Virus record (IMG/VR): IMGVR_UViG_3300026522_000061 | Source: a virus | Length of the DNA stretch: 39,858 nt | Reading direction: 5' to 3' (one strand) | In this document: positions 1-39,858 of the stretch, piece after piece | Layout of the letters: each line of letters starts with the position of its first letter | How positions within the stretch are numbered: the first letter of the stretch is position 1 | Made by a program: the position numbers and the translations under genes | Notes under the pieces: model-generated | What the model saw: the letters and a program-made list of their open reading frames with translations, nothing else | The model's database searches: none | Told to the model about the DNA's origin: nothing

Positions 1-127
1 GTAACGCGGTAGCTGCTGCCCGTAGCCTGCTGGATAGGTATAGTATAGCTGGCTTGTATCGTGTCGCTCTGCGTGCCATACGATACGGTGGCTACCATCT
101 TTATAACCGCGGGTGCATAGCCAGCCA
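1..127. repeat. Terminal direct repeat, copy A (identical to 39732-39858)
   Basis: Base-by-base identity read directly from the sequence. A 127-nt length is typical of an assembler k-mer overlap on a circular contig. Confidence 0.95.
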
Positions 128-488
128 GTGCCGCTATATTCTTAACGATTTGCAGGCCATAATACAGCTGGTCGCCACTTGGTGCCACGGTCTTGAAATA
201 CCCGGCAAACGTGCCAGTAGATACGCCACCGCTAAACGTAATCTTTGTGCCGTTAAAATAGTATTCCATCCCGTCGGGGTTGGCTACTCCCTCAGCCACG
301 CGGCTGCTGGTGCAGACGAAATACAAAATAGGCTTTAGGGCTTCAAAGTTCGGGTAAATGGCCGTTACGTCGTTGGTCGTACCCTCGTAGTCTTGGTATA
401 GGTCGCCGCTTGGCGACATAATGGCAGCGGTGTAGGTGCCCGCCTTTGAAATAAACTTAATCGCCCTACTGGTGCTTGCTACGCTCAT
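1..488 (-). CDS. 5' part of a wrapped tail-associated Ig-like protein gene; continues at 39731 down to 39176, about 347 aa in total
   Basis: I translated the minus strand from ATG 488-486 down to position 96 and found no stop codon. The frame joins the 39829 ORF through the 127-bp repeat. The start makes an ATGA overlap with the stop of the 485-919 gene. Confidence 0.75.
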   Translation of the reverse strand, partial: MSVASTSRAIKFISKAGTYTAAIMSPSGDLYQDYEGTTNDVTAIYPNFEALKPILYFVCTSSRVAEGVANPDGMEYYFNGTKITFSGGVSTGTFAGYFKTVAPSGDQLYYGLQIVKNIAALAGYAPAVIKMVATVSYGTQSDTIQASYTIPIQQATGSSYRV

Positions 489-919
489 ACTGTTTCAGTG
501 TTAGGGGTTTCACTTTCGGCGGCTTCGGCATTTTCGGCTACGTTTTCGGCCTCTGCGCTTTCTCCGTCTGTTTGTTCCTCATTCTCAGCTGGTTTTTCCG
601 TTGTTTCGGTCGGTGTTTCGGTGGCTTCGGCCTCTGCCGGTTCTTCCGCTACCGGCTCGTCTTTCTCTACGACAAAGCGCGGGTCGGTGGCTATCGGCAG
701 CTCACGCACTACCGTACCGTCCTGCTCTTGTCTTGCCTCGTGCGCCATCAGCGCAATACCGCCGATTTGCTCCAGTATCTGCGGCAGGTCGGTTAGTCTG
801 CCCAGCGGCAGTATATCTGCCTGCCAAAGCAAATAATTACCGTCCTTTACTTGGTTTCTGTCATTCTCTACGCGCAGGAACTGCGCTACCTTGGGGTTTG
901 CTTTAATGTACCTTGCCAT
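485..919 (-). CDS. Hypothetical structural-module protein with a long acidic, low-complexity E/A/T-rich C-terminal tail
   Basis: 144-aa ORF in the tail gene string, tightly packed with its neighbours. Confidence 0.7.
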   Translation of the reverse strand: MARYIKANPKVAQFLRVENDRNQVKDGNYLLWQADILPLGRLTDLPQILEQIGGIALMAHEARQEQDGTVVRELPIATDPRFVVEKDEPVAEEPAEAEATETPTETTEKPAENEEQTDGESAEAENVAENAEAAESETPNTETV

Positions 920-931
920 AACTTTATACTT

Positions 932-2086
932 TTAGTGGATAATCAATACTGCGCCGTCAGCGTCGCAGAATACTGCGCCGTCGGCTGCATCTGTAAACGC
1001 ACCGGCGTAGCCTCTATCCTTAACGTCCAGCCCGATAACCGCGCCGTAGTTCTTATCCATAGCGGTAGTGGGGATAGTAGGGTTTTGGCCGTGCGCCACC
1101 AGTGCGTAACTTAGGCTGCCGGATGCCTTGTTAGTGGCGATATACCACAGCGGCAGCAGCTCTTTTTCCCAGCCGTCTATCTCACCCTTTGCGCCCTGCA
1201 CTATGGCAGTAGGGCAAACGGCCAGTATGCCAGCAGGGACGTTATACGGCACGCCCGTATAGTCGTACTCGTATTTTGGTATGCGCCGCACAAATACCGC
1301 TTCTGCCTGCGGCGTTCCCTCGGTAAGCGATACGCTGGACGGGTTGCCGTTTGGGTCATACTTGCAGCGGCAGCGCAAATGCAGTTCGCTGCCCATCAGC
1401 CAGCGGTTAATCGTGGCCGTGCTGCCGTTAATGGTAATATCGTAGTCCATTACCGCGTCACTCTCGCAGGTGTGCCACGCGCCCGCCTCATCCTGCATTT
1501 CCCACACCAGCGCGTATTTGGACGCGTCGCAAACGTGGTCGCCCAGCCATACGGTAGTCGTTACGGTCTGCGTGGTAGCGTCCGTTATCGGGTTATACAC
1601 TGTCTGCCCTGCGGTGTCCAGCTCTACGCGGATTAGGTCGGACGCGCTGCTGCACTCCAGCATATAACTGCCTTGGATTATCAGCAGCTGGCCGTTACGG
1701 GTGTCTGTGTACTCGGCATAGAAAGCCAGCGTAATAGGTACTTTCGGCTGCGCGTTCTTCTTAACCTTGATACGCCCTGCGTTTCCGCCGCTGGTCGTAA
1801 TCTCGTAGCTGGCGTTATCGGATGCTATCAGCGTCTTGGTACCGTTGATAATCTCGTACCAGCGTATGTTTGTTAGGCTCTGATTAACTCGGCCCGCTTG
1901 CAGTACCGCGTCCTTGTCCAGTATGGATATAACGGGCTGGATAACTACCGGGGTAATAGTATAGTCCGGGGTAAACTCCTTTGTATCGGCGTTATAATTC
2001 TGCTGGTCGGGTACGCTGCCCTCTACAGCCAGCGATATTTGCATCTGTAGGGGCTTCCAGTTAAAATCAAATCTTCTTGTTTTCAT
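932..2086 (-). CDS. Tail or baseplate-associated protein (beta-rich, Ig-like repeats)
   Basis: 384-aa ORF in the distal tail gene string. Function is inferred from position only. Confidence 0.7.
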   Translation of the reverse strand: MKTRRFDFNWKPLQMQISLAVEGSVPDQQNYNADTKEFTPDYTITPVVIQPVISILDKDAVLQAGRVNQSLTNIRWYEIINGTKTLIASDNASYEITTSGGNAGRIKVKKNAQPKVPITLAFYAEYTDTRNGQLLIIQGSYMLECSSASDLIRVELDTAGQTVYNPITDATTQTVTTTVWLGDHVCDASKYALVWEMQDEAGAWHTCESDAVMDYDITINGSTATINRWLMGSELHLRCRCKYDPNGNPSSVSLTEGTPQAEAVFVRRIPKYEYDYTGVPYNVPAGILAVCPTAIVQGAKGEIDGWEKELLPLWYIATNKASGSLSYALVAHGQNPTIPTTAMDKNYGAVIGLDVKDRGYAGAFTDAADGAVFCDADGAVLIIH

Positions 2087-2102
2087 ATCTGTACCTTTCT
2101 AT

Positions 2103-3677
2103 TTAATACTGGAAAATCGCGCTTTCGGTACCCACTTCGTTGCCCATACCATCGCGCAAAGTCACAGTAGCGATAAATTTCAGCGTTCGCGGCATATAGC
2201 CGTTTAGGTCGCAGTCCTCGATAGTCAGCGATAGGGATTTGCCAGCACCCGCGCGTTTCAGTGCCCACGCATTATCTGAGGCAGTGCGCGGTACGCCGTT
2301 AGCATCTTCGCTGTAGCGTGTCCATTCCACATCAGCCGGCAGTATATCGTCCGTTATATCCATATTGTACAGACGGGCGATAATGGTAAGCGTTAGGCTA
2401 AAGCGGTCGGGGTCGAAAATGTAATCAGTATCGGCAAAGTCCACTGTAAAAGCTGGGTTGCCCTCCACCATCGCCCAGTCGGTATTATTCCAGGCAGGCG
2501 CAGTCTTTGTTAGGTTCTTCATGCAGCGATACTTGCAGCCATTGTACCAAACGTCCGATGTTTCGTACTGGCCTGTACCTGGGTTTACTGCCTCGCTGTA
2601 GTAGTTGGCCGCTGCGTTCCATTCGCCTCTATCTACGTAGGTAACTATCGGCTTACCCTGGTAGTCGATGCGTATAATGTCCTGTACTATCAAACCACGC
2701 GCATAAACGTAGTCCTGGCCATCTACCAGCGGCAGGCCCATTTCCTTTAGAAATTCGGGCGTGCTGCCAAAGGTCGCGCCGTAGTTGCTCTTATCTATTA
2801 TGGGCTTTGTTACGCCTGTAAGGTGTACGATGCGGCCCTCTGTGCTGGATAGGTAAAAGCAGCTCTGCCGTGTAGTGTCGCTTTGGTTTCCCCATCGGGC
2901 AAACTTCATCAGCTCTACAGGTGGGTAGTTCTTTCCTGCCGGTGTGTCGGCATCGGGGTATAGCGATACTTCGATATAGTTTAGTGCAGGGTTTACGCTG
3001 TTTACCCTCATCCAGGATGTGTAGTACGTACCGCTGCCACTGGCCAGGGTGTTTACGATACCCTTTAGTACGTTGCCCTCTTTCTGCGCGGTAAAATAGC
3101 CATCCCATTTGCTGTGCAGATACAGCCCATAGGTGCCATCGCCGTTATCTACGATGCTGTCTATAGTGTCGCCCTCTGTTAGCAGCTGGTCGCCCTCTAT
3201 CGCAGATAGACGGTTTACTATATATTCCATCGCCTCAAAGTAGCTGCGTACTCGCACGCTCTCAAATTCAGCGTTACCCAGCGCGTCGATGCCTGCGCCT
3301 GTACCGGCGTAGAGGCTCTTAATAAAGGTGCCAAAGGTAGCACCATCCTTAAAGATAGCCGTACCGATGGCTATTAAGCCCTGCTGGAAAGTTATAACGC
3401 CCTGGGCTATGTCGTCGGTTAGCCTACTTAAAAACCTTTCGTTTAGTGGGCTGTCCTCTGCTACATCGCCTGCTACGTCGGCATAGGCTGCGCGCGATGC
3501 CTGGCCAGCGCGGTTAGCATAGTCGGCCTGTTCTGCCCAGCCAGCACGCCCAGCCCTGGCAGCGTAGTGCGCTTCCTGCGCTACGCCACTGCCACCATAG
3601 CCGTTACCGCCTGTAGGCGTACCACCGCCACTGCTGCCCTGCTGCTTTGGCTTCGCTATTATCTTTACGTCTATCAT
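2103..3677 (-). CDS. Tail fibre-like protein
   Basis: 524-aa ORF. It has a Gly-rich N-terminus followed by a repetitive A-x-x-A/RAG segment (AHYAARAGRAGWAEQADYANRAGQASRAAYADVAG) typical of phage fibre shafts. Its start overlaps the upstream gene (ATGA). Confidence 0.7.
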   Translation of the reverse strand: MIDVKIIAKPKQQGSSGGGTPTGGNGYGGSGVAQEAHYAARAGRAGWAEQADYANRAGQASRAAYADVAGDVAEDSPLNERFLSRLTDDIAQGVITFQQGLIAIGTAIFKDGATFGTFIKSLYAGTGAGIDALGNAEFESVRVRSYFEAMEYIVNRLSAIEGDQLLTEGDTIDSIVDNGDGTYGLYLHSKWDGYFTAQKEGNVLKGIVNTLASGSGTYYTSWMRVNSVNPALNYIEVSLYPDADTPAGKNYPPVELMKFARWGNQSDTTRQSCFYLSSTEGRIVHLTGVTKPIIDKSNYGATFGSTPEFLKEMGLPLVDGQDYVYARGLIVQDIIRIDYQGKPIVTYVDRGEWNAAANYYSEAVNPGTGQYETSDVWYNGCKYRCMKNLTKTAPAWNNTDWAMVEGNPAFTVDFADTDYIFDPDRFSLTLTIIARLYNMDITDDILPADVEWTRYSEDANGVPRTASDNAWALKRAGAGKSLSLTIEDCDLNGYMPRTLKFIATVTLRDGMGNEVGTESAIFQY

Positions 3678-6364
3678 TCGCCTATCTCCTTTAGTGTTAG
3701 TGTGGCACTGGCTTCTATAAGGTTGCGGCTAATGCCTTGCACAAAGAATTTCTTGCCCAGTGCAGGATGTATGTAATGGTCGAAAAGTCCCACGTTACCG
3801 ATGGCATCTATAAGGGCCTGTTCCATAATGACGCGCGGCAGGTGGTATTCCTGGTAGTAGCTATCCACGTACAGCTGTTCGGGCTTTGCCTGCGCCTGCT
3901 TTGCGTAGTCGTAGATGCTTAGCAGGCCATCGCCGGTAGCTACATTAAGCGGCGTGGAAAGCTTCACGCTGTTAGGTACGCCCAGCTGCTTGCACTCTGC
4001 CGATGTAAGCATGGTGGTTATCTTAAATTCCAGGTCGTCTTTTATGTTCCTAAATTCTTCCCTGGTATCGCTCATGTAGATAATGTCGTTATCGTCGCCG
4101 TCGTTTTGGATAAGGCCGTTATCGCTATATACCTTAACTTCAAACTCCTTTACCAGGATGTCGGAAACGTGGGCCAGCAGCGGTATGCTGTTGCTGTGCC
4201 ATTTCGTATGCCGGAAAAAGGTAGGATGCCTGCGCGTTATTTCGTCCCATATCGCATTAACAGGGCCTAATATCATAAACTTAACCTGGCCACTAACCTT
4301 ATCGGATTTGTGGATAGGTATAGCGATGCCCTCTGCGTCTATGCCCATCGTGTAGTCGATGTTATTTTGCAGGCCAAATTCGGTACCTATCAACTTGTCG
4401 CCTATTTTGGGGTTAAAGCCTATCGTAAAGCTCTGCTGGTAGTACTCATCTTCGCTGCCGCATTGTTCCAGGGTCTTATATTTGCGCCAGGTAAAATCGC
4501 TGGTCTGCCCATCGGTGCCTGTCTCTACCACGCATTTATCGCCTATTATAAGCATGCAGGAAAGCACAGCCACTTTGCTTATCGTGTCGGTGCTGTCGCC
4601 TATAGCACTGTACTTAAATTCGTACTTTTCGGGGCCTTTGCCGGTGTACGGCAGCAGCCCATCGTCGGTGTTATAGTCCCAGCTCGCTTCGTCGGTAGGC
4701 AGCGTAGCTTTCCAGTATTTACGTGTATAGTAGCGGCCATCGCCGTTATCGCGGCTGGGCACTGTCTTATGCCACCATCCAGGCACGTAAAAGCCGCCGT
4801 AGTTTTGTTGTATTGCGCCCCAGTCCTCTGTATCGTGCAGGGTTTTGTACGTGTCGGTCATAGCCATAACAGGGTTAAGTATCACTTTGCCCGATAGCAC
4901 GATATAGTTAGTGGTATCGTCGTCGGCAGGCGAAAACGTGCCGCCTGCTGCGTTGCCGGTATAGACGGCCATAGGGATGCTGGCCTTAATATCGGCATCC
5001 TGGGGGTAGTATTCGGTTTCTTTGTCGCTGCCATTGCCGTTTACCGATACAGCCAGGTAGTTAGTCATGTTTACTTTAGATACTGGGCTGTTATCGTCTT
5101 TTGCTGTGTTCATCTGTACGCTGCCGAAAGCGATAATGGCTGCGCCCAGGTTCTTAGCCATCCAGTTAGGTAGTGCCTGCTGGTTCTTACCCTGGCTACA
5201 GAAAAGCGTAATAAGTTCACCGCTGGGCGTAGGGAAACGCCAGACTACGTTATTCTTTACCTGTATATACCAGTCTGTAATCGTGCCAGCTCCATAGTTA
5301 GTGCTTTCGTCATGGCACATAGCCTTAAACGCGTTGTAGGCTGCCTTACCCTCGCCATCTGCGCTGTACTCTGTCATATACAGCTGCTTGTTACTGTAAG
5401 GCGATGTAAGCAAATCATAGTCCAGTGGGTTTTCTATGATGCTTTCTATTTCTTCCGTTTTGTCGGTTAGTTGCAGCTGGTTAAACACTTCGCCTACGCT
5501 TATCTGCGTATTCGTGTCGGCCACGTTATCGTTACCGATGGTAATAGTGTTCCTGGTAGTAGTCGCTATCCGCATGTTAGCGATATTACGCCAGGTAATC
5601 GTGCCGGTGCTTCTTACCGTTTCCCAGGAAAAGATGTAAAAGGTAAAGCCATCCTGGTAGATGTGCAAATTAAGGTAGCGCAGCAGCTCTGCCAGCACGT
5701 CGTTTTGCTGCCAGGTATCGTCTTGCTCATCGCCTAAAAATAGCAGCTCTGAAATGGCCAGCTGCCTAAATATGGTGTAGTGGTTTGTGTTGGCATTGTC
5801 GATGGCCTTACTGCCGTCGTAGAGGTAGCGCACAGTCTTACCGCCTACTATATCCAGGTCGGCAGTAACGCCATTAAGGATTTCGGCCAGGATGTCGTAA
5901 AAGCTGCGCTGTGTGGCATTATTCTTTACTTCGTCGTAGAATACGTCAAAGCTGCCGATATTGCGGTACAAAGAATACTGCAAAGCAGATAGCGCGTCGA
6001 TGCAGTTTATTTCTACTTCGTCCCACAGCTCGTTATATGGCTGGCTGTAGCTTTGTGGCTCGATAAAGCCTGCAAAGATGCAAACGCCATCCTGGTAGAT
6101 GTTCACTACGGCATCGCGCGCAGACGCGCCAAAGAAATCGGGCACATAGTCACGCGCCAGCAGCCGTATGGTAGCAGACTGGCACAGTAGATGGTCGAAA
6201 GTGTCGTTTACTTCGCTGGTAATCTCTACTGGGCTGTCGGCAGGAAATTGCAGCTGTAGGCTATCGGGGCTTATCTCGATTTCCTGGGTACGGTCGCCGC
6301 CGGTTACGATGTAAACCGTAATCGCTGCGCTATTCTGTGCTAAAAAGCTGCCATAGATATACAT
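3674..6364 (-). CDS. Large distal tail / baseplate protein (Dit-like position immediately after the tape measure)
   Basis: 896-aa ORF directly downstream of the tape measure gene. The call rests on synteny. Confidence 0.75.
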   Translation of the reverse strand: MYIYGSFLAQNSAAITVYIVTGGDRTQEIEISPDSLQLQFPADSPVEITSEVNDTFDHLLCQSATIRLLARDYVPDFFGASARDAVVNIYQDGVCIFAGFIEPQSYSQPYNELWDEVEINCIDALSALQYSLYRNIGSFDVFYDEVKNNATQRSFYDILAEILNGVTADLDIVGGKTVRYLYDGSKAIDNANTNHYTIFRQLAISELLFLGDEQDDTWQQNDVLAELLRYLNLHIYQDGFTFYIFSWETVRSTGTITWRNIANMRIATTTRNTITIGNDNVADTNTQISVGEVFNQLQLTDKTEEIESIIENPLDYDLLTSPYSNKQLYMTEYSADGEGKAAYNAFKAMCHDESTNYGAGTITDWYIQVKNNVVWRFPTPSGELITLFCSQGKNQQALPNWMAKNLGAAIIAFGSVQMNTAKDDNSPVSKVNMTNYLAVSVNGNGSDKETEYYPQDADIKASIPMAVYTGNAAGGTFSPADDDTTNYIVLSGKVILNPVMAMTDTYKTLHDTEDWGAIQQNYGGFYVPGWWHKTVPSRDNGDGRYYTRKYWKATLPTDEASWDYNTDDGLLPYTGKGPEKYEFKYSAIGDSTDTISKVAVLSCMLIIGDKCVVETGTDGQTSDFTWRKYKTLEQCGSEDEYYQQSFTIGFNPKIGDKLIGTEFGLQNNIDYTMGIDAEGIAIPIHKSDKVSGQVKFMILGPVNAIWDEITRRHPTFFRHTKWHSNSIPLLAHVSDILVKEFEVKVYSDNGLIQNDGDDNDIIYMSDTREEFRNIKDDLEFKITTMLTSAECKQLGVPNSVKLSTPLNVATGDGLLSIYDYAKQAQAKPEQLYVDSYYQEYHLPRVIMEQALIDAIGNVGLFDHYIHPALGKKFFVQGISRNLIEASATLTLKEIGE

Positions 6365-6369
6365 ACTGC

Positions 6370-8985
6370 CTAAACCTTTATATTTGTCCTACGTCCCGAT
6401 TTGCTGCTTACCCTGGTTTCGTTAGCCATAACGCCTACCAGCTTACGGCCCTCTATCTCAAAGCGCACGTTACCGCCTACGCCACCCTGGGGCTGTAGCA
6501 TACTGCGTAGCTTATCCAGTGGGGCTACCACTTCGGGGTTATTGCTTGCGCCTGCGTACTCTCCGATAAGGGCGTATGTGGGGCCGCTTACCACGCCGCC
6601 ATCGGCCAGCATCGGAATACCTGCCGCTGTTACTGCTGCCAGCATCGCGGTAGTAAATCCCATAGCGATACCAAAACCCGCAAACGGTATATATGCGTGT
6701 GCGGCCATATACTCGGCTGCCGCTAATTCTTTCCAGCTGGCCGCCTCCAGCTTGTTAGCGGTAATAATAGCCGCAGACGATGCCGCGTTAGTGGCCACCG
6801 TTGTTCCTCGTACTGTAGCCTCGGTAGTCTCTGCCGCAGCTTCTACGCCCTTAGTGGCCGCGTGCGCAGCACTGGCACCAGTAAGCAGGTTAATAATGCC
6901 TACTACCGTCTGTATGCCGTTGTATAGGCCTATAAATCCGTCGATAAGGCCTACTACTATCTGCCACGCGCTGCCGTTGCCCTTTAACGCGTCGGTTATA
7001 CCCTCCACGCTGCGGGCTATATTCTTTATACCACCCCATCCGTCTTGCAGCGATTTGCCTACAGATACGCTGGTTTTCTCGGCCTCCTTTCCTGCGTTTT
7101 TGATAGCGTCGGCCTTAGCGTTCCACGCGTCTATCTGCTTGTTAATGGCCGCGGCCTCGTCTATGGTCGCAGTCTGTAGCTGGTCAGTAAGTATGCTAAT
7201 GTTATCGTTAATATCCTTTAAGGTCTTAGCGTCCTCTTTCCACAGCGGGCCGCTATCTACAGCTTTGCCCGCGTTCTTGATAGCGTCGGCCTTAGCGTTC
7301 CACGCGTCTATCTGCTGGTTAATGGTCGCTGCTTCCTCTTTGCTGGCAGTTTGTAACTTCTCCTGCAATATGCTGATATTATCGCCTATCTCCTTTAAGG
7401 TGGTCGCGTCCTCTTTCCAAAGTGGGCTATTATCCTCCGCAGCTTTGCCCGCGTTCTCGATAGCGTCGGCCTTTTCCTGCCAGCCAGCTATCTGCTGGTT
7501 AATGGCCGCCGCTTCTTCTATGCTGGCCGTCTGTAGCTTCTTACGCAGTATATCTATATTATCGTTAATCGCCTTTAAGGTGGCCGCGTTTGCGTCGAAT
7601 TTTGGTACCTCCACATTTGGGGTAGTGGCCTTGCCTCCGGTTGGCTTAGGCTTGCCCGGCGGGTTCGCGTATTTCTTCTGTGTCTCGGCCAAATCAATTT
7701 TAGGCGCGGCTTTCGGCTTTGTTACCTTTACGGCTACATCTACTTTCTTGCCTCCCAGTCCCAGTATGTTTTTAAGCCACTCCCACGCCTCTTTGCACTT
7801 CTCTACCAGCCACTCGAAAGCCTTTGCCAATCCGTTCATAATGGCATTAGCCAGCGGCTTGATAGCCTCCCAAACGCTATCTACGATTTTGCGGAAACTC
7901 TCGCAGTTATTGTAGGCGGTAATTACCGCAGTAACCAGCAAACCGATAGCCGTAATGATTAAGCCGATAGGGTTAGCGGTCAGTATCATATTTAACACTA
8001 CCTGCGCTGCTTTCCACGCGTTTGTAGCGATAGTAACCACTTTCTGCGCAGCCGCTACAGCCAGCGTAGCCACCTTGTTTTTGATAGTGGCCGCTGTGGA
8101 TGCTATAAACGCCTTGGTGCTTGCGTACAGCGTAGTGGTCAGTGTCTTAATACCGGTTATCAATGTAGAAACGGCGGCTAACGCTTGGCTGGCCTGCGCT
8201 GCCATCGTGACAAACGGCAGGGCACCGTTTACCAGCCCGCCTATCTGTTCTTTCATATCGCCCAGCGTATTGACTAACTGCTGCTGCTTACCGCTGTCTG
8301 TGGCCGCTAATTCGGCGTTCATATCGCCGACATTGTTCTGTATCACTTGGGCCAGCATTGCCGCGCGTTCCTGCTCGGTACCGTACTTGATAACGTTAGC
8401 CTCAGCCTCGGTAAACGATATGCCCACGCGCTTTAGCGCATCTACTTGGCCCATCATCGCTTTACCCATCAAATTACCAACCTGCACCGCGTCGCCCGTG
8501 CTGGCGTTCAGTCCCTTTTGCTGTGCTAACAAATTGTTCATCGCAGGTATCAGCGTTTCTAAACTTGCCTTTTCATTCAGAAACGTTGCTATCTGCTGCG
8601 CCCCGGATAACTGCACCTCATCACCGATAACGCCTATTTTCTGCTGCGCGCTGGCCAGTTCCTTGATGCTCTGTATTTCCGCATCGGTCGCACCCATACG
8701 CTGCTGCATAACGGTGGCTAACTTCGTCTCTGCCACTTCCTGCACCGCGTATGCGTCGGCCAAATCTTTCATACCGCTTTGCAGCTGGCTAAAGCTACGC
8801 TGCGCCGCGTCTATGCCGGTAGCCAAAGCCGCGAAATTTATTACATTACCTTTCAGCTGCTGCGCCTCTGATAGCGTGGACGTAATAACCTGCTTTAGCC
8901 CGTCTGCGTCCTTGGCCAAATCCTTGAAACTCTTGCTATCGCCGTCCAGCTTGAAAGTAATGCTAATCGTACTTTTACCTGCCAT
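6370..8985 (-). CDS. Tail tape measure protein
   Basis: 871 aa, alpha-helical and Ala/Gln-rich, with hydrophobic segments and internal tandem repeats. It lies downstream of the G/T chaperone pair. Confidence 0.9.
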   Translation of the reverse strand: MAGKSTISITFKLDGDSKSFKDLAKDADGLKQVITSTLSEAQQLKGNVINFAALATGIDAAQRSFSQLQSGMKDLADAYAVQEVAETKLATVMQQRMGATDAEIQSIKELASAQQKIGVIGDEVQLSGAQQIATFLNEKASLETLIPAMNNLLAQQKGLNASTGDAVQVGNLMGKAMMGQVDALKRVGISFTEAEANVIKYGTEQERAAMLAQVIQNNVGDMNAELAATDSGKQQQLVNTLGDMKEQIGGLVNGALPFVTMAAQASQALAAVSTLITGIKTLTTTLYASTKAFIASTAATIKNKVATLAVAAAQKVVTIATNAWKAAQVVLNMILTANPIGLIITAIGLLVTAVITAYNNCESFRKIVDSVWEAIKPLANAIMNGLAKAFEWLVEKCKEAWEWLKNILGLGGKKVDVAVKVTKPKAAPKIDLAETQKKYANPPGKPKPTGGKATTPNVEVPKFDANAATLKAINDNIDILRKKLQTASIEEAAAINQQIAGWQEKADAIENAGKAAEDNSPLWKEDATTLKEIGDNISILQEKLQTASKEEAATINQQIDAWNAKADAIKNAGKAVDSGPLWKEDAKTLKDINDNISILTDQLQTATIDEAAAINKQIDAWNAKADAIKNAGKEAEKTSVSVGKSLQDGWGGIKNIARSVEGITDALKGNGSAWQIVVGLIDGFIGLYNGIQTVVGIINLLTGASAAHAATKGVEAAAETTEATVRGTTVATNAASSAAIITANKLEAASWKELAAAEYMAAHAYIPFAGFGIAMGFTTAMLAAVTAAGIPMLADGGVVSGPTYALIGEYAGASNNPEVVAPLDKLRSMLQPQGGVGGNVRFEIEGRKLVGVMANETRVSSKSGRRTNIKV
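7085..7597 (-). repeat. Three in-frame tandem repeats of about 177-180 nt (about 59-60 aa) inside the tape measure gene
   Basis: The anchor gatagcgtcggcc recurs at 7102, 7279 and 7459. The protein repeats read ...LK.I.DNISIL...LQTA..EEAA.INQQIDAWNAKADAIKNAGK... Confidence 0.85.
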
Positions 8986-8992
8986 ATCGTTG

Positions 8993-9268
8993 TTATTGTA
9001 GGCTGTCGCCCAGTTTCTTTACTAATTCTTCCATACGCCTGCGCTGCTGCTCCGGGGTGTATTCCTTTGCTTTCTTCGCGGCGGCTGCCTTTTTCTTATC
9101 CCACGGAAACGGCAGCAGTTTTTCCGGGGTTATCTTCTTGCCCTTGGCCAAATGCGGCTGTATGGTTATGGATGCCAGCAGGCGCATACGTTCCCAGTTG
9201 TTCTTATAATCGAAATCGCGCTGCTCTGCATAGGCTTTATAGACGGCTGCAAACTCTTGAAAATCCAT
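8993..9268 (-). CDS. Tail assembly chaperone T-segment, probably expressed as a G-T fusion by -1 frameshift; this frame is open up to 9349
   Basis: I translated the frame from 9349 to 9266 and found no stop (KLEPKGIYDLLGIALGCIRLSYDDFCKM...). It lies between the chaperone G ORF and the tape measure. Confidence 0.7.
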   Translation of the reverse strand: MDFQEFAAVYKAYAEQRDFDYKNNWERMRLLASITIQPHLAKGKKITPEKLLPFPWDKKKAAAAKKAKEYTPEQQRRRMEELVKKLGDSLQ

Positions 9269-9342
9269 CTTGCAGAAATCGTCGTAACTTAGCCGTATGC
9301 AGCCCAGCGCGATACCCAGTAAATCGTAGATGCCTTTAGGCT

Positions 9343-9645
9343 CTAACTTTTTTTTTCTTCACCCTCCGCAGGTGCAGCGGATGCCTGCACAGCGTTTGCC
9401 CACGCGGTCATATCCTCCGGGGAAAGCGCGTCGGCAAAATCCATCAGCGACATATCAAACGGCACCTTGTCGGCTGCTGAGGCGGACGCGACGCAGCAGT
9501 ACAGATACGCGCAAAGGTCGCTAAAACTGTTGCTGGTAATCTCCGTTACCTCCTTGCCCGTCTCCTTTTTGAAACGCAGCATAGCACCCATAGTAGGGCG
9601 GCAGGGGTAAACCTTGCCGTTTATGGTTACTTCTATCTTAGCCAT
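9343..9645 (-). CDS. Tail assembly chaperone (gpG-like)
   Basis: 100-aa ORF between the major tail protein and the tape measure, ending in the slippery A-run. Confidence 0.8.
   Translation of the reverse strand: MAKIEVTINGKVYPCRPTMGAMLRFKKETGKEVTEITSNSFSDLCAYLYCCVASASAADKVPFDMSLMDFADALSPEDMTAWANAVQASAAPAEGEEKKS
9349..9355 (-). promoter_or_regulatory. Candidate -1 programmed frameshift slippery heptamer A_AAA_AAA, within an A9 run at 9348-9356
   Basis: The mRNA reads GAA GAA AAA AAA AGT TAG at the end of the G ORF. A -1 shift enters the open T frame. Confidence 0.65.
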
Positions 9646-9651
9646 ACGCCT

Positions 9652-10119
9652 TTACTCTCCGGGGTTCTCAGTAATCGCGCTTTCGTCCAGTACGGTAGGC
9701 TCGCCGTCATTTTCCAGCGAAATGCTGTACGTAGCATCGTCCTGCGCGGGGTCGGTACGCTCCAGCGACGCGATAACGCAGTTACCAACCAAATACGGCT
9801 TTTCGCTGCTCTCGCGCTCCATACATTTCACCTCTACGGATTTGCCGGCTTTCCAAAGTGCCAAAAGCTCCTTGTAGCCGTTTTCGGTCTCGTCGTAGAA
9901 AACCAAACCCTCGGCACTGATAGAATACGAAAGCCCTACCACGCCCTTTTTCTTCCAAAGGCCGCCCGAAATGCCCGCAGTGGCTACCGGCTTAACCGCG
10001 CGCTCCTTGGTTTCGCTGTTAAACGTGGTGGTGTGTGTGGTACAGCTTCCCACCGCTTTGCCGCCTACATAAAGCAGCATATCGCTACCATTGCAGTAGC
10101 CCGTCTTTGTTCCTGCCAT
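9652..10119 (-). CDS. Major tail protein
   Basis: 155-aa ORF in the canonical position upstream of the chaperones. Confidence 0.75.
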   Translation of the reverse strand: MAGTKTGYCNGSDMLLYVGGKAVGSCTTHTTTFNSETKERAVKPVATAGISGGLWKKKGVVGLSYSISAEGLVFYDETENGYKELLALWKAGKSVEVKCMERESSEKPYLVGNCVIASLERTDPAQDDATYSISLENDGEPTVLDESAITENPGE

Positions 10120-10124
10120 AATAT

Positions 10125-10514
10125 CTAAATCTTAACGTTAAATACTAACTGTTGCACATACGCATCATCCTGCCAGCCCTCTTCACTGTCCACCAAATGG
10201 CAGCTGCGCATTACCAGCCCGTCGGTTTCGCCCTGCACGCCATCCAGCGCACCGCGCACGGCCTCGGCCAGTTCCACACCCTCAGTATAGTGCTGAGTAT
10301 AGCAAAGCACCTCGATACCTACCGTATCGGCACCGCGTTTGCCCTTAACCGGGTCTTGCTCCAGTTGGGTGCGGCGATAGACGATATACGGCAGTTCCGC
10401 GCTGTCCTCCACTACCGGGAAAACCTTGTTAGTCCTCGCGGCTACCTCAGCATCTTTAATTAGGATGCCGCGGATAATCTCGCCTGCGCTTAAACTTGTC
10501 TTACCTACAGCCAT
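10125..10514 (-). CDS. Tail completion / tail terminator-like protein
   Basis: 129 aa. Positioned between the gp10-like protein and the major tail protein. Confidence 0.6.
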   Translation of the reverse strand: MAVGKTSLSAGEIIRGILIKDAEVAARTNKVFPVVEDSAELPYIVYRRTQLEQDPVKGKRGADTVGIEVLCYTQHYTEGVELAEAVRGALDGVQGETDGLVMRSCHLVDSEEGWQDDAYVQQLVFNVKI

Positions 10515-11034
10515 ACTTTTCTGCCACTTTAGTTACGTTATCTAATACCATCGCGTGTATATCCTGCGTCACGGTGTCGCGGACGCTGTTTAACGTCTGC
10601 TCCATAAATCCGTACCTGCGCATACGTCCCGTGCGGTGCTGCTGCCTCAGACGTGCAGCGCGCCTGCGCGTTCCCTGCTTCGGCTTGGTCTGTCGTTCCT
10701 CCGTGCCGCCCTCGGCCCAAATAAGTATAGGCTTTTTCAGTCCTTGCCGGTTCGTGTGAAATCCAGCCTCTCCCTTGCCGGTAGTCTTGTTCGCCCGCTT
10801 AGTACCCACAGTTACGCGGAAACCAGCCTTGCGCTTGAATACGATAGCGCGCACGCCCTTTTCCAAATCCTTGCTGCTGTTGATACTGCTACGCAGGTTA
10901 TTTATAGCCGTTTTGCGTACTTGGTTAGCTTCCCTGCGGAAACCTCCCTTTAACGCCTGCACCCTGCGTTTGGGTTCCAGTTCAGCGAATAACCGCTGCA
11001 AATCCCTATCGTCGTAGTCTATACTTGTAGCCAT
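10501..11034 (-). CDS. HK97 gp10-family tail-component / neck protein
   Basis: 177 aa. The N-terminal region (DLQRLFAELEPKRRVQALKGGFRREANQVRKTAINNLR) resembles the gp10 family. The call is also supported by synteny. Confidence 0.65.
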   Translation of the reverse strand: MATSIDYDDRDLQRLFAELEPKRRVQALKGGFRREANQVRKTAINNLRSSINSSKDLEKGVRAIVFKRKAGFRVTVGTKRANKTTGKGEAGFHTNRQGLKKPILIWAEGGTEERQTKPKQGTRRRAARLRQQHRTGRMRRYGFMEQTLNSVRDTVTQDIHAMVLDNVTKVAEKYGCR

Positions 11035-11037
11035 AGT

Positions 11038-11358
11038 TTACTCGTTCACGCGGTCGCAAAGTAGGGTTTTATAGCCCTTATCCAAATTTGGCACAATCGA
11101 AACCACGGTGTACAGATAGCCGCCCACCTGCCGTACTCTCCAGTTCTCGGCCACCGGGTGTGCGTCGCGTATATTAAACTCCGCGCTGTAGGCGGGGAAA
11201 TGTTCGCCCACTTCCTCGCTGCGGTTCCCGGTGGTTCGCACGCGTTCAGCCCGTACCGTCCGCGTCTCGATATAGTCCACCCGTTCCGCGCCCATTCTGT
11301 CCGTTACCCGTTGAGGCTCCAGCAGGGTTAATCTGTATTTCAGTGCGCCCGCTCTCAT
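11038..11358 (-). CDS. Head closure / head-tail adaptor protein
   Basis: 106 aa with a typical size and a YRLTLL...ENWRVR pattern. Its start overlaps the upstream gene. Confidence 0.65.
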   Translation of the reverse strand: MRAGALKYRLTLLEPQRVTDRMGAERVDYIETRTVRAERVRTTGNRSEEVGEHFPAYSAEFNIRDAHPVAENWRVRQVGGYLYTVVSIVPNLDKGYKTLLCDRVNE

Positions 11359-11678
11359 ACCGTGGTGTCGTTAGCCAGTTTTCGATAGGGTTTGATTAGG
11401 GCTTGCAGTGTATATGGTACTTCTGCCATCTGCACGCCGCTAACGGCTTCGCGCTGGTTGTACCAGTGCCCAGCGATTAGTAAGACTGCCTGCTGTAGCA
11501 TAGTCGGCAGCTTGCCGCCGCCCATTTCCAGCAGTTCCGCTGCTTCGCGGTTGGTGGCGGTACATACGTACTGCTCTGCCGCATCCAGCAGGTGCGCCAA
11601 ATAATCGTCATCGTCTGCGAAATCATCCGCGCGGACGTGCTTTTTAAGCAGTTCCAAATCCACTGTAGCCATAATCAA
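11355..11678 (-). CDS. gp6-like head-tail connector protein
   Basis: 107 aa. It carries an LELLKKHVRADDFADDDDYLAHLLDAAEQYV motif typical of the family and lies directly after the capsid gene. Confidence 0.7.
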   Translation of the reverse strand: MIMATVDLELLKKHVRADDFADDDDYLAHLLDAAEQYVCTATNREAAELLEMGGGKLPTMLQQAVLLIAGHWYNQREAVSGVQMAEVPYTLQALIKPYRKLANDTTV

Positions 11679-11711
11679 ACGCTATAAAATTCTACGTATG
11701 TTCTTACTCTC

Positions 11712-12833
11712 TTAGGCACCGCCGCCAACCTTGGCCAGTGCAAACGCCTCTTTGCGCAGTGTGGTGGTAGCGTAGTTAGCGTTAAGCACGAAATCTACAG
11801 CATCCTTGCGGGCTTGGCTGTACGGATCGATAATAAACGAAATATCGCCAAACAGTCCCATAGGCTGGTAACGCCAATCGCCCAAACCTATGTTACCCTC
11901 ACCGATGTAGTTAGTAGTGAACACTGGCAAACCTGCGATATGGTCGTTTTCACAAACCATAATGCCGCTGCCTGCATCCTTTGGCGTAGCCTCGGCGATA
12001 GCTTTCTGCGCCTTGGTCATAACCCAGCAAAGGTTATCACCATCCACACCAGTAGCCAGTACCTTTGCCTTTAGGGTGTTGAACTCCTTAAAGGTAGGTT
12101 CTGCACTGAAATTAGTAGCGGATGCCACCAAACCGACAAACGGGCCTACCAGTGTGGTTGCGCCTGCTACCTTAGTAGTGCTGAAAAGGATTTTGTTAAG
12201 CAGCTTTGCCACTGCCAGCGGCATTAGCTTCTTGACAATCATTTCCAAAATACCGTCGGTCTGCATCATAGCTTGGCGGGTCACTGGAATAGCGATACCC
12301 ACGCGCTGAGGTGCGGCAGTAAGTTTGGACATAGTAATTTTGGTGTCGCTCAGTGCCACACCCTCGCCGGCGATAGTGGCCTCCACTGTCTCGTAGGTAG
12401 GCCAAACGTAGTCACCGGCCAAACCAGTAGGCATAGGCAAACCAACCTTGCCCAAAATAAGACCCTCCACCAGCGGGTCGAGAATATCCTGCACCTTAAC
12501 GGGTACGATACCGCCCGGGACTGCATCGGCCACCATCACCAAATCACGCACTAACATAATTTGGGTCTGCTTGCCGTTCTGCATATTCTCGCGGATAATC
12601 TTGTTTACGTCCGCTACTGTGTTGGGGTTCTCACGCAGCTGCTCGGCGGCGGCTGCCTGCATCTTCATTTGCAGCAGCTGGTTATCGCGGCAAAGGGCCT
12701 CGTACTCCTTGGTCTCTGCCTCGGTACGCTCGCGCTGCTCTTTCTCGCACGTATCAGCGATAGCACTGATACGCTCGCAGTTGGTCTGATACTTGTTTAC
12801 CAACTCGCGCACGTTTACTGTGTTCTTGTGCAT
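11712..12833 (-). CDS. Major capsid protein, HK97 fold, with an N-terminal coiled-coil delta domain
   Basis: 373 aa. Follows the prohead protease. Confidence 0.85.
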   Translation of the reverse strand: MHKNTVNVRELVNKYQTNCERISAIADTCEKEQRERTEAETKEYEALCRDNQLLQMKMQAAAAEQLRENPNTVADVNKIIRENMQNGKQTQIMLVRDLVMVADAVPGGIVPVKVQDILDPLVEGLILGKVGLPMPTGLAGDYVWPTYETVEATIAGEGVALSDTKITMSKLTAAPQRVGIAIPVTRQAMMQTDGILEMIVKKLMPLAVAKLLNKILFSTTKVAGATTLVGPFVGLVASATNFSAEPTFKEFNTLKAKVLATGVDGDNLCWVMTKAQKAIAEATPKDAGSGIMVCENDHIAGLPVFTTNYIGEGNIGLGDWRYQPMGLFGDISFIIDPYSQARKDAVDFVLNANYATTTLRKEAFALAKVGGGA

Positions 12834-12859
12834 ACGTCAAAAACTTTTAGGGGTTAAAC

Positions 12860-13546
12860 TTAATCTATAGACTGCGCAGCAGCGCGGCGCATTTCCTGCA
12901 CTTGCTCGCGCACTTTCTTTTCTCTTTCCTCGGTGGCTGGCTGTGCCTCCATCTTCCGCAGTTCCTCCACCAGCTCGCGCGCCTCAGCCTCGCAGTTGGT
13001 ATCGGGGTACGCAGGGTCAGCAGCCAGCGTAAAATCGTAGATGCCGGTAATAGTATTCACCGTATAGGTTACTATCGTCTTGCCGTTCTCTCGCTTCACG
13101 TCACGGGCTACGTATGCCCTATCGTAATAGTAGGTGCTAAACATAAAGCTGCACCCGGCTATATCGCCGCGGCTTACCAGCTCTAATGCCTTGTCGCCAT
13201 CCACGGTATTAGGCGCGTCGAACTCAAACGCCACGCCCTTATCGTCCACCGTATATTTCAGCGTGCCGCTGCCGTTCTTGCTTCGCGCTAAAATCAGCTG
13301 GCGGTCGTGAAACATCGTCATTTTAATATCGCAGCCGTCCAGCAGTTCTTTGGTTACTGCGCCCGGTGCGATAACCTCGCGTACTTCCTCATCGTCGTAC
13401 TCGTACATAGGCGCGGACGGGGTGTTAAACAGAATAGCGTACCCGGTAATGGTACGGCACTTCTTGCCCTCCTTGTCCTCGCGCACCCGCAAATCTGATA
13501 CTGTGTGCAGCAGGCGGGTAATAACCGTTTCTTTATTCTTGGCCAT
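12860..13546 (-). CDS. Prohead maturation serine protease (HK97/U35-S78 type) with a C-terminal coiled coil
   Basis: 228 aa. Positioned between portal and capsid, overlapping the 3' end of the portal gene. Confidence 0.8.
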   Translation of the reverse strand: MAKNKETVITRLLHTVSDLRVREDKEGKKCRTITGYAILFNTPSAPMYEYDDEEVREVIAPGAVTKELLDGCDIKMTMFHDRQLILARSKNGSGTLKYTVDDKGVAFEFDAPNTVDGDKALELVSRGDIAGCSFMFSTYYYDRAYVARDVKRENGKTIVTYTVNTITGIYDFTLAADPAYPDTNCEAEARELVEELRKMEAQPATEEREKKVREQVQEMRRAAAQSID

Positions 13547-14798
13547 CTTCGTTAGGTTCTTTTGGTTCGTTATTCGGTTCCTGCGCAGGTTGTGCCGGTT
13601 TGCCTGCCTCCGTTATACCCTTTAGGTTGGCAGATACCAGTACGGTATCGCCGCCCTCGATAGGCGGTTTGTTTTCCTCTCTGCGCCACTCGTTCACGGT
13701 GTAGATACCTGCCGCTATGGTCTGCGCTTGGTACTTAATCCTGCTTTCCAAATCGCAGGCATAAAGCCCGCGGCGGTCAAACTGGAATTTACGTTTGCAG
13801 CACAGCGTAGGTGCTACCAGTTTTCTGTGCAGCTCGTTTTCAATCTTGCGCAGGATAGGGTTTAACGTGTTGCTGAGGAAAGCCACGTTAGCCATTTCAG
13901 CCGATTTGTAGTTATTGCTTGTATCATCAAACACAAAAGACGGATGCACGCCAAAGAAACGGCAAATCTCGCGCACGCTAAATTTGCGGGTTTCCAAAAA
14001 CTGCATATCCGTGCTGCTTAACGAAATCGGGCTAAACTGCACCTGCCCCGGCAGCGATACTATGCGCTCACCGTTTCTAAACCTGCCGTCCAAATCGGTA
14101 GCTGTCTTTTCCAGCTCCTTGTCTTGGTACTCGCCAAATCCTCTAACGCTGGTGTCGTTGCTAACGATACCGCGGACGTTGCCGCCGTTGGCAAATCGGT
14201 TTAGCGTCTCTTTGTCGCCCGTGCTGGTAATATCCAGCGTGGTACGGGCAAAGGAAAGCGTAGATAGGCCGTTTTTGCCATCCTTGGTGTAGTTCTTGAT
14301 ATGGATAATTTCGCTTTCGTCCAGCGTCATACTAACGCCCGCCTTAACGTCCGTAATCGTGTACTTGTTATTGTACGTGTCGTGCGATACGGCGGTAGGG
14401 CTTACTAATTTCAGCTCGGCTATATCCATAGCCACAAAATCGTACACCGGCACTATATAGGCGTTACCGTTGAGTAACAGATACTGCACCACCTGCCGCC
14501 AAAAGTCCACGGCAGACATATAGCTGCACGGCTGCACGTTCAAAACGTAGTGCAGTCGGCTGGCTCTATCCTCCACAAAAATATCTCCTTTCAGCCGCAT
14601 ATACTGGATAGGCAGGTTTGCCACACTATCGGCCAAAAGATTAACGCAGCGGTAAACCGTGGCTATCTGTAGCTCGGCACCGGCAGACGTTAGCAGGCTA
14701 ACCGCCCCAGTCCTCGCGGGGCTGGCGGTCTCCTGCGTCGCGGTGCTATCATCTGTACCGCGCTTGAATATGCTACGTATGTTATCGAAAAATCCCAT
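13533..14798 (-). CDS. Portal protein (HK97 family-like)
   Basis: 421 aa. Called on size and synteny with the protease and capsid genes. Confidence 0.85.
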   Translation of the reverse strand: MGFFDNIRSIFKRGTDDSTATQETASPARTGAVSLLTSAGAELQIATVYRCVNLLADSVANLPIQYMRLKGDIFVEDRASRLHYVLNVQPCSYMSAVDFWRQVVQYLLLNGNAYIVPVYDFVAMDIAELKLVSPTAVSHDTYNNKYTITDVKAGVSMTLDESEIIHIKNYTKDGKNGLSTLSFARTTLDITSTGDKETLNRFANGGNVRGIVSNDTSVRGFGEYQDKELEKTATDLDGRFRNGERIVSLPGQVQFSPISLSSTDMQFLETRKFSVREICRFFGVHPSFVFDDTSNNYKSAEMANVAFLSNTLNPILRKIENELHRKLVAPTLCCKRKFQFDRRGLYACDLESRIKYQAQTIAAGIYTVNEWRREENKPPIEGGDTVLVSANLKGITEAGKPAQPAQEPNNEPKEPNEDGQE

Positions 14799-14896
14799 TT
14801 TCTACTGTTGCGTCTCTACTATTACTGGAAAATCGGTAAAATGGTACCCGGTGTTACCCGAAAAGCGTTAAATTTGTGTTAAAATTTGATTTTCCA

Positions 14897-14927
14897 TTTG
14901 GAATATCAAAAATAATGCTTACCTTTG
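14897..14927 (+). promoter_or_regulatory. Bacteroidota-type promoter: TTTG (14897-14900), N19 spacer, TAccTTTG (14920-14927)
   Basis: Matches the -33 TTTG / -7 TAnnTTTG consensus, 32 nt upstream of the ATG at 14959. Confidence 0.6.
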
Positions 14928-14958
14928 CATCAGTTAGAACAATAAAACATTACTCAGT

Positions 14959-15351
14959 ATGAAAAAGTACATAACAAAAAAGGAAATCAAAGGCGCAAAG
15001 ATTAACGATTACGTTAGCGGACTTTTAGACGATATTAACGCGCCCGGCGATATAAACGGCAGGTATTTTTCTTGCTGGTGGTTTGACTGGCACCAAGAAA
15101 AGGAATATATAGACGCTATGAATGAAATTATTTGGGGCCTTTCTCTCAACTATGCTAAAGCAAACGGCGTTTGGTTCAATAATGGCACAGAAACGCAGCT
15201 TAGACTTAGCGAACTGGCAGAATACATCGCGGAGAAACTAAACGTATTTTCCTGCACAGTAATACACTGGCTAAAAGGTATGAAATACGCGCACTATGGT
15301 ATAGACGTTTGCGACGCTTGCGGATTAAATGCAATATACATCAAAAGATAA
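14959..15351 (+). CDS. Hypothetical protein (Trp/Cys-containing, 130 aa) in a plus-strand moron island
   Basis: ORF in a clearly lower-GC segment, on the opposite strand to the flanking structural genes, with its own promoter. Confidence 0.7.
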   Translation: MKKYITKKEIKGAKINDYVSGLLDDINAPGDINGRYFSCWWFDWHQEKEYIDAMNEIIWGLSLNYAKANGVWFNNGTETQLRLSELAEYIAEKLNVFSCTVIHWLKGMKYAHYGIDVCDACGLNAIYIKR

Positions 15352-15360
15352 ATACTAACC

Positions 15361-15382
15361 GGGGCTGGTTCCGGCCAGCCCC
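15361..15382 (+). promoter_or_regulatory. Intercistronic GC hairpin: GGGGCTGG, 6-nt loop, CCAGCCCC
   Basis: Perfect 8-bp stem read from the sequence, 10 nt after the stop of the 14959-15351 ORF. Confidence 0.6.
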
Positions 15383-15399
15383 ACAAAACAAAATCAGAT

Positions 15400-15633
15400 A
15401 TGAATAAGATAGGGCGTAAACAAATTGAGACTATTATTAACAAATTAGAAAGCCTGCGCGACGAAATCGAAACCCTCAAAGATGAGGAACAAGAAAAGTA
15501 CGATAACCTGCCCGATAGTTTGCAGGATAGCGAAAGGGGCGAAACGTTCACCGATAACGTGGATAATATGGAAACAGCCTACGATAGCTTAGATGAGGCT
15601 ATAGGGTACTTGCAGGAAATTTTAGATAGATAG
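15400..15633 (+). CDS. Small acidic coiled-coil protein (77 aa), function unknown
   Basis: ORF in the moron island. Confidence 0.65.
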   Translation: MNKIGRKQIETIINKLESLRDEIETLKDEEQEKYDNLPDSLQDSERGETFTDNVDNMETAYDSLDEAIGYLQEILDR

Positions 15634-15637
15634 CGGT

Positions 15638-15844
15638 ATGGAAAAGAAAGAAAATAGAGGTGGGGCGCGTCCGGGTTCGGGCCGCCCTACCAAATCCACA
15701 GCAGGGGCGCGCGTTACGTTCAGCGTAATGGTGTCGCCCATCACGCGGCAGCGCATCACGGCACTGCGCGCCATCGGGGTAAAGATAGGCGAAAGCGTGG
15801 ACGATATGGTAGCGCAGCTGGCGCACCAGCACGGTATAGAGTAA
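15638..15844 (+). CDS. Small DNA-binding-like protein (GGARPGSGRP motif followed by a putative ribbon-helix-helix)
   Basis: 68-aa ORF starting 5 nt after the previous stop. The R/G-rich N-terminus followed by a beta-strand-like VTFSVMVSP segment resembles RHH/CopG-type regulators. Confidence 0.55.
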   Translation: MEKKENRGGARPGSGRPTKSTAGARVTFSVMVSPITRQRITALRAIGVKIGESVDDMVAQLAHQHGIE

Positions 15845-15850
15845 AAGCAG

Positions 15851-15875
15851 GCCCGCCGTTTGGCGGGCTTTCTTT
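15851..15875. terminator. Bidirectional intrinsic terminator: GCCCGCC, GTTT loop, GGCGGGC, then a T-rich tail
   Basis: Perfect 7-bp GC stem between the convergent 15638-15844 (+) and terL (-) genes. Confidence 0.7.
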
Positions 15876-17580
15876 ATCTCTCGTAGTCGATAAATAGGCG
15901 CATACACATTAGCGTAGTTATAACGCCGTCTATCTTCTGCGTCTGCTTGCGCTTCACCGGCTTGCAGTTCTCCAGCCTATCGCTGTCCAGTACAGCGTTA
16001 CCAAAGCAGTAGGCGTTAATCGGGTTGTCGTTAATAAAGATATGCCCGGTTTTCGCCCCGTGCTCAAAACTTTCTACTGGCGCGGTAAACGTGCCATACG
16101 TCTGCCGTATGCCCTTTATCACATTGCCCGCCCCGGATGCTGCCAGCATATTTATAACTTCTTGGCTTTTCCACGGATCGTAACCTATGCCCAGTATGCG
16201 GACAAACTGGTTTAGCCATAATACATACTCCACTATCCTGCGATAGTCTATAACGTCGCCGTCCGTCAGTATCAAAAAGCCCCTTTCTGCCCACGTTCTG
16301 TATAGTTTTTCGTTAGGATGCCCCGGCAGGGCACCGGCAGGAAAGAAATACGCCGTGTGGAAATAAAAGTTTTTCTGCGCTGCATCGTACATACCCATAG
16401 TTACCGCGCTGAAATCGTCGCTCTCTGATAGGTCTATGGCTACCATAGCGTCGGGTCTGCCCTTTATACCGTCTATGGCCATCGGCTTGCTGATATGCCG
16501 TGCCAGTGTGCTGCTTATCCAGCTGCGCTGCTCGTTCTCTGCGTAAAGGTTCAGCAACTTTGTGCGGAAAGCTAACATAGCCTCGCTGCCGTTGCGTACT
16601 GCGTTCTTGTACTCTTGGCGGTAGAACTCCAGCGAAACGGTTATACCTAAATGCGGATGCACTTTTAGCCACGTACTTTCGTCGTCCTCTGCGTCGTCCA
16701 AATCCGGCTCAAAGATATGCGCGAAAACGCTGTCATCCTCGTACTCTCCCAGCAGCACGGATTTGTAGCCCTGCAACATTTCGTAAAACGGCCCGTCGAA
16801 TACATCGGACGCGGTGGTAATAATGGCCGTCAGTGGATTATCACGCACACCCATAGACGTAGTTAGCACCGTCAGCAGCTCACTGCTGCGGGCTTGGCTA
16901 AATTCGTCCATAATAACCGTGCTGGCGTTCAGTCCGTCTTTGGTTCGGGCGTTGGCAGTAAGGCACTGCGCAAACGCTGTGCGGTCTTTGCGCTTGCTCT
17001 TAACTGTCTGCTCATTGATAGCGTAGCGGCGTTCCTTGGGGTCTAACTTGCGGACGCAGTTACGTATCACGTCGAAACACTTTTTAGCTTGGTCGCTACT
17101 GTTCGCGCCCGTGTAGCTTTCCGCGTTCGCATCACCGTACAGCAAATCGTAGATAGCCAGCGACGCGGTGCTGGTGGTCTTGGAAAACTTACGCGGTACA
17201 TACAGCACCACTTCACGCACCACCCGTTTGTCGCCCACCCAAAACGCAAAGATGCTGGCAAACTGGAAATACTGCACGGGCGTTAGCTCATAACGCCGCT
17301 GCCCTGCCTTGCCGGGAAAGTATAGGCTTTCGTAGAAGTCAGCGAACTGCCATACCTCGGTAGCGTTAATGCCGTATTTGTCGCACATCCTAAAAAACCG
17401 CGCTACTGCCAGCTGCTCGTATAGGTTATGCCCGTCGGGGTTGCCGGCCACCTCGCGTACATACGCATCTAACCGGCTATCCACATCGGTTAGCCGGTAA
17501 CGCTCTATACGCGTGCGTGCCAGCAGATCGGTAACGTCTGCCTTTGCCTGTCTCAGCTTGTCTTTTTCTTCCTCCGTCAT
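15874..17580 (-). CDS. terL: Terminase large subunit
   Basis: 568 aa. Its start makes an ATGA overlap with terS, and its size and layout match Terminase_1-type proteins. Confidence 0.85.
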   Translation of the reverse strand: MTEEEKDKLRQAKADVTDLLARTRIERYRLTDVDSRLDAYVREVAGNPDGHNLYEQLAVARFFRMCDKYGINATEVWQFADFYESLYFPGKAGQRRYELTPVQYFQFASIFAFWVGDKRVVREVVLYVPRKFSKTTSTASLAIYDLLYGDANAESYTGANSSDQAKKCFDVIRNCVRKLDPKERRYAINEQTVKSKRKDRTAFAQCLTANARTKDGLNASTVIMDEFSQARSSELLTVLTTSMGVRDNPLTAIITTASDVFDGPFYEMLQGYKSVLLGEYEDDSVFAHIFEPDLDDAEDDESTWLKVHPHLGITVSLEFYRQEYKNAVRNGSEAMLAFRTKLLNLYAENEQRSWISSTLARHISKPMAIDGIKGRPDAMVAIDLSESDDFSAVTMGMYDAAQKNFYFHTAYFFPAGALPGHPNEKLYRTWAERGFLILTDGDVIDYRRIVEYVLWLNQFVRILGIGYDPWKSQEVINMLAASGAGNVIKGIRQTYGTFTAPVESFEHGAKTGHIFINDNPINAYCFGNAVLDSDRLENCKPVKRKQTQKIDGVITTLMCMRLFIDYER

Positions 17581-17954
17581 TGTTCGGGGTTAATGATAGT
17601 CGGCTGCTTTCTTTTCTTCGTCAGTTTCTTGGTAAGGTCGGCCAGCGGGTCGTCCTCGGTGTTGCCTGCCAGCTCGTCCACTGTCAAACCTAACGCTTTC
17701 ATTTGGCGCGTTACCAGTTCCTGCGCTTCCTTGGCTATCTTGAAAACCGGGTGCGGTGCCAGCTTCTCGCCGTAGCGGGTCGTTTCCCATACGGTGGTCT
17801 CTGTCAGTCCGTCGATTTGGTTGTTAGACATTTCCAAATTACGCATAGCTGAGGCCAGCGATAGTATTTGCATATCCAGCCCTCTGCTGTAGGTCTTGTT
17901 TGCTTTCAGCGTCTTGGTTATTTCCTTGACGTATTCGTTTACGGTCTTTGCCAT
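17577..17954 (-). CDS. terS: Terminase small subunit (P27-family-like)
   Basis: 125 aa, immediately upstream of and overlapping terL. Confidence 0.75.
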   Translation of the reverse strand: MAKTVNEYVKEITKTLKANKTYSRGLDMQILSLASAMRNLEMSNNQIDGLTETTVWETTRYGEKLAPHPVFKIAKEAQELVTRQMKALGLTVDELAGNTEDDPLADLTKKLTKKRKQPTIINPEQ

Positions 17955-18137
17955 ATTTCGCTATAATTTCGTTACTTTTTGTCGTTTTTCTCAGTATTTC
18001 GCGGAGTTTTCGGGCAAAACGCATATTTATGCAGTTCAGCGGCCAAAGTTCCGCAAATCCAAAATTTCACCACGCATCGCAAAAAGGTGGGGGTGAGGTT
18101 TAACGGCAGTGCCCCGTCTTAAAAAAACCGCCCCCGG

Positions 18138-18485
18138 CTAATCCTCCTGCCCGTCTCCAAAAAATTTTTCTATCACCTGCCGGGTCTGTTCGGCGTTGCG
18201 CTTCTTCGTCGCTTCCTTGCCGCACCTGCCTAACTCGGTGTGTGTCCTTACGTGGCAGTCGTGGCACAGTGCCCGCAGGTTCGCGGGGTCGTACATACGC
18301 TGCCGTCTCTCTGCCTTGCCTACCGCTTCCTCCACTGGTCTAACGTGGTGTACCTCGGTAGCGGGTGTTATCTTTCCCTCCTGCTCGCATCGCTGGCAAA
18401 GCGGGTGCGCTGTCAGTACATCGCGCCGCAGGCGCAGCCACCTGCCAGTATGGATTAGCTGGTTATACTCTTTGTCCTTTGCCAT
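18138..18485 (-). CDS. HNH endonuclease (packaging-associated)
   Basis: Motifs CQRCEQEG...EVHHVRP...LCHDCHVRTH. Located upstream of terS. Confidence 0.85.
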   Translation of the reverse strand: MAKDKEYNQLIHTGRWLRLRRDVLTAHPLCQRCEQEGKITPATEVHHVRPVEEAVGKAERRQRMYDPANLRALCHDCHVRTHTELGRCGKEATKKRNAEQTRQVIEKFFGDGQED

Positions 18486-18765
18486 CGCCTTTTATCTTCT
18501 TGTGTGTATAACTGCATACGTTAGTATCGTCGGGCTTGCGATCTGCTTCGCCCAATTCCTCAAACATAGTGTCTATATATGCCCCGTCCTCATCCGGCAG
18601 GTCGTATTTGCGCTGCTCTGCCACCTCCATACGGTCTAACAGTATATGCGCGAATGATACCAGCAGCTCGCAGATATTCTTAAACTTGTACTGCTTGGTC
18701 AGTGCTTGCAACTTGCCATAGGTCGCAGGGTCTATGCTTATGTTCACGCGTTTTCTGTCACTCAT
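18463..18765 (-). CDS. Hypothetical protein, possible ribbon-helix-helix N-terminus (KRVNISIDPATYGKLQAL)
   Basis: 100-aa ORF, tightly packed with its neighbours. Confidence 0.6.
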   Translation of the reverse strand: MSDRKRVNISIDPATYGKLQALTKQYKFKNICELLVSFAHILLDRMEVAEQRKYDLPDEDGAYIDTMFEELGEADRKPDDTNVCSYTHKKIKGDGKGQRV

Positions 18766-20134
18766 TGTATTTGCACATTAAGTAGTTCAAACTGTCTAAT
18801 AGTCCCTGCTGCACTCCCTTTTTGCCCTCCAGTGCCGCGGCTGCCCTCTCGTCCACGGTGCCGGTACAGATTAGCTGGTACACAGTAACCGGGTGCTGCT
18901 GCCCTTGGCGGTGCAGGCGTGCGTTAGCCTGCTGGTAGTGCTCCAAATTCCAGCCAGTGCCAAACCATACGATATAGTGGCCGCCCTGCTGCATATTAAG
19001 CCCATACGCGGTACTGGCGGGGTGTGCCAGCAGTACGTCTATCTTCCCTGCGTTCCAGTCTCTCAAATCTGCCTCGCCCTCATAGGTTCTAACCTTGTAG
19101 CCTTTCAGCCGCTCGGCTATCCTGCCTATATCGTGCTTGTACTGGTAGAATACCAAAACGCTGCTGCCGTTGGCTGCCTCCACAATCTCGGCCAGTCTGT
19201 CCAGCTTCTCGCCGTGGATGCTGTGTACCTGCCTATCATCGTCGTATATCGCGCCGTTGGCAAACTGGCTTAACTTGTTCATCAGCCCAGCCGCGCTGTT
19301 TGCCAGTACGTTTGCCGGTTCTTCCCCGTGTTCGGCCTTGAACTCCAAAACCTTGTCTCGCTCAAATTTGGTATATGCCGCCATAGTCTTTGCTGATAGT
19401 TCCACTTTCACCGTGTGGGTTATCATATCCGGCAGCTGTAGGTAGTCTTTGGCTTGCATACTCAAACATATATCGGCTATCTTAGCCCGTATCACTTCCT
19501 CGCATCCCTTTTTCACGTCGCAGCGCACTATAATGTTATTCCATTTGTGGGTCTCAAAATAGGTTTCCCGGTATTTGCTTACCGATTTGCCCAGCCGTTC
19601 GCCTTGGTCTAAACAGTACATCTGCGCCCATAGGTCTATCAGCCCGTTAGGTGCTGGCGTACCCGTCAGCCCGATAACCCGCTTTATGCCCGGCAGGGCT
19701 ATGCGCATCGCCTTGAAACGCTCGCTTTTTGAACTCTTGAAACTGGTCAGCTCGTCGATTACCAGTGCATCAAACGGCAGGTGGCCGCCATACTTGCCAA
19801 CCAGCCAAACAAAGTTATCGCGCCCGGTAACGTAGACGTCCGCTTTCTCGTTCAGTGCCATACACCGTTGTTTTTCGGTGCCCAGCACCTTGACTACCCG
19901 CAGGGCGTGCAGGTGTTCCCACTTCTCTGCCTCCGTGCTCCACGTCGTTTCTGCTACTTTCTTCGGGGCTACCACCAAAACGCGCTCTATATCGCAGTCA
20001 TCTATCAGCTGCTGTACTGCTGTCAGCGTACTAACGGTTTTGCCCAGTCCCATATCGAGAAACAGCCCGCATTTGGGTTTGTCGATTATCCACTGCATCG
20101 CAGTGCGCTGATATTCGTATGGTCTGTATATCAT
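18758..20134 (-). CDS. SNF2/DEAD-like superfamily-2 helicase
   Basis: Motifs GLGKT, DELTSFK and QANARLHRQGQ. Confidence 0.85.
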   Translation of the reverse strand: MIYRPYEYQRTAMQWIIDKPKCGLFLDMGLGKTVSTLTAVQQLIDDCDIERVLVVAPKKVAETTWSTEAEKWEHLHALRVVKVLGTEKQRCMALNEKADVYVTGRDNFVWLVGKYGGHLPFDALVIDELTSFKSSKSERFKAMRIALPGIKRVIGLTGTPAPNGLIDLWAQMYCLDQGERLGKSVSKYRETYFETHKWNNIIVRCDVKKGCEEVIRAKIADICLSMQAKDYLQLPDMITHTVKVELSAKTMAAYTKFERDKVLEFKAEHGEEPANVLANSAAGLMNKLSQFANGAIYDDDRQVHSIHGEKLDRLAEIVEAANGSSVLVFYQYKHDIGRIAERLKGYKVRTYEGEADLRDWNAGKIDVLLAHPASTAYGLNMQQGGHYIVWFGTGWNLEHYQQANARLHRQGQQHPVTVYQLICTGTVDERAAAALEGKKGVQQGLLDSLNYLMCKYNE

Positions 20135-20457
20135 AGCTGCGCGGATTTATAGGGTTTCAGAACTTCGTCTATATCGGGCTTGCTGGCGCATACGTGGACG
20201 TGATGCCCTAAACTTGCCATCTGCTGAAAGCGGATGCCCTGCAAAACCTTTGGCTTTTCTCCCTTGCTTTTCAGTTCCACCCATACGGTTACGCCGCCCG
20301 GCAGTAAGCAAATGCGGTCGGGATAGCCCACCATACCAGCATTTGCGTATTTTAGGCATATACCGCCCAGCTCTTTTACGCACGCGACCAAATAACGCTC
20401 TATGGCTTTTTCGCTTACTTCCGCGTGTCTAACTATGTTGTCTATCTTCTTGCTCAC
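20131..20457 (-). CDS. VRR-NUC domain nuclease
   Basis: 108 aa with GYPDRICLLPGG..VWVELKSKGEKP. Typical partner of SNF2 and VirE genes in this kind of replication module. Confidence 0.75.
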   Translation of the reverse strand: MSKKIDNIVRHAEVSEKAIERYLVACVKELGGICLKYANAGMVGYPDRICLLPGGVTVWVELKSKGEKPKVLQGIRFQQMASLGHHVHVCASKPDIDEVLKPYKSAQL

Positions 20458-20745
20458 TGCCTTTAATTTTTATCCTTGGTAAACCGAAACCGAAAAAAAC
20501 TATTTTTCCTATATATACCCTATACGCGTGTTATATACGTGTTTTTATATGTGTATATCTATATACTACGTTATTTTATTACTTTATATAATTTCTTGGT
20601 TTACATAGTTTACATATATATTTATATACTGATTATCAGTAATTTAGCCGTAAACTAAACGTGTAAACCGAATTTTCGGCACTCGGTTTCAGTTTACAAA
20701 ACCGCTTCGCGCCACTTTCGGCACTCGGTTTACACCGTTTACAAA
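20458..20745. promoter_or_regulatory. Putative replication origin: AT-rich tract with GTTTACA/TGTAAAC iterons and a 16-nt direct repeat
   Basis: TTTCGGCACTCGGTTT occurs at 20674-20689 and 20716-20731, 42 bp apart. I read about 8 GTTTAC(A)/GTAAAC copies in both orientations. The tract at roughly 20500-20640 is very AT-rich. Confidence 0.55.
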
Positions 20746-23198
20746 TCGTCCTCATTTTCATCGTTCGGTTTACGTCTAAATCCTTTCTGCACGCCATATA
20801 GCTGCTGCACGTGGCGCGTGCTACTGATACGTTCCCAGTCGGGCAAACCGTCTATTATCTTGCATATCCGGCGGGCCAAATACTTGTAGTCCTTATCGGT
20901 CATATCCTTGCCCATCTGCTCGCAGATAAATTCAGCGGCGCACACCCTTTCGCGCAGTTCCGTGCCATCGGCTTGCAGCGGGTCGGGGTCTCGCAGGTAA
21001 CTGCGGCGTGCCTGCACGTCCATAGTGTCCCACGTCACCGGCAGGCGCGTATCTAAATACTTGGTCAGCATCGCCACTATAGGGTCGTCGCTATCGTCGT
21101 TAAACTCCTGCTGCCTCTGCTTCGCCTGCGCCTCCAGTTCGTCGCTGAGGTAAAGCCGTTCGCCCTGCTTGTAGTAGTGGACGGCCTCAGCCCAAAGCTG
21201 GTCACGGTCGCGCGTCAGTGCTTCGTGCCAGTTGTGGTATTTTCGCAGGGCCGCATTTACCGGGATAACCCAAAAGCGGCGGTTTCCGTTGTCACCCTTT
21301 AGAAAAAGTGCCTCGTTTGTCGTGCCGCAAAATACGCACTGGCGCGGATGCTCCGATACCCTGCGCCCGTAGGCAGCGCGGTATATATCCACCTGCTTAG
21401 ATAGGTAGGCTTTAACCTGCTCCACGTCGCTGCGCTTGATACTGGAAAGTTCGCCCAGCTCAATTAACCACGCCCTGCGCAGCTGCTCCATACCCTCTTT
21501 GCCCTCTGTGGTCGTAATGCTGTCGTTAAACCAGCTGCCGCCCATAATGGCCAGCAGGGTAGATTTGCCGATACCCTCTGCGCCCGACATAATTAGGCAG
21601 TAATCGTATTTGCAGCCGGGCTGGAATACTCGCGCCACGGCAGCGGTAAAGTGCTTGCGGCACATAGCGCGGTTCAGCGCGTTGTCCTCAGCCCCCATAT
21701 AGTCTATAACTATCTTGTCCAGCCTTGGCACGCCGTCCCATCGCAGCCCGTTGAGGTAGTCGCGGATAGGGTGGTAGCTGTGGCGCGTCAGCACTGCGGT
21801 TAGTGCGTCGCTTATCTTGTCCTTGCCCGTTATATCGTAGTTCCGTTCCAGCCATACGCGCAGGTTTGCGTCGTCGCTGTCAGTCCACTGGCCCGGCTGC
21901 GGTTTCCACGGCAGCGGCTCTTTTGCCGCGTCCATACCAGTAAACTGGTCGTGGACGATACGCCCAGCCAGTGCGGGGTCGTTCTCCAGTATCAGTATAA
22001 TGTTAGCGATACTGCAAAGCAGTTTGCCGCTTTTGGTGTACTCCAGTTCGGCTTTCCATTCGTCGCTGTAATCTTCGGGTACTTCCACGCCTCCGAAATC
22101 GTCCGCTACCTCTTTCTGCTTGTCTCTCGCCATCACCAGTTTAACCGCCTTGTCGGATGCCGCAAACTCCTGCATAGCCGCGTAACTCGGCCTGCGCGTT
22201 ACGTCCTGCGCCCTGCTTCCCTCATCCTGCGCACCGTATAGGTGTATGCGGCAAAGGTCGAAAGCGTTGCACAGCTGGCGGCTGGCGGGGTCTGTTTCGT
22301 GGTGGCTATAGGCAAATTTGCCCTCATAGCATACCAAACCGCCCGCCACGCTTCCCAGCTTGTACGTGTATCTGTCGGGCTGCGCCGTCGGCTCGTACTT
22401 GTCGCTGAGGAACTTTTCTATTACTTCCTCTATAGTGTATGCGCGGCAGAAAGCACCGATAATGCCCGGCTTCTCCAGCGGGTCGCCCGCTTTCTTCATT
22501 TCGTGCGCTATAACGTCGCCCTCCCTGCTGGATATAGGCCACGCGCTTACGTCCCTATAGTCCACGTACTGCGCCAAAACCGCGTCCACGTCGCAGGCTG
22601 GCCCGTCTTGGTACTCAAATACGTAGTCCGCATCCTTGGACGTGCTCGGCCAGTAGAATAGGCGCGGCAGCTCGTAGGTGGTATCGTCGAAAAGGTCTAT
22701 GCCTATTTCGGCTGCTATCTTACGGCAAAGCGGCTCGTACTCAGCTGGCGATACTTGGCGCGATAGCGGAAATACCAGCCTATAGCGCGGTGTTTTCGCG
22801 CTGTGCTTGTGCGTACTGTACAGCATTGCCGCAAAGTCGAAAGCCAGCGTAAAATCGTCCCATACGTTCAGCGTGCCGTAGTCTATATCCAGCGTGGCCA
22901 CGCTTCGGTACATTACGTTAGTGTTCTTTCTGATACCTTGCGATAGATAGCCACCGACAAAGCCGCCTACGTCCTTGACGTTGCTTTGTTCCTCGCGTGT
23001 CATACGTGCGTACTCCGCTGCGGTCTCGCCCGTGCGCTTGGTCTCGCTGCATCGCTGTAACAGCTCGCTCCATTGCCAGTGCCGGTTGCGCCACTTCTTA
23101 GATACGCGGCTGTGCGCGGTGGCTAAATCTATCGTAAAGTCGTTCTTAACTTTTATATCCATACAGCAGGGTACTGAAATAGTCTTTGTTACGCTCAT
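20739..23198 (-). CDS. Primase-polymerase / VirE-family P-loop replicative helicase
   Basis: 819 aa with a Walker A motif GAEGIGKST in the C-terminal half. The N-terminal domain is prim-pol-like. The true start may be MDIKV at 23162. Confidence 0.8.
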   Translation of the reverse strand: MSVTKTISVPCCMDIKVKNDFTIDLATAHSRVSKKWRNRHWQWSELLQRCSETKRTGETAAEYARMTREEQSNVKDVGGFVGGYLSQGIRKNTNVMYRSVATLDIDYGTLNVWDDFTLAFDFAAMLYSTHKHSAKTPRYRLVFPLSRQVSPAEYEPLCRKIAAEIGIDLFDDTTYELPRLFYWPSTSKDADYVFEYQDGPACDVDAVLAQYVDYRDVSAWPISSREGDVIAHEMKKAGDPLEKPGIIGAFCRAYTIEEVIEKFLSDKYEPTAQPDRYTYKLGSVAGGLVCYEGKFAYSHHETDPASRQLCNAFDLCRIHLYGAQDEGSRAQDVTRRPSYAAMQEFAASDKAVKLVMARDKQKEVADDFGGVEVPEDYSDEWKAELEYTKSGKLLCSIANIILILENDPALAGRIVHDQFTGMDAAKEPLPWKPQPGQWTDSDDANLRVWLERNYDITGKDKISDALTAVLTRHSYHPIRDYLNGLRWDGVPRLDKIVIDYMGAEDNALNRAMCRKHFTAAVARVFQPGCKYDYCLIMSGAEGIGKSTLLAIMGGSWFNDSITTTEGKEGMEQLRRAWLIELGELSSIKRSDVEQVKAYLSKQVDIYRAAYGRRVSEHPRQCVFCGTTNEALFLKGDNGNRRFWVIPVNAALRKYHNWHEALTRDRDQLWAEAVHYYKQGERLYLSDELEAQAKQRQQEFNDDSDDPIVAMLTKYLDTRLPVTWDTMDVQARRSYLRDPDPLQADGTELRERVCAAEFICEQMGKDMTDKDYKYLARRICKIIDGLPDWERISSTRHVQQLYGVQKGFRRKPNDENEDDL

Positions 23199-23352
23199 CG
23201 CAGTAAATGGTTACTAATCGGATGCCCTTAGCCATCCTTTTAACCTCCATTTCATACGGTGTTACCTCATCATCCAAACGGTCGTATAGTTCCCGCAGTT
23301 TGGCCGCTTCTATCTCGGCCTGCACGCTATTGTTAAATGCCTTATCTTTCAT
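23146..23352 (-). CDS. Hypothetical protein (68 aa)
   Basis: ORF from the track. It overlaps the annotated primase start, with less overlap if the primase starts at 23162. Confidence 0.5.
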   Translation of the reverse strand: MKDKAFNNSVQAEIEAAKLRELYDRLDDEVTPYEMEVKRMAKGIRLVTIYCDERNKDYFSTLLYGYKS

Positions 23353-23355
23353 ATA

Positions 23356-23493
23356 TCAGTCCTCCGGGATATAGTCTATACAAGTTGCTTGGTTATCATC
23401 TACCGGGTTATCAGTTAGCCCGCACTCGCTGCCTAAATAGGTGTGTACGCATAATGCGCAGTTACCGCAGCATCTTGTTTTATCATCGTTCAT
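23356..23493 (-). CDS. Small Cys-rich protein (45 aa: MNDDKTRCCGNCALCVHTYLGSECG...), below the ORF-track cutoff
   Basis: Hand-translated. It fills the gap between the methyltransferase stop and the next gene exactly. Confidence 0.4.
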   Translation of the reverse strand: MNDDKTRCCGNCALCVHTYLGSECGLTDNPVDDNQATCIDYIPED

Positions 23494-23494
23494 A

Positions 23495-24127
23495 TTAAAA
23501 TAATTTGGGTCGCAACCTCTCAGCCTCTACAAAATTTCTAAATCGCTGTTCCTCCATAGCGAAATAATCGCCGTCTATTTCGCACCCTACGAAAGAAAGC
23601 CCCATTTTGTATGCCGCTATTCTGCTGCTGCCACTTCCTAAATGCGTATCTAATATCTTATCACCGTCTTTGGCAAAAAGCCCGTAAATCCATTCGTATA
23701 GCTCCACGGGCTTTTGCGTAGGATGCCATTTCTTTTCCCTCGTAGTAGGGTTTTTGTCGAATTTCTTAGCGCCGATACTAAAAGAGGTATATGCCATTTC
23801 AAACTGTGAAAATGAAAGTTTGTCGCTAAACTTTTTATCCCATAACAGCCAGCATCTACTATCCCACGGCATACGACTGACAAAATAGTTTGCGCCCCAT
23901 ATAATTTGATTTTTTGATACCCTACGCAGCTCGTTAAAATACTCGGTGGGGGGGGGTGCTGCATCCCAGTAGGCTTTTTTGCGTCCGCTGTATGCCATAC
24001 CTTTTCGCCTGCCTATACTTTCGTTAATTTTAATTCCGTATGGTGGGTCGCAGACAGCTATATCAAAATACCCGTCCGGCACGTTCCGCATATACTCCAT
24101 ACAGTCTATATTATACGCCTCATTCAT
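23495..24127 (-). CDS. DNA methyltransferase (N6-adenine or N4-cytosine, beta-class motif order)
   Basis: DPPYG motif near the N-terminus and an AdoMet-binding DTHLGSGSS motif near the C-terminus. Confidence 0.85.
   Translation of the reverse strand: MNEAYNIDCMEYMRNVPDGYFDIAVCDPPYGIKINESIGRRKGMAYSGRKKAYWDAAPPPTEYFNELRRVSKNQIIWGANYFVSRMPWDSRCWLLWDKKFSDKLSFSQFEMAYTSFSIGAKKFDKNPTTREKKWHPTQKPVELYEWIYGLFAKDGDKILDTHLGSGSSRIAAYKMGLSFVGCEIDGDYFAMEEQRFRNFVEAERLRPKLF
23948..23956 (-). repeat. Homopolymer G9 (C9 on the coding strand) inside the methyltransferase ORF, encoding PPP
   Basis: Counted directly: ggt ggggggggg tgc. Confidence 0.9.
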
Positions 24128-24147
24128 TTTTAATTCTGATTTAATGC

Positions 24148-24165
24148 GCCCGGCTTGCGCCGGGC
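24148..24165 (-). promoter_or_regulatory. Hairpin 3' of VR2: GCCCGGC, TTGC loop, GCCGGGC
   Basis: Perfect 7-bp stem, 31 nt beyond the VR2 boundary. It is positionally homologous to the hairpin 3' of VR1. Confidence 0.7.
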
Positions 24166-24186
24166 TTAAAGATTAAAGACTAACTA

Positions 24187-24858
24187 TTAACAGTGTAAAA
24201 ATGCTGAAACGGGGCGAACTCTGCCCGTGTCCGGCGCCTTAGGGCTGCCGTACGCGTAGCCGTAGTTGAGGTCCAAAAACCACGCGTAGGTCGCGCTGTA
24301 CTCGGTAGAACTCCAGTACCAGCCTGCTAACTCTTGGCCACCTACGAAACGCATAGCGGCGTTAATGGCCTTGCGGTTGAGGCAGATTAAATACAGCTCG
24401 GCCAGTGTCGGGATATACTCGCCATCTTTCAGCTGGATAGCAGGATTAAGCCCCACGGCTTGCAGGTGCTCGGTGTTCTTCTTACCTTGCCAGTCCTGCA
24501 CAGCGTCCATATAGCTGTCGATATAGTGGCCTTTGCCATCGTCCTTTTTGCTGATCAGCGTAATTTCGTCCTCGCTTACGTCGTGCAGGGATATGGCTAC
24601 GCTATGGCTACCTTGGACGATACCGATATAGGCAGTATCGTTTGTGGTTTCGGTATCTTCCCCATCATAGCGCACTGCGTTGCCTTTGGTGTCGATTAGG
24701 TAAACGCCATCTGCCAGTCTGTCGCTGGCTGGTTCCTGCTTCTTAGCCTCATCACCACCGCGCACGAAATCCCAGCATTTCTGTGCGGTCTCTACGTTGT
24801 ACCCGGTTTCTTTTAGCAGGGTCATACGCACCTGCATATTGTTGCTAATAGCTTCCAT
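24187..24858 (-). CDS. DGR target protein 2 (DUF1566 / C-type-lectin-fold-like C-terminal domain carrying VR2)
   Basis: The C-terminus reads WYWSSTEYSATYAWFLDLNYGYAYGSPKAPDTGRVRPVSAFLHC. The 3' 108 nt match the TR except at template adenines. Confidence 0.9.
   Translation of the reverse strand: MEAISNNMQVRMTLLKETGYNVETAQKCWDFVRGGDEAKKQEPASDRLADGVYLIDTKGNAVRYDGEDTETTNDTAYIGIVQGSHSVAISLHDVSEDEITLISKKDDGKGHYIDSYMDAVQDWQGKKNTEHLQAVGLNPAIQLKDGEYIPTLAELYLICLNRKAINAAMRFVGGQELAGWYWSSTEYSATYAWFLDLNYGYAYGSPKAPDTGRVRPVSAFLHC
24197..24304 (-). repeat. DGR variable repeat VR2
   Basis: Aligned to TR 36306-36413. Across the hand-checked core (TR 36311-36413) there are 15 mismatches, all at TR plus-strand T, which is coding-strand A. 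Confidence 0.9.
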
Positions 24859-25189
24859 ATCTGCTGCTGTTTAGTTTGTTGATATTCTTTTTAACCTTGT
24901 CGTAGCACTCAGCATCTGCGTAGCTGTTGGCTACCTCGCCCTTGTCGCTCAAAATCTCATCGGTCAAATCTTTGCCGTAGTTGTGCATAAAGCAAAGGAA
25001 CTTTGTACCGTTGGATAACTCTACGATATAGGGGTAATCCAGCCCTACGGCAAAATCGCCCTTTTCGCATCCACTAACCCCCGCTGTGTAGTTAGGGTTA
25101 AACTCTATTACATCGGCGTTAGCAGTCCACTGCTTTTCACCATAGCGGCGTATGGCCGCGTACTTGAATTTCAAAAATTTCTTGTTCAT
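24845..25189 (-). CDS. Hypothetical protein (114 aa)
   Basis: ORF from the track, packed between the polymerase and DGR target 2. Confidence 0.6.
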   Translation of the reverse strand: MNKKFLKFKYAAIRRYGEKQWTANADVIEFNPNYTAGVSGCEKGDFAVGLDYPYIVELSNGTKFLCFMHNYGKDLTDEILSDKGEVANSYADAECYDKVKKNINKLNSSRYGSY

Positions 25190-25193
25190 ATAA

Positions 25194-27140
25194 CTAATCT
25201 TTTAGGTAGTATGGTGTAGTGTAGCCTGCGCCTTTCAGCGGCAGGTCTCGGCACCAGCTAATCTGTTTGCTAAATATGGCTTCCACGTCTGCCAGCGTTT
25301 GCCCTGCTTCCGCTTCTACCACTATCTCATCGTGGATATGGAAAACGATATTTAACCCGCTTTCCTCAGCTCTGATAATCACGTTACCCAGTACGTCACG
25401 GGCTATCGCCTGCACTACGTTCTCGGTCAGCTTACCGCCATACGTGCGTATCTTTTCCCACTTTTTGGTCGTTTGGTTCAGTCCCTCGTACTCGATTATT
25501 TCGTGGTCGCCTCTCCATCCGTCCCCGTACTCTATGCCTATAGTGGCGCGCGGGTAACAAATGGTTCTGCCGGACGGCAGGGTAATAAGCAGCATACCCC
25601 ATCTGTAGGAAACTTCTATACCTCGGTTAATCGTCACGCTTTCGCCTGTCTTGATAGCCTTTACCGCCGCTTGTTCTATGATAGTCCAAAAGCGTACTAT
25701 CTTCGGGTTAGCGTCGCGCCACTTTCGTATAATTTTCTTTTCCTCGTACTCGGTCAGCCCCATACGGCTGCCCCCCATATTCTCCAGCGCGCCTACGCCG
25801 CCGCCGTAGCCCAGTGCCAGCACCGCTATTTTGCCCTTGGCGCGCAGTTCTGCGTTTTCGCCGTGCTTCTCTACCTTGCAGTGGAACATCTGCCCGGCTG
25901 TAGCGCAGTAAATATCGCCGTCTTGCCGGAATACATCCAGCACCCAGTTTTCACCTGCCAGCCACGCGATAACGCGCGCCTCGATAGCTGAGAAATCGCA
26001 GACGTGGAAAACGCAGCCGGGCTTGGCGATAAATGCGGTACGTATCAGTTCCGAAAGTACGTGCGTAGGGTTTTCGTAGTTCAGCTCGAAATCCTCCAAA
26101 TCGCCCGCCTTGACTAACTGCCGCGCGTAGTCCAAATCGCGCAGGTGGTTTTGTGGCAGGTTCTGCACCTGCACCAGCCTGCCAGCCCATCGCCCGGTAC
26201 GCGCCGCGCCGCAGAACTGCAAAAGTCCGTGTATTCGGCCATCATTGCAGACGCATTGCAGCATAGCTGCGTATTTCTTGTTTGAGGTCTTGCCCATTTC
26301 GCGGCGTATGGCTAAAACGCGCTGCGCTTTCGGCCAGTATCTAAACTGCTTGTCCATATCGTCCAAATCCTTTTTGTTGAGGCTGGCGATACTGAAACCA
26401 GTAGTTTTGTGAAGGTACTCTTTTATCTGCGCCGGGCTGTTGGGGTTTTCCATCCCGGTTAGCTGCTGCGCCTCGGCAAACAGCTGCGCTTTATACTCAT
26501 CATCGAAACGGGCGGCGTTCTCGGCCAGCTGGCGGTCTAACATAACGCCACGGTCGTTAATACGCTGGTCTATGGTGTACAGCACTTCGTCAAATGCGGC
26601 AGGCTCCAGCCTGCGCACCTTGGCTAATATCTGCTGCTCTACCTCCACGTCCCGGATATTGTACGCCTTGAATGTTTCCCACTTGTCGGGTGCATCTGCT
26701 GGCAGGTGTCGTTTGCCTCGGTTCGGTACGCTGAAATATCGTATCAGTGCTGCGCCCTCTTTCATCTTACCGTCCGAAAGCCTAAGCACCTCACCACACT
26801 GCCCCAGCGATAGCGGCAAACCCATACGGGCGGCTCGTACCATCGTGCATTTCCACTGGCTTGCATCCATCAGCGGCCACCCGTAATACTTGGATATGCA
26901 AACGCGCTCAAATGCTGCGTTAAACGCGGTCTTGATAACGGCAGGATCTCGCAGGGCTTCGTATATCTCCGCTGGCAGCTGCTCGCCGCTTGCAAAGTCG
27001 CAGCACACTACCGGGCCGCCATCCACACTATACGCAAACAGCAGTATAGTAAAGTCCTTGGCTTCCACGTAGCGATATACGCCGCATCTTGACAGGTCGT
27101 GGCTGCTGTAGGTTTCAATATCTATCCCTATCTCTCGCAT
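25194..27140 (-). CDS. Family A DNA polymerase with an N-terminal 3'-5' exonuclease domain
   Basis: 648 aa. N-terminal IDIETYS, motif B-like KGKIAVLALGYGGG and motif C HDEIVVE. Confidence 0.9.
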   Translation of the reverse strand: MREIGIDIETYSSHDLSRCGVYRYVEAKDFTILLFAYSVDGGPVVCCDFASGEQLPAEIYEALRDPAVIKTAFNAAFERVCISKYYGWPLMDASQWKCTMVRAARMGLPLSLGQCGEVLRLSDGKMKEGAALIRYFSVPNRGKRHLPADAPDKWETFKAYNIRDVEVEQQILAKVRRLEPAAFDEVLYTIDQRINDRGVMLDRQLAENAARFDDEYKAQLFAEAQQLTGMENPNSPAQIKEYLHKTTGFSIASLNKKDLDDMDKQFRYWPKAQRVLAIRREMGKTSNKKYAAMLQCVCNDGRIHGLLQFCGAARTGRWAGRLVQVQNLPQNHLRDLDYARQLVKAGDLEDFELNYENPTHVLSELIRTAFIAKPGCVFHVCDFSAIEARVIAWLAGENWVLDVFRQDGDIYCATAGQMFHCKVEKHGENAELRAKGKIAVLALGYGGGVGALENMGGSRMGLTEYEEKKIIRKWRDANPKIVRFWTIIEQAAVKAIKTGESVTINRGIEVSYRWGMLLITLPSGRTICYPRATIGIEYGDGWRGDHEIIEYEGLNQTTKKWEKIRTYGGKLTENVVQAIARDVLGNVIIRAEESGLNIVFHIHDEIVVEAEAGQTLADVEAIFSKQISWCRDLPLKGAGYTTPYYLKD

Positions 27141-27142
27141 CG

Positions 27143-27601
27143 TTAATCCTCCCTCAGTTCGTTGTAACGCATCTTTAGGTTAGTCACGATTTGCAGGCGT
27201 TCCACGTCAGCAGGGCCGGTAATGCGCCCGCAGACAAACTGCACTGCACCCGAAAGCAGCATAACGTCTAAACTGCGGTCTGCGTCGAAATCCTTGCCGC
27301 CCTCCAGTTCCGCGGTATGCAGCCACGTAGCCGCGGTTATCAGTACGTCGGCCAGTTCGTCGCTGGCGGTATTGTGTATCTTAGCCTCGTACAGCGCGAC
27401 AAAATCCGCGTCCGATAACTTGTTAGCCTCAGCATCCAAAACGCGAATATCGCCCACTTCTGCGCCTTTGTCGCACGCCTCCCAGTATTCGCGCTGCTCT
27501 ACACCTAACGCGTGGATGCAGCCTAAACTACTGGTGTCCTTTCCTCGCTTCGTCGCTGAGGCGTGGCAGCGTTCTGCTATCGTTGAAATCAGATTGTACA
27601 T
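27143..27601 (-). CDS. Hypothetical all-alpha protein (possibly a MazG-like NTP pyrophosphohydrolase; weak call)
   Basis: 152-aa ORF. The functional guess rests on size and position only. Confidence 0.55.
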   Translation of the reverse strand: MYNLISTIAERCHASATKRGKDTSSLGCIHALGVEQREYWEACDKGAEVGDIRVLDAEANKLSDADFVALYEAKIHNTASDELADVLITAATWLHTAELEGGKDFDADRSLDVMLLSGAVQFVCGRITGPADVERLQIVTNLKMRYNELRED

Positions 27602-27666
27602 AATTGGAATTTTTAGAAAGCCCAGCGCAGGCGCATACCCGCGCCGGGCAAATGGTTGGTACTTGT

Positions 27667-28227
27667 TTACAAATCGTCGTCGTCCTCGCAGTCAATATCG
27701 CCAAAGTCGCTTTCAGCGGATGCCCTGCCGCCCAGTCTCTCGCCGTCCTTGAACTTCATAATGTTGTTAAGGCCGCAGGCTACGCCACGATTACCACTAA
27801 CGTCGTAGCCATAGAAAGTTATCGATACGTAGGCCCATACGCCGCTATAAATCTCGTCCTCGTCGGTAATAGGGTTCTTATGCTTATCGCATACGCCCGG
27901 ACGCGTATTACTCTTAGCGTTGATAAAGTAGCAGTCTGCGTAAACGTCGTCTTCCTCTTTGTCGGTGTCTCCGTCACGCAGTGGCATATCCAGCTTCTTA
28001 GGCTCTTTGCCTCCCCACTTGGAAACGGTAGCGGCTTTCTTTGCCGCCTCGATAGCCTTTTTAATAGCCTCTACGGTTTCCTTTTCGTCTTTGGGGATTA
28101 GTACGTTTGTCATATACTTGCCGTTGCTGGTGTCACCATCGGGCGCGTACTTGTTGAAAACGTGGGCGTAGCTCAGTCGGCACGGGCCGAAAACTACCTT
28201 TGTGTCCTTTACTTGAGGTGTAATCAT
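27667..28227 (-). CDS. DUF2815-like single-stranded DNA-binding protein with an acidic C-terminal tail (..CEDDDDL)
   Basis: 186 aa. The N-terminus KVVFGPCRLSYAHVF and synteny with the DUF2800-like nuclease and polymerase support the call. Confidence 0.7.
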   Translation of the reverse strand: MITPQVKDTKVVFGPCRLSYAHVFNKYAPDGDTSNGKYMTNVLIPKDEKETVEAIKKAIEAAKKAATVSKWGGKEPKKLDMPLRDGDTDKEEDDVYADCYFINAKSNTRPGVCDKHKNPITDEDEIYSGVWAYVSITFYGYDVSGNRGVACGLNNIMKFKDGERLGGRASAESDFGDIDCEDDDDL

Positions 28228-28239
28228 AACTTAAAAATT

Positions 28240-28368
28240 TTAAGGGGTTATTCTTCTTCTGTTGTCTCGTTGGTAACTTCTGAAACCGTGTACCGCTATA
28301 CCCAGCAGGATAGCCAAATACAAAGCCCAAAACGGGTGGTACATCACGAAATCAAATAAATCCTGCAT
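28240..28368 (-). CDS. Small hydrophobic protein (42 aa: MQDLFDFVMYHPFWALYLAILLGIAVHGFRSYQRDNRRRITP), below the ORF-track cutoff
   Basis: Hand-translated. Its start makes a TAATG overlap with the upstream stop. One predicted TM helix. Confidence 0.4.
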   Translation of the reverse strand: MQDLFDFVMYHPFWALYLAILLGIAVHGFRSYQRDNRRRITP

Positions 28369-29516
28369 TATTCTACATTTTTGAAATCGTCTAACATCGG
28401 GTTAAATGCTGGCCGCTTGTCGCTTTCGGGTGCCAGTGTCGGTTTGCCCTGCGGCTTCTCGATATACTCGCCACAGATAGCGTTAAACTGCTTCTTTCCG
28501 GCCAGCTTCTCCAGCTCGGTAATGGTTTTCAGTTCCTGCGGCTTGTATATCTCCGTGGTCTTATAACCGGCTTTGTTAAGCGCGGCTGCGGCTCCGTCTT
28601 GGTCGGTAATCTTCCGCACGCTGCGGCCCTCTACCAGTTTCCAGCCCGGCAGCTCCACGCCTGCTAACGCCTGCTGTAGCGCGTAGTCCTCGATACCTGC
28701 CAGCCACGTTTTAACGGTTGCCAGCTTCGGCAGTACCTCGGTGGCCAGTTCCTCGGCAGTCAGTATCTTGTCGGCGTAATCTGCTGCCATCTGTGTACAT
28801 TGGTTCGCTAAAGCGCGGCAGCTGCTCTTTACCTTGCAGAACTGGCACCACTTGCCGGGGTTCTGCTTGCCCTTGCCATCGTAGGCGGCTTTTGCGGCCG
28901 GTCTCAGCGTTTCATCAGTCCACGCCATCAGGTCGCTAACCGATAACTCAAACTCGCTTAGGTTGTCGATACGTGGCTGTACGATAGTCATACGCACGCG
29001 CTCTATACGATAGTCGAAACTAAACTTATCGTAGGCTCCCAGCGCGTATATCATCATCTGCGGGTTATGTTCGGCAGATACGCGCACGCCCTTGCCGTAC
29101 TTGAAATCTATAACCTCCATACAGCCGTCTGCGATAATAATAGCGTCGGCAGTACCGAAAGCCTCCGGCACGTACTCGCTGAAATCCAAACGGGTTTCTA
29201 TCAGCAGCTGCGCGTCCTTGGTCTTGTCCAGTGCCTCGTTAAGTTTCTCCAGTACGATAACCTTGTACGTGTCGGTGTATTCGTCCATTTCCCCGGTGTG
29301 GTACTGCTCGTTAAGCGCGGCTATTTCTTCCTGCTCTCCATTGGTAGGCAGTCCGATATACTCCTTTAGCTTCTTGGCGCAGTACGCGTGTGCTAACGTG
29401 CCCTCGGCTGCATAGCTGCTGCCGCTGTCCTCTACGTTAGCCTCCAGCCTTGGGGCGGCTGCGCAGTTAATCCAGCGGTGCGCAGCGGACGGGCTTAATA
29501 ATGCGTGTGCTCCCAT
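28368..29516 (-). CDS. DUF2800-like PD-(D/E)XK nuclease with a C-terminal Cys cluster
   Basis: MGAHALLSPSAAHRWINC start, DFKYGKG motif and CQFCKVKSSC cluster. The track ORF extends to 29579, but that overlaps the upstream gene by 58 nt, so the ATG at 29516 is preferred. Confidence 0.75.
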   Translation of the reverse strand: MGAHALLSPSAAHRWINCAAAPRLEANVEDSGSSYAAEGTLAHAYCAKKLKEYIGLPTNGEQEEIAALNEQYHTGEMDEYTDTYKVIVLEKLNEALDKTKDAQLLIETRLDFSEYVPEAFGTADAIIIADGCMEVIDFKYGKGVRVSAEHNPQMMIYALGAYDKFSFDYRIERVRMTIVQPRIDNLSEFELSVSDLMAWTDETLRPAAKAAYDGKGKQNPGKWCQFCKVKSSCRALANQCTQMAADYADKILTAEELATEVLPKLATVKTWLAGIEDYALQQALAGVELPGWKLVEGRSVRKITDQDGAAAALNKAGYKTTEIYKPQELKTITELEKLAGKKQFNAICGEYIEKPQGKPTLAPESDKRPAFNPMLDDFKNVE

Positions 29517-29521
29517 ACTCG

Positions 29522-30052
29522 TTAAAATGGACAATTCTCTACTAACTCGTCGTTCTTTACTTTCACATTCTCGCAGCACTGGATAAACTTGTAGCGGCTA
29601 TCGCTGTCGGGTAATGCGCTTGGCTTCTCTGCACCGCAAAAGGCTGCGGTATTCTTAAACCACCCGGTCAGTACCTTGTGCCACTTCTTGTAACCCTCGC
29701 TGTCGGGCTGCTCCTTGTAGTTCTCGCCCTCGATACGCTGGCGCACCTTGTGCATAGCGGCGCGTACATCTACCTCGGTGTACTCCTTGTTTTGCGCTGG
29801 CTGCTCTGCTGGTGCGGGTTCTGCTGCCGGTTGCTCTGTCTGAGGTGCGGCGGCTTCTGCCTGCGGGTTCTCTACTTCGGGCTTCGGCTGTGGTTCTTTT
29901 TCCACTTGCTTTGCCTGCTTTCTCGGTTTCGGGGCTGGCCCTGCTTCGGGTGCCGCCTCGCGGTTCTCGGTAAACTTGGAAATCAAACCCAGCAGGGCGC
30001 TTTCCATACCGATAGTTACCTTTACGTTAATTTCGATTGGTTGCATAAACAC
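29522..30052 (-). CDS. Hypothetical protein with a central P/A/E/Q-rich linker
   Basis: 176-aa ORF. Confidence 0.6.
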   Translation of the reverse strand: MFMQPIEINVKVTIGMESALLGLISKFTENREAAPEAGPAPKPRKQAKQVEKEPQPKPEVENPQAEAAAPQTEQPAAEPAPAEQPAQNKEYTEVDVRAAMHKVRQRIEGENYKEQPDSEGYKKWHKVLTGWFKNTAAFCGAEKPSALPDSDSRYKFIQCCENVKVKNDELVENCPF

Positions 30053-30058
30053 TATTAT

Positions 30059-30319
30059 TTAATAGTTGGAAACAAAGTTTGTCAGCTCGTCGATAGTTCC
30101 GCGTTTCTCCCATCTGAGGTATAGGCGGTGGAAAATGTAGCCAGCGGCTACGGCTATCAGCTTGGACGATACCAGCGTATAAACCCAGCTTGTAAACGGC
30201 AGCTCATCTGCCGGTACTGCCATAATACCCAGCATCGCTATAGTGCCCAGTATCAGCAGCACCCAGTAGCGGTAATTACAGATAATCTTTTTCATACTCT
30301 TATTGGATTTGGTTAGCAA
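30059..30319 (-). CDS. Small membrane protein (two predicted TM helices)
   Basis: 86 aa with hydrophobic segments YWVLLILGTIAMLGIMAV and LVSSKLIAVAAGYIF. Confidence 0.6.
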   Translation of the reverse strand: MLTKSNKSMKKIICNYRYWVLLILGTIAMLGIMAVPADELPFTSWVYTLVSSKLIAVAAGYIFHRLYLRWEKRGTIDELTNFVSNY

Positions 30320-30605
30320 AATCGTTTTCCAGTGTGTACAGTATATCGCCCCACTGTTTAATCGTTACATCAGTCCAGCGGCCTATAACGCGCCCGTCCA
30401 CGGATGCCACCGCTACGCTGTTGTTCTTGTCGCAGTCCAGCTTTACGCGCCCGCCCTTGAAACGCTGGTGCATATTGTTATCTGCCGTGTGCTCGGTCTC
30501 GCAGTTCGGTACGTAACCCTGCGGTGCCTGCTTCAAAGGATAATTTTCTGTCATATCACCTAAATTTGAATTATTAAAAATCACATATACGTAGCTTCCC
30601 AGCAT
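30300..30605 (-). CDS. Hypothetical protein (101 aa)
   Basis: ORF from the track in the early operon. Confidence 0.55.
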   Translation of the reverse strand: MLGSYVYVIFNNSNLGDMTENYPLKQAPQGYVPNCETEHTADNNMHQRFKGGRVKLDCDKNNSVAVASVDGRVIGRWTDVTIKQWGDILYTLENDFANQIQ

Positions 30606-30781
30606 TTGAGGATTTGCCGCCCCGTGGTAAACTTGGTTCGCCCGGCTTTCCGCACGCTAAAGCGTATGCAGCCGTCCAGCTCCCAGCGTCTAATCGTGTG
30701 GCGTTCTACGCCCAGCAGTTCTGCCGCCTCCCGCTGGCTGTACCTCCTATCCGGGTCGCAGGCTGGTTTAACTTGCACCAT
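30581..30781 (-). CDS. Excisionase/MerR-type helix-turn-helix protein (Xis- or Cro-like)
   Basis: YSQREAAELLGVERHTIRRWELDG is a typical HTH_17/excisionase motif. Confidence 0.65.
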   Translation of the reverse strand: MVQVKPACDPDRRYSQREAAELLGVERHTIRRWELDGCIRFSVRKAGRTKFTTGRQILKCWEATYM

Positions 30782-31004
30782 AGCGGGTAACTGTTAATAC
30801 CAGTCCATCGGTTTTGCAGGCAAAGCGGCAGTTTTCCATTTTGCCCATAGCGTAGGCGGTGTTTTTTTGGCTGTCCAAATCGTAACCGTCTTTGCAGGTT
30901 ACGCGCAGTTCGTCACCGTCTCGCATCGCCCGCAGACGTTCGCGGGTAACTTTTTCGGCGGCATTTGCCGCATTTTCGGTAGCTTTCTGTGCCATTTCTT
31001 CCAT
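30768..31004 (-). CDS. Hypothetical first gene of the leftward early operon
   Basis: 78-aa ORF directly downstream of the switch region. Confidence 0.55.
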   Translation of the reverse strand: MEEMAQKATENAANAAEKVTRERLRAMRDGDELRVTCKDGYDLDSQKNTAYAMGKMENCRFACKTDGLVLTVTRYGAS

Positions 31005-31026
31005 TTTTCGTTAAAAACTTCGTTCG

Positions 31027-31061
31027 TTTGTTGGTTGGCTCGGAAAAACTGCCTACCTTTG
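31027..31061 (+). promoter_or_regulatory. Candidate rightward promoter: TTTG (31027-31030), N23 spacer, TAccTTTG (31054-31061)
   Basis: Third exact TACCTTTG box. The spacer is longer than the 19-21 nt consensus. Confidence 0.35.
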
Positions 31062-31143
31062 CCAGTGGATTTTATGCGTTTCCGGCCTTTTAGGTCGGCA
31101 GCCTTTCCTTTGCCTCTTTCGTTCGTTGGTTCGTTCGTTGGTG

Positions 31144-31174
31144 CAAAGGTAGAGGTTTTTCGGTAATCTCCAAA
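31144..31174 (-). promoter_or_regulatory. Leftward early promoter (Bacteroidota type) on the minus strand: TTTG (31174-31171), N19 spacer, TAccTTTG (31151-31144)
   Basis: The plus strand reads CAAAggTA, 19 nt, CAAA. The spacer contains a TTTCGG half-site. Confidence 0.55.
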
Positions 31175-31231
31175 ATTTTTCGTGAAAAAAATCACCCGAA
31201 AAGCGGTATTTTTTCGGTTTTGCCACCGAAA
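31158..31231. promoter_or_regulatory. Putative operator array: five TTTCGG/TTTCGT/CCGAAA half-sites
   Basis: Half-sites at 31158, 31178, 31196, 31212 and 31226 form two imperfect inverted repeats between the divergent repressor and early genes. Confidence 0.5.
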
Positions 31232-31267
31232 TACCACTAAAACGGGTCTAAAACGCTCTAAAAATGT

Positions 31268-31654
31268 ATGGCAGATTTTGAAAATTATGCAGTAGAGGTG
31301 CGAAACCGCATTAACCTGCTACTTAGCGAAAAGGGTTTTACCCAAAATTCGGTAGCCGCTGGCGATACCGCAGCCCAAAAACGGCTAAACAGTCAGTTAA
31401 GCCACGGCAGTAACTTAACCCTCGATACCATCCTGCGCGTGCTGGATGCCTGCCCGGACGTATCGGCAGACTGGCTGCTGCGTGGTGCAGGGGATAAATA
31501 CAAAACCCCGCAAACCATCACCGGCGCGGGTAACGTAACGGGCAAAAACGCCACGGTCATAGGTCAGCAGACATTATCGGAAACCTTTGTGCGTGACCTG
31601 CTGGCAGAAAAGGATAAACAGATACAAACCCTATTACAGATAATGGCAAAATGA
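31268..31654 (+). CDS. CI-like repressor (XRE-type HTH)
   Basis: 128 aa with N-terminal INLLLSEKGFTQNSVAA...LTLDTILRVLDACPDVSADWLLRG. It is divergent from the early operon and upstream of the integrase. Confidence 0.75.
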   Translation: MADFENYAVEVRNRINLLLSEKGFTQNSVAAGDTAAQKRLNSQLSHGSNLTLDTILRVLDACPDVSADWLLRGAGDKYKTPQTITGAGNVTGKNATVIGQQTLSETFVRDLLAEKDKQIQTLLQIMAK

Positions 31655-32190
31655 AAAAGTTAATGGTAACTGCCGCTTTGTCGGCATTATGCACGTGCGC
31701 ATACGCGCAGACGGATAGTATAGGTATATACAAAGTAGATAACGCAGGTATCAGCCGCATAGAGGCACTGCGCCCGGCGCAGACTAAAATAAGCGGTGGT
31801 CTAAAAAGCAAAGCAAAGGTAGTGTTTAACGGTGCTGCCAGCCAAAACCGCTTTGCCGGTTCTGCCACGTTCCGGCTATACTTCGGCACGCCATCGCCCT
31901 ACGATGCCGCTAAATACTTTATGTTTACCCCGTCCTACAGCGTGAAAGATTTTAGCGTGGGCCGGTTTGAGGTTAAAAAAGAAAACCGCTACCTCACTAC
32001 GGTAACGGTTTCTATCGTTGGCTCCAAAATCGGGGTTAGTGTCGCCAAAGGTGTAAACGTGGAATATAGGCAGCTGCGCGATAACGTGTACGAAATCACC
32101 GTTACCGGGCCAGCTGGCGAATACTGCATTATGCCCGTGCTAAATGGCACTGCCGGTTATGCTGGTGTGTTTGATTTTGCACTGGAATAA
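31651..32190 (+). CDS. Secreted or lipoprotein-like protein of unknown function (lysogeny-module moron)
   Basis: Signal peptide MKKLMVTAALSALCTCAYAQ. Its start makes an ATGA overlap with the repressor stop. Confidence 0.7.
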   Translation: MKKLMVTAALSALCTCAYAQTDSIGIYKVDNAGISRIEALRPAQTKISGGLKSKAKVVFNGAASQNRFAGSATFRLYFGTPSPYDAAKYFMFTPSYSVKDFSVGRFEVKKENRYLTTVTVSIVGSKIGVSVAKGVNVEYRQLRDNVYEITVTGPAGEYCIMPVLNGTAGYAGVFDFALE

Positions 32191-32486
32191 ACAGCAAATT
32201 TTCAGCAAATAGTTTTATATATGTTATAACTCGCTGATTTTCAAGCATTATAAAAATACCTATTTATATAGTTAGGCATATAGCCGCTGGTAGATAAAAC
32301 ACAAAGCGCAGTTTGCCGTAACTATTTGATACCCACAGATAACAAAACCGCTTTCAGCGAATTTTAAGCACAGCAAATTTGCCGATAAATATAATAAAGT
32401 GGTCGCTGGTGGCGTTTAATATGGTAGGTATCGGTATATTTGGGCACATTTTTAAGCAACAAATCAGCAAAACGAAAGCAAATTAT
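32191..32486. promoter_or_regulatory. Candidate attP region with CAGCAAAT-type repeats
   Basis: CAGCAAAT occurs at 32192, 32203 and 32371, with variants at 32465 and 32476. This AT-rich intergenic region lies immediately upstream of int. Confidence 0.4.
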
Positions 32487-33707
32487 ATGGCAAAATCAAA
32501 ACTGCGCTTGGACATTAGGCGCAAACTGAAAGACGGCACGTACCCGGTACAGATAGCCGTAGGGTACGGCACTAACTTGTATTTGGCTACTGGTATCTTC
32601 CTGCCTGCTAAGGATTGGGACGCAGCCACCCAGCGGGCTACCGGGAAAAGCGCAAAGCGCATTAACGCGGTACTTGATACCCTGCTAACCCGCACGGCTA
32701 ACCGCATACTGGAACTGCGCGAAAGCGGAAGGTTTGGCACGCTCACTACAGCACAGCTGCGCGAAATGCTTACTAACTTGGAACTGGACGCGCCTACGGT
32801 TGGCGTTCCTACTCTCGGCACTCTGTTTGAAACCATCATAGCCACAAAGCAGGGCGGCACTGCTGCGCTGTTTGGTCAGACGCTCAAAAAGCTGGCAGCC
32901 TACTGCGACGTATATAACGTGCGGTTTGAAAGCATAACGAAACTATGGATAGACGGGTTTTATAGCAGCCTTACCGGGCTGTCGGTTAATAGCCGCGGTA
33001 TGCACCTGCGAAACCTGCGTAACGTCATTAACTACGCGCTGGATGAAAACTACACCACTAACTACCCGTTCCGTAACTACCGCATACCGTCTGAGGAAAC
33101 GGCTATGCGTGTGCTGCCCATTGAGAAAATGCGGCAGCTGCGTGCCCTCCAGCTCTCTGCCTACGATAGCGAATACCGCGACATATTTCTGCTGCTGTTC
33201 TACCTTGTCGGTATTAATATGGTAGATTTGGCCAGCCTCACCAAAGATAACATAGTGGACGGGCGGCTGGAATACCGCAGGGCGAAAACGGGAAAGTTCT
33301 ACAGCATAAAGATAGAGGTAGAGGCGCAGGAAATCTTAGATAGGTACAAAGGCAAAAAACATCTGCTGCGGCAGTTTGATAGATACGATAACTACCGCGA
33401 TTATATGGCACATCTTAACGCCGCGCTGCGAAAGATAGGCCCTGCCAAAATGGTAAACGGCAAACCCGTGTACACCCGTAACCACTTGCCCGTAATGGTT
33501 CCGCTGGAAAGCGCGATAACTTCATATTGGGCGCGTTACTCTTGGGCTACATACGCAGCGGATTTGGACATACCCAAAGATACCATTTCTGAGGCTTTGG
33601 GGCACGTCCACGGCTCTAAAATAACTGGCGTGTATATTAAGTTTAGCCGCGACAAAATAGACGCCGCAAACCGCCGTGTTATTGATTGGGTCGTAAATGG
33701 AAAATAG
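32487..33707 (+). CDS. int: Tyrosine site-specific integrase (Bacteroidota phage type)
   Basis: MAKSKLRLDIRRKLKDGTYPV arm-binding N-terminus and C-terminal ...WARYSWATY...LGHVHGS..TGVYIKF. The track ORF starts at 32379, but the ATG at 32487 gives the conserved N-terminus. Confidence 0.85.
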   Translation: MAKSKLRLDIRRKLKDGTYPVQIAVGYGTNLYLATGIFLPAKDWDAATQRATGKSAKRINAVLDTLLTRTANRILELRESGRFGTLTTAQLREMLTNLELDAPTVGVPTLGTLFETIIATKQGGTAALFGQTLKKLAAYCDVYNVRFESITKLWIDGFYSSLTGLSVNSRGMHLRNLRNVINYALDENYTTNYPFRNYRIPSEETAMRVLPIEKMRQLRALQLSAYDSEYRDIFLLLFYLVGINMVDLASLTKDNIVDGRLEYRRAKTGKFYSIKIEVEAQEILDRYKGKKHLLRQFDRYDNYRDYMAHLNAALRKIGPAKMVNGKPVYTRNHLPVMVPLESAITSYWARYSWATYAADLDIPKDTISEALGHVHGSKITGVYIKFSRDKIDAANRRVIDWVVNGK

Positions 33708-33753
33708 CCGCGCTTGCCCTCACGGGTTAGCACGGCTGGTACAAAACAAAAGG

Positions 33754-34194
33754 TCAGAATTTCCGTTTTAAGTATAAAACCAAATGCCACATTATTGCGG
33801 CTATGCAGCACAAACCGCCTGCCCACATCAGCCCCGTTTCGTACCATCGGCGGGGCTTTTCTATATATACGGGCTTTTCCACGCGGATGCTGTCGCGGCG
33901 TTCCCTATACACCGTATCGCGCATGGTTCTGTACTTGTACAGCGTATCAGTGTGTACCTTGTACTGGTAGCGAACGCGCTCCACGTACTTAGTTACCGTA
34001 TCGCCCTTTTCCCGCACGTAGATGCTATCGCGGATATAGATACTATCGCGCTGCATCAGCCGGGCAAATATGCTATCCAGCTGGCGGGTGCTTACTCTCG
34101 TACTGTCGCGGCTTTCGTCATACGTTGAGGCGTAACGGGTGCTGGCGCAGCTGGCCAGCAGGATAGCCGCTAAAATCAAAAATAGATGCTTCAT
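33754..34194 (-). CDS. Lipoprotein with a C-terminal TM helix (u-spanin-like lysis protein)
   Basis: The internal start MKHLFLILAAILLASC provides a lipobox. The C-terminus LMWAGGLCCIAAIMWHLVLYLKRKF is hydrophobic. The ATG lies 1 nt after the amidase stop, whereas the longer track ORF would overlap the amidase by 161 nt. Confidence 0.7.
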   Translation of the reverse strand: MKHLFLILAAILLASCASTRYASTYDESRDSTRVSTRQLDSIFARLMQRDSIYIRDSIYVREKGDTVTKYVERVRYQYKVHTDTLYKYRTMRDTVYRERRDSIRVEKPVYIEKPRRWYETGLMWAGGLCCIAAIMWHLVLYLKRKF

Positions 34195-34195
34195 A

Positions 34196-34597
34196 CTACA
34201 AATCGGTTTTAACGTCAAAACTTGGGCACGCTTTCGCGGCAAATTCTCTGTGGCCGTGTACGGTTGCACCGGGGTACTGCTTTTGCAGGTCAGCCACCAA
34301 CCTGCGCAGGGCTTCGCGCTGCTGAGGCGTGCGCGTGTCCTTTGGTGTCTTGCCATCAGCAGCGCAGCCGCCTATATAGCAAACGCCTATGCTGTTGGCG
34401 TTATGGCCGGTGCAGTGCGCACCTATCTGCGCCACTGGCCTGCCAGTGTGTACGCTTCCGTCCCGGTAAATAACGTAATGGTAGCCGATACACTGCCAGC
34501 CACGCGATTTGTGCCAGCGGTCTATATCGCCTACGGTGTAGTCGCGTCCCTCCGCGGTCGCGCTACAGTGTACTATAATCTCGTTTATCTTTCTCAT
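34196..34597 (-). CDS. N-acetylmuramoyl-L-alanine amidase endolysin (Amidase_2/PGRP, T7-lysozyme-like)
   Basis: HCSAT, GYHYVI, HNANSIGVCYIGG and HREFAAKACPSF zinc-ligand pattern. Confidence 0.9.
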   Translation of the reverse strand: MRKINEIIVHCSATAEGRDYTVGDIDRWHKSRGWQCIGYHYVIYRDGSVHTGRPVAQIGAHCTGHNANSIGVCYIGGCAADGKTPKDTRTPQQREALRRLVADLQKQYPGATVHGHREFAAKACPSFDVKTDL

Positions 34598-34598
34598 C

Positions 34599-35018
34599 TT
34601 AATATCCGTTTTGGGGTTCTCGCTGGCCGCACTTCTTACGTATGCAGCGGTACGTCTGTAACTCCAGCTCTACTTTGCCTTTCTCTTTGGTAAGCTCCAG
34701 CACCTCGGCGTTTAGCTTCCGCACCAGTTCCGTTTGCTGCGCAAATCGTTCTTCCTTTTCTTGCAGCTGTGTTTGCAGGAACTCCACCGTTTGGCGAAGT
34801 ACGTTAAACTCTACGCTGTCTGCCTCTGCTTCTGCTTTGCGGCTGTTCGGCTTTCGGTTGATTAGGTACTTAATTGCCTCCCATCCACCCAGCGCGGTTA
34901 GCACGGCTGCAAAGGATGCCGCGATAATCTGTACTATTTCTGCGTTCATTCTTTCGCATATAACTCTATTACTATCCCGTTTTCTTTCTGCTCCACGATA
35001 ATAACCCAGTGCTTGCAT
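34599..35018 (-). CDS. Membrane-anchored coiled-coil lysis-cassette protein (holin or i-spanin-like); probable true start at 34949
   Basis: From MNAEIV there is one TM helix (IVQIIAASFAAVLTALGGWEAI) followed by a long coiled coil. It lies directly upstream of the amidase. Confidence 0.65.
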   Translation of the reverse strand: MQALGYYRGAERKRDSNRVICERMNAEIVQIIAASFAAVLTALGGWEAIKYLINRKPNSRKAEAEADSVEFNVLRQTVEFLQTQLQEKEERFAQQTELVRKLNAEVLELTKEKGKVELELQTYRCIRKKCGQREPQNGY

Positions 35019-35084
35019 AGTGCCCGCACTGCGTGTACGTCCAACTCGGTTAGCCGCAGTACCGCTTCCGGCTGTGCTTTGTTG

Positions 35085-36272
35085 TCAGTAGTCGCCATCT
35101 CTTATACGCTGTAGGGTTCTTGTTCTTAACCTGTATTTCTTCTTTACGGCCACTACGTCGTAGTGTCCTTTAATGTACACCCACTTAAATACCCGGCTGT
35201 CCATCCGTTGCAAAACCTTGCGCCGCGTGTTATACTCATTGCAGTGGCGAAAGCATCCCAAATAGCTGTTAATGCTATCCACTGCGTGCAGAACTTCGGG
35301 CACAGTCTCTGCCCGGTTCAGTCTGCGCACGGCCATTATAGCGTTTGTTATCGTATGGTTTGCGGTATATACGCGGTCTTTCTTTACAACACTGCCAGTA
35401 AACTGCACGCCCCTGCTGTAGTGCTGCAAATAGAACTTGTGCGGATGCAGCGTTAGCCCGTAAAGCTGTAGCAGGGTGCGGATATACGGCACTGCTGCCA
35501 GCAGGCGCGCTTTGTCCTTATCCACTATGTAGAAATCATCCACATACCTGCCGACATACTGAAAGCCCAAAGACTTGATTAAATACCAGTCCAGCACGTT
35601 TAGCAGGAAATTGGCGAAAAGCTGGCTAAATAGGTTGCCTATGGCTACGCCCAAACCCTCGCCGTTTGTAAATAGGGATTTGTTGGGCGGCAGATAGTCC
35701 CAGTAGCTTGCAGGGCTGTGGCGTTCACAGTTCTTTTCGGGTTCGTGCAGTACCACTGTGCGGCAAAGGAAACGCAGCGTATCTTTGTCTGCCTCGTTGT
35801 GGTAGTTCTCCACTACAAAAGCGTCCACCATATCGGCCAGCATCTTTTTGTTTATGCTCATAAAGAAACCCTGCAAATCCAGTTTCATTATATAGCAGTC
35901 CTGCGTATAGTTCACGCTGCACTGGCGCACGTCCTCGCGCAGCATATTGATGCCGTACAGCTGCCCTTTGCCTTTTCTACAGTTGAAAGTGCGCGGGCTA
36001 AATATCTGCTCAAACAGCGGCTCCAGTCGTAGGGCTATCCAGTGGTGTACTATTCTATCCTCAAAAGTAGCCGCGAATACTTCCCGATACCTCGGACGCG
36101 TAACGACAAAGCACATAGATTTACCGGGGCGGTAGGTACGTGCGTTAATGCGGTCTCGCAGGGCTATTAACTTGCCCTCGTAGTCCATTTCGTACACTAT
36201 CGCGCTGGCTGTTTTCCGCTTCCTTTTACGGCAGTCGTAATACGCTTCTAATAATCCCTCGGTCGTAATCAT
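35085..36272 (-). CDS. DGR reverse transcriptase
   Basis: 395 aa with an RYVDDF catalytic motif and the DGR-specific IGNLFSQ ([LIV]GxxxSQ) motif. It lies immediately 3' of the TR. Confidence 0.92.
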   Translation of the reverse strand: MITTEGLLEAYYDCRKRKRKTASAIVYEMDYEGKLIALRDRINARTYRPGKSMCFVVTRPRYREVFAATFEDRIVHHWIALRLEPLFEQIFSPRTFNCRKGKGQLYGINMLREDVRQCSVNYTQDCYIMKLDLQGFFMSINKKMLADMVDAFVVENYHNEADKDTLRFLCRTVVLHEPEKNCERHSPASYWDYLPPNKSLFTNGEGLGVAIGNLFSQLFANFLLNVLDWYLIKSLGFQYVGRYVDDFYIVDKDKARLLAAVPYIRTLLQLYGLTLHPHKFYLQHYSRGVQFTGSVVKKDRVYTANHTITNAIMAVRRLNRAETVPEVLHAVDSINSYLGCFRHCNEYNTRRKVLQRMDSRVFKWVYIKGHYDVVAVKKKYRLRTRTLQRIRDGDY

Positions 36273-36305
36273 ATCGTATAGCTATCGCGCGTTTTGGTTA
36301 TCTGC

Positions 36306-36413
36306 AAAAGTGCTGAAACGGGGCGAACTCTGTTCGTGTTCGTCGCCTTAGTGTTGTTGTTCGCGTTGCCGTTGTTGAGGTTCAAATTCCACGCGTTGGT
36401 CGCGCTGTACTCG
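36306..36413 (-). repeat. DGR template repeat (TR), adenine-rich on the coding strand with 11 AAY codons
   Basis: Pairs with VR1 and VR2. It reads ...EYSATNAWNLNLNNGNANNNTKATNTNRVRPVSA. Weak homology with an indel continues to about 36420. Confidence 0.9.
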
Positions 36414-36541
36414 CAACTCCGTGCCGCCCTTGCCTTGGGCTGGATGCCCTCAGCCATAACTATAAATGATAGTGCGCGGCCCATTTTTACACAGATAACT
36501 ATTTGCACGCTTGATTAGTCGTAACCTTTCAATTCCGGCAG

Positions 36542-36925
36542 TTAATCAGGTCTGCTGTCTAACTTGATTAACGAATTTTTCCACGCGGTCGCCTGCTTGC
36601 CTATAGCGTCCATCAGTTCGATAATATCCGCGTGGCTGCTTCTGCCTAAAATCCATTTCCGTTCGCCCGCTATGCGCATCAGCGTCTTCAAAACCTCAAA
36701 CTCCGACTGGAAATTAACCAAATGCTGTATGCGCGTCGCGCGGTCTCTATTTATGTATGCTGCCGTTATCTCGGATATTAGGTTTACCGAAATTTCGTGC
36801 ATCTTGTTACCTATGGTAAACTTGTATTCACGCGGAAAGTTTGGCGTAACGTCTAACACTTTGTCGATTAGCTTACGGCAGTCTAAATAGATTTGCTGGT
36901 TAGATACCAGTTTGGATTTGTTCAT
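36542..36925 (-). CDS. avd: DGR accessory variability determinant (four-helix-bundle protein)
   Basis: 127-aa basic helical protein between the target gene and the TR, the canonical Avd position. It contains an FPREYKF..GNKM motif. Confidence 0.8.
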   Translation of the reverse strand: MNKSKLVSNQQIYLDCRKLIDKVLDVTPNFPREYKFTIGNKMHEISVNLISEITAAYINRDRATRIQHLVNFQSEFEVLKTLMRIAGERKWILGRSSHADIIELMDAIGKQATAWKNSLIKLDSRPD

Positions 36926-36954
36926 AACGGGGTATTTGGAAATTTCTTTAGTTT

Positions 36955-36974
36955 GGTACGGCTTTCGCCGTACC
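36955..36974 (-). promoter_or_regulatory. Hairpin 3' of VR1: GGTACGGC, TTTC loop, GCCGTACC
   Basis: Perfect 8-bp stem, 35 nt beyond the VR1 boundary. The flanking sequence cTTAAAG..TAAAG..TAACTATTAAC is shared with the VR2 locus. Confidence 0.7.
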
Positions 36975-37002
36975 TTAAAGGATAAAGTTTAACTATTAAC
37001 CA

Positions 37003-37764
37003 CTAATATAAAAATGCTGAAACGGGGCGAACTCTGAACGTGGACGTCGCCTTAGGGTAGGTGCTCGCGGAGCCGTAGCCGAGGGGCAAATACCACGCGT
37101 AGGTCGCGCTGAACTCGGTAGAACTCCAGTACCACGTTTCTGCCAGCTGTGTTGCTCCCTCTATCATCGATAATGCGTAATTGATTTTACGCATATTCGC
37201 GTAGATGCAAAACAGCTCACCCAGCGACGGTAGCCACCATCGGCCTGCGGTCAGTCCTTCGCCGTTGGCATTAACGCGGCTGTAGGCTGCGCAGAAACCC
37301 GGTGCGTAGGATGCCGTATTACATTCCGCGTGCGTAATCTGCGCTGCGGTGTTGGCCTTTCCTGCCCAGTCGTTCATCACCGTAATGCGGTCTGAGGTGG
37401 TAACGCCGCCACCGCTAACGGCTGCGCTGCTCCACGTTAATGCGGTCTCGGTTGGCGATACTACCAGTATCTTGCCGCCCTCCACAACTACCACGCCCTC
37501 GGCTATCTCGCCGCTGTTTTGGTAGCTCGTCCACTTGTCGGGTTTCACCATAAGCGGGTAATTATCGCTGTTTCTGTGAAACATAATAAATACTCCGTCG
37601 TTGATGCTATTAAGGTTGATACCAGCCAGCAAAGCCTCTTTTAAGTTTGCCAGCGTTACTTTAGTCACGTTACCGCTGCCGTCGGTTAGCGGTATGTACT
37701 GCGACGCGTTCACGGTGCTAACCGTCGTTACGTCTTTAAGTGTCTTTGTTTTCTTCGTTGCCAT
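37003..37764 (-). CDS. DGR target protein 1 (tail-fibre-associated, DUF1566 / C-type-lectin-fold-like C-terminus carrying VR1)
   Basis: The C-terminus reads WYWSSTEFSATYAWYLPLGYGSASTYPKATSTFRVRPVSAFLY. Located directly downstream of the tail-fibre genes. Confidence 0.9.
   Translation of the reverse strand: MATKKTKTLKDVTTVSTVNASQYIPLTDGSGNVTKVTLANLKEALLAGINLNSINDGVFIMFHRNSDNYPLMVKPDKWTSYQNSGEIAEGVVVVEGGKILVVSPTETALTWSSAAVSGGGVTTSDRITVMNDWAGKANTAAQITHAECNTASYAPGFCAAYSRVNANGEGLTAGRWWLPSLGELFCIYANMRKINYALSMIEGATQLAETWYWSSTEFSATYAWYLPLGYGSASTYPKATSTFRVRPVSAFLY
37010..37117 (-). repeat. DGR variable repeat VR1
   Basis: Aligned to TR 36306-36413. Across the hand-checked core (TR 36311-36413) there are 18 mismatches, all at TR coding-strand adenines. 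Confidence 0.9.
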
Positions 37765-37792
37765 ATCTTAAACTTTAGATAATAATATATTA

Positions 37793-39172
37793 TTATTCGC
37801 CCGTATATAGGCCCTCTATAGCGTACCACGCGCCGTTAATGCTCTTAAATTTACAGACGCAATTAGGACACATATATACAGTTGTGCCCCCGTAGTCTAT
37901 GTATTTGGCTTGGTAATTTTCCACTACCGCGCCATAAGAGCTATCCCCTTCTATTGCATACGAGTTAGCTTTAACGTATAGGCTGTCGCTGCCGTTACTT
38001 TCGACAAAAGTCATTTTGTCAGGGTTCCATCCGCTATTAAGTAGCTTAGTAAAAATCTGTATCTCTAATCCATCGTAAAGGCCCGCTTTAGGTAGTGTCA
38101 CATATCGGTGATTAGTCGGTTCGTCCACCAAAAAACTGCAACACGGCTCGACTTGTGGATTTATTATGTACTCTCTATTTGTTGCTGTAGTAATTGTTTT
38201 AGTCGGGCTGTAGTAAAGCTGCGCTTTTACGATGCCCTCCAGCGTGCTGTTACCTTTTACAGTAATGTTGTTAAACGTGCCGCTATTGCATATTACGTTA
38301 CCGTCTTTAGCTCTGAACACTACGTTACCGTTAGCGTCTTTCATATCTATGGCTTCCACGCCCAAATTTTTAACCAGCGCGTAGGTAGCCAGCAGGATTT
38401 TAGTAGCTACCAGCTCGATTTTGTCGCCCAGCTGCCAATAGCCGTTATTTATGGCTGTAGTGCTTCCGGGGTAATTGCTGGCCGTCTTGGTGTGGCTCTT
38501 TACACAGCTGTAGTAGTTATCACCATATATAACCACGTCCTGCCATTTCTCGCCCGCGCCCCCAGCTTGGAAAGCGTAGCCCGTGGCGCAGTCACTCCAC
38601 GCCTGCGGGCCGCGCAGTACCGCGCCCCGCTCTCCCTTTTCGCCGGTGTCGCCCTTCGTTCCCACCATCTCGGAGGCCGCGGGTATCCACGCCGTAGCGG
38701 CGGCGTTAGCGCCCATGGTCACCACGGCCCATTTGACGTAAGTGCCCGAGGCGTAGCTTGACGCCCCGCTCGTCTCATGGAAGAACGTGAATTGCAGGAG
38801 CTGTGCGGCGCTGAGCCCTGACTTGGCCTTGTACGTCCACTGATAGCTCTCTATGACCTCCGTCTTGCTCTCCAGCGTCGCTACCATCTGCGTACCGCTG
38901 TCCTGGAATACCTTGATAACCGTGTCCGCACTGTCCACCTTGTAGCAGACTGTCAGCGTACAGAGCGTGCCGTCAGCGGGCTTGCTGCCGTCCCACGCGT
39001 ATTGCCCTATAAGGTAGGCCGAGGACGAGAGCTTCTTGTTCGCGCCTTTCAGGAGATTGGGCTGATAGTTGTCTCCCTTTTCTCCCTTGGCACCAGCGGC
39101 ACCCGCCTCGCCCGTTGCTCCCTTTTCGCCCTTGCGGATAAACTTAACTACTTGTGTCCTTGATACGCCCAT
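37793..39172 (-). CDS. Tail fibre protein with collagen-like G-X-Y stretches
   Basis: 459 aa containing KGEKGATGEAGAAGAKGEKGD and GTKGDTGEKGERG. Confidence 0.8.
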   Translation of the reverse strand: MGVSRTQVVKFIRKGEKGATGEAGAAGAKGEKGDNYQPNLLKGANKKLSSSAYLIGQYAWDGSKPADGTLCTLTVCYKVDSADTVIKVFQDSGTQMVATLESKTEVIESYQWTYKAKSGLSAAQLLQFTFFHETSGASSYASGTYVKWAVVTMGANAAATAWIPAASEMVGTKGDTGEKGERGAVLRGPQAWSDCATGYAFQAGGAGEKWQDVVIYGDNYYSCVKSHTKTASNYPGSTTAINNGYWQLGDKIELVATKILLATYALVKNLGVEAIDMKDANGNVVFRAKDGNVICNSGTFNNITVKGNSTLEGIVKAQLYYSPTKTITTATNREYIINPQVEPCCSFLVDEPTNHRYVTLPKAGLYDGLEIQIFTKLLNSGWNPDKMTFVESNGSDSLYVKANSYAIEGDSSYGAVVENYQAKYIDYGGTTVYMCPNCVCKFKSINGAWYAIEGLYTGE

Positions 39173-39175
39173 AGC

Positions 39176-39858
39176 CTACAGTACGCTGGTAATGGTTACT
39201 GATACGTCGCCGCCCGCCTGCACACAGTGCGCACGGGTAACGGTTTGGCTGGTTTTCGGTGTGGTTCTGTCGCTGTTGAGGTAAACGCCTGCCGCATCTT
39301 TCAGCACGAAATAAAACTGCGTGTCTAACGCCTTGGTGCTGGTTCCGCGCGTCACCACTACCGGGGTGTACGTTACTTGGCCGTTGCCCGTGGTGTCCTC
39401 GGTTATCGCCTCATCTTCGGGCGACGGGTGCGGGTCTATATCGTAGGGGTCGCTGGTGTCCATCACGCTCTGTATATCGCTGCCTATCTCGGCACCGGCA
39501 CGGTAAACGTGTACGCGGTACTCGCCATAGGTGTTAATATCATCGGCCCTAACCGTCAGCGTCTGCGCGGTAGCCCCCGTAATGGTTTCCCAGCCGGTCG
39601 CGCCCATCTTCTCCCATACGTAGGTTAAATCCTTGGTCAGCGCGTTACCGCTTTGGTAGGCCATCGCTTTCAGTATGCAGCTGCCGTCCTTGGTGGTAAT
39701 AACAAAGTTCTTGGTATCGCCTGCCGCGATTGTAACGCGGTAGCTGCTGCCCGTAGCCTGCTGGATAGGTATAGTATAGCTGGCTTGTATCGTGTCGCTC
39801 TGCGTGCCATACGATACGGTGGCTACCATCTTTATAACCGCGGGTGCATAGCCAGCCA
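39176..39858 (-). CDS. 3' part of the wrapped Ig-like tail-associated protein gene (joins 1-488)
   Basis: The track ORF 39176-39829 begins at an internal Met. The frame stays open to the window edge and through the repeat into 128-488. Confidence 0.75.
   Translation of the reverse strand, partial: AGYAPAVIKMVATVSYGTQSDTIQASYTIPIQQATGSSYRVTIAAGDTKNFVITTKDGSCILKAMAYQSGNALTKDLTYVWEKMGATGWETITGATAQTLTVRADDINTYGEYRVHVYRAGAEIGSDIQSVMDTSDPYDIDPHPSPEDEAITEDTTGNGQVTYTPVVVTRGTSTKALDTQFYFVLKDAAGVYLNSDRTTPKTSQTVTRAHCVQAGGDVSVTITSVL
39732..39858. repeat. Terminal direct repeat, copy B (identical to 1-127)
   Basis: Same as copy A. Confidence 0.95.

Follow-up and report, generated by a model that had tools for sequence, protein, structure and literature searches.

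The window, that is, the whole 39,858-nucleotide stretch of viral DNA analysed here (IMG/VR record IMGVR_UViG_3300026522_000061), begins and ends with a direct repeat of 127 nt (1-127 and 39732-39858, 100% identical in a repeat scan) and therefore represents a circularly closed contig, about 39.7 kb in length. The minus strand carries nearly all of the long open reading frames in the ORF list. Megablast matches are the Bacteroides phages Bacuni_F1, F2 and F4 (MT635598, MT806186 and MT806185; Hedzet, Rupnik & Accetto 2021, PMC8143477); they align with 94% of the 20-30 kb segment at about 94.6% identity. The gene of interest, target gene 2 (T2), had been placed by the initial annotation between a DNA polymerase and a methyltransferase, and Pfam assigns both neighbours as expected. 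The features of the locus are as follows.

25194-27140, minus strand: DNA polymerase A (Pfam DNA_pol_A).
24845-25189, minus strand: 114-aa ORF between the polymerase and T2, overlapping the start of T2 by 14 nt.
24187-24858, minus strand: T2, 223 aa (ORF list), a homologue of QMS42043.1, with a DUF1566/C-type-lectin-fold domain and VR2 at the C-terminus.
24197-24304, minus strand: VR2, with 15 mismatches at TR adenines and one non-adenine mismatch common with VR1.
24224-24288, minus strand: adenine-mutagenised part of VR2, from the comparison with TR.
24197-24223, minus strand: invariant GC-rich, IMH-like 3' segment of VR2, common to TR and VR1, from the same comparison.
24166-24186, minus strand: spacer between the T2 stop codon and the hairpin, conserved after VR1 too.
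24148-24165, minus strand: GC-rich hairpin after VR2, 21 nt past the T2 stop codon, with a 7-bp stem (GCCCGGC/GCCGGGC) and the sense-strand loop GCAA.
23495-24127, minus strand: methyltransferase of 210 aa (Pfam N6_N4_Mtase).

The repeat scan reveals one three-copy repeat family, at 24196-24321, 36305-36430 and 37009-37134. The first copy ends T2, and the other two belong to a DGR cassette that reads, along the minus strand from 37764 to 35085, target 1 with VR1, Avd, TR and RT. The middle copy is taken as the TR because it is adenine-rich and has the Avd gene on one side and the RT gene on the other. The same genome that carries VR2 therefore also carries a cognate DGR reverse transcriptase and Avd, both recognised by Pfam, and an adjoining TR.

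37003-37764, minus strand: adjacent target gene 1, 253 aa, DUF1566 (Pfam Lcl_C, E = 1.4e-9).
37010-37117, minus strand: VR1, within target gene 1, with 18 adenine-site mismatches to TR.
36955-36974, minus strand: hairpin after VR1, 8-bp stem GGTACGGC/GCCGTACC, loop GAAA, from the sequence and a DNA fold.
36542-36925, minus strand: accessory variability determinant (Avd), 127 aa (Pfam bAvd, E = 2.8e-35).
36306-36413, minus strand: template repeat (TR), with 35 adenines in 108 nt, 11 AAC and one AAT codons, and no hairpin after it.
35085-36272, minus strand: DGR reverse transcriptase, 395 aa, intact (Pfam RVT_1, E = 9e-16), with the motifs IGNLFSQ and YVDD recognised by eye in the translation.

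The relationship of VR2 to the TR is clear when the two are compared on the minus strand in an ungapped register (TR 36413 to 36306, VR2 24304 to 24197). The 108 nt at the end of T2 that were compared are identical to the TR at 92 positions, and 15 of the 16 mismatches are at TR adenines (VR2 positions 24288, 24279, 24278, 24273, 24264, 24258, 24252, 24249, 24248, 24245, 24243, 24234, 24231, 24225 and 24224). The sole exception is C36310 of the TR, which corresponds to T24201, 3' of the last mutated adenine and inside the invariant 3' segment; VR1 has the same T (37014). The match between the 3' end of the 223-aa ORF and the TR, with 15 mismatches at adenines, is thus as initially described, and the statement that all mismatches fall at template adenines is true of the mutagenised part, though not once the whole span is counted. 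VR1 differs from the TR at 18 adenine sites and by the same C-to-T change, while VR1 and VR2 differ from each other at 18 positions, every one of them a TR adenine, as had been claimed. In the frame of the target ORF the TR adenines sit in AAY codons, 11 AAC and one AAT. With 35 adenines among the 108 TR positions, the probability that at least 15 of 16 mismatches would fall at A by chance is 4.7e-8, and the TR/VR2 relation recurs in dozens of related contigs, so that a chance or compositional likeness, which would have to produce 92 identities in 108 positions as well, can be dismissed. The start-to-start distance from TR to VR2 is 12,109 nt and the 3' end of the RT gene is about 10.8 kb from VR2.

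The DNA downstream of the two VRs is similar as well. Both are followed by a common spacer, GTTAATAGTTA..CTTTA.CTTTAAG, beyond which comes a GC-rich hairpin whose loop has 4 nt; for the VR2 hairpin, the DNA fold has a centroid energy of -10.6 kcal/mol with z = -2.8. The TR runs directly into the RT start codon, and inspection of its sequence and fold finds neither the spacer nor the hairpin there. Of 80 IMG/VR loci with T2 homologues, 71 have, 17-34 nt past the stop codon, a perfect GC hairpin that is at least 7 bp long and has a 4-nt loop; the loop is GAAA in 61 of these 71, and the stems vary by compensatory changes. In BPP-1, a downstream hairpin/cruciform is required for homing, with the structure of the stem being important and its sequence not, and phage DGR hairpins in general have GC stems of 7-10 bp and 4-nt GRNA loops, with 4-34 bp between hairpin and VR (Guo et al. 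2011, PMC3240598). The VR2 hairpin and the invariant 3' segment fit these target-recognition elements as far as their sequences can tell, although the loop GCAA deviates from the GRNA consensus at its second position. The hairpin after T2 is not read as an intrinsic terminator because no T-run accompanies it.

VR2 corresponds to residues 185-221 of the 223 in T2 and is therefore C-terminal, within the C-type-lectin-fold domain. The Pfam match of T2 to Lcl_C/DUF1566 has E = 2.5e-5 and 25 bits, which is below the gathering threshold of 34.9, and T2 residues 80-222 align with residues 93-253 of target 1 at 38% identity (E = 9e-27). The initial annotation considered the N-terminal part of T2 to be unrelated to that of target 1; this is correct for the first ~80 residues, beyond which both proteins share the Lcl_C/DUF1566 domain. 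An exhaustive HMMER search gives 812 representatives at E <= 0.001, dozens of which are proteins of 210-235 aa that align over their full length at about 30-58% identity. The family has a conserved N-terminal motif (Q.LR..LL ... A..AY.FI.G), followed by a variable linker, and its DUF1566 domain ends in WYWSSTE.SAT.AW.L.L..G...KA...RVRPVSAF. An AlphaFold2 model of T2 built from a diverse family alignment has a pLDDT of 93.6 and consists of N-terminal helices at residues 6-17 and 22-32, a linker of lower confidence and a lectin-like domain; a model from a shallow alignment of near-identical homologues and target 1 reached a pLDDT of 35 and was discarded. Foldseek comparison with the PDB returns BACOVA_04982 (4EPS) and the C-terminal domain of Legionella Lcl (8Q4E), both with E = 4e-4, and then weak C-type-lectin matches. 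Among viral models, the matches comprise phage tail-fibre tips and DUF1566 proteins, the latter from crAss-like phages; a protein named tail fiber matches with its C-terminal part (TM 0.67), and a virion structural protein of a Pseudomonas phage is also returned. The N-terminal region has no Pfam match at E <= 0.1 among 36 family members, an HMM of its first 35 residues finds no other protein in the window, and no signal peptide or lipobox was recognised by eye in the translation. On the basis of sequence and predicted structure, T2 is a member of a conserved family of ~220-aa proteins with two putative N-terminal helices and a DUF1566/C-type-lectin domain.

The window, F1, F2 and F4 all have the same TR, and against this one template there are three VR2 alleles, one in the window, one shared by F1 and F4 and one in F2. 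The T2 proteins of F1 and F2 differ at 11 residues, all within residues 188-213, and those of F1 and F4 are identical. A Bacuni-like IMG/VR contig with the same TR has another remote allele, with 16 mismatches of which 15 are at A. Non-adenine changes occur sparsely in relatives, for example one G-to-T change in the remote VR of F2. The invariance of VR2 that, by the initial annotation, would have spoken for a decayed target is thus not seen among relatives. Beyond the closest relatives, a search with the T2 protein gave 1590 matches, and the best 120 of these are nearly all singleton clusters at 90% identity, with 87-95% identity to T2. In an alignment of 109 near-identical metagenomic T2 homologues from these best 120, VR codons with TR adenines have a mean column entropy of 1.80 bits; the value for the other VR codons is 0.15 bits, and for the rest of the protein 0.13 bits. 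The AAY positions carry 11-15 residue types, and 106 of the 109 homologues have distinct C-termini.

The remote VR also follows the TR of its own lineage. In one distant lineage, the TR (contig L010) has eight non-adenine differences from the window TR, and the remote VR of a PolA-bearing contig (L011) has all eight, differing from the L010 TR by 14 mismatches, 13 of them at A; the two contigs are paired by their common metagenome and the sequence match and are not one contig. In a third lineage, with PolA ~73% and TerL ~52% identical, each of 14 contigs has a TR, a near VR and a remote VR, and the differences are adenine-biased. In both of these more distant lineages the remote VR tracks the lineage's own TR.

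Together, the alleles seen against an identical TR, the spacer and hairpin that VR2 has for itself, the entropy pattern of the 109 homologues and the co-variation with the TR support the initial claim that VR2 is a second, remote DGR target and that it is being diversified independently of VR1, as judged from sequences. It is highly improbable that VR2 is a relic that has decayed as a target, or that the 3' end of target 1 was recently duplicated to give an unexpressed copy, in either case no longer diversified. VR2 differs among relatives with an identical TR and is hypervariable in the 109 homologues, the opposite of the invariance that a decayed target would have. The variation is confined to codons with TR adenines, while the non-VR part is conserved and the family remains full-length down to about 30% identity. 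The remote VR carries lineage-specific TR changes, and the cis elements of VR2 are intact. The VR2 alleles, the entropy pattern and the TR co-variation together refute both forms of this explanation. Separately, a few related copies look inactive: four loci (L048-L050 and L053) lack the hairpin and their VRs are identical, and in a further one (L175) the hairpin is absent too.

The gene order around T2 is that of a replication block. Pfam and PHROGs assignments along the minus strand give, upstream, a DUF2800-like ORF (named after the F1 annotation of its homologue), an Enc34-type ssDNA-binding protein, a 152-aa ORF, DNA polymerase A and the 114-aa ORF, and, past T2, the N6/N4 methyltransferase, a VapE-type primase, VRR-NUC, a helicase and the terminase. 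This position is largely kept in relatives. In about 74 of 80 IMG/VR loci that encode T2 relatives with 39-92% identity, the order is PolA, (small ORF), T2 and, further on, the primase, with the T2 gene sharing the strand of PolA and following it directly. The genes between T2 and the primase vary, and TerL identity across the loci ranges from 52% to 99%. Five further loci (L046, L048-L050 and L053) are in Mu-like transposable phages. The annotated one, L046, encodes an S24 repressor, a transposase (phrog_310), a MuB-like protein (phrog_296) and an ATPase, and the other four are likened to it by the sizes and order of their ORFs. In Mu-like phages too, the gene of the T2 family comes after the replication genes, here those of transposition, and lies in the early region. 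The location in the replication module, which the initial annotation had emphasised, is therefore found next to PolA in most relatives and takes another form in Mu-like phages. In Bacteroides phage BS-TP1, a full-length T2 homologue adjoins an RT-like gene among small hypothetical genes. A single-protein query with a distant relative (P0123) gave one weak locus only, and a scan of genome contigs gave one MAG locus (L175), which has neither the PolA context nor a hairpin and is for that reason uninformative.

The strict Bacteroides promoter motif TTTG-N-TAnnTTTG has four consensus matches in the window versus 0.97 expected. One of them (31174-31144, minus strand) is directed into the replication block, and a scan of the window finds none near T2. 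A scan for sigma-70 promoters and terminators is of little use for Bacteroides and nothing was drawn from it. T2 is probably co-transcribed with DNA polymerase A, and the gene order would suggest its early expression.

Two-target DGRs of this kind are already known from phages of the same genus, and the novelty implied by the initial annotation does not hold. Hedzet et al. (2021, PMC8143477) describe, for phages ~95% identical to the window, two DGR targets, one adjoining the RT and the other in a distant part of the genome; each is a DUF1566 protein whose VR occupies the last 35 codons, and the changes are adenine-specific. According to the same paper, 15 SNPs in the 'secondary' VR separate F2 from F1, which share a host, and 18 SNPs in the 'primary' VR separate F4 from F1, which infect different hosts; our own sequence comparison identifies the 'secondary' VR as the remote VR. 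The passages of that paper covered here do not comment on the replication-module position, the hairpins or the wider synteny. The window resembles the Bacuni phages in its gene order (PolA, small ORF, DUF1566 target, methylase region, primase) and in its identical TR. It differs from them in having its own VR1 and VR2 alleles and in the methyltransferase beside T2, which is of the N6/N4 type with 210 aa here but annotated as C5 type in F1. The RT is full length in the window (395 aa), 98% identical to the RTs of IMG/VR relatives and of F2, in which it is intact as well, whereas those of F1 and F4 are 19 aa shorter.

In a broader survey, a pair of targets within 50 kb, one adjacent and the other non-adjacent, was also reported for many phage-associated DGRs (Wu et al. 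2018, PMC5758913). The present case likewise has one RT and TR for two VRs less than 50 kb apart in the same phage genome, and T2 resembles the DUF1566 'category d'/CLec2 proteins of that survey in being short and essentially a DUF1566 domain with a C-terminal VR; unlike here, the survey assigns such targets to no functional module. Faecalibacterium Toutatisvirus has a second target in the core genome, 17.5 kb from the TR (bioRxiv 10.1101/2024.10.15.618418). It is similar in having one VR in the DGR hotspot, but its targets carry DUF6273 instead of DUF1566, and the hosts and phage backbones are different. The mtd/VR system of BPP-1 is alike in mutating adenines, in the C-type-lectin fold that holds its C-terminal VR, in the invariant 3' segment and in the GC hairpin with its 4-nt loop, but has a single adjacent target, which is the tip of the tail fibre, whereas here the second target is about 12 kb away and the loop is GCAA. 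The metagenome survey of Roux et al. (2021, PMC8144416) was unable to detect remote targets. As a finding, the window adds another genome to a published case and by itself changes little. What goes beyond the literature examined is the family-wide fixed position of T2 beside the polymerase gene: throughout a large clade of human-gut phages, a hypervariable lectin-fold protein of ~220 aa has its fixed place beside the DNA polymerase gene, and every copy retains homing signals of its own.

In a DGR, the complex of RT and Avd copies the TR RNA into cDNA, misincorporating opposite adenines, and the adenine-mutagenised cDNA replaces VRs that are flagged by 3' recognition elements. The most satisfactory explanation of the locus is that VR2 is a working, non-adjacent target of the single DGR of the phage, to which we give a probability of about 0.93. 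The repeat relation, the cis elements, the fold, the natural hypervariation, the co-evolution with the TR and the synteny that enter this explanation come from the present analysis, and the trans mechanism is proposed by analogy with BPP-1. In that phage, avd-TR-brt provided in trans supports homing (Guo et al. 2011, PMC3240598); since the donor functions work in trans, a remote VR with the appropriate signals should be rewritten independently of VR1. The cDNA would be diffusible and would replace any repeat having the matching invariant 3' segment and a downstream GC hairpin. As T2 carries its own copies of both elements, its rewriting would take place in trans and would not depend on that of VR1. 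The TR's twelve AAY codons correspond to residues 191-212 in the DUF1566 domain of T2, and as these lie within the C-type-lectin-fold domain, the binding surface of T2 would be randomised.

Nothing was found in the literature on the role of the T2 gene or on why it sits beside replication genes, and the search found no virion proteomics for Bacuni-type phages or DUF1566 phage proteins and no relevant later work on Bacuni. We lean towards T2 being a soluble accessory binding protein rather than the primary receptor-binding protein.

One explanation, quite possible at somewhat less than even odds, places T2 in the virion, as an accessory adhesin or second receptor-binding protein whose gene happens to lie outside the structural module and whose N-terminal helices would dock on the tail or capsid. 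The DUF1566 domain of T2 is paralogous to that of target 1, which is located among tail genes, and the best structural matches in viruses include the tail fiber C-terminal part and the Pseudomonas phage virion structural protein. However, T2 has no recognisable virion-attachment domain, its N-terminal module having neither a Pfam match nor a match in the same phage. The gene stays linked to PolA while TerL identity falls to 52%, and a member of the family is also in the early region of Mu-like phages. Nor do the published isolates fit easily, since F1 and F2 differ by 15 SNPs in VR2 and infect the same host, while F1 and F4 have different hosts (PMC8143477) and an identical VR2.

The same lack of correspondence between VR2 differences and host range in these isolates (PMC8143477) is consistent with the other explanation, to be held tentatively, that T2 is a non-structural protein expressed early with the replication genes and acts as an intracellular hypervariable binder, for example as a counter-defence or host-takeover factor. 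Its position after PolA is kept across deep divergence, often with a start that abuts or overlaps the upstream gene, and in Mu-like phages the same family comes right after transposase and MuB-like genes, so that its link with replication genes is stable in two phage backbones that are unrelated. The missing attachment domain points the same way. The translation has no signal peptide or lipobox that could be seen, and the only strict Bacteroides-type promoter motif leading into the gene block is the one at 31174-31144. Against an intracellular role, no phage DGR target is known to work within the cell, T2 has no known ligand and its fold is the same as that of surface adhesins. Gene order is also weak evidence of timing, because almost all genes of the phage are on one strand.

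The fuller proposal, that T2 is a non-virion, DGR-diversified, early intracellular binder that travels with the replication module, of PolA type here and of transposition type in Mu-like phages, and possibly serves as a counter-defence or host-takeover factor, is doubtful at present. If true, T2 would be the first phage DGR target that acts inside the infected cell and not in host recognition. The T2 family offers a defined and common test case for the role of second, non-tail DGR targets of phages. Cultured phages exist for such work, namely Bacuni F2, with an intact RT, and F1 and F4, with the 19-aa RT deletion.

Gene content differs among relatives in the interval between T2, the remote DGR target gene that holds VR2, and the VapE primase gene:
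23198-24187, T2-primase interval of the window
4176-6066, the same interval in the related locus L001
8657-9230, the same interval in the related locus L017
The interval holds an N6/N4 methyltransferase gene (210 aa) in the window and C5-methyltransferase fragments in Bacteroides phage Bacuni_F1, is nearly empty in one IMG/VR relative, and in more distant relatives carries other genes over up to ~7 kb; in one of these distant relatives (L011) they include, by eye, ORFs resembling a sliding clamp, a PAPS-reductase-like protein and a C5 methylase. Judged by this content, the interval is a swap site.

The T2 family itself extends to other phages and genomes:
6091-6771, full-length T2-family gene in L046 (IMGVR_UViG_3300004628_000274), with likewise full-length copies in contigs L048, L049, L050 and L053
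6989-9738, region of Bacteroides phage BS-TP1 (L174, PQ571274)
8001-8663, T2 homologue (68% identity) in a Porphyromonadaceae MAG (L175, CAMEGQ010000001.1)
In the Mu-like transposable phages (L046, L048-L050 and L053), the T2-family gene directly follows genes for a transposase, a MuB-like protein and an ATPase. L048-L050 and L053 all share one identical VR-like end, and the homing-type hairpin, a GC-rich stem with a 4-nt loop, is absent 3' of the gene in these contigs; because of both features, these copies may not be diversified. In BS-TP1, gp76 is a full-length homologue (35% identity), and gp79, two genes downstream, is annotated as 'tail protein' with reverse transcriptase as its second-rank annotation; the gp76-gp79 region is probably an unannotated DGR cassette. 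The MAG homologue, perhaps a decayed or relocated copy, has an altered 3' end, neither PolA nor primase nearby and no hairpin downstream.

The reverse transcriptase (RT) genes of the closest phages differ in length:
34024-35154, RT gene of F1 (locus L002)
18437-19567, RT gene of Bacuni_F4 (locus L004)
35085-36272, RT gene of the window
Nineteen residues (LFEQIFSPRTFNCRKGKGQ) are missing from the RT of F1 and F4. The published account describes a 57-bp insertion in Bacuni_F2; a deletion in F1 and F4 is more likely, since the residues are present in both F2 and the window and IMG/VR relatives align with all 395 aa of the window RT. CRKGKG, a stretch that looks conserved, is lost with this deletion, which might impair RT function in F1 and F4.

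An ORF spans the template repeat (TR):
36269-36508, minus strand, 79-aa ORF
In F1 the homologue carries the gene annotation 'DUF1566 domain protein'; the ORF is less likely a real gene than simply the TR, which repeats the 3' end of the target. In L012 (IMGVR_UViG_7000000740_000120), the near VR (13678-13790) is partially duplicated and includes an N, which looks like an assembly artefact produced by population-level VR heterogeneity. L005, L008 and L014, three contigs of 40-47 kb, share an identical target-1-like VR with 15 differences from the window TR, 14 of them at A. Their sequence downstream of this VR is different, with no hairpin seen there, and the contigs hold no TR copy matching the 22-nt pattern. 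L014 has two target-1-like genes in opposite orientation.

Several further features belong to the window itself:
37793-39172, minus strand, 459-aa ORF immediately upstream of target 1
7088-7614, three tandem repeats of ~177 nt inside an 871-aa ORF (6370-8985)
31027-31061 (plus) and 31144-31174 (minus), two strict Bacteroides-type promoter motifs
1-127 and 39732-39858, 127-nt terminal direct repeat (100% identity)
The 459-aa ORF has N-terminal collagen-like G-X-Y repeats (GEKGATGEAGAAGAKGEKGD) and a weak PHROG match to a collagen-like minor tail protein, consistent with a place for target 1 in a tail fibre. The terminal repeat reads as assembly overlap, making the contig a circularly closed genome of ~39,731 bp. 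The two promoter motifs stand back to back within a gap that separates the divergent gene blocks and adjoins the regulator and integrase genes, and this is the probable early control region. The 871-aa ORF is the counterpart of the F1 tape-measure gene, and its later two repeat copies share 80% and 68% identity with the first.

Follow-up and report, generated by a model that had tools for sequence, protein, structure and literature searches.

The window analyzed here, a complete circular genome of 39,858 nt, very probably carries a complete and apparently functional diversity-generating retroelement (DGR) of a Bacteroides siphophage of the Bacuni genus, orthologous to the DGR of Bacuni F1, F2, and F4. 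The DGR is already known: in 2021 the same element was described in the closely related Bacuni phages of Bacteroides uniformis, whose template is identical (Hedzet et al., 2021, Microorganisms 9:892, PMC8143477; MT635598, MT806186/7, MT806185), and little new biology is added because an orthologous element with an identical template is already in the literature. On the minus strand, the genes are ordered as target gene, bAvd gene, template repeat (TR), and reverse transcriptase (RT). An earlier note on this DNA had read the region as a complete DGR between tail-fiber and lysis genes. The location, between tail-type genes and the lysis cassette, is correct, and the reading is borne out by the RT motif, the bAvd family, the adenine-specific mismatches between the TR and the variable repeat (VR), and a VR that lies at the target's 3' end. 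The target, Avd-like, and RT open reading frames are where the note had placed them, and the features are as follows.

37003 to 37764, minus strand: proximal target gene, 253 aa, with a DUF1566/Lcl_C C-terminal domain
37010 to 37117, minus strand: proximal VR, a repeat of the TR with 18 A-site mismatches and one C/T difference
37010 to 37031, minus strand: IMH-like 3' segment of the proximal VR, TTCGCCCCGTTTCAGCATTTTT, with T where the TR has C
36955 to 36974, minus strand: predicted proximal hairpin/cruciform (DNA fold), GGTACGGC-GAAA-GCCGTACC, 35 nt downstream of the VR
36542 to 36925, minus strand: accessory variability determinant (Avd), 127 aa, Pfam PF22296 bAvd (2.8e-35, 121.5 bits against a cut-off of 40)
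36306 to 36413, minus strand: TR, 108 nt, with 35 adenines and 11 AAY codons in the target frame
35085 to 36272, minus strand: DGR reverse transcriptase, 395 aa, Pfam RVT_1, PHROG 1423 (3.3e-80)
24187 to 24858, minus strand: distal DGR target gene, 223 aa, a DUF1566 paralogue in PHROG 4245, as is the proximal target
24197 to 24304, minus strand: distal VR, with 15 A-site mismatches and the same single C/T difference from the TR
24148 to 24165, minus strand: predicted distal hairpin, GCCCGGC-GCAA-GCCGGGC, downstream of the distal VR

Independent repeat finding recovered the direct repeat 36306-36413/37010-37117 (108 nt, 82% identity, spacing 704). Between positions 36311-36413 of the TR and the proximal VR, all 18 mismatches fall on coding-strand adenines of the TR, as the earlier note had counted by hand, and the probability of such a result by chance is about 1.6e-9, given 35 adenines in 108 nt. 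The accompanying claim that there are no non-adenine differences stands within 36311-36413, but one C/T difference lies just outside, where TR position 36310 is C and proximal VR position 37014 is T, and this is the sole non-adenine difference in the full 108 nt. The distal VR shows 15 of 16 mismatches at TR adenines, and the remaining one is the same C/T difference. Non-adenine mismatches, which had been named as evidence against a DGR, are thus represented by this conserved 3' marker only. A recount confirms 11 in-frame AAY codons in the TR (15^11 = 8.65e12), and the peptides given for the TR (NAWNLNLNNGNANNNTKATNTN) and the proximal VR (YAWYLPLGYGSASTYPKATSTF) are correct. The proximal VR ends 7 nt short of the end of the target open reading frame, stop codon included, and codes for its last ~35 residues.

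The 22-nt IMH-like segment shows no adenine variation, its alignment columns (97-118) are invariant among 8 VRs, and the TR/VR homology stops right after it. Its GC-only tract is just 7 nt (CGCCCCG), and that of the BPP-1 IMH is 14 bp. The C/T difference between TR and VR is kept in every relative whose aligned repeat reaches it (loci L007, L008, L010, L011, L015, and L016). Because it is conserved across relatives, we regard it as a likely IMH*/IMH marker and not as noise. The proximal hairpin, with an 8-bp GC-rich stem and a GAAA loop, matches the published consensus for phage DGR hairpins, in which a GC-rich stem of 7-10 bp is capped by a GRNA loop of 4 nt (Guo et al., 2011). In the relatives, both-sided changes occur at 3 of the 8 pairs and 97.9% of cells are paired, and this conserved downstream hairpin with compensatory changes is a modest addition of the present analysis. 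The distal hairpin has a 7-bp stem, and its GCAA loop departs from GRNA at position 2. We also considered the VR hairpin as a canonical terminator and rejected it, because a promoter and terminator scan of the DGR region gave counts not above those of shuffled sequence and no T-run follows the hairpin.

The RT carries both motifs that the earlier note had reported, IGNLFSQ at residues 211-217 and YVDD, the YxDD catalytic box, at residues 243-246. For DGR RTs, PMC3521204 defines an (I/V/L)GxxxSQ motif in domain 4. Among matches to solved structures, the best relative of the RT is 8ub7 (E 8.7e-23), which carries YMDD and IGSLTSQ and is far ahead of the group II (E 2.3e-7) and retron (E 7e-4) RTs, which favors the proposed class assignment. 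From its length, YMDD, and IGSLTSQ, we take 8ub7 to be the BPP-1 bRT, the entry being named only "Reverse transcriptase". No NCBIfam model passes for the RT, the top one being a group II model whose score of 79.6 bits falls short of its cut-off of 300. The RT of the window is full-length (395 aa), as is that of F2, has all motifs, and agrees with the family consensus and with F2. The RTs of Bacuni F1 and F4 lack LFEQIFSPRTFNCRKGKGQ and are 19 aa shorter, owing to a 57-bp deletion in the fingers region that is flanked by a 5-nt direct repeat. The 57 bp in the F2 RT were described as an insertion (PMC8143477). The sequence evidence points instead to slippage in F1 and F4, by which a conserved segment of the RT fingers was deleted, and we count this reinterpretation of the "insertion" as another modest addition. 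Avd also matches PHROG 3206 ("Avd protein of DGR", 3.7e-17) and scores 39.9 bits with NCBIfam DivGenRetAVD, under the cut-off of 80; a single-sequence PDB search with Avd gave zero matches.

Comparison across genomes shows that variation is concentrated at the adenine sites. Among 8 VRs from 4 genomes, the varying columns comprise 28 of the 35 TR adenines versus 3 of the 73 non-adenine positions (Fisher 4e-16), and the TR is invariant in the same 4 genomes. The TR is identical in 6 genomes, being 100% identical in Bacuni F1, F2, and F4 and in the IMG/VR loci L005 and L007, and the more distant relatives each have their own TR/VR pair with A-biased changes. The earlier note had held that completely monomorphic VRs would speak against its reading; in the related genomes, hypervariable VRs accompany an unchanging TR. 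Genomes that are 93-99.8% identical differ mainly in their VRs, and therefore the DGR appears to have been active very recently in this lineage. For the proximal target, the 11 highest-entropy residues among the 120 closest homologues are exactly the 11 AAY codon positions, and the 11 highest-entropy positions of the distal target, again among the 120 closest homologues, are also the AAY codons. This population-scale support for the diversification of both targets at exactly 11 AAY codons is likewise a modest addition.

The proximal target matches Pfam PF07603 Lcl_C (38.7 bits, cut-off 34.9), has 3602 metagenome homologues, and belongs to PHROG 4245, a family of unknown function. Its profile search reached the solved DUF1566-type chains 8q4e (7e-6) and 4eps (4e-3), which were reached by profiles only, the single-sequence PDB search giving zero matches. 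The sequence profiles suggest a possible C-type-lectin fold of the target, on which the variable residues might be exposed. AlphaFold2 models of the full proximal target with 120 close homologues (pLDDT 50.9) and of the C-terminal 153 aa of the target, built on an alignment that mixed the two paralogue families (pLDDT 43.3), are unusable, and the low confidence is attributed to alignments that are too shallow (at least 79% identity within each family). Homologues of the distal target carry PF07603, and no NCBIfam model passes for either target. The distal target lies 12 kb from the cassette, in the replication module between the DNA polymerase and methyltransferase genes, and neither a signal peptide nor an evident tail-attachment region was found in its sequence.

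By homology to BPP-1, the biochemical steps may be pictured as follows. The avd-TR-RT unit would be transcribed, and RT and Avd would copy the TR RNA to cDNA with misincorporation opposite template adenines. The cDNA would then take the place of the 3' VR in both the adjacent DUF1566/lectin-like gene and its paralogue 12 kb off. Directionality would come from the IMH-like 3' end of each VR, where a T stands in place of the C of the TR, and the downstream GC-rich hairpin with its four-base loop would assist. The 11 AAY codons would be randomized without stop codons, so that a ligand-binding face could vary while the scaffold stays constant.

There is hardly any likelihood that the repeat arose simply by paralogous duplication, or by gene conversion among lectin-domain genes, with no retroelement involved. 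The 108-nt segment does occur in three copies in the genome, as a duplication would predict, but the mismatches lie only at adenines of one copy, the one that sits beside an RT and an Avd and does not vary between genomes. This strict asymmetry and the adenine specificity (P ~1e-9 to 1e-16) effectively refute such an origin. It is also very unlikely that the cassette is a relic that was active in ancestors, is now inactive in this genome, and merely displays inherited VR differences. Inactivating lesions do arise in the lineage, as the RT fingers deletion of F1 and F4 indicates, but the window has a full-length RT, an intact Avd gene and TR, and undamaged IMH-like ends and hairpins at both VRs, and the concentration of differences in the VRs of close relatives implies very recent activity in the lineage.

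An apparently functional DGR still leaves a choice of roles for what it diversifies. The proximal target is the last gene of the tail/fiber block, directly preceded there by genes for a collagen-like protein and a PHROG "tail protein", and we infer that it is a tail-tip receptor-binding protein and that VR diversification may change host range or tropism. Bacuni F1 and F4 have different host ranges, and their sequences diverge almost only in the proximal VR, a correlative observation (PMC8143477). Both points argue against the alternative that the DGR is active but its proximal target serves other binding (adherence to mucus or glycans, for example, or some intracellular role) instead of host-range switching. 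We consider that alternative unlikely, while recognizing what favors it: PHROG 4245 has no assigned function, the distal paralogue lies among replication genes and has no obvious tail-attachment or signal sequence, and the solved relatives include 4eps, a Bacteroides protein and not a phage fiber. 4eps was deposited as "hypothetical protein" and has been termed a fimbrial tip protein (PMC8143477). As for the distal target, we give little credence to the idea that it is a non-virion, early intracellular binder, for example, a diversified anti-defense or host-takeover factor; if it were, the DGR would be evolving a non-structural phage function.

Among the known systems, Bacuni F1, F2, and F4 share with the window the target-avd-TR-RT order, the identical 108-nt TR, one adjacent VR and one VR in the replication module, DUF1566 in both targets, and the same hairpins; the published description of the Bacuni_F1 DGR likewise gives this gene order and two VRs (PMC8143477). 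They differ in that the VR has 18 A-site differences from the TR in the window and 13 in F1, F2, and F4, and in that the collagen-like tail gene and other modules are replaced (3468-6496, 37778-39125, and others). The prototype, the DGR of Bordetella phage BPP-1 (mtd-avd-TR-brt), resembles the window in gene order, in the 3' VR of a tail-associated target, in adenine specificity, in having Avd and an SQ-motif RT, and in a GC-rich hairpin with a GAAA loop after the VR. However, the target class is DUF1566/CLec2 in the window and Mtd/CLec1 in BPP-1, there are two targets in the window and one in BPP-1, and the hairpin lies 35 nt beyond the VR in the window but immediately next to it in BPP-1. 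Unlike BPP-1, the window also has a TR-to-RT spacer of only 33 nt and a single-base difference within the repeat between IMH and IMH*. DGRs with CLec2/DUF1566 targets form category "d", ~14% of the catalogued DGRs (Wu et al., 2018, PMC5758913). The LdtA DGR of Legionella pneumophila, like the window, has its VR in a DUF1566-type domain ending in ...RVRxV, but it is cellular (on an integrative conjugative element) with a lipoprotein target, whereas in the window a phage carries the DGR and both targets lack a signal peptide. The DGR of the Bacteroides dorei Hankyphage is also encoded by a Bacteroides phage of the human gut (Benler et al., 2018, cited in PMC8143477). The Hankyphage is absent among the megablast matches of the window in the phage collection and is therefore not closely related to it at the DNA level.

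The genomes of the window and Bacuni_F1 are collinear and circularly permuted, and they align over 34,319 of the 39,858 nt (~86% of the window) with a mean identity of 92.9%; the DNA identity of the DGR cassette to the Bacuni phages is 93.7-93.9%. At <95% identity, the phage probably belongs to the same genus as Bacuni and to a different species. The Bacteroidota host proposed in the earlier note can be narrowed, with Bacteroides backed by 94% identity to B. uniformis phages. No Rfam family reaches the gathering threshold anywhere in the window. The temperate lifestyle proposed in the earlier note is plausible: an integrase gene is present and relatives of the phage are found inside bacterial contigs, but lysogens were not obtained with the published Bacuni phages (Hedzet et al., 2021). 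The occurrence of Bacuni-like phages as integrated prophages in Bacteroidales is a further modest addition of this analysis.

All three genes of the diversity-generating retroelement (DGR) proposed in the earlier note were recovered on the minus strand in the ORF list with the same coordinates. Their placement between tail-fibre and lysis genes also holds, with the proximal target as the last gene after the tail and collagen-like genes and upstream of the lysis cassette.

39176-39829, PHROG "tail protein" gene, preceding the DGR target
37793-39172, collagen-like protein gene, between the tail protein and the DGR target
37003-37764, minus strand, proximal target gene, 253 aa
36542-36925, minus strand, Avd-like gene, 127 aa
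35085-36272, minus strand, reverse transcriptase (RT) gene, 395 aa
34599-35018 (membrane protein) and 34196-34597 (amidase), with a lipoprotein, lysis cassette

The 127-aa protein scores 121.5 bits with the Pfam family bAvd (cut-off 40) and matches the PHROG "Avd protein of DGR", while the 395-aa protein matches Pfam RVT_1 and PHROG 1423 (3e-80). The closest solved structure to the RT is 8ub7 (328 aa; E 8.7e-23), ahead of group II (2.3e-7) and retron (7e-4) RTs, and in the alignment with 8ub7, IGNLFSQ lies over IGSLTSQ and YVDD over YMDD. The signature of DGR RTs is (I/V/L)GxxxSQ (PMC3521204). Two more distant relatives (L010 and L011) carry IGNLFAQ instead of IGNLFSQ at RT motif 4, AQ being listed among the rare variants (PMC3521204), and despite this their repeat differences are still A-specific. 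The proximal target scores 38.7 bits with Pfam Lcl_C/DUF1566 (cut-off 34.9); DUF1566 targets are grouped as CLec2, a class that makes up about 14% of the DGRs catalogued (PMC5758913). AlphaFold2 models of the target are unusable (pLDDT 51 and 43), and its predicted C-type-lectin fold rests on the Pfam match and on weak-to-moderate profile matches to 8q4e (7e-6) and 4eps (4e-3), the latter a Bacteroides ovatus protein that was also the Phyre2 match of Hedzet et al. (PMC8143477).

An independent repeat search found a 108-nt direct repeat (36306-36413 and 37010-37117) with 82% identity. Base-by-base comparison reproduces the 18 mismatches reported earlier within 36311-36413, and all 18 are coding-strand adenines in the RT-adjacent copy (36306-36413), the template repeat (TR); the other copy is the variable repeat (VR). 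The TR contains 35 A in 108 nt, and the chance of 18 of 18 mismatches falling on A is about 1.6e-9. The earlier statement that there are no non-adenine differences is true over 36311-36413; the full 108-nt repeat has one, C 36310 in the TR against T 37014 in the VR, just beyond the range then aligned. The 11 in-frame AAY codons, both peptides and 15^11 = 8.65e12 variants are correct, and the theoretical ceiling rises to about 9e18 peptides if all codons with an A are counted. A 79-aa GTG-start ORF (36269-36508, minus strand) spans the TR, and its end overlaps the start codon of the RT gene as ATGA. The corresponding ORF in Bacteroides phage Bacuni_F1 is annotated as a hypothetical DUF1566 protein, and the window's ORF probably represents an artefact that arises from the TR being a copy of the target's 3' end.

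A whole-window scan with the TR, allowing mismatches at A, located a second VR at the end of a DUF1566 paralogue. This paralogue lies in the replication module, with the genes for PolA (25194-27140) and a methyltransferase (23495-24127) on either side. This distal VR has 15 A-site mismatches to the TR and the same single C/T difference as the proximal VR.

24187-24858, minus strand, distal target gene, DUF1566 paralogue, 223 aa
24197-24304, minus strand, distal VR
36955-36974, minus strand, proximal hairpin, GGTACGGC-GAAA-GCCGTACC, 35 nt after the VR
24148-24165, minus strand, distal hairpin, GCCCGGC-GCAA-GCCGGGC

The window, Bacuni_F1, F2, F4 and two IMG/VR contigs share one TR at 100% identity, whereas eight VRs differ from it and among themselves at 28 of 35 A columns, as against 3 of the 73 remaining columns (Fisher 4e-16). 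Each analysable distant relative (RT identity 34-78%) has a TR/VR pair of its own in which the substitutions are A-biased; that of L017 (50%) is in register only partly. In the protein collection, 3602 homologues of the proximal target were found, and in the 120 closest the top 11 entropy positions (residues 222, 225, 227, 229, 230, 232, 234, 235, 236, 241 and 243) are the AAY codons, with 2.5-3.1 bits and 8-15 residue types. Likewise, the top 11 variable positions in 120 homologues of the distal target (191, 194, 196, 198, 199, 201, 203, 204, 205, 210 and 212) are AAY codons. Monomorphic VRs across related genomes, which the earlier note held to speak against a DGR, are thus not what is found, and the DGR reading holds on this test. 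The VR of the IMG/VR locus L005 (2623-2733) has a 3-nt insertion relative to its own TR, and in 17 of the 120 proximal-target homologues one additional residue separates positions 235 and 236 (column 243 of their alignment), indicating that codon-length changes occur within the VR.

In the final 22 nt of both VRs (TTCGCCCCGTTTCAGCATTTTT), adenines never vary and a T stands where the TR has C. The same C/T difference is seen in relatives whose aligned repeat reaches the 3' end (L007, L008, L010, L011, L015 and L016), and this segment appears to behave as expected of an IMH/IMH* pair, the 3' ends of VR and TR. Downstream of both VRs lies a GC-rich hairpin with a four-base loop. Its stem shows paired substitutions in relatives (an outer A..T pair in L008 and L009, C-G for T-A in L010 and L011); in a small, six-sequence alignment, both partners change at 3 of 8 stem pairs, and pairing is kept in 97.9% of cells. 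BPP-1 retrohoming depends on a hairpin/cruciform, as shown by Guo et al. (2011), whose consensus is a GC-rich 7-10 bp stem carrying a 4-nt GRNA loop, placed 4-34 bp away from the VR (PMC3240598). The conserved hairpins of the window match this element, although the distal loop, GCAA, deviates from the consensus at its second base. Rfam gave no match anywhere in the window.

By homology to BPP-1, the avd-TR-RT transcript would be the template source from which RT and Avd would produce adenine-mutagenised cDNA, which would then substitute for the VR upstream of the IMH at both targets. The position of the proximal target as the last gene after the tail and collagen-like proteins supports a tail role, and it may be a tail-tip receptor-binding protein whose diversification would switch host range. 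Of the 24 SNPs that separate F1 from F4, 18 fall in the proximal VR, and the two phages have different strains of B. uniformis as hosts (PMC8143477), a correlative observation in favour of this role.

The RTs of F1 (34024-35154) and F4 (18437-19567) lack 19 aa (LFEQIFSPRTFNCRKGKGQ), corresponding to window 35961-36017 and RT codons 86-104. The published reading is an insertion in the F2 RT (PMC8143477). Since the segment is present in the window, in F2 and in each of the six IMG/VR relatives whose RT could be aligned in full, aligns to 8ub7 residues 97-115, and the gap is bordered by a 5-nt direct repeat (GCTGT), the gap is, as judged from these alignments, a slippage deletion in F1 and F4 and not an insertion in F2. 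The 18 VR SNPs between F1 and F4 are found despite the deletion in both, and they may reflect a tolerated deletion, an intact RT in trans, or recombination.

The cassette is 93.7-93.9% identical to those of Bacuni_F1, F2 and F4, and the alignment to F1, collinear with circular permutation, covers 34,319 of the 39,858 nt with an identity of 92.9%. For the Bacuni phages, Hedzet et al. (2021) described the target-avd-TR-RT order, DUF1566 targets, adenine substitutions, two VRs (one adjacent, one distant), MyDGR confirmation and the link to tropism (PMC8143477). The window is a new genome of the same genus, set apart by its VR alleles, by the replacement of some modules and by an RT of full length. 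The earlier note's DGR is borne out as a textbook phage DGR, one that is already known from near-identical relatives. The exact direct repeat of 127 bp at the termini of the window (1-127 and 39732-39858) identifies it as a complete circular assembly (39,731 bp), with the overlap probably reflecting the assembler's k-mer size. Six segments have no blastn match to F1 (3468-6496, 14954-15349, 23495-24129, 31659-32193, 37778-38252 and 38657-39125); the sequence they cover takes in a portion of the distal tail genes and the greater part of the collagen-like gene immediately upstream of the DGR target, a gene that encodes 459 aa in the window and 358 aa in F1. From these tail and collagen-like segments, mosaic exchange of host-recognition genes adjoining the DGR appears to have occurred.

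Other relatives lie in longer sequences, L012 at 14720-20762 of a 112-kb ENA scaffold and L014 and L015 in Bacteroidales MAG contigs of 184-190 kb. One bacterial contig holds a relative with the same tail-DGR-lysis-integrase order, whose integrase directly adjoins genes for a sigma-54 response regulator, a histidine kinase and dehydrogenases, so prophage forms do occur. No lysogens were obtained from the published Bacuni phages. Just after the amidase gene, an ORF at about 33754-34194 (minus strand), with no match in Pfam or PHROG, combines a lipobox (LLASC) with a transmembrane segment at the C terminus, the predicted architecture of a unimolecular spanin. Its F1 orthologue is annotated as an 'Arm DNA-binding domain protein', which looks wrong.
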